In this document: positions 1-64,000 of the stretch, one piece after another
Numbering within the stretch: the stretch's first letter is position 1
Layout of the letters: each line of letters begins with the position of its first letter
Assembly (NCBI GenBank): GCA_021735655.1
Contig: JAIPGM010000001.1
Span: 161,728 to 225,727 of the forward strand
Direction of reading: 5' to 3'
DNA: 64,000 nt
DNA from: Candidatus Omnitrophota bacterium
Lineage (GTDB): Bacteria; Omnitrophota; Gorgyraeia; Duberdicusellales; 4484-171
The notes under the pieces: generated by a model
What the model was told of the DNA's origin: nothing
Databases searched by the model: none
The model's input: only the letters and a program-made list of their open reading frames with translations
Program-made: the position numbers and the translations under genes

Positions 1-55
1 CCGTCTTGATCCAGTACGGGATAAATTACTCTATGACTATCTTTTAAAGCGTTTA

Positions 56-1240
56 ATGAGAGAGGGTATGATTGGAGCAGCAGTTGATTTTGAACAAATG
101 ATGCAGGCTAATTCCCTTTCGGTTAATCTTGCCCAAGTTGCGACTAGAAGATTGTTGGCCGATATAGCTATTTATCACACCGAAGAATTTGCTTTAGGAT
201 TACATCTCCAAACTAAAGGCGTGCCAACCTTTATTATGCCTCCGGCAATTAACCCTTTTAGTTATAAAAATATTCCCCTAGCTGATAATTTTATTCGGGC
301 AACTATGGTTAAATATGGTTTAGATCCCAATAAATTTACGGTTGTTGAAATATCACGTTTCGATCCTTTTAAGGGGCCGCTGGAGGCCATTCAGGCTTTT
401 GTGCGTTTATTTTTGGATAATCCGGGATTGCAGAATGATTTACAATTTGTTTATGCCGGAAATATGGCTGACGATAACCCTAAGGGAAAACGCGATTTTG
501 AAAAGATCGATGCCTATTCTCGCTATCTTAGAAAGAAATTTCCTAAACTTAGGAAAGCCTTGTTTTTGCTCGGTCTTGGGAATAAACCCGGGACAGTAGC
601 CTTAAATTGGGCCCAGAGACGCAGCTTGCGTGTTGGTGGTCAGTTTGCTCGGCCATTTTCTCGGAAAGAGATAGGTCGACTCAACGGTGTTGAGATAAAT
701 GCTCTTGAGGTTAATGCTTTACAGCAACAACTTGAGATGGAAAAAAGAGACGGTAGGTTAGTTATTTCTTTACCGCGTAAAATAGCAATACAGCCTTCAT
801 CAAAAGAAGGTTTTGGCTTAGTGGCGGCTGAGGCTACCGGAAAAGGTACTCTGGTTATCGCTTCTTTGATCGGTGGCCTTAAAGCGCAATTAAAGGATTT
901 GCTTGCGCAAGCTTCTTGGTTGGGCATTAACTATACGCCGGAGGAAATTAGTCAATCTTTAGAGGTGTATGACTCAATGGATTCTGATCAGCATAGAGGT
1001 GTTGTTTTCGATGTGGCTTATTTGGAAAGAATTAATTTATATCAACGGCTTAATCAACGAGAATTCGTTTTGGGTTTAGCTACCTCTCTGCGGGTGGCTT
1101 ACGAACTGGCTCATAAAAATCCAGATGTCTATCGAGAGCTCGGTTTAGCTGCACGTTGCCAGACTTTAGATAAGTTTATTACTCTAGCTAATGTTGAGAA
1201 CCGCTTAGCCGCCGCTTCCTTGATTGTTGATAATCAGCAG
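56..1240 (+). other. Module A: C-terminal portion of a GT4-type (group 1) glycosyltransferase, truncated at the window edge.
   Basis: Motifs EISRFDPFKGPLEAIQAF and EGFGLVAAEATGKGTLVIASLIGG match the GT4 C-terminal Rossmann domain (E-x7-E / EGFG...EA...G.P.I region). The module ends immediately before the PLDNG at 1241. Confidence 0.55.
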
Positions 1241-4200
1241 CCCTTGGATAATGGTAAGCCAGAAGTTCCGATGCCTTCTTCTTATTGGATCGATCATAGC
1301 CTTCTTCATGAAATTGATAATGTTTGGGCTAACTTGGATTGGATTAATCCCGGGCCAAGTTTAAGCATAGCTCGCCAGATTGAGAAAAATTTTAAGCCAG
1401 CACAAGAGCCAGGTTTTTTAAGAGTTAGCATAGATGCCTTTGGTCCGCTTAACGGATTTAAAAATCAAGTATTAGCTGAACATGAGCAGTATTTTGATTC
1501 CGAGGTTTATAAAGATTATCGAGCTGGCATAATTCATGCTATTGATAATCTTTGGCAACACGGCGGAAAGTACGGTGCCTTATTTTTGATGGCTCAGCTT
1601 AGAGGACGAACCGTACGCTTTACTTATTGTTTGCTAGATCGCGGTGATGGTTTTATTAATGACGATTACAACCATGTTCGTTTAGAAGAAGCCGTTCAGG
1701 CACATAGAACATTTAAACGAGCCGGCAAGAATGGTATGGGCCTTTATTATATGGCGATAAAGCCGGATTATTTTTCAATCACCGCGGTTAATTGCTACCG
1801 GGCTGTTGCCACAACTCAAGCTCACTATTGGGAAACTGGCTACACTAAAGAATGGCCGTTTTGCCCGCAACAAACTCCGGTTAACAAGGGGGTGCGGGTG
1901 ATTTCGGTAAAGGATGTAGCTTTAGGCCTTTTGCCATTTTCGAATATGCAGCCGTTAGATAATGGCCGTCGAACTGATGAAGAACGCCTGGATTTTATCG
2001 GATTTTTAGTTGAGTCATATTTAGAGGCTTTATTTACTTTCCGGAGGTTAAGAGCAAATAACAGCGAAGTAGCCGAGATGTATCTGCCAGCAATTTCCGA
2101 AACTGCCGTTAGAAAGAAACGAGCCAAATGGGTAGTTACAGCTGTTGAGGTTGCCCGTGAGGCATTTCAGGTTATGGCTCGAGCTGATTTTCGACATTCA
2201 TCCGGCTTAACCATTCGTTCAATCTTTGATTCAATTTTGGCTTCTGGCGGTCGCAACCAAGCAGCTAATGATCTAGGAGTCGATCGCGCTAGCCTTACTC
2301 GCTGGATGCATAGCTTACCTAATGATTTATTAGGTGGGTTAGATCCAGAATTAGCAGTCTTCAAACAAAGAATCCTTGATTTATTTGATGAAAACAATAC
2401 TCGACCCCTAGACAACGGTAAAGAAAATATAGATTTATTAGCGGTTACAGCAGTTAAAAGAGAGGACACCTCACCGTGGCTGGCGGGCCCTCTCTCTGCT
2501 GTAGCCCCTATATATATAGGTAAACAGCAGGGGCCGCTAGATAACGGCCGAGCGCCTTTGGATAATGGCCAGCCAGCTAACTTTTGGAAAGTTTTGCATT
2601 CTGGTATATACGTACTTCCGATATATTACACTCGACTTTTCGATACAGCTAAAGACGCAGGAATTGGAAAATATACTTATGTAGTGCCGTTTGTTCGTGA
2701 TCATGTATTGTCTTTAGGCCATCAAGCGATACTTTTCTTACCGTTTTCTTTGCAGTTACCTTGGTCGCAATCTCCTTATGATGCGGCTGATTGGCGTTAT
2801 TTTAATACTGATTATATTGATTGGGGGCTTATCCCTGAGGCTCAACCTTTTCTAGGTAAGTTCGATTATTACGGTCATTCACAGCGTAGCGTTGATTTTC
2901 GATCAATCCGGCCACGTGAATTATTAATCGGAAAGGCCGCCTTTCTTAATCTCAGAGACAATCGAGAAAAACAATACCGCCAGCGCTGGGAAGATTTTCA
3001 AAGGTTTGTTAACAATCAGCGAAGTAGAGGGCCGGAGTGGGATTTAACCCATCTTGGTCATTACCGGGCCTTCAATGATGTCTTGGGTAATGATTTTGGT
3101 TTATGGGTTCATGAAGGGATGTATTGCCCTAGGCAGGATACCCATCCAGATGTTATCAAGTACAACGTTGCTGAGCAAAATAAAAATATGCAATATTCAG
3201 ATTTAATTCAGTTCTATCAATACCAGCAATGGATTGCTTTCGGCCAGGCTCGCGATATGCTTGAAGGTTTGCGCAATATTGGTGTCTTTTATCTTTTAGA
3301 TAATCCTTTCTTTCATGCTAAGGGTGGTATTAATTTTTGGACCCAAAACATCATTTCAAGAGATAGGCATTATGAATTTTTTGATCGTTCACCCGGTGTA
3401 CCCGGAATCGGTAGTGACCCTGAACAATTCTGGACATCTTTGGTTCCTTGGAATTGGCCTAGATTAAGAGAGTTGGACTATGAACCTTTCTTAAACCCTT
3501 ATCATTATTATTTAGGTGATTTGGGCGCTCAGGGAGTTCGGGCTGATGCTATTCATTTTCTTTTTCCTTGGATTCATTGGGAACGCGGTCCTTATGCTGC
3601 TAATTTTCAGAGTTGGGAGTCCCCGGGTCATGATTTACTTTGGAGATTAGACAACGTTTTTAATTCTTATGGAGCTTTCAGGCTTGGCGAGTTACTTGGC
3701 CCGGGTTTTGAAAGTATTCAGAGAATGGGCTTTGATAATTATCACTGGCATTTCTATCGGATGTGGAAATGGGGTGGCGGACCTGATTTAAATCCGGGTT
3801 GGAACGCAAAAGCTTTAGAGTTACATGATGGGCCGCGGGTTTGTGTTGACCATGAACACGGGTTCTATCCTTATGCCGGACACGCTTATTTACGGCATCG
3901 TTTGGAGGGCCCGGGCGGTCTAAAAGAATTAAATAGTCGTTTCCTTTTAGGCAGTTCGGATATAGCTATGGTTTATGCCGGAGATGAAGTAGCCGACAAC
4001 TGGTGGATAAATAACCCTAATCTGCCTGAGTGGATGATGGATCGTAATTGGGCCACTCGAATGCCAATGCAGGGCGATCAGGATTTTGATCTTTCAGTAG
4101 CCTTGTCCATGCTTGAGCATCGCCGTTGGATTGGCCAGCGTCTAATTGAGCGGACGCCTTTGGATAATGGTAAGCAAGAGTTTAATCATCTTAGCTTGGT

Positions 4201-7200
4201 TGAATCTAACGGTGAACAAAAGTTATACTCAGCCAGTAGTTTAGTAATATCTCAAAGGGGAGTCTATTTAAGCCCGACATCAACCGGGCCGAAAGAGGTA
4301 ATTTCTCAGATTCAACTTAGCCCAAGCGGAATTAAAGTTTCCGGGGAGTTAACTAGCCAGGAGCCAAAATCCCGGCCAATAGATTATCGTCACTCTTATG
4401 AAATTAACTTTTATTTTGAAAAATTAGCTAAAGCCTATGGCCGCGGTTTGTTTGTCGGTATCAATGACGTACAGCTTTGGATTCGTCTTAGCCAGGCTTT
4501 GGGTGATTTTTTATGGGGCGTTTTGCGTCTTGAAACAGGGATTTTTGATATTCCCGATAGAAAATTACGACGCCTGGTGATTCAGGAAGCGCTTTATCAT
4601 GAGGTGATGACTAGTGCCTTGGGGCTTTCAGTGGCTAATCGCGGCTTGCGTGAGTTTTTTGCAACCATTTTAAGTGTCAGCCATTTTTGCTATCTTAGCG
4701 AGATAGCTAAAGATCAGGATAAGCTTAATTATCGTTTAGGGATTCTGCAAGCTCTTGATCGGGGTTTAATCCAGATGAGTGATTCACTGGCTGGGCTATA
4801 CCGTCAAATTGCCGAGTCTGGCAGTTTACCTGATCCAGCAACCTTGGTAAAAGCAGTTATAACCCATATTAATGAAGAAGAACGATACCATAGTGACCGG
4901 CGTTCATTTAGGGATTATGTTCGAACTAAGTCCGAGAATTTTAGCGGACGCTTTACAGTCGGAAATCTTACCCAGGCGGTATTAAATGATTCAGCTTTAC
5001 AGTTAGAGTTACAGGCAGAGTGGACAAATTTCTTGGGATTTTTAGCTAATTCACAAACCGTAGCCCGTGCCTGGCAGCCGAAAATTAAATTTATAAGAGG
5101 TCCGCGGGGCATAAAGGTTATTAATCCCCAAGGCGTACCGGATCAAGGCGGCTATCAATTCCAGCTGCAAAGTTTCCGGGCAATTTTTGACTGTTTGGGT
5201 TTGCCTAATCCGCTTAGTGAGCCAGCTGCCCTAAATAGATATTTAGGTTTTCTGCCTGAGCCTCCTGAGTATGACTCCCAAGCCGTAAATTTACCGGAGT
5301 TAAACATCAGTCAAATTTTACCCGGAGTAGCTGTTGTTTATCCGGATAGTTTGGAAGCTAATCAATTAGCGGTAAGGCGAGCTTTGTATGAATTGATGAA
5401 TTTTCGGGTTTGGAAGTTAGCCGTTGAAATACGTGGCGCCTTAGGTACAGAAGATGCTTTGTTTTTTGATCAGCATTGTCAGGTACATTCCTTTGTTGAT
5501 GTAGCCCAAGGGTGGATGTTAGATTTAAATCCCCAAAGCCCGATAGTCTATGATGATGTTTTACCCGGCGGCCAAGCTTACGAAGCGCCGGAGCAGCCGG
5601 ATTTAGCCGAACATGAGCGATTGCATCAAAAGGCTCAGGCAGTTTTTTCAAAAGTTTGGGCAATCACTATGAACAGGTTCTTGCGGGATCAGCGGATGTT
5701 TGGCGGTGAAGCCGTGGGTTTAGTTGGCTTTACTACAACCGTACCAATATTATATCGTTACATACAGCAATGTAAGCATTCTGAGCCGGAATACTCACTA
5801 CAGCGACCTTTGAATAATGGCCTAGGCATACTTCAATATTTACAATCTTTACGTCGTAGCCAGGAAACCGAGGCTGCTAGAAGGGTTAGTCTAGACCAAG
5901 GCTTTGGGCAATTAAAAAGTTTATTAGTTGAAAAATTACAGTCGATTGATTCAACCACTTTAAGCATTGCAAATCTTGATCAGGCTTTGAATGAAGATAG
6001 CCAGGCGATATTTTTAACCTTAGAGCAATTAAGAGAGGCACGCTTTCAGGCTGAGAGCTTTCGTAATGGGCAGGTAAGTATGTGTGATCTTGCTAGCCTA
6101 GCTTTGGCCGCTGCCAGCGAAGAAGTTTTTGGCCAGAGACACTTAGTTAAAATAGTTGTTGGCTATTATCGGGTTGATGAGCAGCTATATAAAAAACATT
6201 ATTGGGTTGTGATTGATGAAACATTGTTGATTGATATAACTTATGGTCAGTTTGATCCGGACCATCTCAATCGTATTTTAGTTGCTACAGTAGATGATTA
6301 CTTGAGATTAAAATTAGAATATGGTACAGAGTTAGAGCCGCTTGATAATGGAAAACAAACTCAAGTTCAGCCTACTTGTTTAGAGGCTAGGTGGTGGAAT
6401 AATTATTATCCCGGGGTTATCGAAGGAACTGGAATAAGGCCGACTGCCCGCTCACTTAGCTTTGAGCAGATCGAAGAAGTGGTTTGTCTATTACTTCTCG
6501 ATCAAGCCGGCCAGGAATTGGTAGCTAAAATAATAAATAGAGAACTGCCCGATGTATATCCTTCGGTTCGAAGAACCGCTCTTAAAGCTATGGTCAGGTT
6601 CGATCATTACGAACTTTTTGGCCCGAAGATAATTACTTGTTTGCAGGATGTAGTCAGAGATGGAGCTGAGATGTATCAGCCTTTTGCTCTTTATGCTTTG
6701 GCTCAGACCCCGGCTTTTAATGGCCCGGTTGCCAATAGATTTGCCGAGGAAGCACTTAAGGGGACCCTTAAACCAAGCCCAAGAAAGCCTACCGCAGCCG
6801 AAAAAACTGCCTTACAGGAAGGGTTAGAGCCAAATACTCAAGCGATTAGATTTAAATCCCGGCTTGCTTCAGTTGAATATTTAAAAGGAGTTTTAGCTCA
6901 ACGTCAAGGTTGGGCTCGGGTTTGCCTCGGAACAGTACCACATTTTAGTCGGGTTAGCAATCGCGCTTTAATCAATAAATTTGCTGCTCAGGTATTAGCA
7001 GCTGATAAAAAGCTTTCTTCTAGTTCAGCTCAGCGACGCCAGAAAGATAAGTCAGAATTTTGGGGTCTTGAGCAAGCTGAGTTTATTCATCCAGCTACTG
7101 GCCATGAAGCTTTGGTTGAGCTGGCCAATGATCCGGAGTTATCATCTAGTGATGAAAGTCCTTTGGTTGATCAAATACTACATCAGATGGAGGAATTAGG

Positions 7201-10200
7201 TTATGTGCCGATATTGCGACCCAGTAAATTTCAGCTTACTGAGCCAGCTCAAGGTCAGGAAGCTGAAATTGATCGCGAGGCGCTTTGGACCAAGGATGCT
7301 GTTTTGATGATTTCTACTAAATTCGGAATAGTTCCGGTTTCTTCAGCATTAGCCAATCTTAAGGGCGGTGAGTTCGTCAGTGGCTATGGTAAGCGCGGCA
7401 GCTTTATGATTATTCCGGCAGCCGCTCTAAATTCAAAACAGCAGCTATCTGATATAATTCCCGAGGTTCCGATTCATGTATTTCCTTCGGGATTTTTGGT
7501 GATCAATGATCAGGGCGTAATTCGTTTAAGAGGAACCTCGCATATTGACACTTCTTTAGGAGCAATTCCGATTATGGCCCGGCCAGAATCAGGCCAGTTG
7601 ATGTTAATCGATCCTTTGTTGCATCAGGTTGCCCGTACACACCCTCGCTATCGCGATCACTATCAATCAGTAGTTCAAGAAGATGGAGTGCGTTTTATTG
7701 ATGTGCCCGAGCCTGAACGTCATTTAAATCCTGCTAATTTTGGTATTCTTCCCGGTGGAGAAATATTTATGCCTTATGCGCCGCGGACTAAACAAGTTTT
7801 AATTGAGGCTGGGGTTAATGAGCAGTATATAATAATGTTACCAAGTGAATTTAATAAGTATTTACCAACCCTTCATGTTTTGGCGGGGAGTATTGGCTGT
7901 TTAGTGGCCCAAGCTTTTCATCCGGTTGAGAAGCGAGAGCCGCTCGACAATGGCCATGAAAAAGAAAAACGGCAAACTAGATCCCGAGCAATAGATATAT
8001 CAACCAAAGGTGCTGAAGATTTATTGTTTACTGAGCTTCAAACAGGGAGTTTAGTTAGTTTAGTGGTTGATGGCCTTGAGTATTGGCTTAGCCTTGACCA
8101 GGGCGATGAAGTTTGGTTTGATTTATATCGGCCTAAAGATGATATCATTGGCTATATTTATTTTCGAAATGACGCAATGCCAGCCAGAAAAATAGCCAAT
8201 TTTGGCGGCCCGAGCATTGTTCCGGCTTACCGGGGCAGGCATTTGTCGCGAGTTCTTTATTTTGTTTATTTTCGTTATCTTTGGCGCAATAATTATATCC
8301 CTGAAGAAGACTGTTTGACTATCGATGATCGATTGGCCCTAAAGCTTTATCATGAAGCTAAAAAGTTTTATTACGATCAAGACCATACCTTTACTCCGTT
8401 TCAGATTATTCCCCGAGCCGAAAAGACTAAAGCTGCAAAACCTTTAGATAATGGCCACGATATGGTTCAAAAACAATTATTTGAGTTAATTAAGCGTAAG
8501 TCAGATTCGATTAAAACTTTCTTAGAGCCGTTTGAAGCTTGCCTTGCTTACAATGGAGTGTTAGCTTTGCTGATTCGAGGAAGGCCTGACTTGAGCGTTA
8601 AATTTTTGCTTAAGAAGATTGGCTCGGCTGAGCATTGGTTTTTACTGGCTGAAACTGTTTTAGGAAATCATCAGTTTGTGGTTGATATTTCGCCGCAAGG
8701 AAAGATGTTTACCGATATTGAGGTGCTGGTTGTAGATTGTGCTGAAGCCGGAAAAATAAATTATCTATATGAAGATTATACTGTAGTTAGCGATCAAGAA
8801 ACCGAAAACTTATTGCGAGCCTTAGCAAGACAAAAAGGGATGAATGAGTTCTTGCATTTAGTTCATCAATTACCAGAAGAAAAATGGATAGGTAGGTTAC
8901 CGGATAGTGACCAGTCGATGCCACTTGATAATGGTAAATTAATCAATGAAGGTTCAGAAAGTTCTTTTTCCGATATAACTAATTCGATGCGGGTGACTTT
9001 TGTTATGCCGATGTACAATGAACAGCAACGCTTACTTCCCAAGACTTCTGATAATCCCTATGGTGAAGATGCTTTAAGGGTTAAAGTAAGTCAATTTAGA
9101 GAACTCGAGCAAGAAAATCCTAATTTCCAGTGGCGGCTAATTGCCGTAGATGACGGAACTCCCGGGTTTGCTTCAGCCAAATGCCTTGAGCAGATTTTGG
9201 CTGAGATTGATGCCCAGAATCGGGAATTTAATATCTATTCTAAAGTTTTCGTAGTGGTGATAACTGAACAAGAAAAGAAACTCCTAGGCAGCCGAAAGGG
9301 TGGAGCGGTTTTGCGTGGCTTTCAAGAGGCCCTAAGCCACGGTTGGGCTGATTATATCGGGATTACTGATACTGATATTTCCAGTAATGTTAACCAAACT
9401 AAAGATTTGATTTTGGCTCTTCGCAAAGGTGCTGGAGTAGCCATTGGTTCACGCCGCCAAAGCGGGGCCGAAGCTCGCGGCATACCGCTTTTAGGGAGAG
9501 TTAGCACAGTTATTTATAATTGGTGCATTCGTTTGATTTTGTGGCCGCTTTTTTCAATTCGTGATACCCAGCGCGGTTTTAAACTTTTTCAAAAAGAAGT
9601 AATTGTCAGAATATTACCCTATGCTCGCGATCACCATCTTTCTTTTGATACTGAACTGTTACTTTTGTCGCGTTTAGCCGGATACCAAATAGCTGAGGTG
9701 CCGATTGTCTGGATTGATTCAGCTGAGGCAACTACTTTGGTTATGTCTAAAGATGCTCCAGCGATGCTCTGGCGAGTGATTAAACAAGCCCGCCATATTT
9801 TTAATAATCCTTTTCGCGGCCAAAAGCCGCTCGATAACGGCCGAAAAATAAATCTATCAGTTAGAATGCTCAGAAAAGCTAGATTAATTACTGTTCATGT
9901 TGATGCTGGAGATTGTCCAGCCGCCTTAGCTAGCGCGATTGATAAATTAGTTTCGGGTTTAGGGCAAATCCAAGTAAGCCGTAGTAATATTGTCTTAAAC
10001 ACCGCCCATCAGAATAGCCCTATGGATATTGTTTCGTCGGTAGGCTCTCTCTCAACTGAACAGATAACAACTTTATTTCCTGAAGCTGTTTTTCTGATTG
10101 CTGGCGGCAATGTGTTTAAATGCTTAAGAAATCTAGTTGAGTCATTGGCTGTCGGCTCAGTGAACAAGCGAACTGTTAGGATTTTTGTTCTTTACGATTA

Positions 10201-13200
10201 TACCTATGGCCAAGGCTCTAATTATAGCCCTGAGCAATTAGCCGGTGAATATTATGATTATTTTAGCGATATGCTTTCAGTCTATAGTGATAGGTTTAAT
10301 CTAGCTGTATTTTATCTTGCTCAGAATCAATTCGAGCAGGAAATTTACGGTAAAAATTTATCCGGGCCCAATTTATCTTTAGCAATTATTGAAAAAGAAG
10401 CTTTAGCTAGTCAAGTACCTTTAGATAATGGGCGTAGTCTTGGGGAGTTAACTGCCGAAGGCTACAACTTAAAGTTTCTAGCCCGCAGTTCTGATTTAAG
10501 AATGACTGCCCATTGCCGAAGAGATGTAAGTTTTAATAGTTATCTTTATGATTATCGCCTGGATCCAGAGCATACTTATCGTCAAGCCCAATTAGTTCCT
10601 TTAGTTGCTCGATCGGTTAAGGAAAATGCTTTTAGAAAGTCTTCTGATTGGCAATACTTGCCGCAGCATTTGAAAGATTTATACGATTCCGGTAAAGTTT
10701 TGATGATTGCTTCCCGAGCCCAAGCTAAAGCTAAGCCTAGCCGGTATTCAGCCTTAGTAATTTCTGGCAGGACTGAGGCTTTTAGCGGCCGGATGGGTAT
10801 TTTACTCTATGACAATCGGCCGATCATTGTTTCAATTTTAGATAAGCCTTTTTTCATTGAAGCTAAAGGAATCGGGGTTGCTCAAGGAGGTTTTAGCTCA
10901 GTGCATCGGCGCTCGGGCCATAGATATGAAGTTACCGGGGCTCAGCGTTGGCAAGCTTCCTTAAAAGAATTTACCAGTTTAGAGCTTGAGCGAAAAATCA
11001 GCCGATTTTTTGGAACAGCTGATACCCCACGCGCCTTAGCGGCGATAGTCTATAAATATCCTCAAATGGATCAGTTAATTAGTGATAGCCTAACTAGCCA
11101 GGCTGAGCGAAGAGAAGCTAAAGAGCAGTTAGGCGATAGTTTAGGGATAATGTTGCGGCTTTCGCCTTCGAGCCGCCGCTTTGCTTATAATTTAGAACAG
11201 CGTCACATTAGAATGCTTGGTGAAGCTTCAGCCCGCCTGCTTTGTTCTTATCTTCCCCGAGTGCATACTTCGCCGCATTTTGAAAATCTTCTGGAGTGGG
11301 CCGAAGGCAGTGAATTCTCTTGGTCAGACTATGGAGATATTGAAGTGTTATTTGCTCAAAGTAGTTATCACTGGTCAAGGTCACTGATTAATGCCCGTCG
11401 GATATTAATGTCTTATTTGGAAACTAGTATTAGCTGGAATGTAAATTTATTAAAAAAACTGGGAATAATCGAAACCGAAGCAGAATTTATCAGCGAATAC
11501 CTAGCTGGCTTTGTTGCTTATGCTGAAACTTTAGACTGGATAACTCCTGAGGCAATCGAACGTTTAGCCCGAGTCCGCTCGCCTAAGGAGTTTGTTGACG
11601 TAATGATTTTTGAAGTATTCGCTTTAAATGCTTACAACGTGTTTAAAAAACAAACTTATGAAACTATAGTTGAAGTTAATCAGAATAATTTAGTAGAAGA
11701 ACTTTTAAGCTCGGCTTTAACTATTGCCCAGCGGCAAGAGAAAGCTCAACTTGTTGCTGAGTTAAGTGGACATATTGAAGCAGCTAAACAAGGAGAGGCT
11801 TTTTTAGGTTGTCGAATAAAAAAATCTCAAGCTAATCAAGGGGTGCTTACGCCGGTAGCTCAGCCGGTTAAAAATAGTTCTTGGGCTAATCCCTTTTTTG
11901 ATCAATTCGCTTATGATTTATGGCATGCGCTACTTTTTGATGATCATAACCTTTATGATTATGTTCAGGCTAAATGGGATTATACTGTTGGTGAAGAAGG
12001 GGCTTTTAACGTGGCCGGATTTTATCTGCTTGATGCTCATTATCTTGGGTTGTTGCGTTCGCGCACCAGCATGCATAATATACCGGAAAAATTATATATG
12101 TGTTCAGCTGGATATGAAATGACTGCTAATATCAACAAATTATTGACTGCGATTAATCGAGTTAGTTTGTGCCCTCAGGAAAATACCTTGGTGCGTTCAA
12201 CCGTACGTAACACCTTACAACATGCGATTTCCCAGCGCCTAAGTAAGTGGCGCCTGGCTCGGGCTTTAATATTAGTCGTTGAATCTAACGGCGAAGTTCT
12301 TGCCGGAGACGACAGCACTTATGTTTATATTATGGATTCTGGTCCGGGCATGCCGATTGATGCGGTAATGCAAGGCGATTGGCGAAGACATAGTACGATG
12401 TTTGGTACGGATTTAAAAGGTTTTCGTGAATATAGGGACGTTGAATGGATTCTTGATTCTTGGTCAAGCAAAGCCGGCGGACCGCAACGTTGGGATGGTC
12501 TAAGAGGGGGGCTGGTTGAGGGAGCTTTAGTACCGGACAACATGCCTTTATTTGGTACTTTATTCGGTATGCGGCTTAAGCATGGCTTAGAATCGAGTAG
12601 CAAACCTTTAGACAACGGTAGAGATTCTCGGTCAAAAGGACAAAATCTTGGTAGTTTAGGAACGGCTAATAAGGCCCCTCCGGTAAAAACTTACAATGTC
12701 GAGAGTCCTTTTAATCGGTTTTCGCTGCGCCTTTTAGATTTAATTCTAACCTTATCTTTCTTGCCTCTGATTATTCTAGCTAGCCTACCCATAGCTATAT
12801 TTGTTAAATATCAGATTTTTAAACACAAGACTGGACAGTCAGTTATTTTTAAAGAGCAGAGATTCGGCTATAAGGGTAAACCGTTTATCATGTATAAATT
12901 TCGTACTTATATCGGCGATAAAGATAATCCTAAGGCAGTTTTACTGAGCTTGCGTTGTTTGGGGCTAGATGAGTTACCGCAGTGGTGGAATATCTTAAAG
13001 GGCGATCTTTCAATTTGGGGAGTGCGCCCTAAGTTACAAGATGATCCCAGCTCTGACAGTGATTTCCAAGCACACCTGGATCAGATCAATGATTTACGCA
13101 AGCCGGGAATAATTAGTTTAGCTACGGCTGATGTGCACGCTGAGATGGAGCATGTTTCTTTTTCAGCCGAGCATCGCGATCGTCAGATCGCCTTTGATCT

Positions 13201-16200
13201 TTATGAAGCAGAGTATTGGTCATTCTTTTTAGCTTTTAAAATTGTTGTTTTGAATATCTTTGCTCAATTTAAAGAAGCAGCCAGGATTGTATTCCGAAAT
13301 AAAATTTTAGTTATTGTTGCCGTGCATATTCCGCAAGCCGAGCAGCCAAAAGCCGGCCCAATTTTAAATATTTTAGAATACTTAAGCCAAAGATTCCCTT
13401 CGAAATATTATAGTGTCTTTGTTGGTTTTCCGGATTCAGGAAATCCCAATTTAAATTTAGATTTAGCTATTCCTCAAGGCTTAACCATTGGCTTAGGTGA
13501 AGGCGATGAATACAACATAGTTAATTCTCAAGGCCTTAAACTTAAATTTAGCTGGCAGTTTGAGGGGCCAGACGATTTAAGCCAAAGAACTTTAAAAATT
13601 GGACGCCACAAGTTATTAATGCCATTGTGCGCTGAAAGTTCTCTTCCGGTATTTTCCGGAGCTAAGAAAAAAATTCCCCATAAGGCTATCTTCATTCCCT
13701 TTATTGCTTTTCGTCCATGTATTGTTACCTGTATGAATGATTTAATATTTCTCAATCTTCCGATAATTGGATTAGATACCGCTAATGGCATATTTTTGTT
13801 TGTTCCCGGCTCAACCCAGATTGATATAGTCGGTACAAACAAGCTTCTGGCCGTAGCAATTAATCATTCCGGCAGGGTGATGGGCAGTTCATTTAAAGAT
13901 TTGGACCAAGTCGTTCCTTTAGATAATGGACGTCAAACCATTTCCCACTTCCGAAGTGGGGAAGGTCAGAGCCGGACCGGCCCGACATCCCGTAATTTCC
14001 CCCTGGATAACGGCGGCCGGAATAATGAAGCTATCGAAAACAATCGGTTTTCATTCGCTAATCGTCTAGGAAAAGTTTTAGTTGCTACTGTTATCGGTGG
14101 AATTTCTTTAGGGTTATTGTATTTATTCGGCGGCCTTGATTGGTATACAAATATAAAAAATAGTATTCCTTTAGGGGCAGTGATTTTCTGGCCGGGGGCT
14201 TTCCTGGATATGGTTACCGGTGTTTTGATCTGGTTAATTTCCGATATCGTCGGTCAATATCTTAATCAGGGTAGAAGCATTCGCTATCGGCAAAGTTTTA
14301 AAGTTGGTGCTTGGGGAGTATTTCAAGGGTTGGCTACTCACATTTTGTATAATTTAGTTGAACTGCTTCCGGTTGTGCCTTTACCTTTAGCGCAAGCAAT
14401 GTTTCGAACTATTTTTACTCTTTTTGGCGGACTGACTATTAACATTTTCTATACCGTGGTTGTAGCCCGGGCTCGTAAAGCATCTAAGGCTGAAGGTTAT
14501 AGCGGCCTAAAGGAGCGCCACAAGGCTTATGATGTTATTTTTAGTAAGTTTATCGTCGCCCCAATCAAAACTTATTTTATAGTTAATCTATTACCTCCGG
14601 CAACGCGGGTTATTAGCGAGCAGGCTTGGGAATACTTAATGAAAGTTTTTGATGCTTATTTGATGAACCGTAAAGATTCACTTTTTTCTAGTTATATTCT
14701 AAATTTATTATCTAGAAAAAAACCTTTAGATAACGGCCGCTCCGGGCAGTCGGATGATCAAATAACTTTGGTTTCTGATAATCTGGTTGACTCATTTAGA
14801 AATGTTAGACAAAGGCTGGTAGTAACTGTTAGGCGCGCACAGATGTCTAGATTGGATTTTAAGCCGGGGATAGTGTCACTTCAGAATATGAGCCCAAAGG
14901 TAGATTATTTCTGCCTTTCTTCAATATCTGAACGCCAAGAAGATATCCAAGCCTATAGGCAAGTTCCTTTAGTACAGGATGGTGCTAGTTTTGGAGAAAG
15001 TTACAGTGAAAAATATCTTATTGCTCAGGAACCGGATACCTTAGTTTTAGTTGAGGGTGATGAAGGGTTGATTGCCAGTTTTGATTATTCGCTTTGTGGT
15101 TGTCTAGTCATTCGGGCTAGAAATCTTTTTGGCATGGCCCACTTAAGTCCATTTATAGATTTTTCGGATGAAGAGATGGAAATTGAAAATGATCGGATTT
15201 ATTATAAATATTTATCAGTTTTAGATTATTTCAAATTACAGGGATATAAAGATGTTCAAATTTTTCTCAGTTTGAATGAGCTGCTTCAGGGATTTAAAAC
15301 TTTAAAAGCTAGGCTTTGGTCGGCTGGTGATAGCGATGCGACTAATCGTCAGAGAGTGGTAGATCTTCTTGGGATTGAGGCTAGGCAACGCGGCATAGCT
15401 GTTGTTGATCGCCGCCTTCGACAAAAGTCTGAGGTTCTAGATGTCCTGGGTTTTCCGAGAAAAATGATTAGCCGTCAATGGCTTAATCGCGGCACAAAAC
15501 CCGAAAGTTTTGAAATAATATTTATTGAGACTAGAGATGAGTTGCCAGTAGCCATAAACTCAGAGACTCAACAACCCGAGATTGAATACTTTCAATTCGC
15601 TTGGCCTGTTGTGATACCTCTCGATAATGGCCGCCGGAAACTACCAAATGATGACTGGATTTGGGTTAATGGAGAGAGTTTGCAATTTGTTGGCCGGGAC
15701 GGTTTATTGATAACAGGAATGGAGGGCCGGGGTAAAAGTTTTTTGGCCAGAAAAATATACGATAGCGATGATAGATGGAAAGTCGTATCCTGCGGAGCTA
15801 CTCATGTATGTATAAGGAATGAATTAGCAGAAAGAGCGCTTTTAGGCAGACGTTTATCCGAAAATAATCTTTTATATTCCCGGCTGTCAGGAACAATCCC
15901 GGTAGAACTATCGTTAGATGTAGTTGTTAGGTTGAACTGGGTTATGGCCTTAGACGATCTATACCGAGAAATTTTAGGGGGATTGTTGGCCGATGCCGGG
16001 CAAAGAGAGTCTTTGGGCCTCAAAATTATAGATATGAGCGATCTAGACGTAACTCGGCAATGGCCGAAAGTGTTGAAGTTCATCAATGCGTCTATTGTGA
16101 AACCAGAGACTTACGATAAAGGAAATAGTTTATTTCAAGTCCCTCTTGATAATGGTAGACGAGCTCAAGTTGAACAGGAACGGGAATTTTTGATCCAGAC

Positions 16201-19200
16201 AATCATAAATGTTTTTAGCCAAGGTGAAGGATTATGCCTGGAGCCGGCGCAGATAGAGGCAGCTATTGCTGTAGATACATCATTTGATGAATACAGGATA
16301 GCTAGAAACTTGCCGATAGTTATTGGCCTAAAGGGTAATATTTATGAAAATTGTCCTTTGGCTAGCAAGCCTCTTCTTCTTGTGTTTACCGGCAGAGGAA
16401 GCATAACTAAACCAGAGCTTATCTTCAATGCCTACACCCAGCAAGGTTTAGTCAGAGAAGCAAGCCGTTTAAGTCGTTCGATGGAAACTAAAAATGCAAT
16501 TTGGGAGATACCTTATCATGGCAAGAAGACGGCTTTCATATTGGAAGATAAAAATAACTGGATTGCTTTGGCGGCAGTTTATGGTCCTGAAGATATTTAC
16601 CAACAAGGACTATTGATCTGTAAGGGTGGAGATAGGATAACCAGGTTAGGTACAGAAATTTCTCAAGCCGCTGGTGAGGCAGATGAGGAAGCTATATTTT
16701 CTGATTATTCCCGGGCCTTAGTGGTTGCTCGTCTTTTAGGATTTTCTATCCTTGATGGTCCAGATATGATGCGCCGGGTTAACCGGCGGATGAGCGCTAT
16801 GATCGCGGCAGCAAAAGAGACTGTGGCCGATATCAATGAGTTTGCTAAGGCATACCCTGGTTATGAGGCTGTTGATACACATCACATACTTAAACCTACT
16901 ACCAGTAATCCGGTGGAAGAGGGAGGTTTCCCGCACACTGAATGGATGGTGACTAGTCGAGGGGTTGTTCAGGGGACGGTTACTGCTTTGCGTTGGCTTA
17001 GACAGGTTCTTGACGTTGGAGAGAATAGGTACCCTGAGGAAGTGGTAAGATTTGTTAAAAATTTGAATATATTTGGAAGTCCGATGAGCTATATTGTCCA
17101 AGGCTTTGGTGATGTTGGCAGCGGCATCACTAAGCTTTTTTTGACTATTTTTAAGATTTTTGGGTTTCAGGCCAGGGGTTTTAATAACCGTTACTTTGCA
17201 ATTTATCGCCGCGAAGGATTACCTAAACCATTTTTAGTTGAGGCGCGGGAGATCGTTGAAGTTTCTCCTGATGCTTTAGATCTAGGGAGATTACTGGCAA
17301 TGAAGAGTTTTGATGACCAATTACAGGGGGCGGTGGTTTGGATAGCTAATCCAATTAACCCGAAAACTAAAGAGCCAGTATTTGGTCCTGCTGATGTGGA
17401 CAGAGTAAATCAAGCTCTTGCTGAAAGAGGTGTTACTGCTATTTGGGGTGATCAGACAGTAGTAAATGAACTAATTTATCAAAAGGCAACCGTGCTTTTT
17501 CTGGCTGCAACCGCTAATGTTATTAGTGAACTTTCTCAGGTTGAAAGATTGCAGGTTAAGATTATTTCTGAGGGAGCTAATAATGCAGTTAAACCTGAGT
17601 TAAGAGAGCCTTTAAGAAAAGCTAATGTATTTTATATTCCTGGTGAGCTTCTTAACGGCGGGGGCATATATGCTTCTAAGGAAGATATTCGGCATAACCA
17701 TACCGATGGATCAGAATTAATAAGGCAACATCGGCAATACTATTATATACATGTAACTGATGAGATCGACACATTGGCTCTTCACCGAATGATTTCTTTC
17801 CTTGAGATTTGGGCTGAGTCAGCAGGAAATTTTTCTTTTGATTTAACCGTCCATGTAGAAAAAGTTGCCGGCCGGATTTTTGAAGCAGCTGATAATTTGG
17901 TAAGAACCAATAATACACGTTTGAGAAAATTTACCCAAATTGATCAAAAGAGAACCTTTGATCATCAAGCCGGCCGGCCGACTTTGCCTTGGCGTCATAG
18001 TCTTTATGAAATTGCCATTGAAATGGCACCAATGGGAATACTTTATCATTTGCGGGATGTCGGTAGACACTTATCTTTACTTAATAGATTTAAGGTTGCA
18101 ATAAAGGAAGATGGTCAGATAGATAATTATCATATATGTCGTCTGCGTTTTGCTTTATTTGAGTTGACCAAGCTAGGCTATTATTTAAAAAGTAACCAGC
18201 GCAGAAGGTTAATCGGCCTTCTTCCTGGAATAATTACCGATGAAAAGTGTGATGGCCTATTAAGGAAAGATGCCATGTTTTGTTTGGCAATGGCAATTAG
18301 GTGGCAGGAAGAAGAATCCTGTAAATCTGAGGTAGATCGGGCAAGAAAATTATATTTAGGCATATTACAAAATCCCCTTGAAAGTGCTCAGCTGCATACC
18401 TGGGCTCAGCATTGTCTCTATAGGATTTTCGGAGAAAATTACTTCCGGCGGATAAGCGCTGATTTTGATCGCTTAAACGGAGTTAACTTACCCAAGCCGC
18501 TTGATAACGGTCGGGATAGTTCGGTCGGGATTACCTCAGAACCGTTAAGAATTTTAGCCGAGCTAATTTCGAATAGTTATCGGACTAAGGCTTTAGTAGA
18601 ATTTTTGCAGCCTTTCTTAGATTGTGAATCTGTTAATTATTTACAAGAAGAGATAGCAAAGCATTGCCAGCTACCGGCCTGGGGTGTTGTTTCTTCTAGC
18701 CATTATCTTGATGAAGGGTATTTCTATTATGGTTTAAAATCCGGTATTGATCGCTGTCTCGAAAGAGGAGTTATGGTTGAGAATGACGGTAACAGATTAT
18801 ACGTTACTAAAGATTCAGAGGATACCGTAAAATATAGCGGCCTTGACGAAACTCAAGAAAACCAGTGGGGAATTTTTATTTTTCCAAGCGAGTATTTCAA
18901 TCAGGCTATCAATTGCGGTTATGCCGAGGCCGGCTTAAGGCTTTCACATAACCGCTTAGGCATAACTACTTATCCATACTTCAAAAGTTCTTTATCGCTT
19001 GCGCCGGCACGCTTTCTGATAATTGATAGATCTAAGGCAGATGAACATAGGCACCTGGAAGGCCAGCCGAAGCTAAAAGATAAACTTCAAGCCTTGACCG
19101 AAGCAGGATTGAAGGTTCTATGGTTGCCGGATTCTTCCGGCCCATTCTTTGACCCTGATTTCCAATATGCTTTCGGGGAGTTGTTGTTTAGTAATGATAT

Positions 19201-22200
19201 TCCGGAAACCAATCGCTTTCTTTTTTATCCGTCCGCAGATACTCAAGATCTTACAAAAATCATCTGGTGGGTTTTACAGTCGTTAAGAATGAGTAGTATA
19301 AAAAATCGGCTATTACATAATATGGAGTTAGCTCGGCAATTTAAAAAAATCGGCCCCTTTGATAATGGGCGAGCTGATTTTACAACAGCAGACGAACAGA
19401 TCGGTAATCTTTTTGCTGAGGCAGTTATTACAGGAGATAATGTTTTAATTGAGACTCATTGGGATGCTGTAGCGGCTAAGAGAGGCGGCAGTTTGAATAT
19501 TTTAGAACATGCTGGCTTAAGGATTACAAGAAGTTTAGCTTTAGGAATTGTACCGCGGGCTGGTGAATGGCCGGATAGGGTTGAAACCGATCAAATCATT
19601 CTGAGTTCATCTCGCTATGGTTGGATCGATTCTGAAAGAGATATTGAGCATTTGTTAAGCGGCTTTGATCAAGCCAGATTGCTTAATTCGTTTAATCTTG
19701 GCCATTATTATCAGGGTTGTCACTATCGAAGTTTCCTAAGCTGGCTAGCGGTTTTAAAGAGTAGTCATTTCCCGGCAGTTATTTTTCATTTCATAGGTGA
19801 GCTAATTAATTCTTGGGGTATTAAGCCAGCTGCTAAGAGTGATTTTCCAGTTTTGGCCAGTCGAAGGGATATCTTTTCTTTCGTTAGCGTGCCTTATGTT
19901 TCAGATATAGAAAAATTAGATTTGCCAGTTGCAGTGTTTTTTGATGGTAAGCTTAGTTCGCTTAGGCGTGGCGATAGCCGGAAACAGCCAACTTTAATAT
20001 TAGCTTATTGGCAAGCTTTGAATGGTTTTATTGGTTTTAAAGAACAGATAGCTAGGGAAACAGCAGAATTTCAGAATACCCCTTTAGATAATGGCCGCAA
20101 AGAGCATGACATCTCTGATAGTACGGTAATCCAATGGCCGCTTAATGTAATTGTTAAAGATATGCGCGGTTTATCCAAAGGCGAGATATTAGCTGTTGTT
20201 AAAACCGGTAAAATATTTTGGGGAAGGGAAATAGTAGGAGCTATTTTTTCTGACCGCAATATTGTTTTTGGTAAAGTGGTCGATGATAAGTTTATAGTAT
20301 TTGATGATTGGTTAATTGAAAGAATTCCTGGAGGATTGTTAGAGGGGTTGCGGAGAAGCATTTTATTTTTGCCTTATTTAGGAAGTATTTTAAGAAACAA
20401 GACATCGTCAATAAATAAACCCCTGGATAATGGCAAGAAATATAATTATCGGCAAGTCCTAGAGATGGTTGACTGTTTTGATAGTGCAAGGTTAGAGGCT
20501 CACTTATTTAGAGCTCTTGGCAGAGTTGAGACTGAAGCCGTATCTATAGCTGGTGATATTATTAGGGCGGCTAGAAAATTTGAACGGATAACTAAAGCAG
20601 TAAAATCTCTTTATAGGAAAACTTACGGCAAGCTACCTAATTTTACTCTTGCTTTCGATCCTTCCGGTCAAGGTATGTATGGGGCGTATCAGGAGGATGA
20701 TACAGCCGGATTTTTTGATCATATTGGCGTAGCTCCAGAAGATGTGCTGCTTGAGGTAGGCAGCGGCGATGGAAGCATTTCGGATTTCATGGCCCATATG
20801 TTTGGGATTAAGGCAACTGGGATTGAGGTTTGGGAGCCATATTATCATTACGCAGTTTTCTTAAGAGATGAAGCAGTAAGAAGAAGATTCATTCCAGAAG
20901 GTAAAGTAGATTTTTTAAATAATAATTTAGTAGATGTTGATTTTTCAAAGTATTCTTTAGTGTACTACGCTGCTCTTGGCACAAGAAGAAAAAGTGAGCT
21001 GGCTGCTAGATTGCTTGGGGTAAGAGAAAAATCCAGGATATTAATTCGGGGTTCACCTGATGAGTTAGTGGAAGGGATTATCGCATCACATCCTGATTTT
21101 AGCTTAAGGAAGCTTGAGATAGAAGTTAATGAAAACCTTACTGGAATTAAGGCAAGGGTTTATACTCGAGAGACAATTACCAGTTACCAGCCGGTTCTCG
21201 ACGTTCCTCTAGATAATGGCCGAAAAAATAACCCTCAGATGGTCAGAGCGCGCTTAGCCGCATTTGAAAAATCAATCGAGGGCATCGTGCCTAGGGCAGA
21301 TCCGCTTTATGACCATTTAATTCGTTTTTATCAATATCCTTTGAATAATTTGGGTGAACCTGACGAAGAGACCTATGTAAGGAATAATACCAAGGAGCAG
21401 GAGCGGGAGCTTCTTAGATTCTGGGCCGGCCATTTCGGCCTTCCTAAAAATTACGGCGGTCATGTGACTATCGGAATCGGTCAGGCTGAATATTATGCCA
21501 TGTACGTGGCTAGCAATCGATTTCCCAAGGCTATATTTTATATTTCTAATCAGGTCGATAGCCTTCTTTATGATACTTTACAGGTGTTGGGCATTGATCA
21601 AGGAAGAATAAAGTTAATTAGGTCTTTAGAGAATGGCGAGATCGACTATGGTGATTTAAAGAGAAAGATTAGGGAGAATTCATCATGGCCGGCGGTGGTC
21701 TGCTTGACTGCTGGCAGATTCCTGGGGGCGGTTGATGATTTAGGAAAAGTGGAAGGAATTTTAGGGAGCCTGGGCCTAAAGCATAAACATATTCATTGCA
21801 GCATGTCACCGTTAAGTATAGGCCAGTCGTTTTTGGAAGATGCGGCAAAGATAGATTTTCAACATGGCTTAGATAGCATGAGTCTACCGTTGTATCATTT
21901 TGTAAGGTGTCCGATGCCAGGAGTCATCGTTCTTACCAGAAGGAAATACCTTCAGAACATTGCTTGTAGTCAAAAAGCAGCTGAGTATGTTAACTCTAAC
22001 GACACCACTAATTCTGGATCACGTAGTGGTCATGCTCCGCTTTATCTTTGGTTTGCTACAAAAGTTATTGGGACTAAAGGATTTAAGGCTCAGGCTGAGC
22101 GGGCCAGGGAAGTTTGTGTTTCTATTAAAGCTCTATTTGACCGTTACGGTTATCCTTGCCGGTTCACCGCGCAAAAAAATACAATAATCTTTGAGCCACC

Positions 22201-25200
22201 ATTTTATGAGTTGCGTCAAAAATGGGGCTTATTATCACACGGGCAATGGTCCTGTTTTGAGATTGTACCTTATTTGACCCCGGTTGAGATAGCCGAATTT
22301 GTAAGTGATCTTTTAGGTGATCATTCTCAAGCGGTAGCCGCCCCGGTAGAAACCGTATTTCCGGAACGGATTGTCTATGAACCGTCTCCGGAAGTCTTAG
22401 ATGTTTTGGATCAATTAGAAGCAAGGATCCAAATTTTGATGGAAAGATTTTTAGGATTTCCGGCAAATATCGCCGGCAATGAGACATCTTTTGCTGCCTT
22501 GAGCAGCTTGTTTAAATACACCTTGAGAAAAAAGGATGTGGAAGGTTTTCGACACGAAGCCTTGAAATTTTTTACTGATCTTTACGGTTTAAGGTACGAA
22601 GATTTTTACTGCGGCATAACTGCTGGAGGAACCTGGGGAAATCGGGTTGGCCTATTAGTTGGCCGGGAAAATTTTCCCGGCGGGATACTTTATTACAGTC
22701 AGGATTCGCACTACTCGATTGATAAAGTGGCCAGGAGCCTTAACATGGAAGTAAGAAAGGTCGCCTCTTTGTCTAACGGCCAAATTGATTATGATGAATT
22801 AGCCGAAGCCATAGAGGAAAATCGTGGCCGCCCGGTAATTGTAAATCTTAACATCGGCACAACTATGAAAGGCGCTATCGATAATCCCCAAAGAGTTATT
22901 GAAATATTAAGAGAACAGGATGTTACTGATTACTATATCCATTGTGATGCCGCGCTTTTTGGTATGATTTTACCGTTTCTCGAGGCTGCGCCAAAAATTG
23001 ATCTGGCTAACGGCGTCCATAGTATTGCCATATCCGGACATAAATTTCTCGGCCTACCGATGCCTTCGGGCATATTCATGGTTCGGAAAAATTGTGCTAG
23101 GGATAGATTGATAACTATTTCGGATCGATTATTGACTGCCCAAACTGGCCATGTCATTTTGTATTTTTGGCAGGCTGTTGCTAGCCGAGGGTATGAGGGT
23201 TGCAGAGAAGAAGCTATGGCTTGTGTGGATAATGCCCAATATCTTTATTACAGATTACAGGAAAGGGGATTGCCTTCGGAGGTAAACCCTTTTTCCAATA
23301 TAACAATGTTTTCCCGGCCATCGGGTAGCCTAATTGACACTTGGCAGTTAGCGCCTTGCGGGGACCGCGTCCACGTAGTGGCCATGCAGCATGTTACCAG
23401 AGATAAGATTGATGCTTTTGTCCAAGAGTTAACTAGGGATATGCAGCAAGGGCAGATAGAACTAGCTAGTTCTATGCAGCCTCTTGATAATGGTAGACGG
23501 CGCAAAGCATCGCTAGTGCCAGAGGTAGGCCTTGATGAATTAGTTGAAAAACATTTAGGAAACTTGAAGTTGATATCTTCTGAGTATGGAAAAAGCGTAG
23601 GCATGTTATCTACTATTTTAAGACGACCAGACAATGAGAGCCTTCAACAAAGAGCAGAGGAGTTGAGGAAGATTGGTCCTGGCCGTCTGGCCTTAGCAGC
23701 TGACTTAGGCGAATTCGGAGTAGATAGTTTGAAAATTGGTCAGAAGTATGGCGTTGGCCGAAGAACAGCGGCTAGTTGGCTTGTTAATAATGGATTTGGC
23801 GATAGGGTTAATAGCGCTAGATATAGTCGAAGTAGAACATTAAGACGTCAAAAAATAGCTCAGGAATATGAGCCGATTGCTCGCTTATTAGATGGTGAAG
23901 GCAATCTTTTACAGACATTTTATACCCATATTTCTTGGAAAGAGGTATCTGCTTATCCTTTCGCTGTTTTAGATGAATTAGAAATCCAAGCTACCGAAGT
24001 TTTAAGTTATGGTGGTAAGCAATGGGGTCAGTTTAAGGGGCATGCTGGCCATAGAGCTCGGATAACATTGGAGTGGGGCTATCCAATAGAAGTTGCTATG
24101 TCTAGCAAAAGAGGAGTTGATCAAGGTAGCTATAGAGCCATGCAGCTTAGGACCTATCAGTCAACTCTTTTTGATAGAGAGGGGGAACTCTTAGATACTG
24201 CTTTTTTCGTTTTTGGTTACGATGAAGATTTATGTCGGGGAACAACAAAAGTTGTTAACTATCAATTAACCAAGGCTGGAAGAATTAGTATTTTTGGTGA
24301 TGAACAAATACAGCTAATAAAACATAAACAAGCCTGGGCTAATTTAGTTGCAGTGGATGGAAAGGTGGTCAGGGCTACCATTCTTGATAGAGAGGGCGGG
24401 AATGAGGTTATTACTTATAATTTTTCTCGAGTGTATGATGAAAACAACCGAGTAATTTACACTTTTACTGGAGGTTTAGAGTTTAAGCAAAGCAGTGTGC
24501 CGCCTGCGTTGTTGAAATCTTTAGCTAGAGGAAGAATTGAAGGTATTTACCTAAAAGGTGGTCGTGGCAACTTAACTATTGGCGGCAGAACTTGGGTTGT
24601 TTTAAGTGACTATAAAAATTATCCATGTAGGGCTTATATTGAAGAAGGGCTTGTGGTCAGAGTAGAGGTTTTAGGTGAAGAAGGAGAGGCTGTTTTTACC
24701 AAGCATTCTCACCGCCTTTATGATAGAGAAGATAACTTTGTCGAAGTATTTTATGATTCTATTTCACCAGAGCGACTTAACCAGGTTGGTTTGTGTCGTA
24801 GCAGTCCACTTATTGTGACTCCTTCAGGAGAGTTATGCTTATCTGGAAATCGTTATACTTTTGAAAATGAAGGCGGCTCTAAGGCTATTGTTTGGATTGA
24901 ACCCGGAGTTAAGTTCACCAGAAATAGAAAGCCGGATGGTAAAGCAGTTAGAATTGATTTTTATGATCAATATATGCATTATAAGCATACCCGTTATGCA
25001 GTCAGAATCTATGAAGATGAAGGAGTTTTAATTGATACTTTTTTTGGTCCAGGATATGCTGAGAAGCTAAAGATTTTTGGTGATGTAATTGGCTTTGCTC
25101 AACTCGATACGTTAGGTTCTCTTAATATTGGCTACACAACCCATACCTTTACTAAATATGGTGACCCTCGACATTTTGTTAGATTTAGTCTACACCAGGC

Positions 25201-28200
25201 TCAAGTTCTGGATGTAGATGTTCTTGGCCATGACTATTGTCATATCGATAGAGTTGGCTTTGACGCTTGGCCTGATATGGCTATCGATCACTTTGAAATG
25301 GCCCGAATTGTTGATGAGCAGGATCAGCTATTACACACTTTTTGGTACGGTGTTTATTCAGAACGGATTCCCAATAGAGGTAGAGCTAGAATTTTAGGGG
25401 CGACTTTTACTGCCGGAGGTCACCTGCGACTTGGTAACGAAGATGTTTATCATGATGCGAACTTTCCCGAAGCTAGAGTAAATGTTACTTATATTGACGG
25501 AGAAGTAAGTGAGATATTAATTTATCAGGATGCTCAAGGCAACTCAGTAAATTATCATTATACTAAAAAGCAGATAGATAATTATAAGCGCAGAGTGCAA
25601 TATTATAATCTGCGCGGTCATGTATTCGAGCATGCTTTAAGAGTTGCCTTACCTTTTTTAAGCGACTGCCCTTTTGATTATCAAAAGCGCATTGGTGGTG
25701 AAGTTGATGGGTGGGTTGATGGTGAAGCTGAACCAAAGCCAGCTGATTCCAGATCACTTAAACGTCCAGATTTTACTAGTCCTTTTAGCTGGGCAATGAG
25801 TGAAGGGGTATTGTGCTATATTGATGCTAAATTCAATCTTAGAATTAAGTTTTTAATAGAATATCTAGAGGCAATTAAAGAGACTTTAAGAACTGATTAT
25901 TTTACTGATTGTGATGCCCCAGTTGAAACACATTTTGTAGGAAGAGTTATATTTGAGATAGTTTATTTAGGCAGAGTAAGTGAAGCTAATGTAGAGGCAA
26001 AGTTAGCTGGTCATCAGAGAAATTTTTCAGCTACCAATTCTGAGATGCTCACCTTGAAACCAGTTAGCTTTCTTGATGAGTACGGAGATAGGCTTAAGAC
26101 CGCTGGTCAGGATACTTTAGTAAGGTTTCTGAGACATCTGAGAGTTTTTCATTATAAGCCAGGTCGCAAGAAAGCCTTAGATAGCTATTTAGCCCAATTA
26201 GAACAGGATAAAATTCCCGAGATAGCCGATGAGCAGACTAATCTTTTTTCAAGGCCGCTGGATAATGGCCGAGAAAGATTATTGGTTAGTAGCGGTAATA
26301 GTCATTTAAAAAGTTTTCGTGAGGCGAAAGGTTTATTAGCAAAATTAAAATGTACAGACATTTTTGGGGTTGTCATGGGTTATCGCGCTGCCTTAGCTGA
26401 TAGAGATAATTATCAGAGAGTATTTGCTCGTGATTCTGTTTGGATGGGGTTAGCCGAAATGCTTTCCGGCTGTAAAGGTAGTTTAGCTTTAACATTAAGC
26501 GTATTAAAACATCATCAATGTCGGTACGGACAGAGACGCGGGGCTATTCCGAGTAACATTTCAAGGTATCATCGGGTAAGTTATGGGACAACTAGCCCAA
26601 GAATTGATCCAACCCTTCTTTATATTGTTAGTTCTGGCCAATATTATCGGTCCAGACCAGCCTATTTTCAAAAACAGTTTCTCGTTGAAAATTTATCGCC
26701 GCTACAAAAAGCTATAGCATATTTAGAAAGACAATGGGTTATGGATAACGGTTTATTGTTTATTCCGATTGCCGGAGATTGGGCTGATGAATATTTTCAA
26801 CAAGGCCTTGTTTTGTATGATGAAGTTTTATGGTATATGGCACTTTCAGAGTATGCCTACCTTTTAGCTGAAGATAATAATTCTAATTCAGAAGTTTATC
26901 AAGCTAAGGCTGCTTGGGTAAAGAATATAGTCAGATCCAAATTTTGGATAAATAAAAATCCCGGTCAAGGCAATTTGGGGCATTTCCGTCATTTTTTCAA
27001 TCAATTACAAAGCCCGAATCAGGCAGCGACATTTGGCTGTCCCTATGATAGCTTTGATGCTTTTGGTAATATTTTGGCAATTCTTTCCGGCGTGGCTACA
27101 GAGGAGCAAACTGCTCAGATAATTAAATATATTGATGTAATTTCAGAAAATAATCAGCCATTACTGGTGCCGGCACATTATCCGGCAGAAGAAGTTGAAC
27201 ATTTTGTTCACACAGGTGCTCCGTATCGGTATCAATTTAAGAATAATCCCGGGTGTTATCATAATGCTGGTTTATGGTCATGGTATACAGGTTTATATGT
27301 TGCGGCATTAGTGAAAGCCGGCCGATTAGACCGGGCGGCTAAATTTTTAGAAGGGGTACAGCTAGCCAATGAAGCTAAGGACTCAAATGGCCGGGGGTAT
27401 CATGAGTACCATACTAATATTCCCGGTCAATTGAGTAGGCCGGGTGGAGTTAGCAATTTAGGTGTCAGCGCTGCTGGTTATATAATAGCTCACCAAGCAT
27501 TTTTTAAAAATAAGATTGTTTTTGGTCAGAATCATCCTTTAGACAACGGCCGTCAGATGCCTGATTATTTTTCTCCGGTTGGAGACGTCAATGTAACTCT
27601 TAATAGTTCTTCAGAAAAAGCCCCCCTTGATAACGGAAGAAATTATTCCAGTTCGCCAATATTTCAAGAGACAACCTTTACCTATTGGTTAAGAGTGAGT
27701 TTATATTTATTAAGATTTTTGCTTAGTGCACCTTATTATTTTATTATTACTTTAGTTGTATCAAGAATGATGAAAGGAAAAAACATTTTATTTGTATCTT
27801 ACCGTATTAATGAATTTGCTTTAGATGGAGTATCTTTAGAAATAAAAGAGTGGCGAAATCTTTTATATCGATTGGGCGCACATATTTTTCTATTTTCTGG
27901 TCATAGCAAAATTGTTCAGGATGGAAGTATCACCGGTCAGGCTCCGGATTGCATTGAGAGTGATTTTCTTGCTGAACAGGCAACAAAAATAAGAGAGAAG
28001 ATTGAAAGAGAGGGAAAGCTAGATGCTGAAGATTTTGAATTAATTCATAGAGCAAAAGAGATAATTAAACGCAATCTGCGTAAGTGTATCTTGGAAAATA
28101 ATATTCACTACATTGTTTCGGAAAATGTATTTTGTCTACCGGGAAACCTCGCTCTTGCCGAGGCACTTATAGAACTTGCCGAAGAGTTTCCTCGGTTAGG

Positions 28201-29311
28201 TTTTATTTCTCATAACCATGATTTTTGGTGGGAACGATCCCGCTATTCAAAACATATTCGCACTGATTGTGCTAGTTACTTAGATAACCTTCATAATCGA
28301 ATCCGTCGCCAAACAGTCGTTGTTATAAATCAAGGCCAGTTGAGAAATATTTCAGATCATCTCGATGCTGGTTTGCACAAAGTATTTATTGTTCCGAACG
28401 TAAGAGATTTTTCCCGAAAGCCAAAAGTAGATCATTCGTGCGTAGCTAGGCTTAAGACTTATCTAAGACAGAGGCACGGGATTACTGAAGATTGCCATGT
28501 ATTTTTAGCACCGGTAAGGCCCGTTTATCGAAAGAATTTAGAACATGCTATTGATGGTTTGGCTAAAGTTCAGGAAGAAATGGGGGAACCTTTGCTATTT
28601 GTTGTAAGCCATAGCGCCCAAGATTCTCAACCAGGTTACGTTGACCAACTAAGAGCTCGGGCTGAAAGCCAGGGTCTTAAATTTGTTTATCTGGGTGAAG
28701 AAGTGCTTTCCGGTCAGTTTAGCTTAGAGACGATATATGCTTTTTGTGATATGGTCATTGTTACTTCTACCTGGGAGGGTTGGGGTAATGCCACGCTTGA
28801 AGCATTTTATTACCAGAGACCAGTTATTGTCTGGCCGTACCAGGCTTACCAAACCGAGATAAAGCCTGTAGGGCTAAGTTGCTTAGAGGCGCCTGAATTT
28901 TCTTCTGAGGTCATTACTTCGATAATTACGGTTTTACGATTTACTTGGTTGAGAAAAAGAATTGCTAGAGGGAATTATTGGTTAGCTAAATTACATTTTT
29001 CTTACCGAAGGCTTACAAGAGTATTTTTTAAAGTATTTAATAATTTAGAATCTGCCGAAACCAAAACACAACAATTTCCGCTTGATAATGGTAAAAAGGG
29101 TGAGGGTTCTAAACCAAAACAAAAATTATCTCCTTTCGAGAGATTTAAACAAGACATAGACGAGCTTCTTAGCAATCCCCAAATCAGGCAAGTAAGCGTA
29201 GACAGTATTCTTCAATTTTACGGCCCACGGCTGAAACGCGATGTTGTTGAGGCCCATCTTAAAAGTAAGGGTTTCCAACGCCGGGATAGAGACACCTATT
29301 TAATTCCCTGA
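56..29311 (+). CDS. Giant stop-free ORF, at least 9,751 codons and 5'-partial (frame open back to window position 2). It encodes a polyprotein-like chain of about 28 heterogeneous modules separated by a recurring PLDNG[RK] peptide.
   Basis: The ORF track gives 56..29311. I read the 18 codons upstream of the ATG at 56 in frame and found no stop before the window edge. Absence of TAA/TAG/TGA over about 9.75k codons is essentially impossible by chance at this base composition. The translated content carries many recognisable enzyme motifs listed below. The stop at 29309..29311 is TGA. Confidence 0.6.
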   Translation: MREGMIGAAVDFEQMMQANSLSVNLAQVATRRLLADIAIYHTEEFALGLHLQTKGVPTFIMPPAINPFSYKNIPLADNFIRATMVKYGLDPNKFTVVEISRFDPFKGPLEAIQAFVRLFLDNPGLQNDLQFVYAGNMADDNPKGKRDFEKIDAYSRYLRKKFPKLRKALFLLGLGNKPGTVALNWAQRRSLRVGGQFARPFSRKEIGRLNGVEINALEVNALQQQLEMEKRDGRLVISLPRKIAIQPSSKEGFGLVAAEATGKGTLVIASLIGGLKAQLKDLLAQASWLGINYTPEEISQSLEVYDSMDSDQHRGVVFDVAYLERINLYQRLNQREFVLGLATSLRVAYELAHKNPDVYRELGLAARCQTLDKFITLANVENRLAAASLIVDNQQPLDNGKPEVPMPSSYWIDHSLLHEIDNVWANLDWINPGPSLSIARQIEKNFKPAQEPGFLRVSIDAFGPLNGFKNQVLAEHEQYFDSEVYKDYRAGIIHAIDNLWQHGGKYGALFLMAQLRGRTVRFTYCLLDRGDGFINDDYNHVRLEEAVQAHRTFKRAGKNGMGLYYMAIKPDYFSITAVNCYRAVATTQAHYWETGYTKEWPFCPQQTPVNKGVRVISVKDVALGLLPFSNMQPLDNGRRTDEERLDFIGFLVESYLEALFTFRRLRANNSEVAEMYLPAISETAVRKKRAKWVVTAVEVAREAFQVMARADFRHSSGLTIRSIFDSILASGGRNQAANDLGVDRASLTRWMHSLPNDLLGGLDPELAVFKQRILDLFDENNTRPLDNGKENIDLLAVTAVKREDTSPWLAGPLSAVAPIYIGKQQGPLDNGRAPLDNGQPANFWKVLHSGIYVLPIYYTRLFDTAKDAGIGKYTYVVPFVRDHVLSLGHQAILFLPFSLQLPWSQSPYDAADWRYFNTDYIDWGLIPEAQPFLGKFDYYGHSQRSVDFRSIRPRELLIGKAAFLNLRDNREKQYRQRWEDFQRFVNNQRSRGPEWDLTHLGHYRAFNDVLGNDFGLWVHEGMYCPRQDTHPDVIKYNVAEQNKNMQYSDLIQFYQYQQWIAFGQARDMLEGLRNIGVFYLLDNPFFHAKGGINFWTQNIISRDRHYEFFDRSPGVPGIGSDPEQFWTSLVPWNWPRLRELDYEPFLNPYHYYLGDLGAQGVRADAIHFLFPWIHWERGPYAANFQSWESPGHDLLWRLDNVFNSYGAFRLGELLGPGFESIQRMGFDNYHWHFYRMWKWGGGPDLNPGWNAKALELHDGPRVCVDHEHGFYPYAGHAYLRHRLEGPGGLKELNSRFLLGSSDIAMVYAGDEVADNWWINNPNLPEWMMDRNWATRMPMQGDQDFDLSVALSMLEHRRWIGQRLIERTPLDNGKQEFNHLSLVESNGEQKLYSASSLVISQRGVYLSPTSTGPKEVISQIQLSPSGIKVSGELTSQEPKSRPIDYRHSYEINFYFEKLAKAYGRGLFVGINDVQLWIRLSQALGDFLWGVLRLETGIFDIPDRKLRRLVIQEALYHEVMTSALGLSVANRGLREFFATILSVSHFCYLSEIAKDQDKLNYRLGILQALDRGLIQMSDSLAGLYRQIAESGSLPDPATLVKAVITHINEEERYHSDRRSFRDYVRTKSENFSGRFTVGNLTQAVLNDSALQLELQAEWTNFLGFLANSQTVARAWQPKIKFIRGPRGIKVINPQGVPDQGGYQFQLQSFRAIFDCLGLPNPLSEPAALNRYLGFLPEPPEYDSQAVNLPELNISQILPGVAVVYPDSLEANQLAVRRALYELMNFRVWKLAVEIRGALGTEDALFFDQHCQVHSFVDVAQGWMLDLNPQSPIVYDDVLPGGQAYEAPEQPDLAEHERLHQKAQAVFSKVWAITMNRFLRDQRMFGGEAVGLVGFTTTVPILYRYIQQCKHSEPEYSLQRPLNNGLGILQYLQSLRRSQETEAARRVSLDQGFGQLKSLLVEKLQSIDSTTLSIANLDQALNEDSQAIFLTLEQLREARFQAESFRNGQVSMCDLASLALAAASEEVFGQRHLVKIVVGYYRVDEQLYKKHYWVVIDETLLIDITYGQFDPDHLNRILVATVDDYLRLKLEYGTELEPLDNGKQTQVQPTCLEARWWNNYYPGVIEGTGIRPTARSLSFEQIEEVVCLLLLDQAGQELVAKIINRELPDVYPSVRRTALKAMVRFDHYELFGPKIITCLQDVVRDGAEMYQPFALYALAQTPAFNGPVANRFAEEALKGTLKPSPRKPTAAEKTALQEGLEPNTQAIRFKSRLASVEYLKGVLAQRQGWARVCLGTVPHFSRVSNRALINKFAAQVLAADKKLSSSSAQRRQKDKSEFWGLEQAEFIHPATGHEALVELANDPELSSSDESPLVDQILHQMEELGYVPILRPSKFQLTEPAQGQEAEIDREALWTKDAVLMISTKFGIVPVSSALANLKGGEFVSGYGKRGSFMIIPAAALNSKQQLSDIIPEVPIHVFPSGFLVINDQGVIRLRGTSHIDTSLGAIPIMARPESGQLMLIDPLLHQVARTHPRYRDHYQSVVQEDGVRFIDVPEPERHLNPANFGILPGGEIFMPYAPRTKQVLIEAGVNEQYIIMLPSEFNKYLPTLHVLAGSIGCLVAQAFHPVEKREPLDNGHEKEKRQTRSRAIDISTKGAEDLLFTELQTGSLVSLVVDGLEYWLSLDQGDEVWFDLYRPKDDIIGYIYFRNDAMPARKIANFGGPSIVPAYRGRHLSRVLYFVYFRYLWRNNYIPEEDCLTIDDRLALKLYHEAKKFYYDQDHTFTPFQIIPRAEKTKAAKPLDNGHDMVQKQLFELIKRKSDSIKTFLEPFEACLAYNGVLALLIRGRPDLSVKFLLKKIGSAEHWFLLAETVLGNHQFVVDISPQGKMFTDIEVLVVDCAEAGKINYLYEDYTVVSDQETENLLRALARQKGMNEFLHLVHQLPEEKWIGRLPDSDQSMPLDNGKLINEGSESSFSDITNSMRVTFVMPMYNEQQRLLPKTSDNPYGEDALRVKVSQFRELEQENPNFQWRLIAVDDGTPGFASAKCLEQILAEIDAQNREFNIYSKVFVVVITEQEKKLLGSRKGGAVLRGFQEALSHGWADYIGITDTDISSNVNQTKDLILALRKGAGVAIGSRRQSGAEARGIPLLGRVSTVIYNWCIRLILWPLFSIRDTQRGFKLFQKEVIVRILPYARDHHLSFDTELLLLSRLAGYQIAEVPIVWIDSAEATTLVMSKDAPAMLWRVIKQARHIFNNPFRGQKPLDNGRKINLSVRMLRKARLITVHVDAGDCPAALASAIDKLVSGLGQIQVSRSNIVLNTAHQNSPMDIVSSVGSLSTEQITTLFPEAVFLIAGGNVFKCLRNLVESLAVGSVNKRTVRIFVLYDYTYGQGSNYSPEQLAGEYYDYFSDMLSVYSDRFNLAVFYLAQNQFEQEIYGKNLSGPNLSLAIIEKEALASQVPLDNGRSLGELTAEGYNLKFLARSSDLRMTAHCRRDVSFNSYLYDYRLDPEHTYRQAQLVPLVARSVKENAFRKSSDWQYLPQHLKDLYDSGKVLMIASRAQAKAKPSRYSALVISGRTEAFSGRMGILLYDNRPIIVSILDKPFFIEAKGIGVAQGGFSSVHRRSGHRYEVTGAQRWQASLKEFTSLELERKISRFFGTADTPRALAAIVYKYPQMDQLISDSLTSQAERREAKEQLGDSLGIMLRLSPSSRRFAYNLEQRHIRMLGEASARLLCSYLPRVHTSPHFENLLEWAEGSEFSWSDYGDIEVLFAQSSYHWSRSLINARRILMSYLETSISWNVNLLKKLGIIETEAEFISEYLAGFVAYAETLDWITPEAIERLARVRSPKEFVDVMIFEVFALNAYNVFKKQTYETIVEVNQNNLVEELLSSALTIAQRQEKAQLVAELSGHIEAAKQGEAFLGCRIKKSQANQGVLTPVAQPVKNSSWANPFFDQFAYDLWHALLFDDHNLYDYVQAKWDYTVGEEGAFNVAGFYLLDAHYLGLLRSRTSMHNIPEKLYMCSAGYEMTANINKLLTAINRVSLCPQENTLVRSTVRNTLQHAISQRLSKWRLARALILVVESNGEVLAGDDSTYVYIMDSGPGMPIDAVMQGDWRRHSTMFGTDLKGFREYRDVEWILDSWSSKAGGPQRWDGLRGGLVEGALVPDNMPLFGTLFGMRLKHGLESSSKPLDNGRDSRSKGQNLGSLGTANKAPPVKTYNVESPFNRFSLRLLDLILTLSFLPLIILASLPIAIFVKYQIFKHKTGQSVIFKEQRFGYKGKPFIMYKFRTYIGDKDNPKAVLLSLRCLGLDELPQWWNILKGDLSIWGVRPKLQDDPSSDSDFQAHLDQINDLRKPGIISLATADVHAEMEHVSFSAEHRDRQIAFDLYEAEYWSFFLAFKIVVLNIFAQFKEAARIVFRNKILVIVAVHIPQAEQPKAGPILNILEYLSQRFPSKYYSVFVGFPDSGNPNLNLDLAIPQGLTIGLGEGDEYNIVNSQGLKLKFSWQFEGPDDLSQRTLKIGRHKLLMPLCAESSLPVFSGAKKKIPHKAIFIPFIAFRPCIVTCMNDLIFLNLPIIGLDTANGIFLFVPGSTQIDIVGTNKLLAVAINHSGRVMGSSFKDLDQVVPLDNGRQTISHFRSGEGQSRTGPTSRNFPLDNGGRNNEAIENNRFSFANRLGKVLVATVIGGISLGLLYLFGGLDWYTNIKNSIPLGAVIFWPGAFLDMVTGVLIWLISDIVGQYLNQGRSIRYRQSFKVGAWGVFQGLATHILYNLVELLPVVPLPLAQAMFRTIFTLFGGLTINIFYTVVVARARKASKAEGYSGLKERHKAYDVIFSKFIVAPIKTYFIVNLLPPATRVISEQAWEYLMKVFDAYLMNRKDSLFSSYILNLLSRKKPLDNGRSGQSDDQITLVSDNLVDSFRNVRQRLVVTVRRAQMSRLDFKPGIVSLQNMSPKVDYFCLSSISERQEDIQAYRQVPLVQDGASFGESYSEKYLIAQEPDTLVLVEGDEGLIASFDYSLCGCLVIRARNLFGMAHLSPFIDFSDEEMEIENDRIYYKYLSVLDYFKLQGYKDVQIFLSLNELLQGFKTLKARLWSAGDSDATNRQRVVDLLGIEARQRGIAVVDRRLRQKSEVLDVLGFPRKMISRQWLNRGTKPESFEIIFIETRDELPVAINSETQQPEIEYFQFAWPVVIPLDNGRRKLPNDDWIWVNGESLQFVGRDGLLITGMEGRGKSFLARKIYDSDDRWKVVSCGATHVCIRNELAERALLGRRLSENNLLYSRLSGTIPVELSLDVVVRLNWVMALDDLYREILGGLLADAGQRESLGLKIIDMSDLDVTRQWPKVLKFINASIVKPETYDKGNSLFQVPLDNGRRAQVEQEREFLIQTIINVFSQGEGLCLEPAQIEAAIAVDTSFDEYRIARNLPIVIGLKGNIYENCPLASKPLLLVFTGRGSITKPELIFNAYTQQGLVREASRLSRSMETKNAIWEIPYHGKKTAFILEDKNNWIALAAVYGPEDIYQQGLLICKGGDRITRLGTEISQAAGEADEEAIFSDYSRALVVARLLGFSILDGPDMMRRVNRRMSAMIAAAKETVADINEFAKAYPGYEAVDTHHILKPTTSNPVEEGGFPHTEWMVTSRGVVQGTVTALRWLRQVLDVGENRYPEEVVRFVKNLNIFGSPMSYIVQGFGDVGSGITKLFLTIFKIFGFQARGFNNRYFAIYRREGLPKPFLVEAREIVEVSPDALDLGRLLAMKSFDDQLQGAVVWIANPINPKTKEPVFGPADVDRVNQALAERGVTAIWGDQTVVNELIYQKATVLFLAATANVISELSQVERLQVKIISEGANNAVKPELREPLRKANVFYIPGELLNGGGIYASKEDIRHNHTDGSELIRQHRQYYYIHVTDEIDTLALHRMISFLEIWAESAGNFSFDLTVHVEKVAGRIFEAADNLVRTNNTRLRKFTQIDQKRTFDHQAGRPTLPWRHSLYEIAIEMAPMGILYHLRDVGRHLSLLNRFKVAIKEDGQIDNYHICRLRFALFELTKLGYYLKSNQRRRLIGLLPGIITDEKCDGLLRKDAMFCLAMAIRWQEEESCKSEVDRARKLYLGILQNPLESAQLHTWAQHCLYRIFGENYFRRISADFDRLNGVNLPKPLDNGRDSSVGITSEPLRILAELISNSYRTKALVEFLQPFLDCESVNYLQEEIAKHCQLPAWGVVSSSHYLDEGYFYYGLKSGIDRCLERGVMVENDGNRLYVTKDSEDTVKYSGLDETQENQWGIFIFPSEYFNQAINCGYAEAGLRLSHNRLGITTYPYFKSSLSLAPARFLIIDRSKADEHRHLEGQPKLKDKLQALTEAGLKVLWLPDSSGPFFDPDFQYAFGELLFSNDIPETNRFLFYPSADTQDLTKIIWWVLQSLRMSSIKNRLLHNMELARQFKKIGPFDNGRADFTTADEQIGNLFAEAVITGDNVLIETHWDAVAAKRGGSLNILEHAGLRITRSLALGIVPRAGEWPDRVETDQIILSSSRYGWIDSERDIEHLLSGFDQARLLNSFNLGHYYQGCHYRSFLSWLAVLKSSHFPAVIFHFIGELINSWGIKPAAKSDFPVLASRRDIFSFVSVPYVSDIEKLDLPVAVFFDGKLSSLRRGDSRKQPTLILAYWQALNGFIGFKEQIARETAEFQNTPLDNGRKEHDISDSTVIQWPLNVIVKDMRGLSKGEILAVVKTGKIFWGREIVGAIFSDRNIVFGKVVDDKFIVFDDWLIERIPGGLLEGLRRSILFLPYLGSILRNKTSSINKPLDNGKKYNYRQVLEMVDCFDSARLEAHLFRALGRVETEAVSIAGDIIRAARKFERITKAVKSLYRKTYGKLPNFTLAFDPSGQGMYGAYQEDDTAGFFDHIGVAPEDVLLEVGSGDGSISDFMAHMFGIKATGIEVWEPYYHYAVFLRDEAVRRRFIPEGKVDFLNNNLVDVDFSKYSLVYYAALGTRRKSELAARLLGVREKSRILIRGSPDELVEGIIASHPDFSLRKLEIEVNENLTGIKARVYTRETITSYQPVLDVPLDNGRKNNPQMVRARLAAFEKSIEGIVPRADPLYDHLIRFYQYPLNNLGEPDEETYVRNNTKEQERELLRFWAGHFGLPKNYGGHVTIGIGQAEYYAMYVASNRFPKAIFYISNQVDSLLYDTLQVLGIDQGRIKLIRSLENGEIDYGDLKRKIRENSSWPAVVCLTAGRFLGAVDDLGKVEGILGSLGLKHKHIHCSMSPLSIGQSFLEDAAKIDFQHGLDSMSLPLYHFVRCPMPGVIVLTRRKYLQNIACSQKAAEYVNSNDTTNSGSRSGHAPLYLWFATKVIGTKGFKAQAERAREVCVSIKALFDRYGYPCRFTAQKNTIIFEPPFYELRQKWGLLSHGQWSCFEIVPYLTPVEIAEFVSDLLGDHSQAVAAPVETVFPERIVYEPSPEVLDVLDQLEARIQILMERFLGFPANIAGNETSFAALSSLFKYTLRKKDVEGFRHEALKFFTDLYGLRYEDFYCGITAGGTWGNRVGLLVGRENFPGGILYYSQDSHYSIDKVARSLNMEVRKVASLSNGQIDYDELAEAIEENRGRPVIVNLNIGTTMKGAIDNPQRVIEILREQDVTDYYIHCDAALFGMILPFLEAAPKIDLANGVHSIAISGHKFLGLPMPSGIFMVRKNCARDRLITISDRLLTAQTGHVILYFWQAVASRGYEGCREEAMACVDNAQYLYYRLQERGLPSEVNPFSNITMFSRPSGSLIDTWQLAPCGDRVHVVAMQHVTRDKIDAFVQELTRDMQQGQIELASSMQPLDNGRRRKASLVPEVGLDELVEKHLGNLKLISSEYGKSVGMLSTILRRPDNESLQQRAEELRKIGPGRLALAADLGEFGVDSLKIGQKYGVGRRTAASWLVNNGFGDRVNSARYSRSRTLRRQKIAQEYEPIARLLDGEGNLLQTFYTHISWKEVSAYPFAVLDELEIQATEVLSYGGKQWGQFKGHAGHRARITLEWGYPIEVAMSSKRGVDQGSYRAMQLRTYQSTLFDREGELLDTAFFVFGYDEDLCRGTTKVVNYQLTKAGRISIFGDEQIQLIKHKQAWANLVAVDGKVVRATILDREGGNEVITYNFSRVYDENNRVIYTFTGGLEFKQSSVPPALLKSLARGRIEGIYLKGGRGNLTIGGRTWVVLSDYKNYPCRAYIEEGLVVRVEVLGEEGEAVFTKHSHRLYDREDNFVEVFYDSISPERLNQVGLCRSSPLIVTPSGELCLSGNRYTFENEGGSKAIVWIEPGVKFTRNRKPDGKAVRIDFYDQYMHYKHTRYAVRIYEDEGVLIDTFFGPGYAEKLKIFGDVIGFAQLDTLGSLNIGYTTHTFTKYGDPRHFVRFSLHQAQVLDVDVLGHDYCHIDRVGFDAWPDMAIDHFEMARIVDEQDQLLHTFWYGVYSERIPNRGRARILGATFTAGGHLRLGNEDVYHDANFPEARVNVTYIDGEVSEILIYQDAQGNSVNYHYTKKQIDNYKRRVQYYNLRGHVFEHALRVALPFLSDCPFDYQKRIGGEVDGWVDGEAEPKPADSRSLKRPDFTSPFSWAMSEGVLCYIDAKFNLRIKFLIEYLEAIKETLRTDYFTDCDAPVETHFVGRVIFEIVYLGRVSEANVEAKLAGHQRNFSATNSEMLTLKPVSFLDEYGDRLKTAGQDTLVRFLRHLRVFHYKPGRKKALDSYLAQLEQDKIPEIADEQTNLFSRPLDNGRERLLVSSGNSHLKSFREAKGLLAKLKCTDIFGVVMGYRAALADRDNYQRVFARDSVWMGLAEMLSGCKGSLALTLSVLKHHQCRYGQRRGAIPSNISRYHRVSYGTTSPRIDPTLLYIVSSGQYYRSRPAYFQKQFLVENLSPLQKAIAYLERQWVMDNGLLFIPIAGDWADEYFQQGLVLYDEVLWYMALSEYAYLLAEDNNSNSEVYQAKAAWVKNIVRSKFWINKNPGQGNLGHFRHFFNQLQSPNQAATFGCPYDSFDAFGNILAILSGVATEEQTAQIIKYIDVISENNQPLLVPAHYPAEEVEHFVHTGAPYRYQFKNNPGCYHNAGLWSWYTGLYVAALVKAGRLDRAAKFLEGVQLANEAKDSNGRGYHEYHTNIPGQLSRPGGVSNLGVSAAGYIIAHQAFFKNKIVFGQNHPLDNGRQMPDYFSPVGDVNVTLNSSSEKAPLDNGRNYSSSPIFQETTFTYWLRVSLYLLRFLLSAPYYFIITLVVSRMMKGKNILFVSYRINEFALDGVSLEIKEWRNLLYRLGAHIFLFSGHSKIVQDGSITGQAPDCIESDFLAEQATKIREKIEREGKLDAEDFELIHRAKEIIKRNLRKCILENNIHYIVSENVFCLPGNLALAEALIELAEEFPRLGFISHNHDFWWERSRYSKHIRTDCASYLDNLHNRIRRQTVVVINQGQLRNISDHLDAGLHKVFIVPNVRDFSRKPKVDHSCVARLKTYLRQRHGITEDCHVFLAPVRPVYRKNLEHAIDGLAKVQEEMGEPLLFVVSHSAQDSQPGYVDQLRARAESQGLKFVYLGEEVLSGQFSLETIYAFCDMVIVTSTWEGWGNATLEAFYYQRPVIVWPYQAYQTEIKPVGLSCLEAPEFSSEVITSIITVLRFTWLRKRIARGNYWLAKLHFSYRRLTRVFFKVFNNLESAETKTQQFPLDNGKKGEGSKPKQKLSPFERFKQDIDELLSNPQIRQVSVDSILQFYGPRLKRDVVEAHLKSKGFQRRDRDTYLIP
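2218..2310 (+). other. Fis-type helix-turn-helix DNA-binding motif inside module C (1967..2404).
   Basis: SIFDSILASGGRNQAANDLGVDRASLTRWM resembles the C-terminal HTH of Fis/NtrC-family regulators (consensus GN.s.AA..LGisR.TLyRKl). Confidence 0.45.
2570..4156 (+). other. Module E: alpha-amylase-superfamily (GH13-like) glycoside hydrolase or transglycosidase module.
   Basis: About 529 aa between the PLDNG sites at 2555 and 4157. GVRADAIHF resembles GH13 conserved region II (GFRxDAAKH) with its catalytic Asp. The module is rich in aromatic carbohydrate-binding residues. The upstream GT4 (TreT-like) module is consistent with alpha-glucan or trehalose metabolism. Confidence 0.4.
7955..8440 (+). 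other. Module I: GNAT-like N-acetyltransferase fold, tentative.
   Basis: IGYIYF...SIVPAYRGRHLSRVLYFVYF resembles GNAT motif A (V.P.yRG.GiG..Ll). The module is 162 aa, a typical GNAT size. Confidence 0.35.
8987..9826 (+). other. Module K: GT2-family glycosyltransferase (dolichyl-phosphate-sugar synthase-like).
   Basis: MRVTFVMPMYNE matches the GT2 N-terminus, followed by IAVDDGTPG (DxD-type) and GITDTDIS. The RGFKLFQKE region and the length of about 280 aa fit GT2. It is bounded by PLDNG at 8921 and 9827. Confidence 0.7.
12700..13300 (+). other. Small phosphoglycosyltransferase (PglC/WbaP C-terminal-like bacterial sugar transferase) domain within module N (12620..13915).
   Basis: FNRFSLRLLDLILTLSFLPLIILASLPIAIFVKYQI is the re-entrant membrane helix. 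FKEQRFGYKGKPFIMYKFRTY, DELPQWWNILKGDLSIWGVRP and DLYEAEYWSFFLAFKIVV are the hallmark motifs of the Bac_transf family. Confidence 0.7.
14015..14722 (+). other. Module P: polytopic integral membrane module of unknown function.
   Basis: Several long hydrophobic stretches (VLVATVIGGISLGLLYLFGGL, GAVIFWPGAFLDMVTGVLIWLI, LFGGLTINIFYTVVVA). The module lies between PLDNG at 14000 and 14723. Confidence 0.5.
15632..16141 (+). other. Module R: P-loop NTPase module.
   Basis: The Walker A-like motif ITGMEGRGKSFLARKI is present. The module is about 170 aa. Confidence 0.4.
16450..17700 (+). other. Glu/Leu/Phe/Val-dehydrogenase-like (amino acid dehydrogenase) domain within module S (16157..18496).
   Basis: IVQGFGDVGSGITKLF matches the NAD(P)-binding GFGNVG motif. 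EGANNAVKPE matches EGANGPTTPE. IPGELLNGGGIYAS matches PDILANAGGV. The motif order and spacing fit the ELFV_dehydrog family. Confidence 0.5.
20435..21205 (+). other. Module W: class I SAM-dependent methyltransferase module.
   Basis: LLEVGSGDGSISDF is the glycine-rich SAM-binding motif I. The module is about 257 aa and lies between PLDNG at 20420 and 21206. Confidence 0.55.
22480..23460 (+). other. PLP-dependent group II decarboxylase (histidine-decarboxylase-like) domain in module X. A degenerate duplicate lies upstream at about 21400..22200.
   Basis: YYIHCDAALFGMILPF matches H-x-D-A-A. SIAISGHKFLGLPMPSGIFMVRK matches the PLP-lysine motif S-x-HK of the histidine/aromatic amino acid decarboxylase family. 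The upstream half (YISNQVDSLLYDT...ENGEIDYGDL...AVVCLTAGRFLGAVDDL...IHCSMSPLS) has the same layout but lacks the HxDAA and HK motifs. Confidence 0.6.
23495..26254 (+). other. Module Y: large (920 aa) RHS/YD-repeat-like module.
   Basis: Recurring YD-type repeats: FDREGELLDTAFFVFGYDED, RVYDENNRVIYTFTGG, RLYDREDNFVEVFYD, RIYEDEGVLIDTFFGPGY and ILDREGGNEVITYNF. Confidence 0.4.
26270..27535 (+). other. Module Z: (alpha/alpha)6-barrel glycoside hydrolase of the glycogen-debranching (GDE_C / amylo-alpha-1,6-glucosidase) type.
   Basis: IPIAGDWADEYFQQGLVLYDEVLWYMALSEYAYLL, FGCPYDSFDAFGNILAILSGV and NNPGCYHNAGLWSWYTGLYVAALVKAGR match conserved blocks of the GDE_C family. Confidence 0.55.
27638..29077 (+). 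other. Module AB: N-terminal transmembrane helix plus a GT4-type glycosyltransferase.
   Basis: A hydrophobic helix (LYLLRFLLSAPYYFIITLVV) is followed by a two-Rossmann GT-B layout. The C-terminal VTSTWEGWGNATLEAFYYQRPVIV matches the GT4 E-x7-E region. Confidence 0.55.
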
Positions 29312-29351
29312 AGGTTGCTTTAAGACAAGCCTTAAGGTATAATTACTTTCA

Positions 29352-31070
29352 ATGAAGGCAATTAATGGTTTTTTTCTTGTGCTTTTATTACTTTTTCAAC
29401 CTTTCCTGACTTATGCCGAATGTCCCTGTGCAAAGAATAAGCCTAAGCATGGCGGAGATTTGGTGTTGTCTACGATAACTGACCCTAAATCATTTAATCC
29501 GATAGTTTCTAAAGAGGCTAATGTTGGGGCGGTTATGGGGTTAGTTTTTGAAGGGCTAACCCGTACTAATGGTGTGACAACTGAAGTTGAACCTAATCTT
29601 GCTTTGAACTGGGAAGTAGATGAAACCGGCAAAGTTTGGACCTTTAAGTTACGTGAAGATGTAAGCTGGGTAGATGGAGAACTATTTACTGCTGACGATG
29701 TTGTGTTTACCTTTAACCAGCTTATCTATAATCCGGATATCGATACCAGCGCTCGAGATATCTTTACTATTGAAGGGAAAATTTTTAAGGTTGAAAAAAT
29801 CGATAAATTTACCGTAAGATTTACTTTGCCGGTTAAGTTTGCTCCCTTTTTGCGTTCAATGGGCCATGAGATTATGCCAAAGCATCTCTTAGAAGATGTG
29901 GTTAAACAAGGAAAATTTAACTCTCATTGGGGCTTGGACGCTAAACTTGAAACTATTGTTGGGACCGGTCCCTATATGCTTTCAAAGTACTTACCTAGTG
30001 AGCGGATAATTTTAATTAGGAATCCCAACTACTGGCGAAAGGATAAACAGAAAAAAAGATTGCCCTATATTGAAAAAATAACTTACTTAATCGTTCAAAA
30101 TCAAGATGTAGCTCTCCTAAAGTTTCAGCAGGCTGAGATTGACTACTATGGCCTTCGTGGTCCTGATTATCCAATTTTAAAGCCTCAGGAGAAGGAAGGT
30201 AATTTTACGGTTTATAATACTGGACTGGGCTTTAGTACTAATTTTTTAGTTTTTAATCAAAATCCTGGAAAAAATCCAAAAACTAAACAGCCTTATCTTG
30301 CCCCGGATAAATTAAAATGGTTTAGTGATGTAAAGTTTAGAAGAGCGGTTGCACACGCTATTGATAAAGAGTCGATAGTTAATATTGTAATGAATGGCCT
30401 AGGCGCTCCTCAATATTCGGCGATGAGCCCATCAAGTGGATTTTTCCATAATCCTAATGTAGAAAAGTACGATTATAGCTTGGCGAAAGCCAAAGAGTTA
30501 CTTAAAGAAATCGGCATAGTAGACCGCGACGATGATGGTAAAGTTGAAGATTCAAAAGGTAATAAAATCCAGTTCAACCTCTTTACTAATGCCGAGAATA
30601 CTCAAAGGATAACAATAGCTAATATTATCAAAAAAGATCTTGAGCAGCTTGGCTTTATAATAAATTTTGTACCGCTTAGTTTCAATCAGCTAGCTAGTAA
30701 ATTTGATTCTACTTACGACTGGGATGCAATAATTTTAGGGTTTACCGGCGGAATCGAACCGCATTTTGGAAGTAATGTTTGGCAGTCAAGTGGGCATCTC
30801 CATGCTTGGTATCCAAAACAGAAAAAACCAGCTACAAAGTGGGAAGCTGAAATTGATGATATTTTTAATCAAGGGGTTCAGGAATTAGATCGGGAGAAAC
30901 GAAAAGTTTTTTATGATCGCTGGCAGGAAATAGTTGCCGAGGAGTTACCGTTGATCTATACAGTACTACCTTCAAGCATATTTGCCGTAAGAAATAAGTT
31001 TGGCAATTTAAATCCTACTCCTTATGGAGGAGCTTTTCATAACTTAGAAGAAATCTATATAAAAAAATAA
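29352..31070 (+). CDS. ABC transporter substrate-binding protein, family 5 (OppA/DppA-like peptide or nickel binding).
   Basis: N-terminal signal peptide (MKAINGFFLVLLLLFQPFLTYA). The length is 572 aa. It is followed by two permeases and two ATPases in the classic Opp gene order. The start lies 40 nt after the giant-ORF stop. Confidence 0.75.
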   Translation: MKAINGFFLVLLLLFQPFLTYAECPCAKNKPKHGGDLVLSTITDPKSFNPIVSKEANVGAVMGLVFEGLTRTNGVTTEVEPNLALNWEVDETGKVWTFKLREDVSWVDGELFTADDVVFTFNQLIYNPDIDTSARDIFTIEGKIFKVEKIDKFTVRFTLPVKFAPFLRSMGHEIMPKHLLEDVVKQGKFNSHWGLDAKLETIVGTGPYMLSKYLPSERIILIRNPNYWRKDKQKKRLPYIEKITYLIVQNQDVALLKFQQAEIDYYGLRGPDYPILKPQEKEGNFTVYNTGLGFSTNFLVFNQNPGKNPKTKQPYLAPDKLKWFSDVKFRRAVAHAIDKESIVNIVMNGLGAPQYSAMSPSSGFFHNPNVEKYDYSLAKAKELLKEIGIVDRDDDGKVEDSKGNKIQFNLFTNAENTQRITIANIIKKDLEQLGFIINFVPLSFNQLASKFDSTYDWDAIILGFTGGIEPHFGSNVWQSSGHLHAWYPKQKKPATKWEAEIDDIFNQGVQELDREKRKVFYDRWQEIVAEELPLIYTVLPSSIFAVRNKFGNLNPTPYGGAFHNLEEIYIKK

Positions 31071-32036
31071 ATGACTGCTTATATTATCCGTCGCCTGCTT
31101 CTATTTATCCCATTACTTTTAATAATTACCTTTATCGGCTTTGCTTGTATTAATCTTGCTCCCGGTAATTACTTTGATAGCTTAAAGCAAAATCCCCAAG
31201 TATCCGAAGATACAATTAAGCAGTATGAAGCTAAATATCATTTAGACAAGAATGTTTTTATTCAGTATTATTATTGGTTAGCTAATGTAGCTCGGCTTGA
31301 CTTTGGATACTCTTTTACTTATAAGATACCGGTTTTTAAGCTCTTGAAGCTACGGATGTTTAATACAATCATTTTGTCGCTCTCGGTGCTTATTTTCAGT
31401 TGGTTAATTGCTATACCTTTGGGAATTTATTGTGCGGTTAATCAATATAAGTTTAGCGATAAGTTTTTTTCTTTTCTTTCATTCATCGGTCTTTCAATTC
31501 CTAATTTTTTCTTTGCTCTCTTACTTTTATATCTAGCTTCGGTAACTGGAATATTACCTTCAGGCGGAATGCATTCCTTGGGTTATGAAAATCTAAGTCG
31601 CCTCGGAAAGATTTTTGATGTACTTAAACATTTAATTATTCCAACCTTAGTTATTGGTACGTCAAGTATTGCCGGACTGCAGCGTCTTATGCGGGGAAAT
31701 ATGCTCGAAGTCCTTAGAGCTCAGTATATTACAACAGCCAGAGCTAAAGGCTTGCCAGAGCGCAGAGTCATCTATGTCCATGCAGTAAGAAATGCTATTA
31801 ATCCGATGGTTACTATGTTTGGCGGAACTTTAGCCGGGCTTTTAAGCGGTGCAGCCTTAACCGAGATAATCTGCAGCTGGCCGGGGTTGGGTCAGTTGAT
31901 GCTTGAAGCAGTAAGGAGCCAGGATTTATTTTTATTCGTTGGGGATCTGTTGATGATTAGTTTTCTTTTGATTACTGGATATTTAATTGCCGATATATTA
32001 TTAGCCTGGGTAGATCCGCGAATTCAGTATCAATAG
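31071..32036 (+). CDS. ABC transporter permease (OppB/DppB-like).
   Basis: Polytopic membrane protein with the binding-protein-dependent transport EAA-like region (ARAKGLPERRVIYVHAVRNAINP). It starts directly after the upstream TAA stop. Confidence 0.8.
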   Translation: MTAYIIRRLLLFIPLLLIITFIGFACINLAPGNYFDSLKQNPQVSEDTIKQYEAKYHLDKNVFIQYYYWLANVARLDFGYSFTYKIPVFKLLKLRMFNTIILSLSVLIFSWLIAIPLGIYCAVNQYKFSDKFFSFLSFIGLSIPNFFFALLLLYLASVTGILPSGGMHSLGYENLSRLGKIFDVLKHLIIPTLVIGTSSIAGLQRLMRGNMLEVLRAQYITTARAKGLPERRVIYVHAVRNAINPMVTMFGGTLAGLLSGAALTEIICSWPGLGQLMLEAVRSQDLFLFVGDLLMISFLLITGYLIADILLAWVDPRIQYQ

Positions 32037-32064
32037 AACGATAAGTTAAGATTGAACAATAAAG

Positions 32065-33159
32065 ATGAAAAAAGAAAATTCCAGCAATTTAACTAAAGGA
32101 ATTCGCAAATTAAAAAGACACGGCTTGGCCATGGTTGCCTTTTGGACCATAGTGGCTTTATATCTATCGGCTGTCTTTGCCGGGTTTATTGCTCCTTATC
32201 ATTATGATAATGAGGAAAGAACTTTAAGCTATGCTCCGCCGGTAAAAATTCACATTATTGATCAAAGCGGTCGCTTGCAGAGACCGTTTGTCTATAAAAG
32301 AACTTTTGAGTTTGACGAGTTTTATAATCGTGTATATAAGGAAGATAGAGCTAAAATGTATCCGATTAAATTTTTTACCAAAGGAGATAAATATAGCATT
32401 CTTTGGTTAGTTAAGAGCAACCGGCATCTTTTTGGCGTTGAAAATGAGGCGAGAATTTATCTTTGGGGTGCTGATTCACGCGGTCGGGATATTTTTTCAC
32501 GCATATTCTACGGTGGACAAATCTCTCTTTCGATTGGTTTTGTCGGAGTGATCATCGCTTTATTATTGGGTTTGTTTTTTGGCGGAATTTCCGGTTACTT
32601 TAGGGGAAAGACCGATACGATTATCATGCGGGTCTGTGAAGTTATTATGATGATTCCGGGATTTTATTTGATGCTGTCTTTGCGGAGTATATTTTCCTAT
32701 TCTTTGACTTCTCTACAGATTTACTTTGCTTTGGTTTGCATAATGTCCTTTATCGGCTGGCCGGGCTTAGCCCGGGTTATCCGGGGGATGAGTCTTTCTC
32801 TGCGTGAGCGGGAGTTTGTTTTGGCGGCTAGGGCTTTGGGAGTTTCTGACTTGAAAATTATTTGGCGCCATATTATCCCGCATACCTTTTCTTATTTAGT
32901 AGTTGCAGTATCACTCTCAATACCAGGATATATTTTAGGTGAATCAGCGATAAGTTTATTAGGTTTGGGTATTCAAGATCCTTACGCCAGCTGGGGAAAT
33001 ATGTTAAGTGAGTCAATGGCTATTGCTCAGATTAAATTTCACCCTTGGATATTAATACCGGGTGTATTTATTTTTATTACCGTAATGGCCTTTAATCTTT
33101 TGGGTGATGGTTTGCGTGATGTTTTTGATCCGAAGATGACTATTGGTCGGAAATTTTAG
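32065..33159 (+). CDS. ABC transporter permease (OppC/DppC-like).
   Basis: Membrane protein with the permease signature ARALGVSDLKIIWRHIIPH. The extended N-terminal region is typical of OppC. Confidence 0.8.
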   Translation: MKKENSSNLTKGIRKLKRHGLAMVAFWTIVALYLSAVFAGFIAPYHYDNEERTLSYAPPVKIHIIDQSGRLQRPFVYKRTFEFDEFYNRVYKEDRAKMYPIKFFTKGDKYSILWLVKSNRHLFGVENEARIYLWGADSRGRDIFSRIFYGGQISLSIGFVGVIIALLLGLFFGGISGYFRGKTDTIIMRVCEVIMMIPGFYLMLSLRSIFSYSLTSLQIYFALVCIMSFIGWPGLARVIRGMSLSLREREFVLAARALGVSDLKIIWRHIIPHTFSYLVVAVSLSIPGYILGESAISLLGLGIQDPYASWGNMLSESMAIAQIKFHPWILIPGVFIFITVMAFNLLGDGLRDVFDPKMTIGRKF

Positions 33160-33174
33160 CTTTTTAATTTTAAT

Positions 33175-34140
33175 ATGGAAAATATATTAGAGATCAAGAA
33201 TCTGCACACTTATTTTTACACTGAAGACTCAGTCGTTAAGGCGGTAGAGGGGTTGAACCTTTCGGTGAAGAGGAACGAGGCTTTGGGCTTGGTCGGTGAA
33301 TCAGCCTGCGGAAAAAGTGTTACCGCTAGTTCAGTGATGCGCTTGATTCAGCCACCGGGTAAGAGTGTTAACGGCGAAATTATTTTTGAAGGGAACGATA
33401 TTCTAAAGCTATTTCAAAATCAGATGCAAAAAATTAGAGGTAAGGATATCGCGATTATCTTTCAAGAGCCGTTTATGGCATTGAATCCGGTATATCGAAT
33501 TGGTTTTCAAATTGGCGAGGCTATTGGCTTTCATCAAAAAGGGGTATCAAAGGAGACCAAAGAGAAAAAAGTTATTGATCTTTTGAACAAAGTTGGAATT
33601 CCTGATCCAAAGTCAAGGCTAAATGATTACCCGCATAATTTAAGTGGCGGCCAAGCTCAAAGAGTAGTAATCGCAATGAGCCTATCTTGTGAGCCTAAGT
33701 TAATTATTGCCGATGAACCAACTACCAGCCTAGATGTAACCATCCAGGCTCAAATAATGGAGCTTTTGCTTAAGTTAAAAAAAGAGAGTAATTTTACTTT
33801 TATTTTAATAACCCACAATCTAGCTCTTTGTTCAGAGGTAGTTGACCGGATAGCAATAATGTATGCTGGCCGGATAGTTGAATTGGCTAAAACAGAAGAA
33901 ATATTTAAAAATCCCTTACATCCTTACACTCAGGCTTTGTTTTCATCTATCCCCAGGGGTGATTGTATTAAAAAGAAACTAAAAGTTATTGAAGGTTCAG
34001 TGGCAGATCCGGCTAGTAAACCTTTAGGCTGTCATTTCAATCCGCGTTGTCCAAAGAAAAAAGATAATTGTCTAAGCCAGTATCCGGAATATAAAGAGAT
34101 TAGTCCAGGGCATTGGGTGAGTTGTCACTATGTGAAGTAG
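33175..34140 (+). CDS. ABC transporter ATP-binding protein (OppD/DppD-like).
   Basis: Walker A GESACGKS, signature LSGGQAQRV and Walker B IIADEPTTSLD are all present. The C-terminal oligopeptide-transporter domain carries a Cys-rich tail (CHFNPRCP). Confidence 0.9.
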   Translation: MENILEIKNLHTYFYTEDSVVKAVEGLNLSVKRNEALGLVGESACGKSVTASSVMRLIQPPGKSVNGEIIFEGNDILKLFQNQMQKIRGKDIAIIFQEPFMALNPVYRIGFQIGEAIGFHQKGVSKETKEKKVIDLLNKVGIPDPKSRLNDYPHNLSGGQAQRVVIAMSLSCEPKLIIADEPTTSLDVTIQAQIMELLLKLKKESNFTFILITHNLALCSEVVDRIAIMYAGRIVELAKTEEIFKNPLHPYTQALFSSIPRGDCIKKKLKVIEGSVADPASKPLGCHFNPRCPKKKDNCLSQYPEYKEISPGHWVSCHYVK

Positions 34141-34146
34141 TAGACT

Positions 34147-35115
34147 ATGAGTGCAATATTAGAAGTTAAAAATTTAAAGAAATATTATCCGATCAAAAGA
34201 GGTTTGTTTTATAAGACGGTTGGTTGGCTGAAAGCAGTTGATCGGGTGAGTTTTTCTCTTGAGCGGGGGAAAACTTTAGCTTTAGTCGGTGAGTCTGGTT
34301 GTGGAAAAACCACTCTGGCTAGATCAATAGCTAAGCTAATTGAGCTGGACTCAGGCGAGATTAACTTTCTCGGTCATCAAATAACTAATATGACCGCAAG
34401 CCAGATGAGGCCGTTGCGTCGAGATTTGCAGATTATTTTTCAAGATCCGTTTAACTCTTTAGATCCCCGTTTTACGGTAGCTAAAATTATTCAGGAAGGG
34501 CTAGCTGCTTTACATAGCGTAAAATCAAAACAGGAGATACTTGATTTATCAAAGAAGATGCTTGATCGGGTGGGTTTACCAGAGAATTGTTTAACTCTTT
34601 ATCCGCATGAGTTTAGTGGCGGACAGCGCCAAAGAATTAGTATTGCCCGTTCATTAATTCTTAATCCGCAACTACTTATTCTTGATGAACCAGTTTCAAG
34701 TTTGGATGTTTCTATCCAGGCCCAGATCATTAATTTATTGCTAGAGTTACAGGAAAGGTTTAAACTTACTTATTTATTTATTGCCCATGATTTAAATGTA
34801 GTTAGGTGCGTCAGCGATGAGGTATGTGTGATGTATTTAGGAAAAATAGTTGAGCGAGCTCAGTCAAAAGAGTTGTTTGGGAATCCACTACATCCCTACA
34901 CTGAGACTTTGCTTGCGGCATCACCGCAGCTAGAGGTTAAGAAAATAAAAAGAGTTCATATTGCTAGTGACACTAAGGATCAGCCAAGGTCAAAAGGGTG
35001 CTCATTTTATTCTCGTTGCAGTTTTCGTTCTGATGGCTGTCGCAAAAAGCCACCGGAGTTAAGAGAGGTAAGTAGCGGCCATTGGCTTAGTTGTTTTAGG
35101 TCAAGCTTGCCATAA
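34147..35115 (+). CDS. ABC transporter ATP-binding protein (OppF/DppF-like).
   Basis: Walker A GESGCGKTT, signature FSGGQRQRI and Walker B LILDEPVSSLD are present. The C-terminal Cys-containing tail is typical of OppF. Confidence 0.9.
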   Translation: MSAILEVKNLKKYYPIKRGLFYKTVGWLKAVDRVSFSLERGKTLALVGESGCGKTTLARSIAKLIELDSGEINFLGHQITNMTASQMRPLRRDLQIIFQDPFNSLDPRFTVAKIIQEGLAALHSVKSKQEILDLSKKMLDRVGLPENCLTLYPHEFSGGQRQRISIARSLILNPQLLILDEPVSSLDVSIQAQIINLLLELQERFKLTYLFIAHDLNVVRCVSDEVCVMYLGKIVERAQSKELFGNPLHPYTETLLAASPQLEVKKIKRVHIASDTKDQPRSKGCSFYSRCSFRSDGCRKKPPELREVSSGHWLSCFRSSLP

Positions 35116-35197
35116 AACCGCGCCTTTTTCAGGACTTTTCTTTTTATTCTATTGATTTTTTTCCTTCGCTATTGATTTGTAATTTGGTTGGAATTCA

Positions 35198-35215
35198 TTG
35201 AATTTAATGTATAAT
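35198..35215 (+). promoter_or_regulatory. Putative sigma70-like promoter with an extended -10 (TGTATAAT), in the 143-nt AT-rich gap ahead of the glf-like gene.
   Basis: TTGAAT at about 35198 and TGTATAAT at about 35208..35215. The -35/-10 spacing is non-canonical, so the call rests mainly on the extended -10. This is the only sizeable intergenic gap in the downstream operon. Confidence 0.2.
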
Positions 35216-35258
35216 AATTAAGATAATATCAATAAGGCTTTCTAAAGGGGCCTTTGTC

Positions 35259-36566
35259 TTGAAATTACCAATGAAAAGAAAGAGAATCCTGATTGTCGGA
35301 GGCGGGTTAGCCGGCTTAAGTGCTGCCTATTTTTTGGGTAAGCAGGGCCAAGCGGTATCTGTCTTTGAAAGAGAGAAAGAATGTGGAGGATTGTGCCGTT
35401 CAATAAAAAAGAATGGCTTTACCTTTGATTTTGGAGGTCATCTTCTGCACTTCCGAAGAAAGGATATTTTTCTGCTGGTCAAGAGACTTCTTAAGGGCAA
35501 TTTGCTAAAACATAAAAGAAGTGCCTGGGTTGATACTCATCAACGTTTATTGCCTTATCCGTTTCAGGCTAATCTTTTCGGTCTGCCTAAAAATATAGCT
35601 GCAGAATGCCTTCAAAACTTTATTGAGGTTAATACTAATGGACAAAAAACTGCTAAAACCAATAATTTTCGGGATTGGATAGATAGCAATTTTGGTAAAG
35701 GGATTGCCAGGCATTTTATGGTTCCTTATAACCTTAAATTTTGGAAAATGCCCTTAGAAAACCTTTCTTATGAATGGGCAGAGCGATTCGTAGTTCTTCC
35801 TTCGCGTAAAGATGTTGTTGAGGGGGCCATTGGAAGCCGAAGTAATAATTTAGGGTATAATTCCTTTTTTTGGTACCCTAAGCAAGGCGGAATAGAAGAG
35901 TTGATAAAGTCTTTTTCCGGTAGGGTGGATGATATTTTTTTAAATTCCGAAGCAGCAGAAATCGACCTAAAGAATAAAGCAGTAAGGTTTAAGAATGGTT
36001 CCAAAGAGAAATTTGACATTTTAGTTTCTACCATACCTTTACCCGAGCTTGGCAAAATTATTAAAGGATTGCCAAAAGATATTTTATCTGAATTTAGAAG
36101 ATTAAACTGGCTATCTATTTATAATATAAATCTAGGGGTAAAAGGAAATATTAGGCCAGGACAACACTGGATTTACTTTCCGAGAAAAGATAGTTCCTTT
36201 TTTAGAGTCGGATTTTTTAATAACTTTTCATCGCAGCTTGCGCCACGAGGCATGAGCTCTTTATATGCCGAAGCTTCATATCTCGGTGGTTCTGCGATAA
36301 GTAAGTCAAGGCTTGCCACGGCGATAAAAAAAGATTTAGCCAGAGCCGGAATTCTCGGAAAGGATAATTCTACTTGTTGCGAATACACGAATGATATAGA
36401 TTACGCTTATCCGATTTATGATAAGAATTATAGGACAGCCAGGCATAGAATTTTTAAGTTTTTGTCGAAAAACAAGGTTGTTTCGGTCGGCCGTTATGGC
36501 GGTTGGCAATACCTATCTATGGAGGATGTTATTTTGGAGGCCCAAGCTACGGCTAGGAGTATATAA
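35259..36566 (+). CDS. UDP-galactopyranose mutase-like FAD-dependent oxidoreductase. The true start is probably the ATG at about 35271.
   Basis: The N-terminal Rossmann motif ILIVGGGLAGLSAAYFL...VFEREKECGG is present. YNLKFWKMPLENL resembles the UGM block YT.KQWG..P.EL. The C-terminus SVGRYGGWQYLSMEDVILEA resembles UGM VGRLGTYRYLDMD.TI..AL. Confidence 0.6.
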   Translation: MKLPMKRKRILIVGGGLAGLSAAYFLGKQGQAVSVFEREKECGGLCRSIKKNGFTFDFGGHLLHFRRKDIFLLVKRLLKGNLLKHKRSAWVDTHQRLLPYPFQANLFGLPKNIAAECLQNFIEVNTNGQKTAKTNNFRDWIDSNFGKGIARHFMVPYNLKFWKMPLENLSYEWAERFVVLPSRKDVVEGAIGSRSNNLGYNSFFWYPKQGGIEELIKSFSGRVDDIFLNSEAAEIDLKNKAVRFKNGSKEKFDILVSTIPLPELGKIIKGLPKDILSEFRRLNWLSIYNINLGVKGNIRPGQHWIYFPRKDSSFFRVGFFNNFSSQLAPRGMSSLYAEASYLGGSAISKSRLATAIKKDLARAGILGKDNSTCCEYTNDIDYAYPIYDKNYRTARHRIFKFLSKNKVVSVGRYGGWQYLSMEDVILEAQATARSI

Positions 36567-37349
36567 ATGAAGTTTAGAAAAAGAATAAAAAATGTATTTT
36601 TCCATAAATCCATTTTGTGGGAGATGTCGATTAAGCAGCTTAAGGCAAAGTATTCTGGTTCTATGTTGGGTATTTGGTGGGCAGTGGCGACCCCTCTTAT
36701 TCTGGCTGTAAGTATTAATTTTATTTTTACTAATGTATTTAAGGTGGGTATTGAAAATTTTACCTTTTTTGTTTTATCAGGGATAGTCCCTTGGCTATTG
36801 TTCTCTAATGCTATAAACGAAGCCGCCGGGTCTTTTATTGCCAATTTTTCGGTATTAAGGCAGGCCATTTTTCCTCGAGAGTTTGTTCCAATGACTTCGA
36901 TTATCTCTAATTTTTTAATTTTTCTGATCGGTTTATTGATTCTGCTTCCTTTTTTTATTGTTTCTAATCCGAGGGTAATTACGGTTTTGCCGTTTCTGTT
37001 GGTAGTTTTATTTTTTTATTTATTTTTTCTTGTCGGGCTTGCTATGATTTTTTCATCTTTAAATGTTTTCTTTCGTGATGTATCCCATCTTTTAGCTATC
37101 GGGTTAATGGTTTGGTTTTGGGTTACGCCTATTTTTTACTCTTTGGATATGTTACCGGCTTCATTTCGCTGGATCTGCTTAAGTAATCCAGTTACTTACT
37201 ATGTAGTTTCTTATAGATTAATTTTGTTTGAAGCGAAGCCGTTATCCCTTCCAATTTTGTTAACTTTATTTTTTATTTCCTTTACGTCATTCATCGTTGG
37301 TTATGCCTTTTTCCTTAAAAATGAAAATAGTTTATTAAAACGAGTATGA
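36567..37349 (+). CDS. ABC-2 type transporter permease (Wzm/KpsM/TagG-like).
   Basis: Six-helix ABC-2 topology, 260 aa. Its stop overlaps the start of the downstream ATPase (ATGA coupling). Confidence 0.75.
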   Translation: MKFRKRIKNVFFHKSILWEMSIKQLKAKYSGSMLGIWWAVATPLILAVSINFIFTNVFKVGIENFTFFVLSGIVPWLLFSNAINEAAGSFIANFSVLRQAIFPREFVPMTSIISNFLIFLIGLLILLPFFIVSNPRVITVLPFLLVVLFFYLFFLVGLAMIFSSLNVFFRDVSHLLAIGLMVWFWVTPIFYSLDMLPASFRWICLSNPVTYYVVSYRLILFEAKPLSLPILLTLFFISFTSFIVGYAFFLKNENSLLKRV

Positions 37350-40300
37350 GGATAATAGAATTTAATAATGTTTGGGAGAAGTACCGGATTAAATTTGTAA
37401 GGGACAGGAAAGTTTCTTGGGAAGAAATTTGGGCTTTAAGCAATATAGACTTTACAGTTAATAAGGGTGAAGTTATAGGAATAATTGGTGAAAATGGTGC
37501 CGGAAAAACTACTTTATTAAAATTAATCGCTGGCATGTTTGCTCCGGATAGAGGAGATATATCTGTTCGAGGAAAGGTATCGGTATTGATGGAGCTAGGG
37601 GCTGGTTTTAATCCTGAGTTTACCGGGAGGGAAAATGTTATTCTTAATGCCCGTATCTACGGGTTAGATACAGACATAGTTGAACAGCAAATGGAGAAAA
37701 TCGTCGAATTTGCTGATATTGGTAAATTTATCGATGCCCCGGTTAAATATTATTCACAGGGCATGTATACCCGTTTAGCATTTGCTTTGGCTATATTTGT
37801 AGAGCCGGATATTCTTTTAATTGATGATATTCTATCGGTAGGCGATGCTGACGCACAAAAGAAATGTATTGATAAAGTATTCAAGTTAAAGGAATCGGGA
37901 AAGACTATTATTTTAGTAAGTCATGACATGCATATGATAAGTAGGCTGTGCGATCGAGTTATCCTTTTGGATAAAGGTAAACTTATCGACAGAGGTAATC
38001 CCGCTGAGATTATCTATCATTACCTAGAGACTGTTGGGGATAAAAGTGGTATTGCAGTTTTAGAAAAGGATAAATTAAGATTAGTATTTAATAATGGGAG
38101 AATTACTTTTAGCTACGCAGGAGTGCCCCTTACTAAAGAATTTGGTGGTTATGTGGCTTATTTTGTTTCTTCCCTTGGTAGTTGGCTTTCTTCTTTTGAT
38201 TTATTCTGGAAGATAAGCCATTTTTCAGCTAATAAAATTGTTGCTGAGGGAGAATATAAAGGTAGAGGGCCTTCTCAGGTTTGGGTTTTGGAATTTTCTG
38301 AAAGCAGATTATGTTGGCAGGTGAAGATAAAAGACAAAGATGTAAGAGATCCGCATATAGATTTATTGCTTAACCCTCAATATAAAAAATGGTTAAATTT
38401 AGACCAAGGCGGGGGTTTTCCTTCCTTTATTTCTAAATCTACTTGGCAGAATTTGGGTTTAGCTAATTTTCCCCAAGCTATGGTCGGTTTAACCGCAGAC
38501 TTGGAAGTTAAGAGTTGTCCTTCTTTTGTTTTGACCGCAGAGGATAAGGATACTCAGATTAGACTTTTCAATACAGGTTATGACCAGGAAGGACGCATTA
38601 TTCAGTTGGATTTAAAGTTAGCCGGAGACAATCTATTTTTTCTTAAAATATTTCCTGAGAAAAATATATTTGAAGAGTATATTAAAAAAGAGAAAGATAT
38701 ATTTGAAGAGAGCATTAAAAAAGTAAACCAGCAACTAGCTTTAGAGAAAGAAGCGCAACAGGTCAGATTGCGGGATTTATCAACTTTTGCTTGGGGCAAT
38801 TTTAGTCTTTTTGCTGATAAGGAGGAAAAGTCTTTAAAGCTATACTTTAAGAATAAAGAAGTCACCAAAAAAGAAGGATTCCATATATCTTTTTTGATCA
38901 ATAATATCTGGTACGATACTACTTCTGCGGATTGGCAGATAACTAAAGAAAAGGAAGTTTTCATAATTAAACTATTTTGGAAAGTGTTTGATTTTAAACA
39001 AACTTGGAAATTTTCAGTTAAGAATGGGGGGCTTCTTTGGAATTTAAATTCCATCGTAAAGAAAACCTTCAATCCAGAGATTATGAAAATCGGTTTACTA
39101 TTAATAAGTGAGTACAAAACTTTCTTTTGCGGTTATCAGCAGGAAGATTTTCCAGATAAATTCAGCTCTTGGCAGGATATGTCTCTCAAAGACCCGAAAG
39201 CAAGATGTTTTGGTTTAAGAAAACAAACATCGTTACCGGCGATTGCTTTAGATAACAATGAAAGTTTTGATTGTATTGTACAGAACAGCGATGAAGAAAA
39301 TTCCTGTCGGGTACTACAGCTAAGCCTTCCCAGGCAAAGTTTTATTCAAAAAAATACATCTTTTGGTGTTCAACTTAGCCTGCTTGAAGAGGAAAGTCCC
39401 ATTGATCATTACCTTAAACAAGAAAGACAGGACCATTTACTTAGGCAACAAGAAGCAAAAAGATTGCTTAGCGCTAAAAGTACTATATCAAAAGATAATT
39501 TTCGTTTTTTTGTTGATAAGGAAGAAAAATCTTTAAGGATATACTTTAAGGACAAAGAGATTACTAAAGGGGCCGGTCTACATAGTTCATTATGCGTTTT
39601 CGGGAAGTGGTTTCATAGGGAGGAAACTAGGTGGCAGACAAAAAAGATTTCCGATGAAGAAGTAGTTTTAATTTTAAGTTATGACTCACTACCGCTTTTA
39701 CAAATTTTTTCTCTTAGTTTCAAAAGAAAGGGTATTCTAAGAGTTAAAGTCGAAATGGAAATAAGCGAGCAGATTCATTTGTCTGATCATCATCTGAAGC
39801 TTGAGCTTCAAGATGACTATAATAATTGGGATACTGGCTATGAGCAAGGCAATTTTTTTATTGATCGATATGTGGATGAGATCGGTCCGATTAGACTAAA
39901 AGATAATAGAATTTCGAATATACTATTGAGATCAAACAATGAAAGTAAAATTCCAAAAATGCTTTTGAAAATTATTTCCCAAATTGATAGACGAATTATA
40001 AACCTTTATAAGCGAAGAAGTGAAGATGGAGAATGCGTTGGCCTTTGCTCTCCTTTGATTGTATCTAAAAAAGAAGAACTGGTTAAACCTGGAAAGTATA
40101 CTTATTTCGAAGGAGAAATCATATTTGGAAAAGAAGCTAAATTAGAAAGAGAAGCTTCTAGGGTAGATATTGTCGAGCTTAAAAAAGATGATATAAGATT
40201 TGTTTTTGATCGTGGCAGAGTTAAAATTTTCTGGAAGGAAGAAGAGTTAACTTCGGAATTAGGAATTTATACCTCATTGCGTTCAAAAGGAATCTGGCAG

Positions 40301-40813
40301 GATTCTTACCAGGCAGCTTGGGAAATAGAGCATAAAGCTAAGGAAAAAATTGTGGCAACTGGAGGTTGGCCTTACCTTCCCATTTCTCAAACATGGAAAT
40401 TAGAGTTGCTCGGCAAGAATTCAATATCTTGGCAAGTTGACATGGAGATTTACGGTGAAGTTAATTTAGAGATAGAACAGGCTAGTGTAATGATTTCTTC
40501 TAAATACAGGAATTGGGAAATTCCCAGTTTTAACAGCGGTAAATTTCTTGATGTCTATGTTAAGAATCACGATATTCTACCTTTTAGATTTTGGTCTGGG
40601 GATGCAAACAAGATAGCTGCTGTTTCAGAATGTTTTCCCTCGATAATTTTTAAAAGCGAAAGACAAGATAAAGAAATGCAGGCGGTTATAGAAAATACAG
40701 GTATTTTATATAGGGCAAGGTTGTTGCAGTATCAAAGTACAAGTAATAATGCAATTTTGCCAGGTAAATATCCATACTTTAGGGGGATGATAGAAATTGA
40801 GACTAGGAAGTAA
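37346..40813 (+). CDS. ABC transporter ATP-binding protein (Wzt/TagH-like) with a C-terminal extension of about 900 aa made of four tandem copies of a ~120-aa domain.
   Basis: Walker A GENGAGKTTLLKLIAG, the ABC signature region YSQGMYTRLAFALAI and Walker B LLIDDILSVGD are present. The remainder is internally repetitive (see the repeat feature). Confidence 0.8.
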   Translation: MRIIEFNNVWEKYRIKFVRDRKVSWEEIWALSNIDFTVNKGEVIGIIGENGAGKTTLLKLIAGMFAPDRGDISVRGKVSVLMELGAGFNPEFTGRENVILNARIYGLDTDIVEQQMEKIVEFADIGKFIDAPVKYYSQGMYTRLAFALAIFVEPDILLIDDILSVGDADAQKKCIDKVFKLKESGKTIILVSHDMHMISRLCDRVILLDKGKLIDRGNPAEIIYHYLETVGDKSGIAVLEKDKLRLVFNNGRITFSYAGVPLTKEFGGYVAYFVSSLGSWLSSFDLFWKISHFSANKIVAEGEYKGRGPSQVWVLEFSESRLCWQVKIKDKDVRDPHIDLLLNPQYKKWLNLDQGGGFPSFISKSTWQNLGLANFPQAMVGLTADLEVKSCPSFVLTAEDKDTQIRLFNTGYDQEGRIIQLDLKLAGDNLFFLKIFPEKNIFEEYIKKEKDIFEESIKKVNQQLALEKEAQQVRLRDLSTFAWGNFSLFADKEEKSLKLYFKNKEVTKKEGFHISFLINNIWYDTTSADWQITKEKEVFIIKLFWKVFDFKQTWKFSVKNGGLLWNLNSIVKKTFNPEIMKIGLLLISEYKTFFCGYQQEDFPDKFSSWQDMSLKDPKARCFGLRKQTSLPAIALDNNESFDCIVQNSDEENSCRVLQLSLPRQSFIQKNTSFGVQLSLLEEESPIDHYLKQERQDHLLRQQEAKRLLSAKSTISKDNFRFFVDKEEKSLRIYFKDKEITKGAGLHSSLCVFGKWFHREETRWQTKKISDEEVVLILSYDSLPLLQIFSLSFKRKGILRVKVEMEISEQIHLSDHHLKLELQDDYNNWDTGYEQGNFFIDRYVDEIGPIRLKDNRISNILLRSNNESKIPKMLLKIISQIDRRIINLYKRRSEDGECVGLCSPLIVSKKEELVKPGKYTYFEGEIIFGKEAKLEREASRVDIVELKKDDIRFVFDRGRVKIFWKEEELTSELGIYTSLRSKGIWQDSYQAAWEIEHKAKEKIVATGGWPYLPISQTWKLELLGKNSISWQVDMEIYGEVNLEIEQASVMISSKYRNWEIPSFNSGKFLDVYVKNHDILPFRFWSGDANKIAAVSECFPSIIFKSERQDKEMQAVIENTGILYRARLLQYQSTSNNAILPGKYPYFRGMIEIETRK
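38036..40813 (+). repeat. Four tandem protein-level repeats of a ~120-aa domain in the Wzt-like C-terminus. The same domain also occurs at about 40935..41280 (N-terminus of the next gene) and about 50265..50620 (C-terminus of a B12-rSAM).
   Basis: Aligned blocks: LRLVFNNGRITFSYAGVPLTKEFGGYVA, KSLKLYFKNKEVTKKEGFHISFLINNIWYDTTSADWQITKEKE, KSLRIYFKDKEITKGAGLHSSLCVFGKWFHREETRWQTKKISDEE, IRFVFDRGRVKIFWKEEELTSELGIYTSLRSKGIWQDSYQAAWEIEHKAKEK, LRIDYLDKGIGMSWNNSPITENVHFNVGLNTLGLWTDSSKAHWQIMDQGED and LKIDFSQKGSGRLYYDNKALTKDVGLNASFHANGRWFDSSSAKCRVA. Each is followed by an LP(L/I)SQ.W.(I/L)...W.(V/I).(M/L)E(I/F) block. Confidence 0.75.
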
Positions 40814-43163
40814 TTATCAAAAGTTTCGAAATCATCTAAGCGCGGGGGGTTTGATTTATGCTGTCTATAGAGGTATAAAATATTTTATTTATTTGCCGCA
40901 GAGGAGAAATTGTAAGCGTAAACAAAAACAAATAATGCTTATTAACGGCAAGCTAAGAATAGATTATTTGGATAAAGGGATTGGCATGTCTTGGAATAAT
41001 TCCCCAATTACCGAAAATGTACACTTTAATGTCGGGCTTAATACTTTAGGATTATGGACAGATTCTTCAAAGGCTCATTGGCAAATTATGGATCAAGGAG
41101 AAGATTATCTCAAGGTCAAGGTAATTTTCCAGGAGTTACCTTTGAGCCAGAATTGGCTAATAAAGTTAGAGGGCGACCACCAAATATACTGGAAGATAGA
41201 TTTAGAAATAGAAGAGCATCTTCATATTGATGAATTCCGGATGGTTTGCGGAGTTAACCGTAAGTATAAAACTTGGATTAATAGCTTTCAGGAGAAAGTT
41301 TTTCCCCGGCTTAATCAATATTGGCAAGATTTATGTCTAGATAATGTTTTTACTTCTTTTGTGGGAGTAAGGTTTCCTACTGGAAACACTCTCTTGCCTT
41401 CATTGGTATTTGAATCTTGCGATGATAGCAGAGTTTTTTCCCCCCTTGTTCAAAATACCCCTTTAGATATTAATACCCATATTATAGGATTTAGAAAGAT
41501 TAATCACGAAGATGAAAGGGATTATCCGCCGGGTTGTTATCAGCTTTTTGCTGGCAGAATAAAATTATACGAAGACAATTATCTGTTAGATAAGAAAATA
41601 GAAGATGTGCGTCAAGATTACTTTAAGTCTACAATGAAACGAGTAAGTGCTATTTCCGAAGCCAAAGAATTAAAAGTTATGCTAGTAAATCTACCTTGGC
41701 AGAATAACGGGGTAGGGGGAGTAAGGGCTGGCTCTCGTTGGCCGCACATGAAAGATTTAAGCGAAGGAAATTACTTACCATTTCCTTTTTTTCTTGCTTA
41801 CGCCACCTCTCTTTTAGAAAAAAACGGTATCAAGGCTGACTTAGTTGATGCTATCGCAGAATGTTTATCCGAAGATAAGTTTATCGAGCGGCTTTTAGGA
41901 GCTAATTGTAATGTTTTAGTTGTTGAGACCTCTGTGCCTTCATTTTACCATGATCTGCAGCTATTAAGGAAGTTATCAAATTTTGGTTTTACAATAATTT
42001 TATGCGGTCCAAATTCTGAAATTTATAAATTTGAATTTTTAAAAGAAAATAGATTCATTAATTATGTTTTATTCGGAGAATATGAATTTACGCTTTTGGA
42101 ATTGACGAAGATTATTTCTAAGGGCAAAAAAGATCTTACTTTTGTAAAAGGCCTTATTTGGAGAGATGAAAAAGGTAATATTATTAAGAATCATCCTCGG
42201 GAGCCTTTTGATATAAATTGTTTACCTTGGCCTCACAGGGATAAGCTTCCGATGGAAAAATATTGGGATTTACCTGGTGATATTCCTCATCCTTCGGTTC
42301 AAATAGTTGCCTCGCGGGGTTGTCCTTTTGGTTGCAGTTTTTGCCTTTGGCCTCAGATTCTTTTTGGCGGAAAGACCTATAGAGTGAGGGACGTAACTGA
42401 TTGCATTGATGAAATGGAGTACTTAGTAAGAGAAAAAGGCTTTAAATCAGTCTATTTCGATGATGATACTTTTAATGTCGGAAAAGCTAGGATGCTTGAT
42501 TTTTGCAATGAGATTATAAAGAGAAAGCTAGATAATGTCCCCTGGGCAATTATGGCTAAAGCCGACCTTATGGATGAGGAGATTTTAGATAAGATGAAGG
42601 AGGCTGGGTTACATGCGGTAAAGTATGGAGTAGAGAGTGCTTCGCAAGAGTTAGTGGATAGGTGTGGAAAATGTCTAGACCTTAAAAAAGCAGAGCAGAT
42701 GATTAAATATAGCCAACATTTAGGCATAAAGGTTCATTTGACTTTTTCCTTTGGTCTTCCTGGAGAAACTAAGGAGACAATTAAAAAAACAGTTGATTAT
42801 GCTTTAAAATTAGATCCACAGTCAGTTCAATTTTCAATTATTACACCTTTTCCAGGCACAACTCTTTTTGAAGAGCTAGATAAAAAGGAAAAAATTCTTA
42901 CTAAGAATTGGTCTTTGTATGATGGTCATTATAGTTGTGTTTTCCAGCCGGATAACCTTTCTTTGGGAGATTTAGAAGAATCAAAACAACATGCTTACAG
43001 GTTGTGGCTAGATTATCAAAGGAAAAAAAGAGGATTGCTGGGTGATCTAAAAAGGTTCTATAATTATGCACAAAAAGATGGTTTAGGCAATGCAGTTAAG
43101 AAGACTAAAGATTACTTGAATTATTCTATTTTTCATAGAAAGAAGTTTATCGGTAAGATATGA
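40797..43163 (+). CDS. B12-binding radical SAM protein (class B rSAM) with an N-terminal copy of the shared ~120-aa domain.
   Basis: VQIVASRGCPFGCSFCLW is the CxxxCxxC motif in the class-B context, preceded by a Rossmann-like B12-binding region. The start overlaps the upstream gene by 17 nt. Confidence 0.75.
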   Translation: MRLGSNYQKFRNHLSAGGLIYAVYRGIKYFIYLPQRRNCKRKQKQIMLINGKLRIDYLDKGIGMSWNNSPITENVHFNVGLNTLGLWTDSSKAHWQIMDQGEDYLKVKVIFQELPLSQNWLIKLEGDHQIYWKIDLEIEEHLHIDEFRMVCGVNRKYKTWINSFQEKVFPRLNQYWQDLCLDNVFTSFVGVRFPTGNTLLPSLVFESCDDSRVFSPLVQNTPLDINTHIIGFRKINHEDERDYPPGCYQLFAGRIKLYEDNYLLDKKIEDVRQDYFKSTMKRVSAISEAKELKVMLVNLPWQNNGVGGVRAGSRWPHMKDLSEGNYLPFPFFLAYATSLLEKNGIKADLVDAIAECLSEDKFIERLLGANCNVLVVETSVPSFYHDLQLLRKLSNFGFTIILCGPNSEIYKFEFLKENRFINYVLFGEYEFTLLELTKIISKGKKDLTFVKGLIWRDEKGNIIKNHPREPFDINCLPWPHRDKLPMEKYWDLPGDIPHPSVQIVASRGCPFGCSFCLWPQILFGGKTYRVRDVTDCIDEMEYLVREKGFKSVYFDDDTFNVGKARMLDFCNEIIKRKLDNVPWAIMAKADLMDEEILDKMKEAGLHAVKYGVESASQELVDRCGKCLDLKKAEQMIKYSQHLGIKVHLTFSFGLPGETKETIKKTVDYALKLDPQSVQFSIITPFPGTTLFEELDKKEKILTKNWSLYDGHYSCVFQPDNLSLGDLEESKQHAYRLWLDYQRKKRGLLGDLKRFYNYAQKDGLGNAVKKTKDYLNYSIFHRKKFIGKI

Positions 43164-46100
43164 AGAATTATCTAGTCACCTGGGATAAAATATGTAAGGG
43201 TATAACTAAGCAAAAGAAGATATTTTGTGGCCCACACACTGTCCAAATAGATTTAACCGACAAATGCAATAGTAGCTGCGTTGCTTGTTGGATTCACTCA
43301 CCTTTAGTTGAGGAAAAAAAATCATTTCCAGAAGGCAAAAAACAACTTTCTTTCGAATTAGTTAAAAGTTTGATTAATGATTTGTCTGATTTAGGAACTC
43401 AGGAGGTAATTTTATCCGGATCAGGGGAGCCATTTTTATATCCAGAAATAAAAGAGGTTATAAAAAATATAAAGTCAAAAAATATGTATCTAAATATAAT
43501 TACCAATGCTTCTCTTATCGATGAGGAAATGGCAGAGCTGTTAGTAAAATGCAAAGTCGATTTAATTACTGCCAGCATATGGGCCGGTGATGCTGAAACT
43601 TACAGCTTAACTCATCCAGGAAAAAGCGAAGCTGATTTCGAAAAAATAAAGAGTAACTTAAAGAAATTGGCTTTTTATAAGAAGCGGTATGGTTCATTGG
43701 AGCCGCATTTAAAATTATATAATGTAATTTGCAGTAAAAATTATAGAAATATTGAGGAAATGGTTGATTTTGCTAAATCAATGGATGCCGATTCTTTAGA
43801 GTTTCAGGTTGTTGATATAATTTCTGGGAAAACAGATCATTTGGCCCTGAAAGATGCCTATAAGAGCGAGATAGTAAATCAATTGGACAATATAAGAAAG
43901 CGAAAAGATTTAATATCTTTTAATACGCCTAAAGAAATGCCGATAGATAGTTTTATTGATGAGGAATTTTTTGATTTTGGAAAGATTTGGAAAAATTACA
44001 AAAACGGCTTTTGCGTTTCTCAGTGTAGCAGTTCTTTGGTTTGCAAAAAAGATCACGAGATAAAAGATAAGAGAATTATTGTTTCAGAGTCGACATCAAC
44101 CAGAGGGACTCGTCCGGTTGCATTTTGGTATAAATTTGAAAATAATATATGTAAAACTTGCGAGGAAAATATTGAGTGCGTTGACGATGAAAATGCAGTG
44201 AGCATAAAATTGTTGAATATGTTGGGTATTGGTTCATTTTTGAGGAGATTATTGCGCTCTGATTTAGAGAGAGGGATATATGAAAAGCAAATAAATAGCA
44301 TCCCATGTTATATAGGGTGGTATTATTCTCGTATTTTAGCTAATGGTGATGTTATCCCTTGTTGCAAGGCAGGTAAGTTATCTTTAGGTAATATTAAGAA
44401 AAGAACTTTTTCTAAAATTTGGCATTCCTATCGATATAAAAAGTTTCGGCTTAACGCTAAGAATTTAACTAAGCATCATAAGTATTTTTCTAACATCAAT
44501 TGCATCAAGAGTTGCGATAATTGGGGAGTAAATTTAGAAATCGACGGGAGATTGAAGGAATTTGAAAATAAAGAGAAAAAAAAGGAGCCTTACCTTTTAA
44601 CTATCAAGAATAGCATTATAAAGGGTAGGGTTGAGGATACGCTTGCAAAAATTACTCGTAATATTAAACCGAATAATTTAAAAAAGAGATATTCAGAAAT
44701 TTTAGGTGTATTTGATGGTGAACATGGTTATAAAGGTCCATTCCACGTTCAGATAGACTTGACTAATGATTGCAATAACACTTGCATTGCTTGTTGGTGC
44801 AATTCACCTCTTTTGAAAGAGAAACGATTATCGGCTGATAAAAAAAATCAATATTTACCTTTAGGAATGGTAAAGGAATTATTGGATGAGATTACTAATA
44901 TGGGTGCTACTGAGGTCTATTATTCAGGAAGTGGTGAACCATTTATGCATCCAGCGATTATGGAGATTCTCGATTATTCAAAAAAGAAAGGTTTAATCTG
45001 TCACGTAAATACTAATTTTACTCTTCTTAATCAAGAAAAGATAGATTGCTTAATCGATATGGAGGTTGACCATCTTACGGTGAGTGTTTGGGCGGCTACG
45101 GCCGAAACTTATGCAAAAACTCATCCTAATAAAACCGAGGCTGACTTTCAACGGATAAAAGAGAATTTACTATATCTGAACTTACGAAAGAAAAGTAAGC
45201 CCTGTATAAAAATTTATAACGTTATTTTTAACATGAATTACCTTGAAGTTGAGAAGATGCTTGATTTTGCCGTTGAGACTAAATCTGAATCTTTAGAATT
45301 TACCCTTGTAGATACTATGCCTGGGGCTACTGATATGCTTGCTTTAAATCAAGGACAGTTGGATGAGCTTAATGATTTATGCAGGAAAATAAAATTAAAA
45401 TTAGATAAAAATTACATAATTAGGAGTAAAAAGGTATTGCTTTTTCAGTTTGAGCAGTTTTTGAGAAGGATTTCTGTTTCTCAAGATGTCCAGGAGGCAA
45501 AATACGATAGAGGTGTTATTGATAGTATGCCTTGTTATATTGGTTGGCTTTTTGCACGAATAATTCCTAACGGGGAAGTTCATTCTTGTCTTAAGGCGCA
45601 TAGAATTCCGACCGGTTCTTTGTATAAAGATAGATTTTTCGAAATTTGGAATAGTGCTAAACAGGCACATTTTCGTAAAAAGACTTTAGTTTGCAGAAAA
45701 GATGATCCTTTCTTTAGGTTGATTGGCAACGATCCCAATACAAAGGAGGCCGGTTGTTACAAGAGTTGCGATGATATCGGGAGGAACACTTGGATGCATA
45801 ACAAGATGAATATGTTGACGCCACTGGGAAGGCTGACACTTAAGTACGTAGCTAAAGCCATGAAGCCTCTAAGGAGGCTTAGGTCCAAAAACGATAATTT
45901 TAAGAATTACCACAGTGACCCTTTAATTGCCGGGGTCATCCATGGCCGGAAGGCTTTTTTGGGACCCGAACAAGTAGTAATTGATCCGACCAATAAGTGT
46001 AATTTGCAATGCATTTCTTGTTGGATGTATTCGCCATTATTGAAAAAAAATAAACCAGCTTTGGATTTATTGAAACAAGAATTATCTAAAGAGGTACTTA

Positions 46101-47014
46101 TTAAATTAATCGATGATTTAGCTGATTTAGGAACAAAGCGTATTAGGTTCACTGGTGGCGGAGAGCCTTTTATGCATAAAGATTTGATGACAGTAATAGA
46201 GCATGCCCGAAAAAAGAATATTTTAGTTGCGGTAACTACGAACTTTGGTTTGGTCTCTAGACAGGATATTCTTAGATTGTGTGATTTGGGATTGGAGGAG
46301 TTATGCATAAGCATTTGGGGTTCTTCATCGAGAGTCTACAATTTGGTTCATCCTGGTACCGGTGAGGATTATTTTAAGAAATTAAAAGAAAATCTTTCTT
46401 ATTTGAAAGGGCTAAATAAGTATAAACCGCGGACTACCTTTGCTAATGTAATCATGAATAATAATTTCACTGATTTTGAAGCAATGTATGATTTTGCTTT
46501 AGATCATGGAGCTGATGCAGCCTATTTTACCTTGGTTGATATTATTTCCGGTCAAACCGATAAGTTCTTGTTGAATAAAGATGAACGAAGCGAATTGCTA
46601 AAGAGAGCTCTTATGGTTCAGCAACGAAATAAAGATAACAAGCTGCAGCTTGAATTTTTTGAGAATTTTCTAAAAAGAGTATCTAGTTTCCAAGGAGACT
46701 TTGAAAAAGGAGAATATGATAAATCGAGCATTGATCAATTGCCTTGTTATGCCGGCTGGATTTTTTCAAGAGTTTTGGCAGACGGAAGCGTTGCGCCCTG
46801 CTGCCGGGGGGTTAAAAAAATAATCGGCAACATCAAGACTAAATCTTTTAAAGATATTTGGTTTTCGCCCGAATACAATGAGTTTAGAGTTAAAGCAAAG
46901 TATTTATCGAAAAGCAACGCTTACTTTAAGGATATAGGCTGTATAAAAGAATGTGATAATTTGATGCATAATCAGGAGTTTCATAAAAGAATAAATCTAA
47001 AAGAAGGAGGTTGA
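43160..47014 (+). CDS. Triple-module radical SAM protein: three tandem rSAM plus SPASM/twitch-like modules in one 1,284-aa polypeptide.
   Basis: Three CxxxCxxC motifs: CNSSCVACW at about 43264, CNNTCIACW at about 44770 and CNLQCISCW at about 45995. Each is followed by a GGEP-type SAM motif (SGSGEPFLYP, SGSGEPFMHP, TGGGEPFMHK) and a C-terminal Cys-rich auxiliary-cluster region (CYIGWYYSRILANGDVIPCCKAG, CYIGWLFARIIPNGEVHSCLKAH, CYAGWIFSRVLADGSVAPCCRGV). Confidence 0.8.
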   Translation: MKNYLVTWDKICKGITKQKKIFCGPHTVQIDLTDKCNSSCVACWIHSPLVEEKKSFPEGKKQLSFELVKSLINDLSDLGTQEVILSGSGEPFLYPEIKEVIKNIKSKNMYLNIITNASLIDEEMAELLVKCKVDLITASIWAGDAETYSLTHPGKSEADFEKIKSNLKKLAFYKKRYGSLEPHLKLYNVICSKNYRNIEEMVDFAKSMDADSLEFQVVDIISGKTDHLALKDAYKSEIVNQLDNIRKRKDLISFNTPKEMPIDSFIDEEFFDFGKIWKNYKNGFCVSQCSSSLVCKKDHEIKDKRIIVSESTSTRGTRPVAFWYKFENNICKTCEENIECVDDENAVSIKLLNMLGIGSFLRRLLRSDLERGIYEKQINSIPCYIGWYYSRILANGDVIPCCKAGKLSLGNIKKRTFSKIWHSYRYKKFRLNAKNLTKHHKYFSNINCIKSCDNWGVNLEIDGRLKEFENKEKKKEPYLLTIKNSIIKGRVEDTLAKITRNIKPNNLKKRYSEILGVFDGEHGYKGPFHVQIDLTNDCNNTCIACWCNSPLLKEKRLSADKKNQYLPLGMVKELLDEITNMGATEVYYSGSGEPFMHPAIMEILDYSKKKGLICHVNTNFTLLNQEKIDCLIDMEVDHLTVSVWAATAETYAKTHPNKTEADFQRIKENLLYLNLRKKSKPCIKIYNVIFNMNYLEVEKMLDFAVETKSESLEFTLVDTMPGATDMLALNQGQLDELNDLCRKIKLKLDKNYIIRSKKVLLFQFEQFLRRISVSQDVQEAKYDRGVIDSMPCYIGWLFARIIPNGEVHSCLKAHRIPTGSLYKDRFFEIWNSAKQAHFRKKTLVCRKDDPFFRLIGNDPNTKEAGCYKSCDDIGRNTWMHNKMNMLTPLGRLTLKYVAKAMKPLRRLRSKNDNFKNYHSDPLIAGVIHGRKAFLGPEQVVIDPTNKCNLQCISCWMYSPLLKKNKPALDLLKQELSKEVLIKLIDDLADLGTKRIRFTGGGEPFMHKDLMTVIEHARKKNILVAVTTNFGLVSRQDILRLCDLGLEELCISIWGSSSRVYNLVHPGTGEDYFKKLKENLSYLKGLNKYKPRTTFANVIMNNNFTDFEAMYDFALDHGADAAYFTLVDIISGQTDKFLLNKDERSELLKRALMVQQRNKDNKLQLEFFENFLKRVSSFQGDFEKGEYDKSSIDQLPCYAGWIFSRVLADGSVAPCCRGVKKIIGNIKTKSFKDIWFSPEYNEFRVKAKYLSKSNAYFKDIGCIKECDNLMHNQEFHKRINLKEGG

Positions 47015-47020
47015 AGTTAA

Positions 47021-47839
47021 TTGAATATGGCGGGTAAAGTGGGTGCTATCGATTTTCAATTATTTTTAAGAAAAATCAGCCTTGAGCGTTTTTTTCAAAG
47101 TTTTTATTATTTTAAATGGTTGGAATACCCTTTAGTCTACAATAACCTTGAACTAAAAGCAGGTGAACAGTATCTCGATATCGGTAGTGGAAAGTCCATT
47201 TTTCCTCTATTTGTCGTAGCGAAAAATAACTGTAACGTGCACGTATTTGATGATCAGTCCATTATAAAAGACAGTATTACTTATTATCAGAGCAATATTA
47301 GAAAGATGGGGTTATGCAATATTTCTGGAAAAAATTTCTTGATTCACGAAGCTACAGAGAAAGGACAGCTCGATTTTCCTGATAATTACTTTGATAGAGT
47401 TTCTTGTATTTCGGTATTAGAGCATATTAAGGGCAATGGTGATAGTGTAATGATGCAGGAAATATCAAGAATTTTAAAAAAAGGCGGGAGGGCTGTGATA
47501 ACTTTTCCGTTTAATGGCAAGGATTATATAGAAGAAGATAACCCAGAAGGGGTAGGATATTTCCAGCGGAAGTATAGTGTAGCGGCGATTAAAGAGCGGA
47601 TAATTGATCCAGCCAATTTAAAGGTTAAGAAGGTTATATATTTTGGAGAACGTTATATAAGTTTTGGGGAACAATACTTGCAGAATAAATTTAGAAAAAT
47701 AAATTGGCTCATACCTTTATTCGCGCCTATTTTATGGAGGGTGTGCCATTATTATGAAGGTGAATATCGCAATTTTTATGAGCGAGCAATAGATAAAAAA
47801 GGTACTGGCGTAGCGTGTATTGTTTTTGATAAGATTTGA
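47021..47839 (+). CDS. Class I SAM-dependent methyltransferase.
   Basis: YLDIGSGKS is motif I. ISVLEHI and ILKKGGRAVITFP are the post-I and II motifs typical of the Methyltransf_11/23 families. Confidence 0.65.
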   Translation: MNMAGKVGAIDFQLFLRKISLERFFQSFYYFKWLEYPLVYNNLELKAGEQYLDIGSGKSIFPLFVVAKNNCNVHVFDDQSIIKDSITYYQSNIRKMGLCNISGKNFLIHEATEKGQLDFPDNYFDRVSCISVLEHIKGNGDSVMMQEISRILKKGGRAVITFPFNGKDYIEEDNPEGVGYFQRKYSVAAIKERIIDPANLKVKKVIYFGERYISFGEQYLQNKFRKINWLIPLFAPILWRVCHYYEGEYRNFYERAIDKKGTGVACIVFDKI

Positions 47840-47864
47840 ATAAGCAAAATTGTGAAAATTTAAG

Positions 47865-48737
47865 ATGCTGACTTTTCCTAAATATCTTTCAATCCAAACT
47901 ACTTCTCTATGCAATGCTTCTTGTGTATTTTGTCCCTATAAAGATATAAAAGATGTAAGGTTCAAGACAATAATGGATAGAGGCCTTTATGAAAAAGTTA
48001 TTAATGAATGCAGTAACCATAAAGATATTGAATGCATTATAGTTTACATGAATAACGAGCCCTTAACTGATCCTTGCATAGTTGAGAGAATAAATTATGC
48101 CAAAGATAAAGTTCCTTGGGCTAGTGTGCATATCTTGACCAATGGAGCCTTACTTAGCGATGACCTGGCTGATAAACTTATTGATTCTCGTCTAGACTGG
48201 ATCGGGGTAAGCTTTCATGGGATCAGAAAAGAAACTATAGAGCGGGCAATGGGCATTCCTTATGAGATCAGCTTGAAGAGAATAACCAATTTTATCGAAA
48301 AAGCAAAAGCGAAGAAAAATATAAAGAACTATTTTATGCTAACTTTTTTGCGCCATGTATATTTGACTCCTCAAGAGCGGGAAGAGGCTATTAGTTTTTG
48401 GAGAAAACTGGGGATAGAAAGAATAAGCTATTTTGACGGGCCCATATCTCGGGCCAGCAATGTAACTAATTTACCAAAAGTCTACCATCAAGGCAAGATC
48501 AGTGGATGTAATTCTATCTGGGCTGATGAGATGCTTCATGTGGTAGAGGATGGTAAGGTTATTTTGTGCTGCATGGATTGGCGAAGAGAAGTAATTTTAG
48601 GCGACCTAAACAAACAAAGCATCCATGAAATATGGAATGGCAAAAGAAGAAAGATTTGGGATATGATTCGTGGAACAGGAGAGGTTCCTGAAGGATTTTT
48701 GTGCCGCAGGTGCGAAGAGGCTAAGCAAGAGATTTAA
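47865..48737 (+). CDS. Radical SAM protein with a SPASM/twitch-like C-terminal domain.
   Basis: SIQTTSLCNASCVFCPY is the CxxxCxxC motif. The C-terminal GCNSIWADEMLHVVEDGKVILCCMDW...ILGDLNKQSIHEIWNG is SPASM-like. Confidence 0.75.
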   Translation: MLTFPKYLSIQTTSLCNASCVFCPYKDIKDVRFKTIMDRGLYEKVINECSNHKDIECIIVYMNNEPLTDPCIVERINYAKDKVPWASVHILTNGALLSDDLADKLIDSRLDWIGVSFHGIRKETIERAMGIPYEISLKRITNFIEKAKAKKNIKNYFMLTFLRHVYLTPQEREEAISFWRKLGIERISYFDGPISRASNVTNLPKVYHQGKISGCNSIWADEMLHVVEDGKVILCCMDWRREVILGDLNKQSIHEIWNGKRRKIWDMIRGTGEVPEGFLCRRCEEAKQEI

Positions 48738-48740
48738 AGG

Positions 48741-50909
48741 ATGCTCATGAAAAATGAAAATTGCGAATTAATTTTTGTAATGACTCCGCCTTGGCAGACA
48801 AAGATGCCGCCTTTAGGCTTGGCCTATTTAGCCAGTTTTTTGAAGTCAAACAATATTAACGTAGATGTCATAGATTTGAATGTGGATCTTTTTAATAATG
48901 CTCAAGAATGCCATAAATATTTTTGGGATATAGAAACAATAAGTAATTTTGGTTCGCTTCGGATTGCCCAAGATTTTATTAAGGCATTCAATAAAGAACT
49001 TGAAAATTTTGTTGATCGAATCTGTAGTCATCCTGCAAAGTTGGTCGGTTTTTCTACTACGGTAGCTAGTATAAATATCGCCACCTACCTTACTCATCGG
49101 ATAAAATCAAAAGATCCTTCGAAAATAATTATTTTAGGCGGGCCAGGATGTTTTTTGGATACTTGCAATATAGATCCTGAAAGGGTGGTAGATATTTTTG
49201 TCATTGGCGACGGAGAGCTGCCTTTATTGGATATAGTTAAAAGATTTAAAGATAAACAGTCTTTGTCTGATTTGTTGGAGGTTCCTGGGACAATAATTTG
49301 TCTAGATAAGAAATATCATGACTTTTCACCGGCGAATCCTGTTAAGCAGATAAACGATATTCCTTTTCCTACTTTTTCGGAGTTCGAGCTGGATGAATAC
49401 CATAAAGAACATGTTTACAAACCAATTCCAATTATTACCAGCAGAGGCTGTATAAATAAATGCAGTTTTTGCGTAGACCATAAGCTCAGTAATCCTTTTA
49501 GATTTCGAAATCCGCACAAAATATTTGAAGAGATAAAATACCATGTAGAAAATAATTGTAAAAAAGAGTTTGAGTATAACGATCTACTATGTAATGGAAA
49601 TTTAAAGCAATTGGAGCAGCTTTGCGACCTGATCATTGAAAGCGGCCTGTCTATAAAATGGACAAGCTATGCGGCCATAAGGAAAGGTATGAGTTTAGAG
49701 TTATTTCAGAAGATGCAGAAGGCGGGATGCAGATTTTTATGTTATGGTATGGAGTCAGCTTCAGATTTAGTTTTAGATAAGATGAATAAAAGATATAATT
49801 CTCATACGGCAGAGGATGTTATTAGAAAAACCCATTCCTCAGGTATCGAGACAGGAATCAACATTATAGTTGGCCACCCCGGTGAGTCGAATAAAGAATT
49901 TAACCAAACTTATAGATTTATCAAAAGAAACAAAGACTACATTGATCAAATCACAAACCTGTCTACTTGTTTTTTAATACCGACTTCGGATTTAGCTGAG
50001 AATATGAGCAATTTCGGTATTTATTTTTATTCTCCTTTGAAAAGGATGCCAAAATTCTTATTTCGAAATAAAGAGCTTGAGCCTAATTATGAAAATTTCT
50101 GCGCCTATCCTCATAATACTCCTGCGATTAGAGCAAAACGAGCCAGAAAAATTATAACTCTTGCTTCAAAGATAGCTATACCGATTACTATTTTGAACTA
50201 TCAAAAGCAGCACGATATGGGTATGGGGGATTTTCTAGTCCAAACTCAAGAAGCGGAAAAAGTTTTTCGTTGTAAGAAGTTAAAGATAGACTTTAGTCAA
50301 AAAGGAAGCGGTAGGTTATATTATGACAATAAGGCCTTAACTAAAGACGTAGGCCTAAATGCTTCCTTTCATGCCAATGGGCGATGGTTTGATTCTTCTT
50401 CGGCAAAGTGTCGGGTAGCCAGATCCAACAGAGGCTTGGAAATAAGAATGAGTTGGCCGGAGATTTCTTTGTTTCAATGCTGGACGATAAAAACAGAAGG
50501 TGATTCTTCTGTCGAATGGCGGGTAAAAACAGAGTTTAAAAGGTCTTTGGAGCTATCTCAATATAAGATCGGCATTATCTTGTCACAGGAATACGATAGT
50601 TGCCAAGTTAATGGTGAAGAACACCGATTCTCCGATAATTTTACCGAGAACTGGGAGGAAGCATTGTTTTTGAAGCTTGATTCGATAAGCATCGGCTCTA
50701 AGGGATTTTTACCGATGATGACCCTGAAGGAAGAATCCAAGGGTGGTGTGTTCGTGCAGGTCCATAATACCCCGCTTCACTTGCATACTCGAATGATTAA
50801 TTTTTGCCGTTTTGGCGAGAACCTTAAAGATGACCACAGCACTGAATCTTTATTGATCAAAAAAGGTGATGTTTGGAAAAATAAGCTAAAAATAAAATTA
50901 AAGGTTTAA
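48741..50909 (+). CDS. B12-binding radical SAM protein with a C-terminal copy of the shared ~120-aa domain.
   Basis: ITSRGCINKCSFCVDH is the CxxxCxxC motif, after an N-terminal Rossmann B12-binding region. The C-terminal 150 aa align with the Wzt-extension repeats. Confidence 0.75.
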   Translation: MLMKNENCELIFVMTPPWQTKMPPLGLAYLASFLKSNNINVDVIDLNVDLFNNAQECHKYFWDIETISNFGSLRIAQDFIKAFNKELENFVDRICSHPAKLVGFSTTVASINIATYLTHRIKSKDPSKIIILGGPGCFLDTCNIDPERVVDIFVIGDGELPLLDIVKRFKDKQSLSDLLEVPGTIICLDKKYHDFSPANPVKQINDIPFPTFSEFELDEYHKEHVYKPIPIITSRGCINKCSFCVDHKLSNPFRFRNPHKIFEEIKYHVENNCKKEFEYNDLLCNGNLKQLEQLCDLIIESGLSIKWTSYAAIRKGMSLELFQKMQKAGCRFLCYGMESASDLVLDKMNKRYNSHTAEDVIRKTHSSGIETGINIIVGHPGESNKEFNQTYRFIKRNKDYIDQITNLSTCFLIPTSDLAENMSNFGIYFYSPLKRMPKFLFRNKELEPNYENFCAYPHNTPAIRAKRARKIITLASKIAIPITILNYQKQHDMGMGDFLVQTQEAEKVFRCKKLKIDFSQKGSGRLYYDNKALTKDVGLNASFHANGRWFDSSSAKCRVARSNRGLEIRMSWPEISLFQCWTIKTEGDSSVEWRVKTEFKRSLELSQYKIGIILSQEYDSCQVNGEEHRFSDNFTENWEEALFLKLDSISIGSKGFLPMMTLKEESKGGVFVQVHNTPLHLHTRMINFCRFGENLKDDHSTESLLIKKGDVWKNKLKIKLKV

Positions 50910-50919
50910 AAATTTACAT

Positions 50920-53900
50920 ATGAATCTAACAGATAAAATTTTATTAGTGGGTCTTGCTCCTTGGGGAGTAGATACGCCACCCCTAGCCTTAGCTTGTTTA
51001 AGTACCTCTTTGAGGAATGCAAATATTAGCACTGAAGTATTTGATATGAATATTGAGCTTTACAATGCCGTTAATGAGCAAAGTAAATATTTGTGGAGTA
51101 TGAATTATTCTCATTGGTGGCGAGAGCCAGAAAGATATTCTGATATTAGAAAGGAATTAGATGTTTACATAGAACCTTTAATAAAGAAAATTTTAAGTTT
51201 TAAGCATAAGATAGTTGGCTTTTCACTTTCTACTAATTGCTCTGACCTTTTGTTGGAGGAGATAGTAAAAAGAATAAAAACTAGCGATCCCGATAAGGTA
51301 ATAATTCTAGGTGGTGTTTCAATTTCAATAAATGAGCAGAGAAATGATTTAATTAGGAAGTTAAGGACGCAGATAGATTACTGTGTGATTGGAGAAGGAG
51401 AAGAGGTACTTGTCGAATTGGTAAAGAAAATAGCTAGCAATAAGCTAGAAGATATAGGTCGATTGCCAGGCATAATTAAGAAGGGTGAGTTTGAAGGAGT
51501 TAAACAGAGGGCAGAGATCAAAGATTTTAATTCGCTGCCATTTCCTACATTTGAAGAATTCAATTTAAAAAAATATAAAGCACCCGTGAGCTTACCTATG
51601 GAATTTTCTCGTGGCTGCGTAGGTAGTTGTCCTTTCTGCGATTTTAAAAGCGTTTCTTCTGCCTTTAAGTCAAAAGCACCTTATTATATTATAAGCCAGA
51701 TAAAATTCTATAAAGAAAAATACAATATTATTCATATGAGCCTATCTGACCCAGCAGTAAATGGAGATATTAGGGTTCTTGAGCAAATATGTGATTTATT
51801 AATCGAAGCTAACCTTTCTGTAAATATAAATTCTCTGGCAATTCCCCGCAAGGAAATGACCTTAGAACTATTAGAGAGAATGAAGAAAGCAGGTTTTTAT
51901 CGTTTGGAGTATGGTCTAGAGAGCGGTTCGAATAAGATTCTCAAAGCAATGAGGAAAATATTTACTGTCGAAATTGCCGAGAAAGTTATCCGAGATACTT
52001 ATCAAGCAGGGATAAAAACATATCTCTATTTAATTGTGGGTTATCCACAGGAGACAGAGGATGATCTCAATCAGACCAAAGATTTTTTGAATAGAAACCG
52101 TCAGTATATTTCCATGATAAAGTCTATCAACCCTCTTTATGTAATGGCCGGTTCAGAGATATTTTGCAATCCCGATAAATATCAAGTCACATTACCGGCT
52201 AAAGATAGTGACAAGAGATGGTTTATTGGTGATAAGAATACATATTCTTTGCGAAAAGCCCGGATATTTGAACTTAAAAAAGTAGTTGCTAGTTTAAATA
52301 TTCCCTTTACCGAAGAGGCGGAATCTTTAGAGTTTACTGGAAACTCTTTAAATAAACAACAAGGAATCGTTGTAGGTGGAGGCAATCCATACGATAAAGA
52401 TGAGTCAACTACAGAAAATAAAATTATGTCTAGAGGATATGCAGAACAAAAAACAGATAAATATAGAGATAGTTTTTTATTAATTAATTTGCCCCCTTGG
52501 GGTCAAGAAAATCCTCATATCGGAGTAGGCTATGTGTGTAGCTATCTTCGTCATAAAGGCTTTAAGCCATCGGTCTTAGACTTGAATAAGAAATTTTATT
52601 TGAGTCAGCCAAATTTTCAAATGCTCTGGCATGTAGAAAATAAAAACTTTTGGTCAAATCAAGATTCTTTTCCTTTGATTTTAAAATTATTTAAGAAGGA
52701 AATAGATAAGGCAATAAATGATATTTTGTCTTCAGGTTGCAGCCTATTAGGTTTCTCGGTAGTTGACCCTAAAGAAAAAATAACTATAGAGTTCATTAGG
52801 AGAATAAAACGTAGGGATAAAAGTAAAAAGATAATTTTAGGTGGTCCGGCAACTTCTACTTATGAGCAGAGAAAGATATTTTTGGATAATGTTGAGGAAG
52901 AGATAGATACTTTTGTGATCGGCGAAGGCGAGCAAACTTTGTTTAAGGTAGTAGACCGAATTTTAAAGAAAAAAGAGCTTAAAGGTATCGAGGGTTGTTG
53001 CAGCCGGGATAATGGTAAGTGGGTTTGTCGAGAAAGCGGTGAGATTGTTTCTTTAGATAAGATTCCTTTCCCGACCTATGAGGAATTTGATTTGAGTCTA
53101 TACGGTAAATCTTTCCTTGTTGAATGGTCAAGAGGCTGTAGGAGTAAATGCGCTTTTTGCAAAAATTATCGGCTTTTTTCTTCTTATCGGTCAAAGTCAG
53201 CTGAATCGGTTATGAAGGAATTGAGATATCATAAGCAAAAGTATAATGTAGATGAATTCACTGTAGTCGATAATATTTTGAATGGTGATCTAAATACCTT
53301 GAATGATATTTGCGACAGGATAATAAAGGAAAATCTTCAAATTAGATGGACTGGGCAAATTGCCCCCCGCAAAGATATGAATTTTGAATATTTCCAAAAA
53401 ATGAAGCAGGCCGGATGTTTTAAACTTCAAATTGGCCTTGAGTCTGGTTCGAACAAGGTGTTAAAGTTAATGCATAAGAGCTTTACGGCAGAGATTTCTG
53501 AAAAAAATATAATTTTTGCTAAGAAAGCAGGCATTGAGACAGAAATTTTTACAATGATTGGTTTTCCCGGGGAGGCTGAGAAAGATTTTCAAGAAACTTA
53601 CGATTTTATAAAAAGAAATGCAAAATATCTGGATACCATAAAATCGATAAACACCTTACATCTAATAGCCGGAACTGAAATCTATGAGCAGAGAGAGCGT
53701 TTTAAAATAAAGCCTTTACCTCAAGAAAACTGGCATTATTTATGGGAAACTTATGAGGGAAATACATACAAGGTACGGGAAGAAAGAGCTAAGCGTATTC
53801 TAGGGTTAGCTTGCGATCTTAAGATTAAAGTTATGGAGACTAATATTATAGAGGGAAAAGAGCAAAAAGTTTTGCTTGAAAATCTCGGCTTATTGGAAAA

Positions 53901-54078
53901 ATCCCTGAATTCTTTGCAAGAGTTACCAGAAAAAGAAGAATTTAAGCTAAAAAGAAGAAATATTAATAAATGGTTAATCCTGATTTTTGTTTCTTTTTAC
54001 ACATTTTTTTATATTATTTATTTTTGGGTATTTATGATTTTTAGAAATAAAGTTCTCTTGGGGGGAAGAAAAAAGTGA
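50920..54078 (+). CDS. Tandem double B12-binding radical SAM protein with a C-terminal membrane anchor.
   Basis: Two complete B12-rSAM units with EFSRGCVGSCPFCDF and EWSRGCRSKCAFCKNY. The C-terminal hydrophobic helix is WLILIFVSFYTFFYIIYFWVFMIF. Confidence 0.75.
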   Translation: MNLTDKILLVGLAPWGVDTPPLALACLSTSLRNANISTEVFDMNIELYNAVNEQSKYLWSMNYSHWWREPERYSDIRKELDVYIEPLIKKILSFKHKIVGFSLSTNCSDLLLEEIVKRIKTSDPDKVIILGGVSISINEQRNDLIRKLRTQIDYCVIGEGEEVLVELVKKIASNKLEDIGRLPGIIKKGEFEGVKQRAEIKDFNSLPFPTFEEFNLKKYKAPVSLPMEFSRGCVGSCPFCDFKSVSSAFKSKAPYYIISQIKFYKEKYNIIHMSLSDPAVNGDIRVLEQICDLLIEANLSVNINSLAIPRKEMTLELLERMKKAGFYRLEYGLESGSNKILKAMRKIFTVEIAEKVIRDTYQAGIKTYLYLIVGYPQETEDDLNQTKDFLNRNRQYISMIKSINPLYVMAGSEIFCNPDKYQVTLPAKDSDKRWFIGDKNTYSLRKARIFELKKVVASLNIPFTEEAESLEFTGNSLNKQQGIVVGGGNPYDKDESTTENKIMSRGYAEQKTDKYRDSFLLINLPPWGQENPHIGVGYVCSYLRHKGFKPSVLDLNKKFYLSQPNFQMLWHVENKNFWSNQDSFPLILKLFKKEIDKAINDILSSGCSLLGFSVVDPKEKITIEFIRRIKRRDKSKKIILGGPATSTYEQRKIFLDNVEEEIDTFVIGEGEQTLFKVVDRILKKKELKGIEGCCSRDNGKWVCRESGEIVSLDKIPFPTYEEFDLSLYGKSFLVEWSRGCRSKCAFCKNYRLFSSYRSKSAESVMKELRYHKQKYNVDEFTVVDNILNGDLNTLNDICDRIIKENLQIRWTGQIAPRKDMNFEYFQKMKQAGCFKLQIGLESGSNKVLKLMHKSFTAEISEKNIIFAKKAGIETEIFTMIGFPGEAEKDFQETYDFIKRNAKYLDTIKSINTLHLIAGTEIYEQRERFKIKPLPQENWHYLWETYEGNTYKVREERAKRILGLACDLKIKVMETNIIEGKEQKVLLENLGLLEKSLNSLQELPEKEEFKLKRRNINKWLILIFVSFYTFFYIIYFWVFMIFRNKVLLGGRKK

Positions 54079-55235
54079 AAATACTAATGGTGCACCCCCA
54101 TGATTTATTTGATCGGTCTGAACCTTGGACGATAAGAATTAAGAGTATAGCCAGAGAATTTGAGAAAAAGGATCACAAGGTTAAATTGTGTTATTTCCCT
54201 TTAACTATAAATGAAAAACATTATCCTAAAAATATGGGATCTATAGAACTGATCCCCTTAGATCGAACACCTTCTCCGAAAGCTTTTATTATAAATATAA
54301 TTAAACTTATAAAATTGTGTAAATGGGCGAATATCGTCCACTTGCAGAAATGTCATCATTACTCTTCAATCCCTACGGTAATTGCTGCCTATATTGCCGC
54401 TAAGCCTCTTCATTATGACTGGGATGATTGGGAGGAGAAAATTTGGTATGAATCCTGCGGTAGAGGTTTACATTCCCGTTTCATCGGTTTTTCATTTAAA
54501 GTATTAGAGAGATGGCTTCCGGTTTTAGCTGATTCAACTTCTTGTGCTAGCAAGTGTTTGAGAAACTTAACTTATAAGTTTGGAGTAAAAAAAGAATACA
54601 TATTTGATACTCCGGTAGGAGCTGATCTAGATAAATTTAAGCCTAGCCTAAATGGTCAATGGGTTAAGAAAAAATTCAATATTAGTTCAGATTTAGTTTT
54701 ATATATTGGTCAGTTACACGGAGCCCAATACGTAGATATATTTATAAAAGCGGCCAATATCCTTTCTTCTGAGCGGCCGGATGTCAAATTTATGATTGTT
54801 GGTGAAGGTTTTTCGGAACATTCATTGAAACAGCTTACTTATGATTTAGGCTTAAAAGATAAAGTTATTTTTACCGGGAGCATACCTTATGGTGATATTC
54901 CCGATTATGTTAATGCTGCATCAGTATGCGTGGCACCCTTTAAAGATACTGAGGTAACTCGTTGCAAGAGTCCTTTAAAAATTGCAGAGTATTTAGCCAG
55001 CGGTAAACCAATAGTGGCAAGTTTAGTAGGTGAAGTAAGAAATATGATCGGCGGCTGTGGAGTTTTAGTCAAGCCGGGGGATCATCATTCTTTAGCTGAA
55101 GGAATTCTGCGCCTAGTTGAAGATAAAGAATTAAGAGGTAAATTATCTAAGCATGCACGTAAGCGGGCTGAGAGAAAGTATAACTGGACCAACACGGCAG
55201 ATTCCTTAATTTGCGCCTACAAAAAGATACTGTAA
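54075..55235 (+). CDS. GT4-family glycosyltransferase.
   Basis: GT-B layout. The C-terminal KSPLKIAEYLASGKPIVAS matches the GT4 E-x7-E region. The GTG start overlaps the upstream stop by 4 nt; an ATG follows 12 nt later. Confidence 0.75.
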   Translation: MKILMVHPHDLFDRSEPWTIRIKSIAREFEKKDHKVKLCYFPLTINEKHYPKNMGSIELIPLDRTPSPKAFIINIIKLIKLCKWANIVHLQKCHHYSSIPTVIAAYIAAKPLHYDWDDWEEKIWYESCGRGLHSRFIGFSFKVLERWLPVLADSTSCASKCLRNLTYKFGVKKEYIFDTPVGADLDKFKPSLNGQWVKKKFNISSDLVLYIGQLHGAQYVDIFIKAANILSSERPDVKFMIVGEGFSEHSLKQLTYDLGLKDKVIFTGSIPYGDIPDYVNAASVCVAPFKDTEVTRCKSPLKIAEYLASGKPIVASLVGEVRNMIGGCGVLVKPGDHHSLAEGILRLVEDKELRGKLSKHARKRAERKYNWTNTADSLICAYKKIL

Positions 55236-56335
55236 TGAAGTTTGTATTTATAACTCGAGAAGGCCTTGAGAATCCGGGAGCCAGAACCCGTTGTTATAGT
55301 TTATCGGCTAAACTAAGGCAAAAAGGACTAAGGGCTGATGTTTTTTCTTTTTCCGATAGGTTGGGTGCTAAATCAGGAAAAGATGAAATTGATTTTACTT
55401 TTTTTGAGAAGTTTAAGCATATTTATAAGGGATTTAAGTTACTCTCAAAAGAAAAAGATAAGCCGATCTTTATCGTAAATCGCTTTAATTATCATACAAT
55501 TCCGGCATGGCTAGTTTCTAAGCTTAAAAAGATACCTTTGGTGTTTGATATGGATGATTGGGAGGCAAGAGAAGATATAGGGTATTATTTTGGACTATTC
55601 CCTAAGTCAAAAGCCGAATACCTTGCTGGTTTATTTGCAAAGAACAGCATGTTTTGTATTGCGGCTAGTAATTATTTAAGAGATTATCTTTTGCAGTTTA
55701 ACAAGAAGGTTTATTATCTGCCCACCGGAGTAGATACTGATAAATTTAAGTCCCTTGGTCGTAAAGACAAGAAAGATTTTATTTTTTCATGGCATGGTTC
55801 GGTGAATAGGATAGAGGTTTTAAAATATATAAAATTTATCATTGATTGCTTTTTGGCTATTCGTAAAAAATATCCTTTTATTAAGCTGGTTATTGCCGGA
55901 GACGGTATTTTCGGAAATGAATTGCGAAAATTAGTCAAAGCTTCGAGTTCTAACAGTATAATATATGCTGGGTGGATTAATTATCGGAGTATTCCCAGTC
56001 ATCTAGATAGTATTGATGTTGGATTGGTACCGCTTTTGGATAAGACCCGGTTTAATTTATCAAAAAGCCCGGTTAAATTATTTGAATATATGGCTATGGC
56101 CAAGCCAACCATCTCTAGTAATATCGGAGAAGCAGCCAGTATTATTGATAATGGCGAGAATGGATTTTTAGCTGGAACCGAGGAAGAATTTTTAGAAAGG
56201 ATGGAAGCTCTGATTAAAGATAAAGATTTGGGTAAAAAGATAGGGGATAATGCTCGTAAAACAGTAGAGAAGCAATACTCTTTAGATGTCGTTAGTGAAT
56301 CAGCCTATGAAATATTGGCTGGTATCAATGCTTAG
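55211..56335 (+). CDS. GT4-family glycosyltransferase.
   Basis: KSPVKLFEYMAMAKPTISS matches the E-x7-E region. It overlaps the upstream gene by 25 nt. Confidence 0.75.
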   Translation: MRLQKDTVMKFVFITREGLENPGARTRCYSLSAKLRQKGLRADVFSFSDRLGAKSGKDEIDFTFFEKFKHIYKGFKLLSKEKDKPIFIVNRFNYHTIPAWLVSKLKKIPLVFDMDDWEAREDIGYYFGLFPKSKAEYLAGLFAKNSMFCIAASNYLRDYLLQFNKKVYYLPTGVDTDKFKSLGRKDKKDFIFSWHGSVNRIEVLKYIKFIIDCFLAIRKKYPFIKLVIAGDGIFGNELRKLVKASSSNSIIYAGWINYRSIPSHLDSIDVGLVPLLDKTRFNLSKSPVKLFEYMAMAKPTISSNIGEAASIIDNGENGFLAGTEEEFLERMEALIKDKDLGKKIGDNARKTVEKQYSLDVVSESAYEILAGINA

Positions 56336-56380
56336 AATTTTCACAGTTGCTATAACTTAAGGAATAAAGGAGAATTTGAT

Positions 56381-57058
56381 TTGGGTTATCTTGTTGAGAC
56401 GCATCAACTAACTAAAATATTTAAGCCACACAAAGGCATTGGTGAGAAGCTTAGAGGCTCAGCAGCTCGAACCGAGGTAAAGGCTGTAGATAGAGTTAGT
56501 TTTTCTTTAGAAGCAGGTTCCACCATGGCTATTATGGGTCCTAATGCTGCCGGAAAAACAACTCTTTTAAAACTAATCGCTTCTTTAATTATTCCAACCA
56601 GTGGTCGGATTTCGGTTAAAGGTACAATTGGTTTGGTTACCGGGGAAGAGAGGAGTTTTTACTGGCGCTTGAGCGGTCAGCAGAATTTAGAGTTTTTTGC
56701 TGCTTTGTACGGTTTGGGAAAATCCGAAGCCAAGAGGCGAATCCAGCAGTTGGTTGAATTGCTGGGCATCGAGGATATGAGTGATGTTCTGGTTCAAGAG
56801 TATTCCTCGGGATACAAACAGAGGCTGGCTATTGCTAGAGGATTATTGCATGATCCGGATATCTTGCTTTTAGATGAACCCACTAAAAATTTGGATTCTT
56901 CTCACGCTGAACATTTAAGAATTTTTATAAGAGAAAACTTAGGTAAAGAAAGCAAAAAGACAGTTATTTTTACTAGTCATAACTTAGAGGAAGCTTCGTT
57001 TTTAGCGAATAAATTAGCAGTAATGGATAAGGGTTGCCTAAGGCAACAGGATAGTTGA
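56381..57058 (+). CDS. ABC transporter ATP-binding protein (second ABC-2 exporter ATPase).
   Basis: Walker A GPNAAGKTTLLKLI, signature YSSGYKQRLAIARGLL and Walker B LLLDEPTKNLD are present. The TTG start comes from the ORF track. Confidence 0.8.
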   Translation: MGYLVETHQLTKIFKPHKGIGEKLRGSAARTEVKAVDRVSFSLEAGSTMAIMGPNAAGKTTLLKLIASLIIPTSGRISVKGTIGLVTGEERSFYWRLSGQQNLEFFAALYGLGKSEAKRRIQQLVELLGIEDMSDVLVQEYSSGYKQRLAIARGLLHDPDILLLDEPTKNLDSSHAEHLRIFIRENLGKESKKTVIFTSHNLEEASFLANKLAVMDKGCLRQQDS

Positions 57059-57059
57059 T

Positions 57060-57863
57060 ATGGGAAAAATTATAGCATTTATTAAGAAAGATTTTCAAAT
57101 TTTTTTAAGTTATAAGCTATTTTTCATGTTGCGTTGGGCGGGTATTGTTATACCGGTTGTTACTTTTTATTTTATATCTAAGTTTATCGACCAGCAGGGG
57201 AATATTGCCTTCAGCGAATATCGAGGAGGGTACTTCCCTTTTGTGGTTATAGGCTTGTCAGTATACGGCTATCTTCTTGTCTTGTTGCGTTCAGCTTCTG
57301 AAGGTATGCGGCAGGAGCAGATGTACGGAACTTTAGAGGTTATTTTTGCTACCCCGGTAAAAAGTAGTATCGTAGCAATTTCGGCAGGTTTGTGGAATAG
57401 TCTTATTGCTTTAGTTGCTATGGTGGTATGTTTGGTAACCGGAATTTTATTGTTTAAGGAGGGCATTGTTGCTTTGGATTGGTTTGCCTTATTTTTAACT
57501 TTAATTATGATTGTCGTTAATTTTTTAAGCATAGGTATATTGGCTGCTGCAGTAATAGTGGTTTGTAAAAGAGGTGATCCGATTGCTTGGTTTGCTAGTA
57601 CATTCTTTGCTTTTTTTGGCGGAGTTTATTATCCAGTGAGTGTTTTGCCTAAAGGGTTTCAGAAAATATCTCAGTTTTTACCGATCACTTATGCTGTCAG
57701 GGCTTTGCGTAAAGTTATACTTGCCGGGGCAACATCTGTCGAGATAACTAACGAGTTAGTTGTGTTGTTTATTTGTGCAGTATGTTTGTTGCCTTTATCT
57801 TTAATTATTTTTAGTTATGCTGTGCGGCGAGCTAAGATGAGCGGTAGCTTATCTTATTATTAG
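57060..57863 (+). CDS. ABC-2 type transporter permease (partner of the 56381 ATPase).
   Basis: 267 aa with six predicted helices. It starts 2 nt after the ATPase stop. Confidence 0.7.
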   Translation: MGKIIAFIKKDFQIFLSYKLFFMLRWAGIVIPVVTFYFISKFIDQQGNIAFSEYRGGYFPFVVIGLSVYGYLLVLLRSASEGMRQEQMYGTLEVIFATPVKSSIVAISAGLWNSLIALVAMVVCLVTGILLFKEGIVALDWFALFLTLIMIVVNFLSIGILAAAVIVVCKRGDPIAWFASTFFAFFGGVYYPVSVLPKGFQKISQFLPITYAVRALRKVILAGATSVEITNELVVLFICAVCLLPLSLIIFSYAVRRAKMSGSLSYY

Positions 57864-57870
57864 GTAATGA

Positions 57871-59217
57871 TTATTCACTTAAATTGTTGGTAATATTTTG
57901 CTGGGCATAAACTTCATTAACATAAATTCCTAGCCCTTCTGGGGAGAATCGCTTTTTTGGAACAATGCGTATACACCCTTTATATTTTTCAATTACATCT
58001 TTTCGAATCATTTTTTTAAATGTTTTTAAACTTTTGTTGTAGTCGTGGCTCGGCCAGAAATTGTATTTTTTATTTAGGCGGGAGTAATTTAAAAAACGAT
58101 CCGGGTTAGATATTATTTTTTCCAGATCGCAGTTAAACCGGTCATTGAAATAATCTATATTTATTCCCTCGGGTAATAGAAGCTGTAGGTAGATAGCACG
58201 TAGAAGGCTCCAGTAAAATGGTTTGTCGTTAGAGAGAAGCGCTTTGGTTTGGCTGAGAGGATTTTTGATGTACTCTTTGATATTTATTGAATTCATGCCG
58301 TCCCAGCCTATGGCTCCGGCGCCAAGGCCCATAAAGGGAACGCAGAAAACAAAGATTAGTTCTGATAGAAACTCTTTTCCTTTTTTGGCAAAATAAGTAT
58401 GAAAATAATTAGGATATCCATTGTTAGATAAATAGTCGTAGGCATGGAGGATTAAATCTAAATTGCCCGCTATCAAGTTCATTCGGTATGGGTTGAATAT
58501 TTTTTTTTCGATTATGTTCGTTGATTTATCAAATAAGGGGCCAGGCACCGGGAGTAAGGTGGCATAAGACATGTGGTCTGGTTCCATGCTAACAGCAATT
58601 TTTAAGTCATCTTTGCATTCGGAAAACGTCTGGCCTGGAAAGTTGCATAGCAAGTCAAGGTTTACGTTTTTAAAACCAACCTTACGTATGCGATCGTAAC
58701 TAGAATAAATATCCTTTGCTCGGTGGTCGCGGTTTAAGCCTGAGAGGATTTTGTTATTAAAAGTTTGCACCCCGATACTTATTCGGTTAAACCCTATAGA
58801 TTTTAAGCCGCGGACTTTTTGGTCAGTTAAAGAATCAGGAGTTGCTTCTATGCTTATTTCTACGATGTCGCTTCTATTTTGTCCGGAGCAGGAAAGTATT
58901 GAAGAAATTATCTTATCCAGTTCTTTTACCGAGAGTAAAGACGGAGTTCCTCCGCCAAAATAAATTGCTTTTAGCTTTGTTTTTCGGTTTTTTTCGGAAC
59001 AAAAGCTTTTTACCGCGAGCTCTTTTAAGAGAGCTTTGATGTAAGGGGTTTTTAGTTCTTTTAAGGCTAGAAAATCATTATTATACCTGCGGCAGAAACA
59101 ACAGAAGTGACATTTGTATTTACAAAAAGGGATGTGGACATATACTAGTGATAAGTCATTGGATTGTCGTAACTGCGGTATGGTAAGAGTTGCTTTGGAT
59201 TTTTGTAGATTGCCCAT
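57871..59217 (-). CDS. HemN/HemW-like radical SAM protein (coproporphyrinogen-III-oxidase family).
   Basis: VYVHIPFCKYKCHFCCFC is the CxxxCxxC motif, and FGGGTPSLL is the HemN-family signature. It is the only minus-strand gene, convergent with the upstream permease across a 7-nt gap. Confidence 0.8.
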   Translation of the reverse strand: MGNLQKSKATLTIPQLRQSNDLSLVYVHIPFCKYKCHFCCFCRRYNNDFLALKELKTPYIKALLKELAVKSFCSEKNRKTKLKAIYFGGGTPSLLSVKELDKIISSILSCSGQNRSDIVEISIEATPDSLTDQKVRGLKSIGFNRISIGVQTFNNKILSGLNRDHRAKDIYSSYDRIRKVGFKNVNLDLLCNFPGQTFSECKDDLKIAVSMEPDHMSYATLLPVPGPLFDKSTNIIEKKIFNPYRMNLIAGNLDLILHAYDYLSNNGYPNYFHTYFAKKGKEFLSELIFVFCVPFMGLGAGAIGWDGMNSINIKEYIKNPLSQTKALLSNDKPFYWSLLRAIYLQLLLPEGINIDYFNDRFNCDLEKIISNPDRFLNYSRLNKKYNFWPSHDYNKSLKTFKKMIRKDVIEKYKGCIRIVPKKRFSPEGLGIYVNEVYAQQNITNNLSE

Positions 59218-59337
59218 GATTGGAAGTTATTATATCTCTTGTAACTAAACCGGGCAATGCTTTTCTTGGTGGTGTTTTACTGATTGGAAGCAAATTCGTG
59301 CGATAATTCATGATTTTAGATAATAAACAGCGTATAT

Positions 59338-60477
59338 ATGAGTTGGAAAAAGCTAAATCATAAGACGGTTCCCGGCAACAAAGACTTAAACCTGACAACA
59401 TGGAAATTTAGTCCGGTTTCGGGAGACAAACATGGGGTTATTTCTTTGGAGCGAATCAGAGATAAAGCAAGCACAAAGGCAAAATCTACTCTTCTTTATT
59501 TACCGGGAACCTGGGGAAATTCTACTTTAATTGATTATCGGGAGAACTACGAGTTTCGTATTTATCTTGCTCGGAACCAGGTAGACATTTTTAGCTTAGA
59601 TTATCGGACCCACAGTGCTGATATCCAAGACCAAGATAATTTATCGTTTATGGCCGATTGGACTTATGGGGTATTTTTGGAAGATATTAAAAAAAGCGTC
59701 GATTTTATCAAGAAAATTACCAAAACAGATAAAATATTTATTGCTGGGATGAGCAGAGGTGGGACTCTGGCTTATTATTATGCTTGTCGTAATTGGTTTA
59801 GCGATCTTGCCGGTTTGATTATCCTCGACGGCTCTCTTTGGTGGGATTATTTTTCCTTTGATCACAAAATTACCTTAAAAGAGGCCTTAGATTCTTTTCG
59901 TATTCAGGCAGCTTTTCAAGAAGAGACAGCTTCCCGAGAACAATTAATGAATGTTGGACGGTACTCTATTAATCTTAATTTTACTAAGCAGCTAATACAG
60001 CAAGCGATTGATAACCCCAATGCTCCTAGTCCAGTTGAGGGGCCTAAGAATTTAGCGGAATATATGGCCGAAAGGATACATAACAGTCGAGGGCCTTGCT
60101 GGGGGTCTAAAGGTATAGCTAATCTATTTGAAGGGTATAATAATATTGAAATTTTGCTAGCTTGGCTGCTGTCTAAGGATCCTTACTGGCCTATTGTTCA
60201 GATTGCTGAATCAATATCTTTGCACAGCCAAGGTATAGGGTCTTCTGAGATAACTTATGCAAATCAAATAAATGAGGTAGATGTGCCAGTAATTGCTTTT
60301 TTCTCTCAATGGTACTATTCTTTAGATGAAAAACTAAAGGCAACAAAATATATAGGCAGTCGCGATGTTACAACGCAGATATTAAATAACTGGGGGCATG
60401 CTGATATTCTTTTTGGTGAATATGCACATAAAAAAGTCTTTAAGCCAATGTGTAGATGGTTAAAAGAAAAGGTATAG
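59338..60477 (+). CDS. Alpha/beta-fold hydrolase.
   Basis: The GxSxG nucleophile elbow IAGMSRGG is present. The length is 379 aa. Confidence 0.55.
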   Translation: MSWKKLNHKTVPGNKDLNLTTWKFSPVSGDKHGVISLERIRDKASTKAKSTLLYLPGTWGNSTLIDYRENYEFRIYLARNQVDIFSLDYRTHSADIQDQDNLSFMADWTYGVFLEDIKKSVDFIKKITKTDKIFIAGMSRGGTLAYYYACRNWFSDLAGLIILDGSLWWDYFSFDHKITLKEALDSFRIQAAFQEETASREQLMNVGRYSINLNFTKQLIQQAIDNPNAPSPVEGPKNLAEYMAERIHNSRGPCWGSKGIANLFEGYNNIEILLAWLLSKDPYWPIVQIAESISLHSQGIGSSEITYANQINEVDVPVIAFFSQWYYSLDEKLKATKYIGSRDVTTQILNNWGHADILFGEYAHKKVFKPMCRWLKEKV

Positions 60478-60544
60478 ATGTTAAACTGTATTCATGATAA
60501 AATAGTTTTCATTTTACTGGAAAGGAAGGGATTAAGGGCAAACA

Positions 60545-61783
60545 ATGAATATATGTATATTAGGTAAATATCCTCCGATACAAGGAGGGGTTTCAACTTG
60601 CAATTATTGGTTGAGCAAGGCTTTAGGGCAACGTGGACATAAGGTTTTTGTTGTAACCAATGCTGAAGAAGCTGGTTTTGAATATAGAGAGCAGATTTAT
60701 CCTTCTGATGCCCGTCAGCTTGAGCCAAAAAATGTAAGAGTATTCAGTACGCAGCCTTTGAGTAGGCGTTTTATCCCTCAGTATCAGCCGTTTATTGCTA
60801 AGCTTGCCAGCATGGCAATAGAAATTGTGAAAAAGAATAAAATAGATGTGCTTTACTCAAATTATCTGCTTCCTTATGGGGTTGCTGGTCTTTTGGTTAA
60901 GCAAGCTACGGGTGTGCCTTGGTTTTTAGATCATGCTGGCAGTGACATTACTAATTTATTTGATGAGCCAGAGCTTAGGCCTATTTTTCTTGAGCTGTTT
61001 AAAAATGCAGATTTGGTAGTTAATTCGCCCCAGGTCAAAAGCCGGTTGGTAGATTCAGGGGTTATCCCTGAAGATAAACTATCACCTTCTATTGGAAAGA
61101 TGTCTTACACTAGGGCTCTAGACGATAGTTTTCACCCTCAAGCAAAACCTTTTGATTTAAGTGATTATTTTGATCGGTTTAACAGACGCTTACCAGTTTT
61201 TACTTTTCTAGGAAAGATTTCTCCCCTCAAAAAAACTTTTGCCTTTGTTGAAGCTGCAGCTAAATTGCCTAAAGGTAAGTTTTATCTTTTGTTTGTTACC
61301 GAAAAAGGGCGGATGCGGATTCATTTGAGGAATTTAATAAGAGAAAAGGGTTTGTTGCCTTACACTTGCCTGTTGGATTTTAAGCCGCCTTGGCTGGTAC
61401 CTTCTATCATTACCGCTTCTACGGCAGTGGTTGCCCCAGAAAGCGAAGAGACTCCTTATTTGCCTGAAGGCACTCACGGATCCAAAATAGGTTTAGAGGC
61501 AATGCTTTGTGGGCGTTGTGCGGTAATCGGAAAAGGAATGAGTAAGAAAGCTTTTTATTATGGTTGTAAAGATAAAGAACACTTTTTGGTGGTTGATCCT
61601 CATAATATTAATACTTTTGCTAAAAAACTTAAGCTTATTGTAGATGATCCTGGTTTAGCTTATAAAATTGGAAAAAAAGCCAGGGCTGTTTGGACTGCCA
61701 GACGGAATTTTTTTGAGGCTTCCCTAGACTTGTTTGTTAAAAATTTCAAAATAGCTATCCTAAAGAATTCATGCCTAAGGTAA
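60545..61783 (+). CDS. Glycosyltransferase (GT4-like).
   Basis: The N-terminal ICILGKYPPIQGGVSTCNYWLSKALGQRGHKVFVV is typical of GT4. The upstream RBS is GGAAAGGAAGGG. Confidence 0.6.
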   Translation: MNICILGKYPPIQGGVSTCNYWLSKALGQRGHKVFVVTNAEEAGFEYREQIYPSDARQLEPKNVRVFSTQPLSRRFIPQYQPFIAKLASMAIEIVKKNKIDVLYSNYLLPYGVAGLLVKQATGVPWFLDHAGSDITNLFDEPELRPIFLELFKNADLVVNSPQVKSRLVDSGVIPEDKLSPSIGKMSYTRALDDSFHPQAKPFDLSDYFDRFNRRLPVFTFLGKISPLKKTFAFVEAAAKLPKGKFYLLFVTEKGRMRIHLRNLIREKGLLPYTCLLDFKPPWLVPSIITASTAVVAPESEETPYLPEGTHGSKIGLEAMLCGRCAVIGKGMSKKAFYYGCKDKEHFLVVDPHNINTFAKKLKLIVDDPGLAYKIGKKARAVWTARRNFFEASLDLFVKNFKIAILKNSCLR

Positions 61784-63264
61784 TACTTATAAGTATTGAT
61801 GGGGCTTGTTGGCCGGCAATGAATCACTTGTTTAAGAAAGGTGATTTACCGGTTTTAAGCCGCTTAGTAGACCAAGGGGTCAGCGGGACTCTTAATAATA
61901 TTAATATGCTTGAGGCTGATCTTTGGGAGATTTTTGATATATACCGAGAGTATATCAAGAAGATCCCTCGTTTAGGGAGCCATTCGGATTTATCGGATTG
62001 GTTGACTTCAATGACTGGTTTTTTACCTAAGGTTCATGGAGTTATTTCCTCAACCGAAAAAGATTCACGTGGCAGAGAAATACCAGCTTCTCGAAGGACC
62101 AGGAAACGTCCGGTAGCATGGGAGATCTTGGCAAATAAAGGCAAAACAATAGGGGTAATTGGCTGTATGGGTGATTGGCCCCCGATAGCTTTGCCTCATT
62201 ATAATGTATCTAGATTTTACAATGTTGATGATATTTATTTTCGCAAAGCTAATAAGGATGCTGACAGTGGCTGGAAGCTAAACTTAGATAATCTGCATTC
62301 CCGGTTAACTTACCCGGCTAACTTAGCAAAAGAGCTGCTTAAGTTTAAGCCGGATAGTCAAATAGAGTCATTCATTCAGAGAGGTAAGCCTTATATTAGA
62401 GGGGCTTTGTCTTATAAATTACGCTACGATAGTTTGTATTGCCAATGGGCTAAATATCTTCTTAAACGTTTTCCTCAGCCTGATTTTTTTGCCCTTTCTT
62501 TGCATGAAATACATTCCTTGTCACATCTTTTCTGGGATTGCCTGCCTCTGGCCAAGAAAAGATTTAAGGGCGCGGTTCATCGGCGTCGACAAAAAAAGTA
62601 TGGCGGGATAATTGAGGATTATTATCGTTACATTGATAAAAATATTGGCGAAGTATTGAAACTGAGCGATAGTGATTCTACGGTTATGATTCTTTCTCAC
62701 TACGGCATGGTCGATTCACGAATATTTAAGAAGTACATATTTATGGATAAAATTTATCATAAATTAAATTTTTTCTTTTATGATGACGGTATTGATTGGG
62801 ATCGAACCAGCGTGTATGATAATGTTAATCCTTGGGGTATATACGCTGTACGAAAGGGTTTTATCCGCGGACGCAACCCCCAAAAAATATTTTTATCTTT
62901 AAGCAGGAAAATGAAAAAGATAATCACCAATAAAGGTGAGCCTTTGTTTTTGGATATATCATTTGAAAAACAAGATAATTCATTTAAAGTAGTGCCGAAT
63001 TACAAGGCCATAAACTATTCGACAAAGATATTAATCAAGGGCGAGGAGATACCAGTAAAGGAGTTAGTAGATTTTAAACCGCATTATTCTATACATAATC
63101 CTGAAGGGGTTTTCATTGTCTCAAGTCGCAAGAGACAATCTTTAAAGGTTATCAAGGATAAAGTTGATTTTTTGGACATTTTGCCTACGATTTTTTCCTT
63201 TTATGGGATAAAAAAAGATCCTAAAATGTCCGGTGAGGTATTTGTAGACAGAAAAAGGAGGTAA
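61771..63264 (+). CDS. Alkaline-phosphatase-superfamily enzyme (type I phosphodiesterase / nucleotide pyrophosphatase or sulfatase-like).
   Basis: The N-terminal KVILISIDGACWP is the metal-binding core motif, and MILSHYGM corresponds to the SDHG block. Confidence 0.5.
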   Translation: MPKVILISIDGACWPAMNHLFKKGDLPVLSRLVDQGVSGTLNNINMLEADLWEIFDIYREYIKKIPRLGSHSDLSDWLTSMTGFLPKVHGVISSTEKDSRGREIPASRRTRKRPVAWEILANKGKTIGVIGCMGDWPPIALPHYNVSRFYNVDDIYFRKANKDADSGWKLNLDNLHSRLTYPANLAKELLKFKPDSQIESFIQRGKPYIRGALSYKLRYDSLYCQWAKYLLKRFPQPDFFALSLHEIHSLSHLFWDCLPLAKKRFKGAVHRRRQKKYGGIIEDYYRYIDKNIGEVLKLSDSDSTVMILSHYGMVDSRIFKKYIFMDKIYHKLNFFFYDDGIDWDRTSVYDNVNPWGIYAVRKGFIRGRNPQKIFLSLSRKMKKIITNKGEPLFLDISFEKQDNSFKVVPNYKAINYSTKILIKGEEIPVKELVDFKPHYSIHNPEGVFIVSSRKRQSLKVIKDKVDFLDILPTIFSFYGIKKDPKMSGEVFVDRKRR

Positions 63265-63267
63265 GTT

Positions 63268-63561
63268 ATGAAAGCCGACCAGTTAAAGGGCAAGTGCATG
63301 ACTATTAACGAAGAAATTATTTCTTGGCGAGAGATCGACAAAGAGGTAGTATTTCTTAATAAACAGGAAAAAAGTTTTTACGAATTAAACAAAACAGCTG
63401 AGATCATTTGGCGCCAGTTAGCCAAAGGCGGTAAACTGACTCAGGTAATTTCTCAGGTTCAAAAGAAATATAAGAAAGTAGGTAAGCAAGACATAGAAAG
63501 AGATGTAATTGCTTTTATTGCAGATGGAATTAAGAAAAAAATATTTATTGTTAATAAATAA
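63268..63561 (+). CDS. PqqD-family protein (RiPP recognition element-like peptide chaperone).
   Basis: The protein is 97 aa. ISWREIDKEVVFLNKQEKSFYELNKTAEIIWRQL...DIERDVIAFIADGIKKKI fits the PqqD fold consensus (W...e.vll....y.LN..a..iW..ldG). It lies immediately upstream of, and overlaps, an rSAM gene. Confidence 0.55.
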   Translation: MKADQLKGKCMTINEEIISWREIDKEVVFLNKQEKSFYELNKTAEIIWRQLAKGGKLTQVISQVQKKYKKVGKQDIERDVIAFIADGIKKKIFIVNK

Positions 63562-64000
63562 TGGCTAAGAAAAAACATTTTCTTCAAAATCCATTTTTTA
63601 TTATCCAATGGCATATAACTGAACGCTGTAATTGGCAGTGTAAGCATTGCTATCAGGACAAGGCGCCGGTGCCTGAACTGCCTTTTGGCAAGCTAGAAGG
63701 GGTTCTTGGCCAATGTATGGAACTGTTTAAGACTCTAAACGTTCCCGCTAAGCAAGCTTACATGCATATAGGGGGAGGAGAGCCTTTCTTGCGGAAGGAT
63801 TTTTTTAAATTCTTAAAGTTGCTGAGCGTGCATAATGATTATTTAAGAATTCAGATAATGACTAACGGCTCATTACTTACGCAGTCGGTAGTTAAAGAAT
63901 TAAAAAGAATGAAGGTGAACGCAGTGCAGGTTAGCTTAGAAGGATTTGAGCAAACTAATGATCAAATAAGAGGTCCGGGAAGTTTTAATAAGGCTTTGCG
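63561..64000 (+). CDS. Radical SAM (SPASM-type, PqqE/anSME-like) protein, 3'-truncated by the window end.
   Basis: The ATG overlaps the PqqD-like stop (TAATG). ITERCNWQCKHCYQ is the CxxxCxxC motif and HIGGGEPFL is the SAM motif. I read the frame codon by codon to position 64000 and found no stop. Confidence 0.75.
   Translation, partial: MAKKKHFLQNPFFIIQWHITERCNWQCKHCYQDKAPVPELPFGKLEGVLGQCMELFKTLNVPAKQAYMHIGGGEPFLRKDFFKFLKLLSVHNDYLRIQIMTNGSLLTQSVVKELKRMKVNAVQVSLEGFEQTNDQIRGPGSFNKAL

Follow-up and report, generated by a model that had tools for sequence, protein, structure and literature searches.

A gene of at least 9,751 codons in a Candidatus Omnitrophota genome encodes about 29 unrelated, self-contained proteins in one chain, with module boundaries that coincide with a recurrent separator hexapeptide, P-L-D-N-G-[R/K]. 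Giant genes of up to 147,000 codons occur in Omnitrophota, and whether their products act as one chain is an open puzzle (bioRxiv 10.64898/2026.06.07.730766; 10.1101/2023.11.21.568195). West-Roberts et al. 2023 raised cleavage of giant proteins as a speculation, with no cleavage points known (bioRxiv 10.1101/2023.11.21.568195), and Nielsen & Lui 2026, who make no mention of cleavage, linkers, motifs or polyproteins, interpret each chain as one membrane-anchored protein, with as many as 147 transmembrane (TM) helices (bioRxiv 10.64898/2026.06.07.730766). Multi-enzyme Omnitrophota giants are already described, and what is new here is a defined separator motif. We lean, by a modest preference, towards reading the gene as an operon-like ORF of independent proteins that would be cut at PLDNG[R/K] by a dedicated endopeptidase, with the focal 146-aa module (G3) as a released regulator.

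Results

The window, that is, the whole stretch of 64,000 nucleotides that was analysed, contains an uninterrupted ORF at 56..29311 (9,751 aa; 29,256 nt without a stop). The reading frame is open back to nucleotide 2, so the gene start probably lies upstream of the window. The first module, G1, aligned from residue 34 to about residue 178 of the full GT4 module of P0006 (33% identity), and about 145 aa are therefore apparently missing upstream. The gene surroundings (Opp and ABC transporters, radical-SAM genes) are those of a cellular chromosome, and GT1, sugar metabolism, methyltransferase and radical-SAM functions are frequent among the neighbours. An Rfam scan of the window gave no RNA family, and across the focal region no antisense ORF exceeds 100 aa or has any support.

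The preliminary description left room for an artificial concatenation. An artefact of this kind, whether an assembly chimera, a synthetic construct or an ORF whose stop codons were lost to sequencing errors, is effectively refuted. All data are metagenomic and the exact 9,751-aa sequence is absent from the protein collection, but the frame runs for its full length without a stop, and an independent Logan assembly (SRR12088349) carries the same continuous ORF for 8,937 aa, up to the end of its contig. Moreover, the adjoining genes are identical to NCBI records MCF7907298.1 and MCF7907307.1 (Candidatus Omnitrophota MAG), the junctions are synonymous in codons rather than a repeated DNA linker, and the same module with related separators recurs in two other, unrelated datasets (CAZFML010000001.1 and GCA_001039965.1).

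PLDNG occurs 27 times exactly and twice as a variant (PLNNG, PFDNG), always in the ORF frame, against a chance expectation of 0.008 for the PLDNG count (Table 1). It is absent from the other five frames and from the remaining 35 kb of the window. The next residue is usually R or K, and each of P, L, D, N and G carries approximately 4 bits of information and R/K 2.4 bits, with flanks below 1 bit; a footprint of six residues is as large as the subsite cleft of a protease. The 27 sites use 25 distinct 15-mers, with GAT/GAC and AAT/AAC at background frequencies, and because so many different 15-mers encode the motif, selection acts on the peptide and not on the DNA. We also considered GAT-AAT-GG as a hidden TAATG stop/start RNA signal and rejected it (present in 17 of the 27 sites; GAY/AAY usage equal to background). 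In a scan of the unsplit chain no Pfam domain straddles any separator. Tandem separators lie 2, 23, 24 and 38 residues apart and delimit small spacer peptides. A homologue search with the linker profile gave no match, and the literature held nothing relevant on PLDNG, LDNGG or bacterial/prokaryotic polyproteins.

Table 1. Features of the giant ORF, in nucleotides counted from the first letter of the window.
Feature	Position	Strand	Remarks
Giant ORF	2..29311	+	Annotated from ATG 56, 9,751 aa; frame open to the 5' edge of the window
G1, glycosyltransferase group 1, C-terminal half of GT-B fold	56..1240	+	PF00534, E 4.7e-10
Separator PLDNG	1241..1255	+	
G2, no Pfam, NCBIfam or PDB match	1256..1951	+	GHKL-like strings IDNLWQHG, DRGDGF and GKNGMGLY, by eye only
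Separator PLDNG, then R	1952..1966	+	Upstream of focal module
G3, focal module, 146 aa (aa 638-783)	1967..2404	+	All-helical, probable DNA-binding unit
Second, weaker HTH-like string RANNSEVAEMYLPAISETAVRKKR	2051..2122	+	Kept in all three homologues; motif reading only
Probable helix-turn-helix IRSIFDSILASGGRNQAANDLGVDRASLTRWMHSL	2213..2317	+	Reciprocal profile matches, CII alignment, model helices
Separator PLDNG, then K	2405..2419	+	Downstream of focal module
Two separators, two residues between (PLDNG-RA-PLDNG)	2534..2569	+	
G6, GH77 4-alpha-glucanotransferase-like	2570..4156	+	PF02446, E 3.4e-11
Separator PLDNG	4157..4171	+	
Variant PLNNG, then L; doubtful separator	5807..5821	+	Same D->N variant in P0004 (SLNNGG)
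Separator PLDNG	6338..6352	+	
Separator PLDNG	7940..7954	+	
Separator PLDNG	8441..8455	+	
Separator PLDNG	8921..8935	+	
G12, GT2 glycosyltransferase	8936..9826	+	PF00535
Separator PLDNG	9827..9841	+	
Separator PLDNG	10418..10432	+	
G14, 724 aa, no Pfam, NCBIfam or PDB match	10433..12604	+	Only MDSGPGMP at 12332..12355
Separator PLDNG	12605..12619	+	
G15, phosphoglycosyl (bacterial sugar) transferase	12620..13915	+	PF02397, E 1.6e-27
Separator PLDNG	13916..13930	+	
Separator PLDNG	14000..14014	+	
G17, small polytopic membrane protein	14015..14722	+	At least 3 TM, first at residues 21-39
Separator PLDNG	14723..14737	+	
Separator PLDNG	15617..15631	+	
G19, 170 aa	15632..16141	+	Walker A GMEGRGKS at 15716..15739
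Separator PLDNG	16142..16156	+	
G20, Glu/Leu/Phe/Val dehydrogenase-like	16157..18496	+	PF00208, E 3.7e-12
Separator PLDNG	18497..18511	+	
Variant separator PFDNG, then R	19355..19369	+	Same L->F variant in P0004 (SFDNGG)
Separator PLDNG	20081..20095	+	
Separator PLDNG	20420..20434	+	
G24, methyltransferase-like, weak	20435..21205	+	PF08123, E 1e-4, just under cut-off
Separator PLDNG	21206..21220	+	
G25, PLP-dependent decarboxylase-like	21221..23479	+	PF00282, E 1.4e-25
Separator PLDNG	23480..23494	+	
G26, 920 aa	23495..26254	+	Divergent internal repeats, ~95-aa period
Separator PLDNG	26255..26269	+	
G27, GH100/GDE-like (alpha/alpha)6 glycoside hydrolase	26270..27535	+	PF12899, E 1.1e-13
Separator PLDNG	27536..27550	+	
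Separator PLDNG	27623..27637	+	
G29, TM-anchored glycosyltransferase group 1	27638..29077	+	PF00534/PF13692; TM at residues 24-42
Separator PLDNG	29078..29092	+	
G30, 72-aa C-terminal unit	29093..29308	+	Whole-module match in P0004

The cargo of about 29 proteins comprises glycosyltransferases and glycoside hydrolases, one phosphoglycosyl transferase, enzymes of the PLP and NAD(P) types, membrane proteins, a unit with a P-loop, small putative regulators and numerous orphans. Nine different Pfam families are present, each confined to one inter-separator unit and none in more than two copies. For the HTH, histidine-kinase and RHS labels of the preliminary description there was no HMM match: neither the focal module nor any unassigned one hit an HTH, HATPase, RHS or peptidase family (Pfam E<=10, NCBIfam E<=1). 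The histidine-kinase-ATPase-like stretch proposed at 12260..12530 reduces to a DxGxG-like string, with no HMM or PDB support, and the 920-aa module described as RHS/YD has no Pfam, NCBIfam or PDB RHS match and repeats of ~95 aa, not the ~20 aa of YD. The proposed P-loop NTPase module (G19) is confirmed as a Walker A motif only. Its Walker A (aa 5221-5228) is the sole GxxxxGK[ST] in the whole chain; no NTPase family scored above the HMM threshold and no PDB match was found at E<0.2, with sub-threshold matches (E 0.006-0.002) restricted to the P-loop stretch (bits against cut-off: AAA_16, 17.5 vs 32.6; Sigma54_activat, 16.1 vs 20.2; RtcR, 17.3 vs 650). The GT2 module has homologues in P0003 and, in three copies, in P0005, and the methyltransferase-like module is weakly similar to module 1 of P0004. 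For G1, the N-terminal half of the GT-B fold lies upstream of the window.

Three modules bear TM helices, and in 3/3 the first helix falls 20-45 residues past the separator (in the phosphoglycosyl transferase, at 42-60 residues). With TM helices in only three modules, a single intact chain is topologically possible.

The separator has counterparts elsewhere. P0004, an otherwise unrelated polyprotein of 5,131 aa, carries S-LDNG-G, with 13 separators at the locus written as 13 distinct codon strings. It has two modules in common with the window ORF in their entirety, namely G3, bounded in P0004 by LDNGG on both sides, and the 72-aa C-terminal unit (G30; 50% identity), which is internal in P0004 with separators on both sides; almost all of its other modules differ from those of the window ORF and the LDNG core is kept. 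Whole modules are conserved and shuffled between different polyproteins. The last module of P0004, which follows a separator, is of the sigma-70 r2/r4 type, and module 14 has a Tat-like signal, RRDFLK, nine residues past the separator; this Tat-signal match and that of an M23-like module (27.2 bits vs a cut-off of 28.7) are both below Pfam gathering scores. A third example, the fragment P0007, combines a focal-like module with F/LDNGG and xTNGG separators. Homologous GT2 modules begin 12-25 residues past the separator in the PLDNG and SSSP dialects alike, and in P0003 similar modules are fused with no recurrent separator. The 1.84 billion representatives searched, together with two contig collections, yielded only three LDNG-type examples, and scans of genomes and metagenomes for further loci returned only the P0004 contig. 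A word-indexed homologue search with G3 alone missed P0004.

The preliminary description had singled out 1967..2404 as a distinct module embedded in the enzyme polyprotein, and the segment is indeed exactly one inter-separator unit of one continuous ORF, with PLDNG on both sides. G3 aligns end to end with aa 669-814 of P0004 at 64% identity, with dN/dS ~0.13 and dS ~2 against that module, indicating purifying selection. An AF2 model from the three-sequence alignment has eight helices at a pLDDT of 75.7, with low confidence at residues 26-43, a stretch that partly overlaps RANNSEVAEMYLPAISETAVRKKR; single-sequence AF2 reached a pLDDT of 44 and was unusable.

Within this module, a Fis/NtrC-type HTH had been proposed at 2218..2310 (RSIFDSILASGGRNQAANDLGVDRASLTRWM). 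The HTH held at the profile level, and the family did not. The G3 profile retrieves the tandem-HTH proteins P0009-P0011 (E 4e-4 to 1e-3 in 1.84e9 proteins), themselves recognised by HTH_1, HTH_30, HTH_8, KORA, Sigma70_r4_2 and other Pfam HTH families. A reverse profile, built from 22 Pfam-recognised HTH units and run on 46 modules and proteins, matches only G3 (E 9e-7; residues 82-117, nt 2210-2317) and its orthologue (E 2e-4); this generic HTH similarity is of modest significance and the reciprocal test is partly circular. The residues follow the canonical pattern (hydrophobic core, G at the turn, AA..LGV..S/TL.RW), three short model helices cover them (residues 83-93, 96-103 and 107-116; pLDDT 80-90), and the best PDB sequence match of G3 is the lambda CII HTH (E=0.15). 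Fold searches (Foldseek PDB, BFVD) gave nothing at E<0.3, and among the non-significant structural neighbours TrpR, TetR, LysR, SpoIIID and phage regulators are over-represented.

'Fis/NtrC-type' is not established, because G3 has no Pfam match even at E<=10, HTH_8 (PF02954) included, and none in NCBIfam. The context of G3 also differs from that type: it is a separator-bounded unit of 146 aa with no adjoining AAA+, and the P-loop unit is 13 kb away. The same silence of the Pfam and NCBIfam HTH models, together with the E value of the CII match, would fit G3 as a helical adaptor or a regulatory subunit that binds no DNA and carries an HTH-like string by coincidence. We think this unlikely, if worth bearing in mind, given the retrieval of tandem-HTH proteins, the selectivity of the reverse profile, the canonical residue pattern, the three predicted helices and the character of the structural neighbours. 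G3 is a small protein complete in itself, and most likely a regulator of transcription that would bind DNA. With it comes a family of small HTH-like proteins that is new and rare, with only three members among 1.84 billion representatives, all inside LDNG-type polyproteins.

Like a polyprotein, the window ORF holds several complete unrelated proteins and a short conserved motif at every junction. Separation at the separators is favoured because the hexapeptide sits at every junction, modules are shuffled, and TM helices, a Tat-like signal and a sigma-70 module come soon after separators. The proposal in the preliminary description that the chain is separated is supported in its core, and these unrelated self-contained proteins, junction peptides and shuffled modules are better evidence for it than the module labels; cleavage itself we infer. 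The putative mechanism would be that PLDNG[R/K] serves as the recognition site of a dedicated endopeptidase, encoded in the upstream part of this ORF or at another genomic locus, which may cut the chain during or after translation and so release the regulator, cytoplasmic enzymes and membrane proteins, each with its own N-terminus.

The preliminary description suggested looking for a protease acting in cis among the unassigned segments (1256..1951, 4172..5806, 5822..6337, 6353..7939, 8456..8920, 9842..10417, 14738..15616 and 18512..20419), and none was found there. The available 9,751 aa contain no peptidase domain or convincing motif (Pfam, NCBIfam, motif sweep), and the 35 kb downstream of the ORF no peptidase; the sweep gave one HExxH (aa 1853; ~0.3 expected by chance) in an atypical context. 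Cys...His...Asp 'papain-like' candidates (5822-6337, 8456-8920 and module 7 of P0004) and a CheD-like string in 14738-15616 were discarded, having no pairwise similarity and no PDB, Pfam or NCBIfam match. To our knowledge, LDNG fits no known protease specificity.

With no protease found, the chain could instead be an uncleaved, membrane-anchored megaenzyme, in which PLDNG[R/K] is a hinge, a turn-forming linker or a docking/recognition peptide to which a scaffold, a chaperone or a modifying enzyme would bind, and the HTH-like module acts in cis as a helical adaptor or complex tether. D-N-G is a classic turn-forming sequence, single membrane-anchored chains are the published view of the Omnitrophota multi-enzyme giants, and P0003, with no recurrent separator, implies that such uncleaved fusions exist. 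However, a passive linker needs no six invariant residues kept by purifying selection across synonymous codons, nor would its LDNG core be expected to persist in a protein in which nearly all other modules are different. Tandem separators make no sense as hinges, and the Tat-like signal, the signal-anchor-like TMs and the sigma factor each need a free protein. We therefore regard an uncleaved chain as unlikely.

Separation might also proceed with no protease at all, by ribosomal skipping of the 2A 'StopGo' type or by Asn-Gly self-cleavage as at intein C-termini or the NPTH of FlhB/YscU. Besides the missing cis protease, the D-N-G core, invariant in both dialects, speaks for this: Asn is at its most reactive when Gly follows, and 2A has N-P-G|P at its end. 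Yet nothing is conserved upstream of the Pro (<1 bit), where 2A and arrest peptides need ~15-30 nascent-chain residues, and PLDNG[RK] does not fit D(V/I)ExNPGP. We know of no case of 2A acting on bacterial ribosomes; unstructured Asn-Gly mainly deamidates, and the known cases of Asn autocleavage depend on a folded catalytic environment. Protease-free separation is improbable on these grounds, and cutting by a dedicated endopeptidase remains our preferred reading.

Discussion

If true, this reading would provide the first concrete cleavage points, in effect a cleavage code, for Omnitrophota giant genes. A separator at module boundaries makes the one-chain question directly testable: it predicts exact neo-termini for metaproteome searches, gives a splitting rule for structure prediction and annotation, and is a bait for the processing enzyme. 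Should cleavage be real, about 30 proteins, transcription factors included, would be produced in equimolar amounts from one bacterial ORF, an expression strategy otherwise known mainly from viruses, and topology and function predictions made on intact chains would need revision. We consider it evenly balanced that an Omnitrophota lineage, together with related PVC bacteria, makes whole pathways with their regulators (HTH proteins and sigma factors), exported and membrane proteins as polyproteins of operon scale, cut at hexapeptides that differ by lineage (PLDNG[R/K], S-LDNG-G and SSSP[L/V]), which would be the cellular equivalent of polyprotein expression in viruses.

The chain resembles the Omnitrophota 'multi-enzyme metabolic cluster' giants in its phylum and in being a very long ORF tiled by many enzyme families, none dominating; unlike those giants as published, it has a defined hexapeptide at every junction and lacks C39 and S8 peptidase domains. 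In the focal module, ILASGGRNQAANDLGVDRASLTRWM fits the Fis pattern G-N/x-x-x-x-AA-x-x-LG-hydrophobic-x-R-x-TL of HTH_8 (PF02954), although G3 is neither C-terminal on a sigma-54 AAA+ activator nor a Fis-like dimer of ~98-100 aa. The pentafunctional AROM protein and the FAS, PKS and NRPS megasynthases likewise carry many catalytic units per chain. In contrast to the window chain, they have no invariant junction peptide and no embedded membrane proteins, sigma factors or signal peptides, and their modules are coupled by substrate channelling or carrier domains. The 2A/StopGo peptides, with D(V/I)ExNPG|P and a conserved upstream context, differ from PLDNG[RK] and its upstream flank of <1 bit.

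Polyubiquitin (cut after ...LRGG), the nematode polyprotein allergens and the Porphyromonas gingipains RgpA/Kgp are cellular genes with a repeated short motif, as here, and the ...LDNGG junction of P0004 is superficially like Gly-Gly processing sites. These precursors repeat one protein or join an enzyme to adhesin domains, whereas the window chain consists of ~29 unrelated proteins, and in its motif only one Gly precedes R/K, unlike sites of the polyubiquitin type. Viral polyproteins (picornavirus, potyvirus, flavivirus, retroviral Gag-Pol) differ from the window chain, which lies on a cellular chromosome, carries glycan/carbohydrate cargo, has no cis protease that we found and has a putative rather than a demonstrated cleavage. 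They are like it, however, in having one ORF for many proteins that differ in function and location, boundary motifs of ~5-7 residues and small spacer peptides, and in both the products would be equimolar.

Results

The giant open reading frame (ORF) runs without interruption for 9,751 aa and is punctuated by a separator peptide, PLDNG[R/K]. Its translation contains 27 copies of PLDNG, one of PLNNG and one of PFDNG, all in the ORF frame, against 0.008 copies of PLDNG expected by chance from the chain's own composition; the other five frames and the 35 kb of the window outside the ORF contain no PLDNG. R or K follows the core in 24 of the 29 copies, and the information content of each flanking position is below 1 bit. 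The 27 exact sites comprise 25 distinct 15-mers, and codon usage at each of the five residues is the same as elsewhere in the ORF (GAT/GAC, p = 1; AAT/AAC, p = 0.15), which shows that PLDNG is conserved at the peptide level. The varied 15-mers and background codons rule out a repeated DNA linker, a signal in the RNA and a cloning scar. Separation by a protease-free route, whether 2A-like or by Asn cyclisation, is quite improbable, because nothing upstream of the motif is conserved and what is known of Asn-Gly chemistry speaks against it. The segment boundaries drawn in the preliminary description coincide exactly with the separators. Four of the inter-separator units ('modules') are tiny (38, 2, 23 and 24 residues) and might represent spacer peptides, remnants of decayed modules or short peptides that are set free.

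Enzymes of nine different families occur in the chain, each within one inter-separator unit, and scanning the unsplit chain revealed no additional domain and none extending across a separator. Most of the remaining units have no match in Pfam, NCBIfam or PDB sequences. Hydrophobic transmembrane (TM)-like segments occur in only three units, in all three of which the first segment lies 20-45 residues past the separator, a placement that resembles an N-terminal signal anchor. Three functional labels proposed earlier for other modules fared differently. The P-loop module does carry the chain's sole Walker A motif, but its AAA matches are sub-threshold and restricted to that loop; the histidine-kinase-ATPase-like stretch is supported by no library; and the 920-aa unit labelled RHS/YD has no RHS match and consists of divergent internal repeats with a period of approximately 95 aa. 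Separately, an orphan 232-aa unit directly upstream of the focal module contains strings like the N, G1 and G2 boxes of GHKL ATPases. No library supports this reading. The position of the unit beside a helix-turn-helix (HTH)-like unit is reminiscent of a kinase/regulator pair.

Features of the giant chain, its surroundings and a relative (window coordinates unless stated)
Feature	Location	Description
Giant ORF	56..29311 (+)	
Focal module	1967..2404 (+)	aa 638-783, 146 aa; one complete inter-separator unit
Second HTH-like string	2051..2122	
Mini-units	2420..2569, 13931..13999, 27551..27622	between consecutive separators; includes PLDNG-RA-PLDNG
GT1/GT4	giant ORF	two units
GH77	giant ORF	one unit
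GT2	giant ORF	one unit
Phosphoglycosyl transferase	giant ORF	one unit
Glu/Leu-dehydrogenase-like	giant ORF	one unit
Methyltransferase-like	giant ORF	one unit
PLP decarboxylase	giant ORF	one unit
GH100/GDE-like hydrolase	giant ORF	one unit
Walker A	15716..15739	GMEGRGKS
GHKL-box-like strings	1256..1951	IIHAIDNLWQHG, LLDRGDGF, GKNGMGLY
C-terminal unit	29093..29308	72 aa
Radical-SAM genes	40797..54078 and 57871..59217 (-)	densely clustered
1,284-aa protein	radical-SAM cluster	three rSAM/SPASM units
1,052-aa protein	radical-SAM cluster	two B12-rSAM units
788- and 722-aa proteins	radical-SAM cluster	also internal fusions
Tat-like, M23-like and sigma-70 modules	P0004 aa 3964-4592 and 4598-5131	contig CAZFML010000001.1

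The focal module has no Pfam or NCBIfam match, even at permissive thresholds, and among PDB sequences it comes closest to the lambda CII HTH (E = 0.15). Modelling from the single sequence was useless (pLDDT 44), but a model that also drew on two homologues scored pLDDT 75.7 and pTM 0.70, with eight helices, three of them short (residues 83-93, 96-103 and 107-116). When a focal-module profile was run exhaustively against 1.84 billion representatives with HMMER, it returned six proteins only: two real relatives (P0004 and P0007, a giant protein and a fragment), three tandem arrays and one spurious match. The arrays have a unit of approximately 48 aa recognised by many HTH families, including Pfam HTH_1, HTH_30, HTH_8, KORA and Sigma70_r4_2. 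A reverse profile built from 22 HTH units of these arrays, searched against all modules of the window chain and P0004, had just two matches, the focal module (residues 82-117, nt 2210-2317; E = 9e-7) and its orthologue in P0004 (E = 2e-4). Given the matches in both directions, the HTH proposed at 2218..2310 is real at the motif and profile level, but its assignment as Fis/NtrC-type is not established. A second string, HTH-like on our own reading, is kept in all three homologues.

Searching with the first 4,889 aa of the chain retrieved four proteins, all giant (3,056-5,131 aa) and with mixed Pfam content. When the 146-aa focal module was the sole query, a word-indexed search gave no match, despite the 64%-identical copy in P0004, which was retrieved only by the 4,889-aa query and the exhaustive HMMER search; negatives from this word-indexed search for modules inside giant proteins should not be trusted. 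P0004 is a complete 5,131-aa protein labelled uncultured Planctomycetia and punctuated by 15 copies of [S/N]-[L/F]-[D/N]-N-G-G, and the 13 separator copies in the fetched locus have 13 distinct codon strings. It contains the focal module whole between two separators, with 64% identity end-to-end (67% nucleotide identity, pS 0.70, pN 0.22, dN/dS about 0.13), and likewise the 72-aa C-terminal unit of the window chain (50% identity). These are the only units common whole to both chains and almost nothing else is shared, which argues that modules move as separator-bounded cassettes. Both shared units are small; they are possibly regulatory, and their retention suggests a conserved 'core' of LDNG-type polyproteins that might serve in autoregulation or processing. 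P0004 ends in a sigma-70 r2/r4 module and also contains a module opening with a Tat-like signal, RRDFLKSSAGAFA, nine residues past a separator (16.8 bits, below the Pfam cut-off), and an M23-peptidase-like module (HLHFEIRYH; 27.2 bits, just below the cut-off). M23 enzymes cut Gly-Gly bonds, a specificity that would fit the ...NG|G junction of P0004 and is suggestive.

The other relatives differ in their junctions. P0007, an 827-aa fragment from a third dataset, has FDNGG, LDNGA and xTNGG junctions; it contains one module that resembles the focal module and another of the low-molecular-weight phosphatase type, and TM segments lie just past junctions. P0005 (4,658 aa, Candidatus Omnitrophica) has [S]SSP[L/V/A] in 10 copies versus 0.21 expected, spaced 200-1,000 aa apart. 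These junctions flank three GT2 modules that are homologues of the one at window 8936..9826, and in both chains the GT2 modules begin 12-25 residues past the junction. The P0006 junction may be ASS[S/P], and P0003 has no recurrent junction.

The frame of the giant ORF is stop-free from the ATG at nt 56 back to nt 2, and module 1 aligns to the full GT4 module of P0006 only from approximately residue 178, lacking approximately 145 N-terminal residues of the GT-B fold. Hence, the true start of the gene very probably lies upstream of the window, and its product would exceed 9,751 aa. An internal start is conceivable at nt 68, where the ATG follows an SD-like GAGAGGG. The same gene is present in an independent Logan assembly of run SRR12088349, unbroken for 8,937 aa to the contig end. 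Together with the codon data and relatives in other datasets, this excludes, but for a negligible chance, the artificial concatenation that the preliminary description had offered as an alternative.

The downstream neighbours are ordinary bacterial genes that encode an Opp-type ABC importer, an amine oxidase, ABC-2 exporters, a run of radical-SAM/SPASM proteins and B12-radical-SAM fusions, and glycosyltransferases. For two of these neighbours NCBI has identical proteins from a Candidatus Omnitrophota MAG, on a 341-kb contig that carries MCF7907298.1. Several radical-SAM genes are internal fusions with no separators, and the cluster adjoins a methyltransferase, GT1s and ABC-2 exporters; this genome seems generally prone to gene fusion. 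G+C is 0.40-0.43 over most of the giant ORF versus 0.34-0.37 in the radical-SAM cluster (36-56 kb), a contrast that might stem from the giant gene having a separate origin or being under other constraints. GC skew is positive over the whole window (1..64000).

Discussion

Peptide-level selection, whole-module conservation, shuffling between chains and tiny spacer units would hardly be expected of a passive linker. With the junction peptide itself, the N-terminal-type targeting features placed after separators and the probable transcription factors embedded among glycan enzymes, they give the chain the look of a protease-processed polyprotein, and we lean towards a polyprotein cut by a protease at the separator sites. 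An uncleaved megaenzyme that acts as an intact chain would accord with the negative outcome of the peptidase searches, which covered the 9,751 aa and the 35 kb beyond them, but we regard it as unlikely given the same separator facts. Candidate Cys-His peptidase modules failed every test, and LDNG is not known to match any protease specificity. The earlier argument, from the incompatibility of such functions within a single chain, points in the right direction, but it is the weaker one, given that uncleaved multifunctional chains exist and that only one of the four functional labels is reasonably supported. The preliminary observation is thus confirmed in part and its interpretation supported in part, and the phenomenon behind it is of greater interest than the original description suggested.

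Giant proteins of Omnitrophota have been proposed to be perhaps cleaved, at unknown points (West-Roberts et al. 2023; bioRxiv 10.1101/2023.11.21.568195). Nielsen & Lui (2026; bioRxiv 10.64898/2026.06.07.730766), whose catalogue comprises 916 proteins, defined a 'multi-enzyme metabolic cluster' class, the members of which are treated as intact membrane-anchored chains, with cleavage, linkers and motifs never mentioned. The window chain fits this recently described class and is a member of it. Full-text literature searches returned nothing relevant on PLDNG, LDNGG or a bacterial or prokaryotic polyprotein. Hence, although the class is known, the separator code appears to be new within the literature searched, and so do the polyprotein reading and the family of embedded regulators.

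Follow-up and report, generated by a model that had tools for sequence, protein, structure and literature searches.

Radical SAM (rSAM) enzymes that tailor sugars are known from the biosynthesis of small antibiotics and of one hopanoid head group. HpnJ, which serves hopanoid cyclitol-ether formation, and AprD4, which serves the C3' deoxygenation of apramycin, share a layout of B12-binding-like region plus rSAM core, act on amino-sugar rings and are, like BchE, non-methylating class-B-type enzymes. The substrates of BlsE and DesII are sugars linked to a nucleoside or a nucleotide. GenK, GenD1, Fms7 and MoeK5, which combine a cobalamin-type domain with an rSAM domain, tailor small secondary metabolites. 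Separately, the O-antigen exporters of Aquifex aeolicus and Escherichia coli O9a consist of a Wzm-like permease and a Wzt-type nucleotide-binding domain (NBD) that adjoin GT4 glycosyltransferases, and a carbohydrate-binding domain extends the Wzt chain beyond the NBD. The canonical form of this extension, Wzt_C (PF14524), is found only in the cap-dependent Wzm/Wzt subclass. Our literature search on rSAM enzymes with Wzt, O-antigen or polysaccharide, on twitch sugar epimerases and on fused rSAM-glycosyltransferases returned nothing relevant; it found neither a report of rSAM sugar tailoring of exported cell-surface polymers nor an experimental precedent for such tailoring of a Wzm/Wzt-exported polymer.

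The window analyzed here, a stretch of 64,000 nucleotides from a Candidatus Omnitrophota bacterium, probably contains the core of just such a pathway, in which a surface glycan is tailored by rSAM enzymes and exported by Wzm/Wzt. Domains were called with Pfam, and NCBIfam supplied the family models with curated cutoffs. The preliminary description of this DNA counted about ten rSAM domains in 23 kb, and this count is correct: Pfam Radical_SAM is present in every gene named, giving 10 modules between 40797 and 64000, and the CX3CX2C motif is kept in all of them (10/10). Such density is not due to chance, since the first 40 kb of the window hold no rSAM module and the last 23 kb hold 10, and since all 44 related loci of 18 kb or more show the same arrangement. 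Eight of the ten modules lie in five adjacent genes (40797-54078) within a packed same-strand array (35259-56335), which encodes a UDP-galactopyranose-mutase homologue, Wzm, a 1155-aa Wzt, an HpnJ/AprD4-like rSAM enzyme, a triple twitch-type rSAM protein, a methyltransferase, another twitch rSAM enzyme, three class-B methylase-like modules and two GT4s (Table 1). The reported interleaving of rSAM genes with glycosyltransferases (54075, 55211 and 60545), a class I methyltransferase (47021) and two ABC-2 systems (36567-40813 and 56381-57863) is also present as described. All genes from 35259 to 57863 share one strand with intergenic gaps of -25 to +45 bp and form one operon-like array, upstream of which the only sizeable gap measures 143 bp. 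An Rfam search for riboswitches or other RNA elements gave no match across the window, and the operon within the window contains no initiating transferase, WecA, O-antigen ligase or terminator such as WbdD.

Table 1 Features of the rSAM and exporter array, in window coordinates.
Feature	Position	Strand	Remarks
Promoter-like site TTGGAA-16-TATAAT	35188..35215	+	10/12 consensus matches; consensus match alone, weak evidence
FAD enzyme, homologue of eukaryote-type UDP-galactopyranose mutase	35259..36566	+	PDB 4dsg match; accessory, in 16/44 related loci
Wzm-type ABC-2 permease	36567..37349	+	ABC2_membrane; TM-like segments
Wzt-type NBD, aa 1-235 of the 1155-aa protein 37346-40813	37346..38050	+	8dku match
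New domain copy R1, Wzt tail	38051..38695	+	
New domain copy R2, Wzt tail	38777..39430	+	
New domain copy R3, Wzt tail	39476..40147	+	
New domain copy R4, Wzt tail	40169..40798	+	best conserved copy
New domain copy, N-terminus of first rSAM enzyme (gene 40797-43163)	40929..41642	+	modelled copy
B12-binding-like + rSAM core, same gene	41682..43007	+	HpnJ model, AprD4 structure; CX3CX2C at aa 509
Triple rSAM module 1, rSAM + twitch-like auxiliary domain	43238..44539	+	extra Cys-rich insert
Triple rSAM module 2, rSAM + twitch	44738..45784	+	module type found in all related loci
Triple rSAM module 3, rSAM + twitch	45962..46969	+	
Class I SAM methyltransferase	47021..47839	+	accessory, 2/44 related loci
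Single rSAM + twitch enzyme, second type	47865..48737	+	~27% identity to triple modules
Class-B (B12-binding + rSAM) methylase-like core, gene 48741-50909	48960..50030	+	
New domain copy, C-terminus of class-B enzyme (same gene)	50256..50903	+	
Double class-B rSAM module 1, gene 50920-54078	51151..52254	+	
Double class-B rSAM module 2, same gene	52660..53715	+	
GT4 glycosyltransferase	54075..55235	+	31/44 related loci
Second GT4 glycosyltransferase	55211..56335	+	15/44 related loci

By homology of its NBD and of the adjacent ABC-2 permease, the exporter at 36567-40813 is an O-antigen-type Wzm/Wzt. The permease gene, whose top match is the galactan Wzm/RfbD model at a score under its cutoff, overlaps the wzt start by 4 nt. 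The NBD aligns with the O-antigen Wzt of A. aeolicus (8dku) at 216 bits (E 5.9e-63) and with TarH at 186 bits, and its best family models, TagH and Wzt, score below their equivalog cutoffs. Beyond the NBD, the tail (aa 236-1155) has no Pfam match. Canonical Wzt_C was considered for this region and rejected, with Pfam giving no match at E<=10 in any domain copy and the fold being different: the position of the extension agrees with that of the known Wzt proteins, but the tail here comprises ~900 aa in four supersandwich copies where theirs is an unrelated ~140-aa jelly roll. Eight rSAM modules in the same locus further distinguish it from the A. aeolicus and E. coli O9a systems. Directly upstream, the product of 35259-36566 had been described as a Galf-forming mutase. 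It is a genuine homologue of the eukaryote-type enzyme, aligning over aa 8-418 with the T. cruzi UDP-galactopyranose mutase (UGM; E 4.5e-46), and the alignment retains the GGH and C-terminal R-x-G-x-W-x-Y stretches; the protein falls in the PRK07208 group and remains far below the cutoff of the bacterial UGM model TIGR00031 (64.7 against 303.75 bits). It is probably a nucleotide-sugar pyranose/furanose mutase.

The Wzt tail is built from a previously unannotated, rare, sugar-binding-like domain of ~215 aa with a mutarotase-like beta-supersandwich fold. Two rSAM enzymes carry the same domain, and the repeat, which the preliminary description overlooked, links the exporter to the rSAM enzymes. 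The four tail copies are positionally orthologous across species, and R4 is always the final copy in orthologues. The fold resembles the galactose mutarotase-like supersandwich of the glycoside hydrolases GH36, GH38 and GH97 and of OpgG/OpgD, although sequence similarity is undetectable (6-11% identity to structural matches, with no Pfam match) and its setting here differs from theirs, being in the cytoplasm, where it is attached to an ABC ATPase and to rSAM enzymes. From this fold, which occurs also in the P1 domain of YidC and in a viral capsid protein, we infer that the domain may bind glycan. Fusions in other genomes extend its range, with a Wzt NBD, five copies of the domain and an rSAM-SPASM module forming one chain in P0119, and a PMT_2 domain joined to two copies in P0186.

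The first rSAM enzyme (gene 40797-43163, one rSAM module by Pfam) had been called a B12-rSAM protein. Pfam makes no B12 call on it; the assignment survives in that the NCBIfam HpnJ and BchE alignments cover the B12 region and orthologues are flagged PF02310. Sequence and model comparisons place its core closest to HpnJ, BchE and AprD4, with HpnJ (TIGR03471) the best family model and AprD4 (6fd2) the closest solved structure (E 1.9e-26). At 235.9 bits against an HpnJ cutoff of 577.6, it is not an HpnJ orthologue; it also has an additional N-terminal domain. Its gene sits in an exporter/GT4 operon, unlike those of HpnJ and AprD4; hopanoid and aminoglycoside genes are lacking around it, and hpn genes are absent from the window and the related loci.

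The next rSAM gene (43160-47014) encodes three modules in a single 1284-aa chain, 35-43% identical to one another and each with a Pfam SPASM match, and gene 47865-48737 encodes one further rSAM-SPASM module. In all of them a Cys-rich auxiliary cluster domain comes after the rSAM core. The SPASM labels given previously agree with Pfam, but the auxiliary domains hold one cysteine set (C-x17-19-CC-x43-45-C-x2-3-C) and for this reason are twitch-like rather than full SPASM domains, with the exception of triple module 1, which has additional cysteines. Their nearest characterized enzymes are BlsE, BtrN and DesII, at 15-17% identity; these differ from the present modules, which are triplicated in one chain here and whose counterparts in other genomes share a chain with GT4, the new domain or the Wzt NBD.

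Three class-B modules complete the set, and their domain architecture predicts methylase-like enzymes of the cobalamin type: PF02310 with PF04055 occurs once in gene 48741-50909 and twice in gene 50920-54078, in each case with CX3CX2C intact. The top models for the former gene are PhpK and RiPP C-methyltransferase, both below cutoff, and TIGR03975 (RiPP C-methyltransferase) reaches 280.1 against a cutoff of 281.85 only as a score summed over two modules; none of the curated methylase family cutoffs is attained. Methylation of unactivated sugar carbons has precedent (PMC9204698). The architecture is that of GenK, GenD1, Fms7 and MoeK5, from which this locus differs in its polysaccharide-export operon and in its three paralogous modules, of which two are fused to each other and one bears the new domain.

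How general is this arrangement? Over 40 genomes at species level, the majority from Omnitrophota, keep the core gene order. The order FAD-Wzm-Wzt-B12a-twitch-classB-GT4 recurs in the 44 related loci, each 18 kb or longer, with 2-12 rSAM modules per locus (median 6). Twitch rSAM modules are present in 44/44 loci, the B12a core in 41, class-B modules in 37, GT4a in 31 and the Wzt NBD in 30. The genes found beside them are typical of surface glycan loci: GT2 with a TM tail (18 loci), PMT_2 GT-C (17), carbamoyltransferase (10), WecA/MraY-family transferase (7) and GDSL (6), as well as ManC and Wzy_C. GT4 is fused to rSAM-SPASM in P0086 and in a distantly related Desulfatiglandales locus, L063. 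In the latter, homologous rSAM genes adjoin Wzm, a 414-aa Wzt with a PF14524 Wzt_C (E 5.1e-22) and two NDP-sugar dehydratases, and this canonical Wzt_C is positionally equivalent to the new-domain tail.

Together, these features suggest that the cluster directs the synthesis of a cell-surface polysaccharide that is rebuilt by radical chemistry prior to export. A furanose sugar would probably be supplied by the UGM-like mutase, and the lipid-linked glycan would be tailored by the rSAM enzymes in the cytoplasm before being exported. The HpnJ/AprD4-like enzyme could rearrange, contract or dehydrate a sugar ring, the four BlsE/BtrN-like twitch modules could oxidize, epimerize or decarboxylate at sugar carbons, and the three class-B modules could methylate unactivated carbons. 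Through glycan binding, the new domain would hold two of these enzymes on the polymer, and its four-copy array on Wzt, in place of the carbohydrate-binding domain, would bind the completed polymer so that it can be exported. That the nearest characterized enzymes (AprD4, HpnJ, BlsE, BtrN and DesII) act on sugars supports a glycan substrate, and that the best NCBIfam matches of the class-B modules include RiPP C-methyltransferase models counts against it. The individual chemistries are extrapolations, since every core rSAM module scores below every curated family cutoff. On these same scores, and on conserved neighborhoods that are glycan-related, a housekeeping or cofactor-forming role for the core rSAM enzymes is rejected; it is the outcome that the preliminary description had named as its refutation, and only the HemW-like gene at 57871 fits a housekeeping role.

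What, then, do the radical enzymes act upon? The preliminary description offered both a tailored, exported glycoconjugate and a glycosylated RiPP. The former is upheld by the synteny of Wzm/Wzt with GT4, by the glycan-locus neighbors elsewhere, by chains that join an rSAM module to GT4 or to the Wzt ATPase, and by the carbohydrate-binding-type fold of the new domain. The latter, in which rSAM enzymes would modify a ribosomal peptide, GT4s might glycosylate it and the ABC-2 pump would export it, could draw on class-B scores against RiPP C-methyltransferase, ApyD and PhpK models, on a twitch fold that also resembles SkfB, SuiB, PqqE and CteB, and on a PqqD gene (63268-63561) followed by a one-module rSAM gene that runs from 63561 to the window end. 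However, all RiPP-model scores are under cutoff, and the exporter is of the Wzt/TagH type and not a peptide exporter. The only PqqD lies 9 kb past the core and is missing from 44/44 related loci, and the core enzymes lack PqqD/RRE and have the mutarotase-like supersandwich appended instead. Between 35 and 57 kb, where genes overlap or abut, no ORF of 20-90 aa stands free to encode a precursor, and the top clusters of the related loci include no conserved short-ORF family, a weak result in that clustering was confined to ORFs of 150 aa or more. We regard a RiPP as highly improbable for the core. Tailoring of membrane lipids (membrane-spanning, ladderane-like or hopanoid-type), in which the rSAM enzymes would act on the head groups or chains of the lipids and the product would be flipped by the ABC-2 pump, is likewise improbable. 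The top model of the first enzyme does belong to the hopanoid pathway, a ladderane-type 'lipid biosynthesis B12/rSAM' model also scores, GDGT-MAS is among the fold and sequence matches, and both Mss and Hbs lipid rSAM homologues and 'ladderane' BGC calls have been reported for Omnitrophota. Yet the scores are far under cutoff (236 against 578 for HpnJ and 108 against 360 for the ladderane model), and HpnJ itself is proposed to act on a glucosamine ring and not on the lipid (PMC9204698). Furthermore, the related loci conserve GT4, GT2, GT-C, WecA-like and NDP-sugar genes rather than any lipid-synthesis genes, and the appended domain has the fold of carbohydrate enzymes.

A different kind of alternative keeps the glycan pathway and changes its mechanics, such that the new domain would be a protein-protein docking module that assembles the rSAM enzymes on the Wzt tail, or the rSAM enzymes would act on nucleotide-sugar precursors and not on the polymer. 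The sharing of one domain between exporter and enzymes, the positional orthology of R1 to R4 and the direct NBD-rSAM fusions are compatible with docking, and precursor-level action is compatible with BlsE and DesII, the closest solved twitch enzymes, having nucleoside- or nucleotide-linked substrates. Against docking, L063 has the canonical carbohydrate-binding Wzt_C at the same position, and fusion of the domain to a PMT_2 GT-C membrane glycosyltransferase, whose topology is ambiguous from hydropathy alone, is easier to square with glycan binding on either face of the membrane than with docking to an ATPase in the cytoplasm. Soluble domains of PMT_2 GT-C enzymes are usually extracytoplasmic. 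On balance, we consider this alternative unlikely.

Returning to tailoring of the polymer itself, we tentatively propose, with rather less assurance than for the locus alone, that Omnitrophota and a few other anaerobic phyla might make a class of surface polysaccharide in which as many as twelve rSAM modules alter the sugars once the chain is assembled. C-methylation, contraction of rings to carbasugars and radical epimerization or decarboxylation could be among these alterations, and their coordination might fall to a new glycan-recognition domain of the cytoplasm, which would stand in for the carbohydrate-binding domain of Wzt and tether the enzymes to the polymer. Omnitrophota are very small, partly host-dependent bacteria. 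If the proposal is true, it would mean radical glycan editing at the polymer level, coupled to export. Tailoring of an exported surface polymer by rSAM enzymes, if that reading is right, would in itself predict that the cells of this widespread and mostly uncultured phylum display new sugar structures; it would also provide a new domain family usable as a genomic marker for such pathways, and naturally fused, substrate-tethered rSAM enzymes for enzymology. In metagenome surveys, such clusters may be mis-scored as RiPP or 'ladderane' BGCs.

The boundaries of the system are narrower than first described. The PqqD and SPASM-rSAM pair, the HemN-like rSAM gene and the second ABC-2 exporter had been counted as members, but none of them occurs in any of the 44 related loci, nor do the third GT4, the hydrolase and the phosphodiesterase beside the core, and for this reason these flanking genes are not considered part of the system. 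A giant 9751-aa ORF and an Opp importer were also examined as linked genes and set aside, neither being conserved beside the cluster (opp in 0/44 loci). As for the HemN-like gene itself (57871-59217, minus strand), its single rSAM module is confirmed, and its product reaches the cutoff of the HemW model at 205.5 against 205.4 bits, the only curated cutoff attained by any of these rSAM proteins; it is most likely a housekeeping gene.

The triple radical SAM (rSAM) protein has a match of 100% identity in a 'Candidatus Omnitrophica' MAG. A search with it returned 94 relatives, and the named ones all bear the label Omnitrophota or Omnitrophica. Scanning of species-representative genomes confirmed 118 loci, 80 of which were fetched, and mapping of the window proteins onto these reveals a recurring gene order, almost always on one strand, of FAD enzyme, Wzm, long Wzt, HpnJ-like rSAM, twitch rSAM(s), class-B rSAM(s), GT4 and GT4. 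When components are counted only over loci of at least 18 kb (n = 44), the twitch rSAM is present in all 44, the HpnJ-like core in 41, the class-B module in 37, GT4a in 31, the Wzt NBD in 30, Wzm in 28, the FAD enzyme in 16, GT4b in 15 and the methyltransferase in 2; the Opp genes, second ABC-2 pump, HemW-like gene, hydrolase, third GT4, phosphodiesterase and PqqD each occur in 0/44. These counts therefore place the conserved system of the window at about 35259-56335. Of the rSAMs listed in the preliminary description, those outside this span, the HemW-like gene and the PqqD/rSAM pair, are bystanders. The genes that recur around the core elsewhere are typical of surface-glycan loci and include GDP-mannose pyrophosphorylase, Wzy_C, a GT2 with a TM tail (18 loci), PMT_2 GT-C transferases (13+4 loci), a further GT2 (11), a carbamoyltransferase (10), a WecA/MraY-family transferase (7), GDSL esterases (6), AsnB (5) and additional single rSAM-SPASM genes (36 ORFs in 16 loci). 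On an Aminicenantes chromosome (CP070825.1), an HpnJ-like core and a twitch module share 64-69% identity with those of the window; neither Wzm/Wzt nor a new-domain copy was detected at this locus from a different phylum, and lateral transfer is a possible cause.

All gene classes named in the preliminary description were recovered with Pfam and NCBIfam, and its figure of about ten rSAM domains agrees with the ten modules of the window, each with an intact CX3CX2C motif. Eight of these reside in five genes of the core, and pairwise comparison resolves them into four kinds: one HpnJ/AprD4-like B12-type enzyme (~26% identity to the class-B modules); three twitch modules that are mutual paralogues (35-43% identity) fused in one protein of 1284 aa; a twitch enzyme more distant from these (~27% identity); and three paralogous class-B modules (~36% identity), of which two are fused. 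In the auxiliary domains there is a single cysteine set, C-x17-19-CC-x43-45-C-x2-3-C, as in twitch enzymes, and the top profile match of this region is BtrN. Module 1 of the triple protein has an additional conserved Cys-rich insert that is not in the other twitch modules (C295, C331 and C340 invariant, C334 nearly so), which could bind an additional metal or cluster. Across the 44 loci the number of rSAM modules ranges from 2 to 12 (median 6). Module number and extent of fusion vary widely among genomes, and two loci (L023, L032) hold 12 modules each.

Among solved structures, the core of the 40797 enzyme is closest to AprD4 (E 1.9e-26), a 1,2-diol dehydratase whose substrate is the aminoglycoside paromamine. 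The family closest to this core is HpnJ, with a score of 236 bits where the cutoff is 578; for HpnJ, contraction of the glucosamine ring in bacteriohopanetetrol glucosamine has been proposed (PMC9204698). The class-B modules score highest with PhpK, RiPP C-methyltransferase and ApyD models, every score being below cutoff; established sugar-directed class-B members are GenK, GenD1, Fms7 and MoeK5 (PMC9204698). The FAD enzyme is homologous over its full length to eukaryote-type UDP-galactopyranose mutase.

In the 1155-aa Wzt, residues 1-235 match the O-antigen Wzt of A. aeolicus (216 bits) and TarH (186 bits), and the other ~900 residues have no TM segments and zero Pfam or PDB sequence matches. 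This tail contains four copies of a ~215-aa repeat (R1-R4), a beta-supersandwich that the 40797 enzyme also carries N-terminally and the 48741 class-B enzyme C-terminally. The copies match one another in BLASTP mostly at E 1e-20 to 1e-6, the weakest pairs being R1-R3 (0.004) and R1 with the 48741 copy (0.4). An HMM built on these six copies detects nothing further in the window; in the related loci it finds 243 copies, spread over 129 ORFs. Wzt tails there hold 2-5 of them, and others lie N- or C-terminally on rSAM enzymes, separate two rSAM modules or belong to shorter ORFs that have no rSAM module. Four-copy Wzt proteins show positional orthology from R1-R1 through R4-R4 (8/8 each), and the final copy is R4-like in 25/25 multi-copy Wzt proteins. 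No Pfam model matched the members even at E<=10, and of 1.84 billion representative proteins searched with a profile, only 643 proved to carry it. One recurrent protein of ~470 aa has the domain C-terminal to an unannotated ~250-aa part that is weakly similar to the B12-binding end of class-B enzymes and is without an rSAM motif.

Several fusions bear on function. P0119, 1856 aa long, combines in a single chain a Wzt-type NBD, five new-domain copies and an rSAM-SPASM module. P0192 pairs an NBD with eight copies, in P0186 two copies accompany a PMT_2 GT-C glycosyltransferase, and in some other proteins the domain links two different rSAM enzymes. In a Desulfatiglandales MAG (L063), homologous rSAM modules adjoin Wzm and a 414-aa Wzt with a canonical Wzt_C (PF14524, E 5.1e-22); this locus encodes a 2778-aa protein with six rSAM domains, an rSAM module fused to a GT4, another GT4 and two NDP-sugar epimerase/dehydratases. 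P0086 is a second GT4-rSAM-SPASM fusion. Together, these arrangements indicate that the rSAM enzymes are functionally tied to glycosyl transfer and the exporter, and that the new domain occupies the usual place of a carbohydrate-binding domain.

Computation gave the architecture, conservation, fold and fusions; the substrate, the individual chemistries and glycan binding by the new domain are inferred. In the model that we consider rather likely, the GT4s would assemble a lipid-linked glycan in the cytoplasm, probably with a furanose component; the rSAM enzymes would edit it by ring rearrangement or dehydration, oxidation, epimerisation or decarboxylation, and C-methylation; and the four-domain Wzt tail would capture it for export via Wzm, a route of known kind, with the new domain providing polymer recognition for enzymes and exporter alike. 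A variant with the new domain as a module for docking to Wzt, or with nucleotide sugars as the rSAM substrates, is unlikely. A lipid-tailoring system is quite improbable, since lipid genes are absent and the context is sugar-type. The preliminary description had offered an exported glycoconjugate or a glycosylated RiPP: synteny, fusions and glycan-locus neighbours favor an exported glycan, and a RiPP cluster is very improbable because the core has neither a precursor ORF nor a recognition element and the gene context speaks against it. The only RiPP-like element of the window is the PqqD/rSAM pair, for which no precursor is visible; the top models of its rSAM (ACGX-system, SbtM-type) are both far below cutoff. 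No description of the rSAM load, the new domain or its split between exporter and enzymes was found in the searchable literature; 'ladderane' BGC calls have been reported for Omnitrophota in one survey.

Coordinates of features in the window and in related loci (L numbers)
Feature	Location	Position	Strand	Remarks
9751-aa ORF	window	56-29311	+	
GT4	9751-aa ORF	residues ~242-300		
GH77 4-alpha-glucanotransferase	9751-aa ORF	residues 868-1147		
Bac_transf phosphoglycosyl transferase	9751-aa ORF	residues 4225-4404		
Glu/Leu/Phe/Val dehydrogenase	9751-aa ORF	residues ~5679-5881		
PLP decarboxylase	9751-aa ORF	residues ~7545-7737		
GH100-like	9751-aa ORF	residues ~9000-9147		
Second GT4	9751-aa ORF	residues ~9470-9599		
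Opp-type importer	window	29352-35115	+	
Uninterrupted gene array	window	35259-57863	+	gaps -25 to +45 bp
Five genes with eight rSAM modules	window	40797-54078		
Triple protein, module 1	window	43160-44539		
Second ABC-2 pump	window	56381-57863	+	DrrA/DrrB type
HemW-like gene	window	57871-59217	-	convergent; rSAM; curated HemW cutoff reached
Five more genes	window	59338-64000		
PqqD/rSAM pair	window	63268-64000	+	PqqD-like protein 97 aa; 1-nt overlap; rSAM cut by window end
~470-aa protein	L004	13897-15300		
~470-aa protein	L007	3125-4561		
~470-aa protein	L012	5430-6866		
~470-aa protein	L028	14298-15689		
~470-aa protein	L032	13829-15289		
2778-aa protein	L063	14615-22951	+	
HpnJ-like core and twitch module	L045	8524-11470		Aminicenantes

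The long ORFs of the window all lie on the plus strand bar one, the HemW-like gene, which is most likely housekeeping. The second ABC-2 pump lies directly 3' of the GT4 genes and shares their strand. GC content is 0.40-0.43 in the giant ORF and lower, at 0.34-0.37, over 36-56 kb (36000-56000), and GC drops of this kind are common at surface-polysaccharide loci. The giant ORF has its enzyme domains scattered along a single chain, and its adjacency to the rSAM cluster is not conserved in the related loci. It fits the 'multi-enzyme' class described among Omnitrophota giant proteins (bioRxiv 10.64898/2026.06.07.730766).

Follow-up and report, generated by a model that had tools for sequence, protein, structure and literature searches.

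A probable RRE-dependent peptide maturase pair at the end of a radical SAM-dense gene block of Candidatus Omnitrophota

What is the joint function of a small PqqD-family protein and of the radical SAM enzyme (rSAM) encoded by the gene overlapping its own at the very end of the window, i.e. the whole stretch of 64,000 nucleotides that was analysed, and on which substrate would the two act? We consider it probable that they form an RRE-dependent peptide maturase pair. The original prediction of a RiPP maturation core consisting of an RRE and an rSAM/SPASM enzyme agrees with profile matches to solved RREs, with the overlap of the two genes that is conserved in relatives and with the leader-bearing Cys-rich peptides encoded next to the pair in relatives. 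Such pairs are a well-known route to modified peptides, and the pair as such is unsurprising. The rSAM family is, however, claimed by no curated model, and the peptides found with its relatives form an unannotated family whose members combine a lasso-like leader with CxxC-rich cores, which provides a testable substrate prediction. To our knowledge, no natural products of Omnitrophota have been characterised.

The first gene of the pair (positions 63268 to 63561, forward strand) encodes a discrete PqqD-family protein of 97 amino acids. Its ribosome-binding site AGGAGG (63256 to 63261, forward strand) lies 6 nt before the ATG, within the final codons of the preceding gene. An HMM run on 63268..63561, which had been proposed as a check of the PqqD-like element, placed the protein in the Pfam family PqqD (PF05402) above the gathering score (43.4 bits against 23.4, E 4e-11, residues 26-86). 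A profile made from this protein and six relatives matched the solved structure of TbiB1 (5v1u) with an E of 3e-16 over 78 residues, as well as 9x90_B and 9x8z_B, which are two further lasso-type PqqD chaperones, TfuB1 (6jx3) and PqqD itself (5sxy/3g2b). The RRE fold combines a three-stranded sheet with a three-helix winged HTH; the single-sequence AlphaFold model of the 97-aa protein was all-helical and poor (pLDDT 58) and lends this fold no independent support. A homologue search with this protein gave one match, the identical protein MCF7907320.1 (100% identity), annotated as 'PqqD family protein' in a Candidatus Omnitrophica MAG. The product is probably a stand-alone RiPP recognition element.

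The stop codon TAA of the PqqD gene (63559-63561) and the ATG of the rSAM gene (63561-63563) have one base in common and form a TAATG overlap (63559 to 63563, forward strand). Since the rSAM frame also contains two stop codons just before this ATG and a Shine-Dalgarno-like sequence is absent, translational coupling, as originally proposed, is the natural reading of the junction. Tight junctions were also found in relatives: ATGA at loci L004 and L013, GTGA at L091, an 11-nt overlap at L012 and an 8-nt gap at L007. The rSAM ORF (63561 to 64000, forward strand) is open at the window end and comprises the first 146 codons. Its identity as a radical SAM enzyme was confirmed by the match of this fragment to PF04055 (Radical_SAM; 70.3 bits, cutoff 29.5) and by the CX3CX2C motif CNWQCKHC (63627 to 63650, forward strand), whose residues C23, C27 and C30 are invariant in the alignment of the rSAM with its relatives. 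The CX3CX2C motif holds the SAM-cleaving [4Fe-4S] cluster. The catalytic core begins at about residue 12; the enzyme thus lacks a fused RRE and depends on a separate protein for this function.

The mark of a SPASM domain is a C-terminal 7-Cys motif, CX9-15GX4C...CX2CX5CX3C...C, which corresponds to two auxiliary clusters and which in the window copy would fall beyond base 64000. Judging from the relatives, the full enzyme is expected to have about 350-390 aa and a SPASM-like C-terminus. The complete ORFs at the 163 related rSAM loci that we gathered mostly have 340-395 aa and the 7-Cys motif, and the strict SPASM-like pattern, with a fourth gap of 5 rather than 3, was present in 87 of the 140 full-length relatives. 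Among the 34 closest relatives, every uninterrupted ORF of at least about 340 aa ends in a 7-Cys SPASM-like region (with D in place of the Gly of the motif at L087); the exceptions are ORFs cut at contig ends, frameshifted or truncated. A truncated relative of 209 aa without SPASM occurs at L002/L003. With the Pfam SPASM model PF13186, the homologue from L004, which is the full-length relative closest to the window enzyme, gave no match at E<=0.01.

The best rSAM matches shared 54-55% identity in protein searches and 56% at most in the metagenome scan. The 80 loci derived from genomes belong to Omnitrophota, Planctomycetales, CPR bacteria, DPANN archaea and a large number of anaerobes. The overlapping arrangement of the PqqD and rSAM genes is repeated at the closest loci (41-56% identity), which also encode an HprK-like kinase, a GT4 glycosyltransferase and an ABC-2 exporter. 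When the count was restricted to related loci flanked by at least 1.5 kb on either side, a PqqD gene accompanied the rSAM gene at 8 of the 16 closest loci (>=120 bits), and at 1 of 26 and 2 of 37 more distant ones. In some close relatives from CPR and DPANN genomes, both the PqqD gene and a recognisable leader peptide are missing.

Small peptides are encoded next to the pair at L004, L006, L007/L085, L012, L074, L010, L017, L123 and L163. They have 47-68 aa, a common leader KKY(E/Q)KPx(I/V/L) and CxxC-rich cores such as SCGACVGCGSCACGSCGCAGCS and CKQCSSCHNCR. A search with the profile of this peptide family found 65 further members, all of them unannotated. Discrete lasso-type RREs read the leader motif [Y/W]xxPx[L/V/I/F/A] (PMC13381572), to which the leader of the relatives conforms. 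In the window, no precursor-like small ORF was found when the 64 kb were scanned in six frames for Cys-rich C-termini and for the leader motif of the relatives, and the spaces between the genes leave too little room for a precursor gene, so that the absence of such a gene upstream of 63268, as claimed in the original prediction, was upheld. Because none is present in the window and the peptide gene at L004 is located 27 nt downstream of the rSAM gene, a precursor gene beyond position 64000 is plausible; in several other relatives, the peptide gene is located upstream.

Across the related loci, the presence of PqqD tracks with leader-type peptides. This bears on another explanation, namely that the rSAM acts not on a free leader peptide but on a larger, membrane-anchored protein, whose Cys-rich C-terminal tail it matures, as more distant members of the family appear to do. 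About one in three of the more distant loci has the rSAM gene directly beside a gene for a protein of about 300 aa with a (GGGC)n-like tail, and one such protein was confirmed to belong to TIGR04222 (129.7 bits, cutoff 43). Similarly, L084 (52% identity) and L005 (48%) encode proteins of 80-84 aa with an N-terminal hydrophobic segment and a Cys-rich tail, and no PqqD. Maturation of such a tail nevertheless seems unlikely for the window: the loci of the (GGGC)n type have no PqqD, whereas here PqqD is coupled to the rSAM, and a Cys-rich tail is absent from all window proteins.

In the RRE-dependent maturase reading, the 97-aa protein would bind a ribosomally synthesised precursor peptide by its leader and would pass the peptide core to the rSAM translated from the overlapping gene. 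The enzyme would cleave SAM at the [4Fe-4S] cluster of CNWQCKHC and abstract a hydrogen atom from the peptide, and the auxiliary clusters of the SPASM-like C-terminal domain would help it to modify residues of the Cys-rich core. Based on the peptides at the closest loci, the substrate is predicted to have about 45-70 aa, a leader K-K-Y-(E/Q)-K-P-x-(I/V/L)-K and a CxxC-rich core of small residues, and its gene would be located outside the window, most simply just downstream. Our guess is that the chemistry would be cysteine-directed and might produce thioether cross-links or thiooxazole-type heterocycles. The B12-rSAM and GT4 enzymes encoded nearby could then tailor the product further, and the ABC-2 pump could export it.

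The curated families that scored highest (ACGX, SbtM, GeoRSP and MftC) are peptide-modifying rSAM/SPASM enzymes or their close kin. The best NCBIfam match of the fragment was rSAM_ACGX (TIGR04340; 92.6 bits, model positions 2-135 of 341). The relatives align with this model from end to end (positions 2-339 of 341), and their peptides likewise have cores with Cys-small-small-Cys repeats. However, the full-length enzymes from L004, L007, L064 and L009 scored 174, 181, 145 and 143 bits, respectively, against a cutoff of 400, and the values of 174-181 bits bar the transfer of function from ACGX. Moreover, no ORF for an ACGX-repeat peptide (TIGR04341) was found in the window, and the ACGX-repeat peptide models matched neither the L004 peptide at E<=0.01 nor seven others at E<=1. 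The rSAM discussed here is also accompanied by a discrete PqqD protein, GT4, an HprK-like kinase and B12-rSAMs. Since even its best-matching curated family lies so far below the cutoff, the pair looks like an uncurated relative within an uncharacterised subfamily. We know of no chemistry for the ACGX system (TIGR04340/TIGR04341), which has been defined computationally.

The second-best family of the fragment was SbtM (TIGR04082; 78.6 bits), with 127-151 bits for the relatives. SbtM is a thio(seleno)oxazole-forming rSAM/SPASM maturase (Lewis et al. 2021, cited as ref. 30 in PMC11626156). Like the enzyme proposed here, it modifies Cys residues of a peptide. These scores are nevertheless far short of the cutoff of 350, and the matches start at about position 190-199 of the 516-position model, the N-terminal extension of SbtM being missing here. 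The maturases of sactipeptides and ranthipeptides (AlbA, StsB, PapB and SCIFF) are also rSAM/SPASM enzymes, which join the sulfur of Cys to carbon in Cys-rich peptides that bear a leader; the matches to these families were weak (70-92 bits), and the SPASM motif here has a fourth Cys spacing of 5, where 3 would be canonical. These maturases usually have a fused N-terminal RRE. The pairs PqqD/PqqE and MftB/MftC provide a similar combination of a small PqqD-family chaperone with an rSAM/SPASM enzyme acting on a peptide, but MftC reached only 68 bits with the fragment and 121-137 bits with the relatives against a cutoff of 265, and no mft genes are present. Our literature search for ACGX, SbtM and RiPP systems combining rSAM, RRE and HprK found no relevant papers.

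The genes around the pair look glycan-centred, with many glycosyltransferases (GTs), Wzt/TagH-like exporters and a giant multi-enzyme ORF. This neighbourhood comprises four GT genes, a phosphodiesterase-like enzyme, a giant ORF built of carbohydrate-active domains and two ABC-2 exporters, one of which has a TagH/Wzt-like ATPase. This raises the question whether the substrate of the pair might be a sugar, a lipid or a cofactor instead of a peptide, within a glycan or envelope pathway and with PqqD as a generic partner. The Glyphos_transf and CDP-OH_P_transf genes that adjoin L002/L003 and the CPR/DPANN relatives with neither peptide nor PqqD would fit such a function. On the other hand, all solved or characterised PqqD-family proteins matched here bind a peptide, peptides are present in the closest relatives with enough flank, and RiPP clusters within glycosyltransferase-rich loci have been documented (PMC13381572). 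A non-peptide substrate therefore appears quite unlikely to us.

Two of these neighbours have counterparts at the related loci. The GT4 glycosyltransferase (60545 to 61783, forward strand; Pfam GT4/GT1) has homologues that share a locus with an rSAM homologue at 12 loci, mostly adjoining it (58% identity at L004, 46% at L104, 44% at L007 and 39% at L087). The ABC-2 type exporter (56381 to 57863, forward strand), composed of an ATPase and a permease (PF00005, PF01061), shares 48% and 38% identity with the exporter pair at L004 and 41% and 37% with the one at L009, and is likely to provide the export step.

Directly upstream of the PqqD gene and separated from it by 3 nt, a gene (61771 to 63264, forward strand) encodes a 497-aa type I phosphodiesterase of the alkaline phosphatase (AlkP) superfamily (PF01663, 61.6 bits). 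The order AlkP-like protein, PqqD, rSAM recurs, at 49% identity, in L091, the closest relative, and the AlkP-like and PqqD genes of the window probably belong to one operon, in which any role of the former is putative. The enzyme anSME is itself an rSAM/SPASM enzyme, and this gene order would suit an anSME-like maturase of the AlkP-like neighbour. Such a role is very improbable: the AlkP-like protein matches the phosphodiesterase/NPP family, whose nucleophile is Ser/Thr and not formylglycine, rather than the sulfatases, the anSME model is far down the ranking, with about 66 bits for the full-length relatives (cutoff 349), anSMEs are not known to use PqqD, and most relatives have no AlkP-like gene yet keep PqqD and the peptide.

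Ordinary PQQ biosynthesis, which the original prediction had named as the refuting alternative, or a lasso-peptide B1 protein is scarcely credible in spite of the PqqD family match, of the lasso_PqqD models that top the NCBIfam matches (43.5 and 34.9 bits) and of the Lasso B2-like transglutaminase genes that occur in relatives L007 and L087 only, since these scores are below the cutoffs of 70 and 80, those of PqqD (TIGR03859, 27 bits against 46) and PqqE (TIGR02109, 95-117 bits against 381 in full-length relatives) are too, the 25 families that match the rSAM fragment best do not include PqqE, and the 64-kb window contains no pqqA, pqqB or pqqC, no B2 protease and no Asn-synthetase-like lasso cyclase.

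The leaders of the relatives' peptides bear the YxxPx(I/V/L) motif that is read by the discrete lasso-type RREs (TbiB1, TfuB1 and PbaB1) and by LppB, and the relatives contain the toolkit of paeninodin and of linear polyphosphorylated peptides (LPP), i.e. genes for an HprK-like kinase, NTP_transf_5 and B2-like or S24-type peptidases. The paeninodin/LPP clusters also lie in GT-rich loci. In contrast to the lasso systems, which rely on a cyclase, the catalytic partner is here a radical SAM enzyme.

The original prediction had overlooked the rSAM-dense block of about 24 kb of which the PqqD-rSAM pair is the last part within the window. According to Pfam and NCBIfam, the block contains at least ten radical SAM domains, an unusually high density, and includes both triple rSAM-SPASM and double B12-rSAM fusions. 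Its rSAM genes are located on a single strand (40797 to 54078, forward strand; Pfam, NCBIfam). They encode a 788-aa HpnJ/BchE-like B12-type rSAM, whose domain was found by NCBIfam only, a 1284-aa protein in which three rSAM+SPASM modules are fused, a 290-aa rSAM-SPASM protein, a B12-rSAM of 722 aa and a 1052-aa protein that consists of two fused B12-rSAMs; a SAM methyltransferase is also encoded there. The 1052-aa protein scored 280.1 against a cutoff of 281.85 for the NCBIfam 'RiPP maturation radical SAM C-methyltransferase' (TIGR03975). The products of this block are probably additional tailoring enzymes in a pathway shared with the PqqD-rSAM pair. Rfam gave no match for the window, and the promoter and terminator scan remained at background level.

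A more far-reaching proposal, which we regard as doubtful, is that the pair belongs as one module to a single operon, which spans at least 24 kb, has at least ten rSAM domains and makes a heavily cross-linked, C-methylated and glycosylated Cys-rich peptide in an Omnitrophota bacterium, and that the rSAM family, which in more distant anaerobes adjoins TIGR04222 membrane proteins with (GGGC)n tails, takes the place of the MNIO enzymes where oxygen is not used. In bufferins, which are precursors outside TIGR04222, MNIO enzymes turn such cysteines into thiooxazole metal ligands; their action on TIGR04222 tails is a proposal only. Should such an anaerobic route to thiooxazole-type metal ligands be true, two unrelated enzyme superfamilies would lead to one product class.

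Homologues of the GT4, exporter and B12-rSAM genes of the window are found within the cassettes of the relatives. Those of the B12-rSAMs are present at 11-14 loci of the rSAM subfamily, and L004 and L006 each have a second rSAM that is matched by one module of the 1284-aa triple fusion.

The PqqD-family gene and the overlapping radical SAM (rSAM) gene at the end of the window appear to encode an rSAM/SPASM maturase that depends on an RRE and belongs to an uncurated subfamily of a known type, a reading supported by the sequence comparisons. The PqqD ORF (63268-63561, forward strand, 97 aa), preceded by AGGAGG (63256-63261, forward strand) within the end of the upstream gene, matched the Pfam PqqD model with 43.4 bits (E 4e-11; gathering score 23.4), and its product is 100% identical to MCF7907320.1, a 'PqqD family protein' from a Candidatus Omnitrophica/Omnitrophota MAG. 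A profile made of this protein and six relatives matched solved RiPP recognition elements (RREs), best of all TbiB1 (5v1u; E 3e-16, 78 residues aligned) and also 9x90_B and 9x8z_B (both lasso-type PqqD chaperones), TfuB1 and PqqD. The HMM comparisons support the PqqD-like RRE of the original prediction. The AlphaFold model, calculated from single-sequence input, was poor (pLDDT 58).

The TAA stop codon of the PqqD ORF (63559-63561, forward strand) shares one base with the rSAM ATG (63561-63563, forward strand). Since the rSAM frame contains two stop codons just 5' of the ATG at 63561 and no Shine-Dalgarno-like sequence precedes it, coupling of the two genes by termination-reinitiation would be the natural reading. 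The rSAM fragment (146 codons up to base 64000) matched Radical_SAM with 70.3 bits and carries the CX3CX2C motif as CNWQCKHC. Its catalytic core begins at about residue 12, and the enzyme therefore has no fused recognition domain. The PqqD gene, the rSAM gene and their stop/start overlap were seen as predicted, whereas the SPASM domain is only to be expected in the window copy because it is C-terminal and would lie past the window end. What is said here of the C-terminus and of the DNA downstream is drawn from relatives; the window copy is very probably full length.

Degenerate-pattern scans yielded 160 related loci, and the closest protein to the window rSAM in two protein libraries showed 55% identity. 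The genome-derived loci come from Omnitrophota, Planctomycetales, CPR bacteria, DPANN archaea, Thermodesulfobacteriota, Nitrospirota, Clostridia, Thiomargarita and others; QWH(I/L)TE(R/K)CNxxCxHCY is common to all related rSAM loci, and the full ORFs mostly span 340-395 aa. The pattern CX9-16GX4C...CX2CX5CX5C...C was present in 87 of 140 full-length ORFs. These seven cysteines are of SPASM type, but the fourth gap is 5 instead of the canonical 3. Among the 34 closest relatives, every ORF that is uninterrupted and reaches at least about 340 aa has the pattern; the exceptions stop at a contig end, carry a frameshift or are truncated. In one homologue (L087), Asp replaces the Gly of the motif, and two assemblies (L002/L003) share a 209-aa truncated version without the SPASM-like domain. 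In a deltaproteobacterial homologue (L001/L043, 10001-11063), a frameshift puts the SPASM part into a different frame; its neighbours are DruA and an IS66 transposase. An intact 355-aa version (P0011) occurs in another assembly.

At a threshold of E<=0.01, the Pfam SPASM model found no match in the closest full-length relative; full-length relatives aligned end-to-end with NCBIfam rSAM/SPASM families. The best curated family was TIGR04340 (ACGX system), against which the fragment scored 92.6 bits and close full-length relatives 174-181 (cutoff 400); GeoRSP, SbtM and MftC came next, with scores far below their own cutoffs. For each protein tested, SbtM ranked within the three best curated families. 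Judged by these scores, the window rSAM is related to peptide-modifying rSAM/SPASM enzymes but is uncurated and falls outside any named family.

Candidate substrates are encoded beside the pair in relatives, either 5' or 3' of it, as peptides of 47-68 aa with the common leader K-K-Y-(E/Q)-K-P-x-(I/V/L/M)-(K/R) (peptide alignment A3) and cores abundant in CxxC and small residues. The leader agrees with [Y/W]xxPx[L/V/I/F/A], the motif read by discrete lasso-type RREs, whose binding requires both the Tyr and the Pro (PMC13381572). A peptide profile found 65 more such peptides, each annotated as 'hypothetical' and without a Pfam or NCBIfam family. The conservation of both the overlap and the leader peptides with the pairing in relatives supports the pair as a RiPP-type maturation core. 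As originally noted, no precursor-like gene is visible upstream: in none of the frames of the 64-kb window did a small ORF carry either the leader motif or a tail rich in Cys, and the largest intergenic gap across 29-64 kb is 144 bp.

One unannotated peptide family of 40-57 aa (L123 1507-1650, L163 6661-6804, P0163-P0225), with the sequence M..KKYEKPKIVKQTKMxFPIDIIEATGKGVVCKQCSSCHNCR, is strongly conserved over many metagenomes; neither Pfam nor NCBIfam has a model for it, and its genes lie 3' of an rSAM-PqqD pair. Omnitrophota peptides of another type (L017 3387-3551, P0180, P0206, P0208, P0214, P0222, P0223) combine the same YxxP leader with the core ...NYLAAIFVGTALAGC(T/S)P(A/V)KS, which resembles a hydrophobic segment with a terminal lipobox-like LAGC and five residues past the Cys; they can be read as RiPP cores or as tiny lipoproteins. 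Larger candidates beside rSAM homologues are a 123-aa protein with the low-complexity tail (AT)n(GT)n...GTTGCAGCCVAHTD (L104 2976-3347) and a 282-aa protein with the (CYS)n-repeat tail CASCASCYSCYSCYSC... (L088 2231-3079).

In the proposed mechanism, the PqqD protein would bind the YxxPx(I/V/L) leader of a precursor whose gene would lie outside the window and hand the Cys-rich core of that precursor to the rSAM. There, a 5'-deoxyadenosyl radical would be formed and abstract a hydrogen atom, and the enzyme, with its SPASM-type auxiliary clusters, would modify cysteines. Thioether cross-links (sactionine or ranthionine-type) and conversion of Cys to thiooxazole-type heterocycles seem about equally likely products; the latter conversion is ascribed to SbtM (Lewis et al. 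2021, cited in PMC11626156). The predicted substrate family and the extraordinarily radical-SAM-rich Omnitrophota setting add moderate interest.

The locus context, counted only where at least 1.5 kb was available on each side and binned by rSAM score to the window fragment, shifts with distance from the window enzyme. At 120 bits or more (16 loci), PqqD was found at 8 loci, B12-rSAM at 5, GT4 at 4 and a large Cys-tailed protein at 2; the respective numbers were 1, 4, 2 and 8 at 105-120 bits (26 loci) and 2, 0, 2 and 15 below 105 bits (37 loci). At about a third of the more distant loci, the rSAM adjoins a roughly 300-aa membrane protein with a (GGGC)n-like tail, one of which was confirmed as TIGR04222. 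That the window rSAM matures such a protein tail is rather improbable; it belongs to the PqqD/small-peptide part of the family. The rSAMs directly beside TIGR04222-type proteins (L064 9042-11041, L016, L030, L062, L071, L076, L079, L083 and about 20 further loci) are more distant members of the family (36-44% identity), and their loci have no PqqD; a 246-aa protein, nucleotidyltransferase-like by eye only, is conserved in 11 of 36 TIGR04222-type loci. TIGR04222 tails are proposed MNIO substrates, a related MNIO forms Cys-derived thiooxazoles in bufferins, and MNIO genes are absent from about a third of TIGR04222-bearing genomes; the text does not discuss a TIGR04222-radical SAM association (PMC12452194). 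These facts, which concern relatives and not the window, may lend some interest to the heterocycle idea.

With the pair ends the part of a same-strand operon that the window shows. Six of the operon's genes (40797-54078, forward strand) encode a 788-aa HpnJ/BchE-like B12-type rSAM, a 1284-aa fusion of three complete rSAM+SPASM modules (43160-47014, forward strand), a methyltransferase, a 290-aa rSAM-SPASM protein, a 722-aa B12-rSAM and a 1052-aa fusion of two B12-binding rSAM modules (50920-54078, forward strand), which scored 280.1 against 'RiPP maturation radical SAM C-methyltransferase' (cutoff 281.85). Such multi-rSAM fusions seem rare; their modules match stand-alone genes in relatives (L004 4404-5513, L074 6576-8318). 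Two GT genes, an ABC-2 exporter (56381-57863), a HemW-like rSAM on the opposite strand and an alpha/beta hydrolase follow, and then GT4 (60545-61783), the AlkP-like protein (61771-63264), PqqD and the rSAM up to the window end, which gives at least 10 radical SAM domains within about 24 kb. Because homologues of the B12-rSAMs, a triple-fusion module, GT4 and the exporter recur in relatives' cassettes, the block probably represents one pathway.

The closest locus with flanking sequence (L091; rSAM 56% and PqqD 52% identity) has the same order as the window, AlkP-like, PqqD and rSAM, with a GTGA overlap. An Omnitrophota locus (L004; rSAM 55%) has the order GT4, PqqD, rSAM with an ATGA overlap, its GT4 being 58% identical to that of the window; 27 nt 3' of the rSAM lies the gene of a 52-aa peptide, MAKKKKTYEKPNVKKV...SSCGACVGCGSCACGSCGCAGCS, followed by an HprK-like protein, a second rSAM-SPASM and an ABC-2 exporter (48% and 38% identity to that of the window). 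The theme returns in different gene orders at L006, L007/L085, L012/L013, L074, L087, L010, L017, L123 and L163. Among the partners in relatives are lasso B2-like transglutaminase-fold proteins, NTP_transf_5, HprK-like kinases and S24-type peptidases. This toolkit is that of paeninodin-type lasso and 'linear polyphosphorylated peptide' clusters, likewise located in glycosyltransferase-rich loci (PMC13381572). A non-peptide role of the pair, directed at a glycan or lipid, has a small chance of being correct. An anSME-like role toward the AlkP-like neighbour, which precedes PqqD in the window and in L091, is unlikely.

The NCBIfam models nearest to the PqqD protein are lasso PqqD chaperones; its scores are below their cutoffs, and the defining features of a lasso system fail within the window. 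As far as the window reaches, PQQ biosynthesis, the alternative named in the original prediction, is excluded, its defining features failing likewise and the PqqD protein scoring 27 against the PQQ PqqD equivalog (cutoff 46).

The HemN-family rSAM (57871-59217), the sole minus-strand gene of the block, is a borderline match to the heme chaperone HemW (205.5, cutoff 205.4). The ABC-2 exporter ATPase at 37346-40813 (forward strand) is TagH/Wzt-like across its first 250 aa or so and is extended at its C-terminus by about 900 aa in which no Pfam domain is found. A giant ORF of 9751 aa (56-29311, forward strand) has 55 nt upstream without an in-frame stop, so its start may precede the window; its domains are GT1, GH77 4-alpha-glucanotransferase, Bac_transf sugar transferase, ELFV dehydrogenase, PLP decarboxylase, GH100 and GT1. 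Giant genes of Omnitrophota are already known from a report that mentions no radical SAM, glycosyltransferase or ABC transporter genes (bioRxiv 10.1101/2023.11.21.568195). The giant ORF is followed, ahead of the rSAM block, by a complete Opp-type peptide/oligopeptide ABC importer (29352-35115, forward strand; SBP_bac_5, two permeases, two ATPases), with a flavin amine-oxidase-like gene (35259-36566) 3' of the importer.
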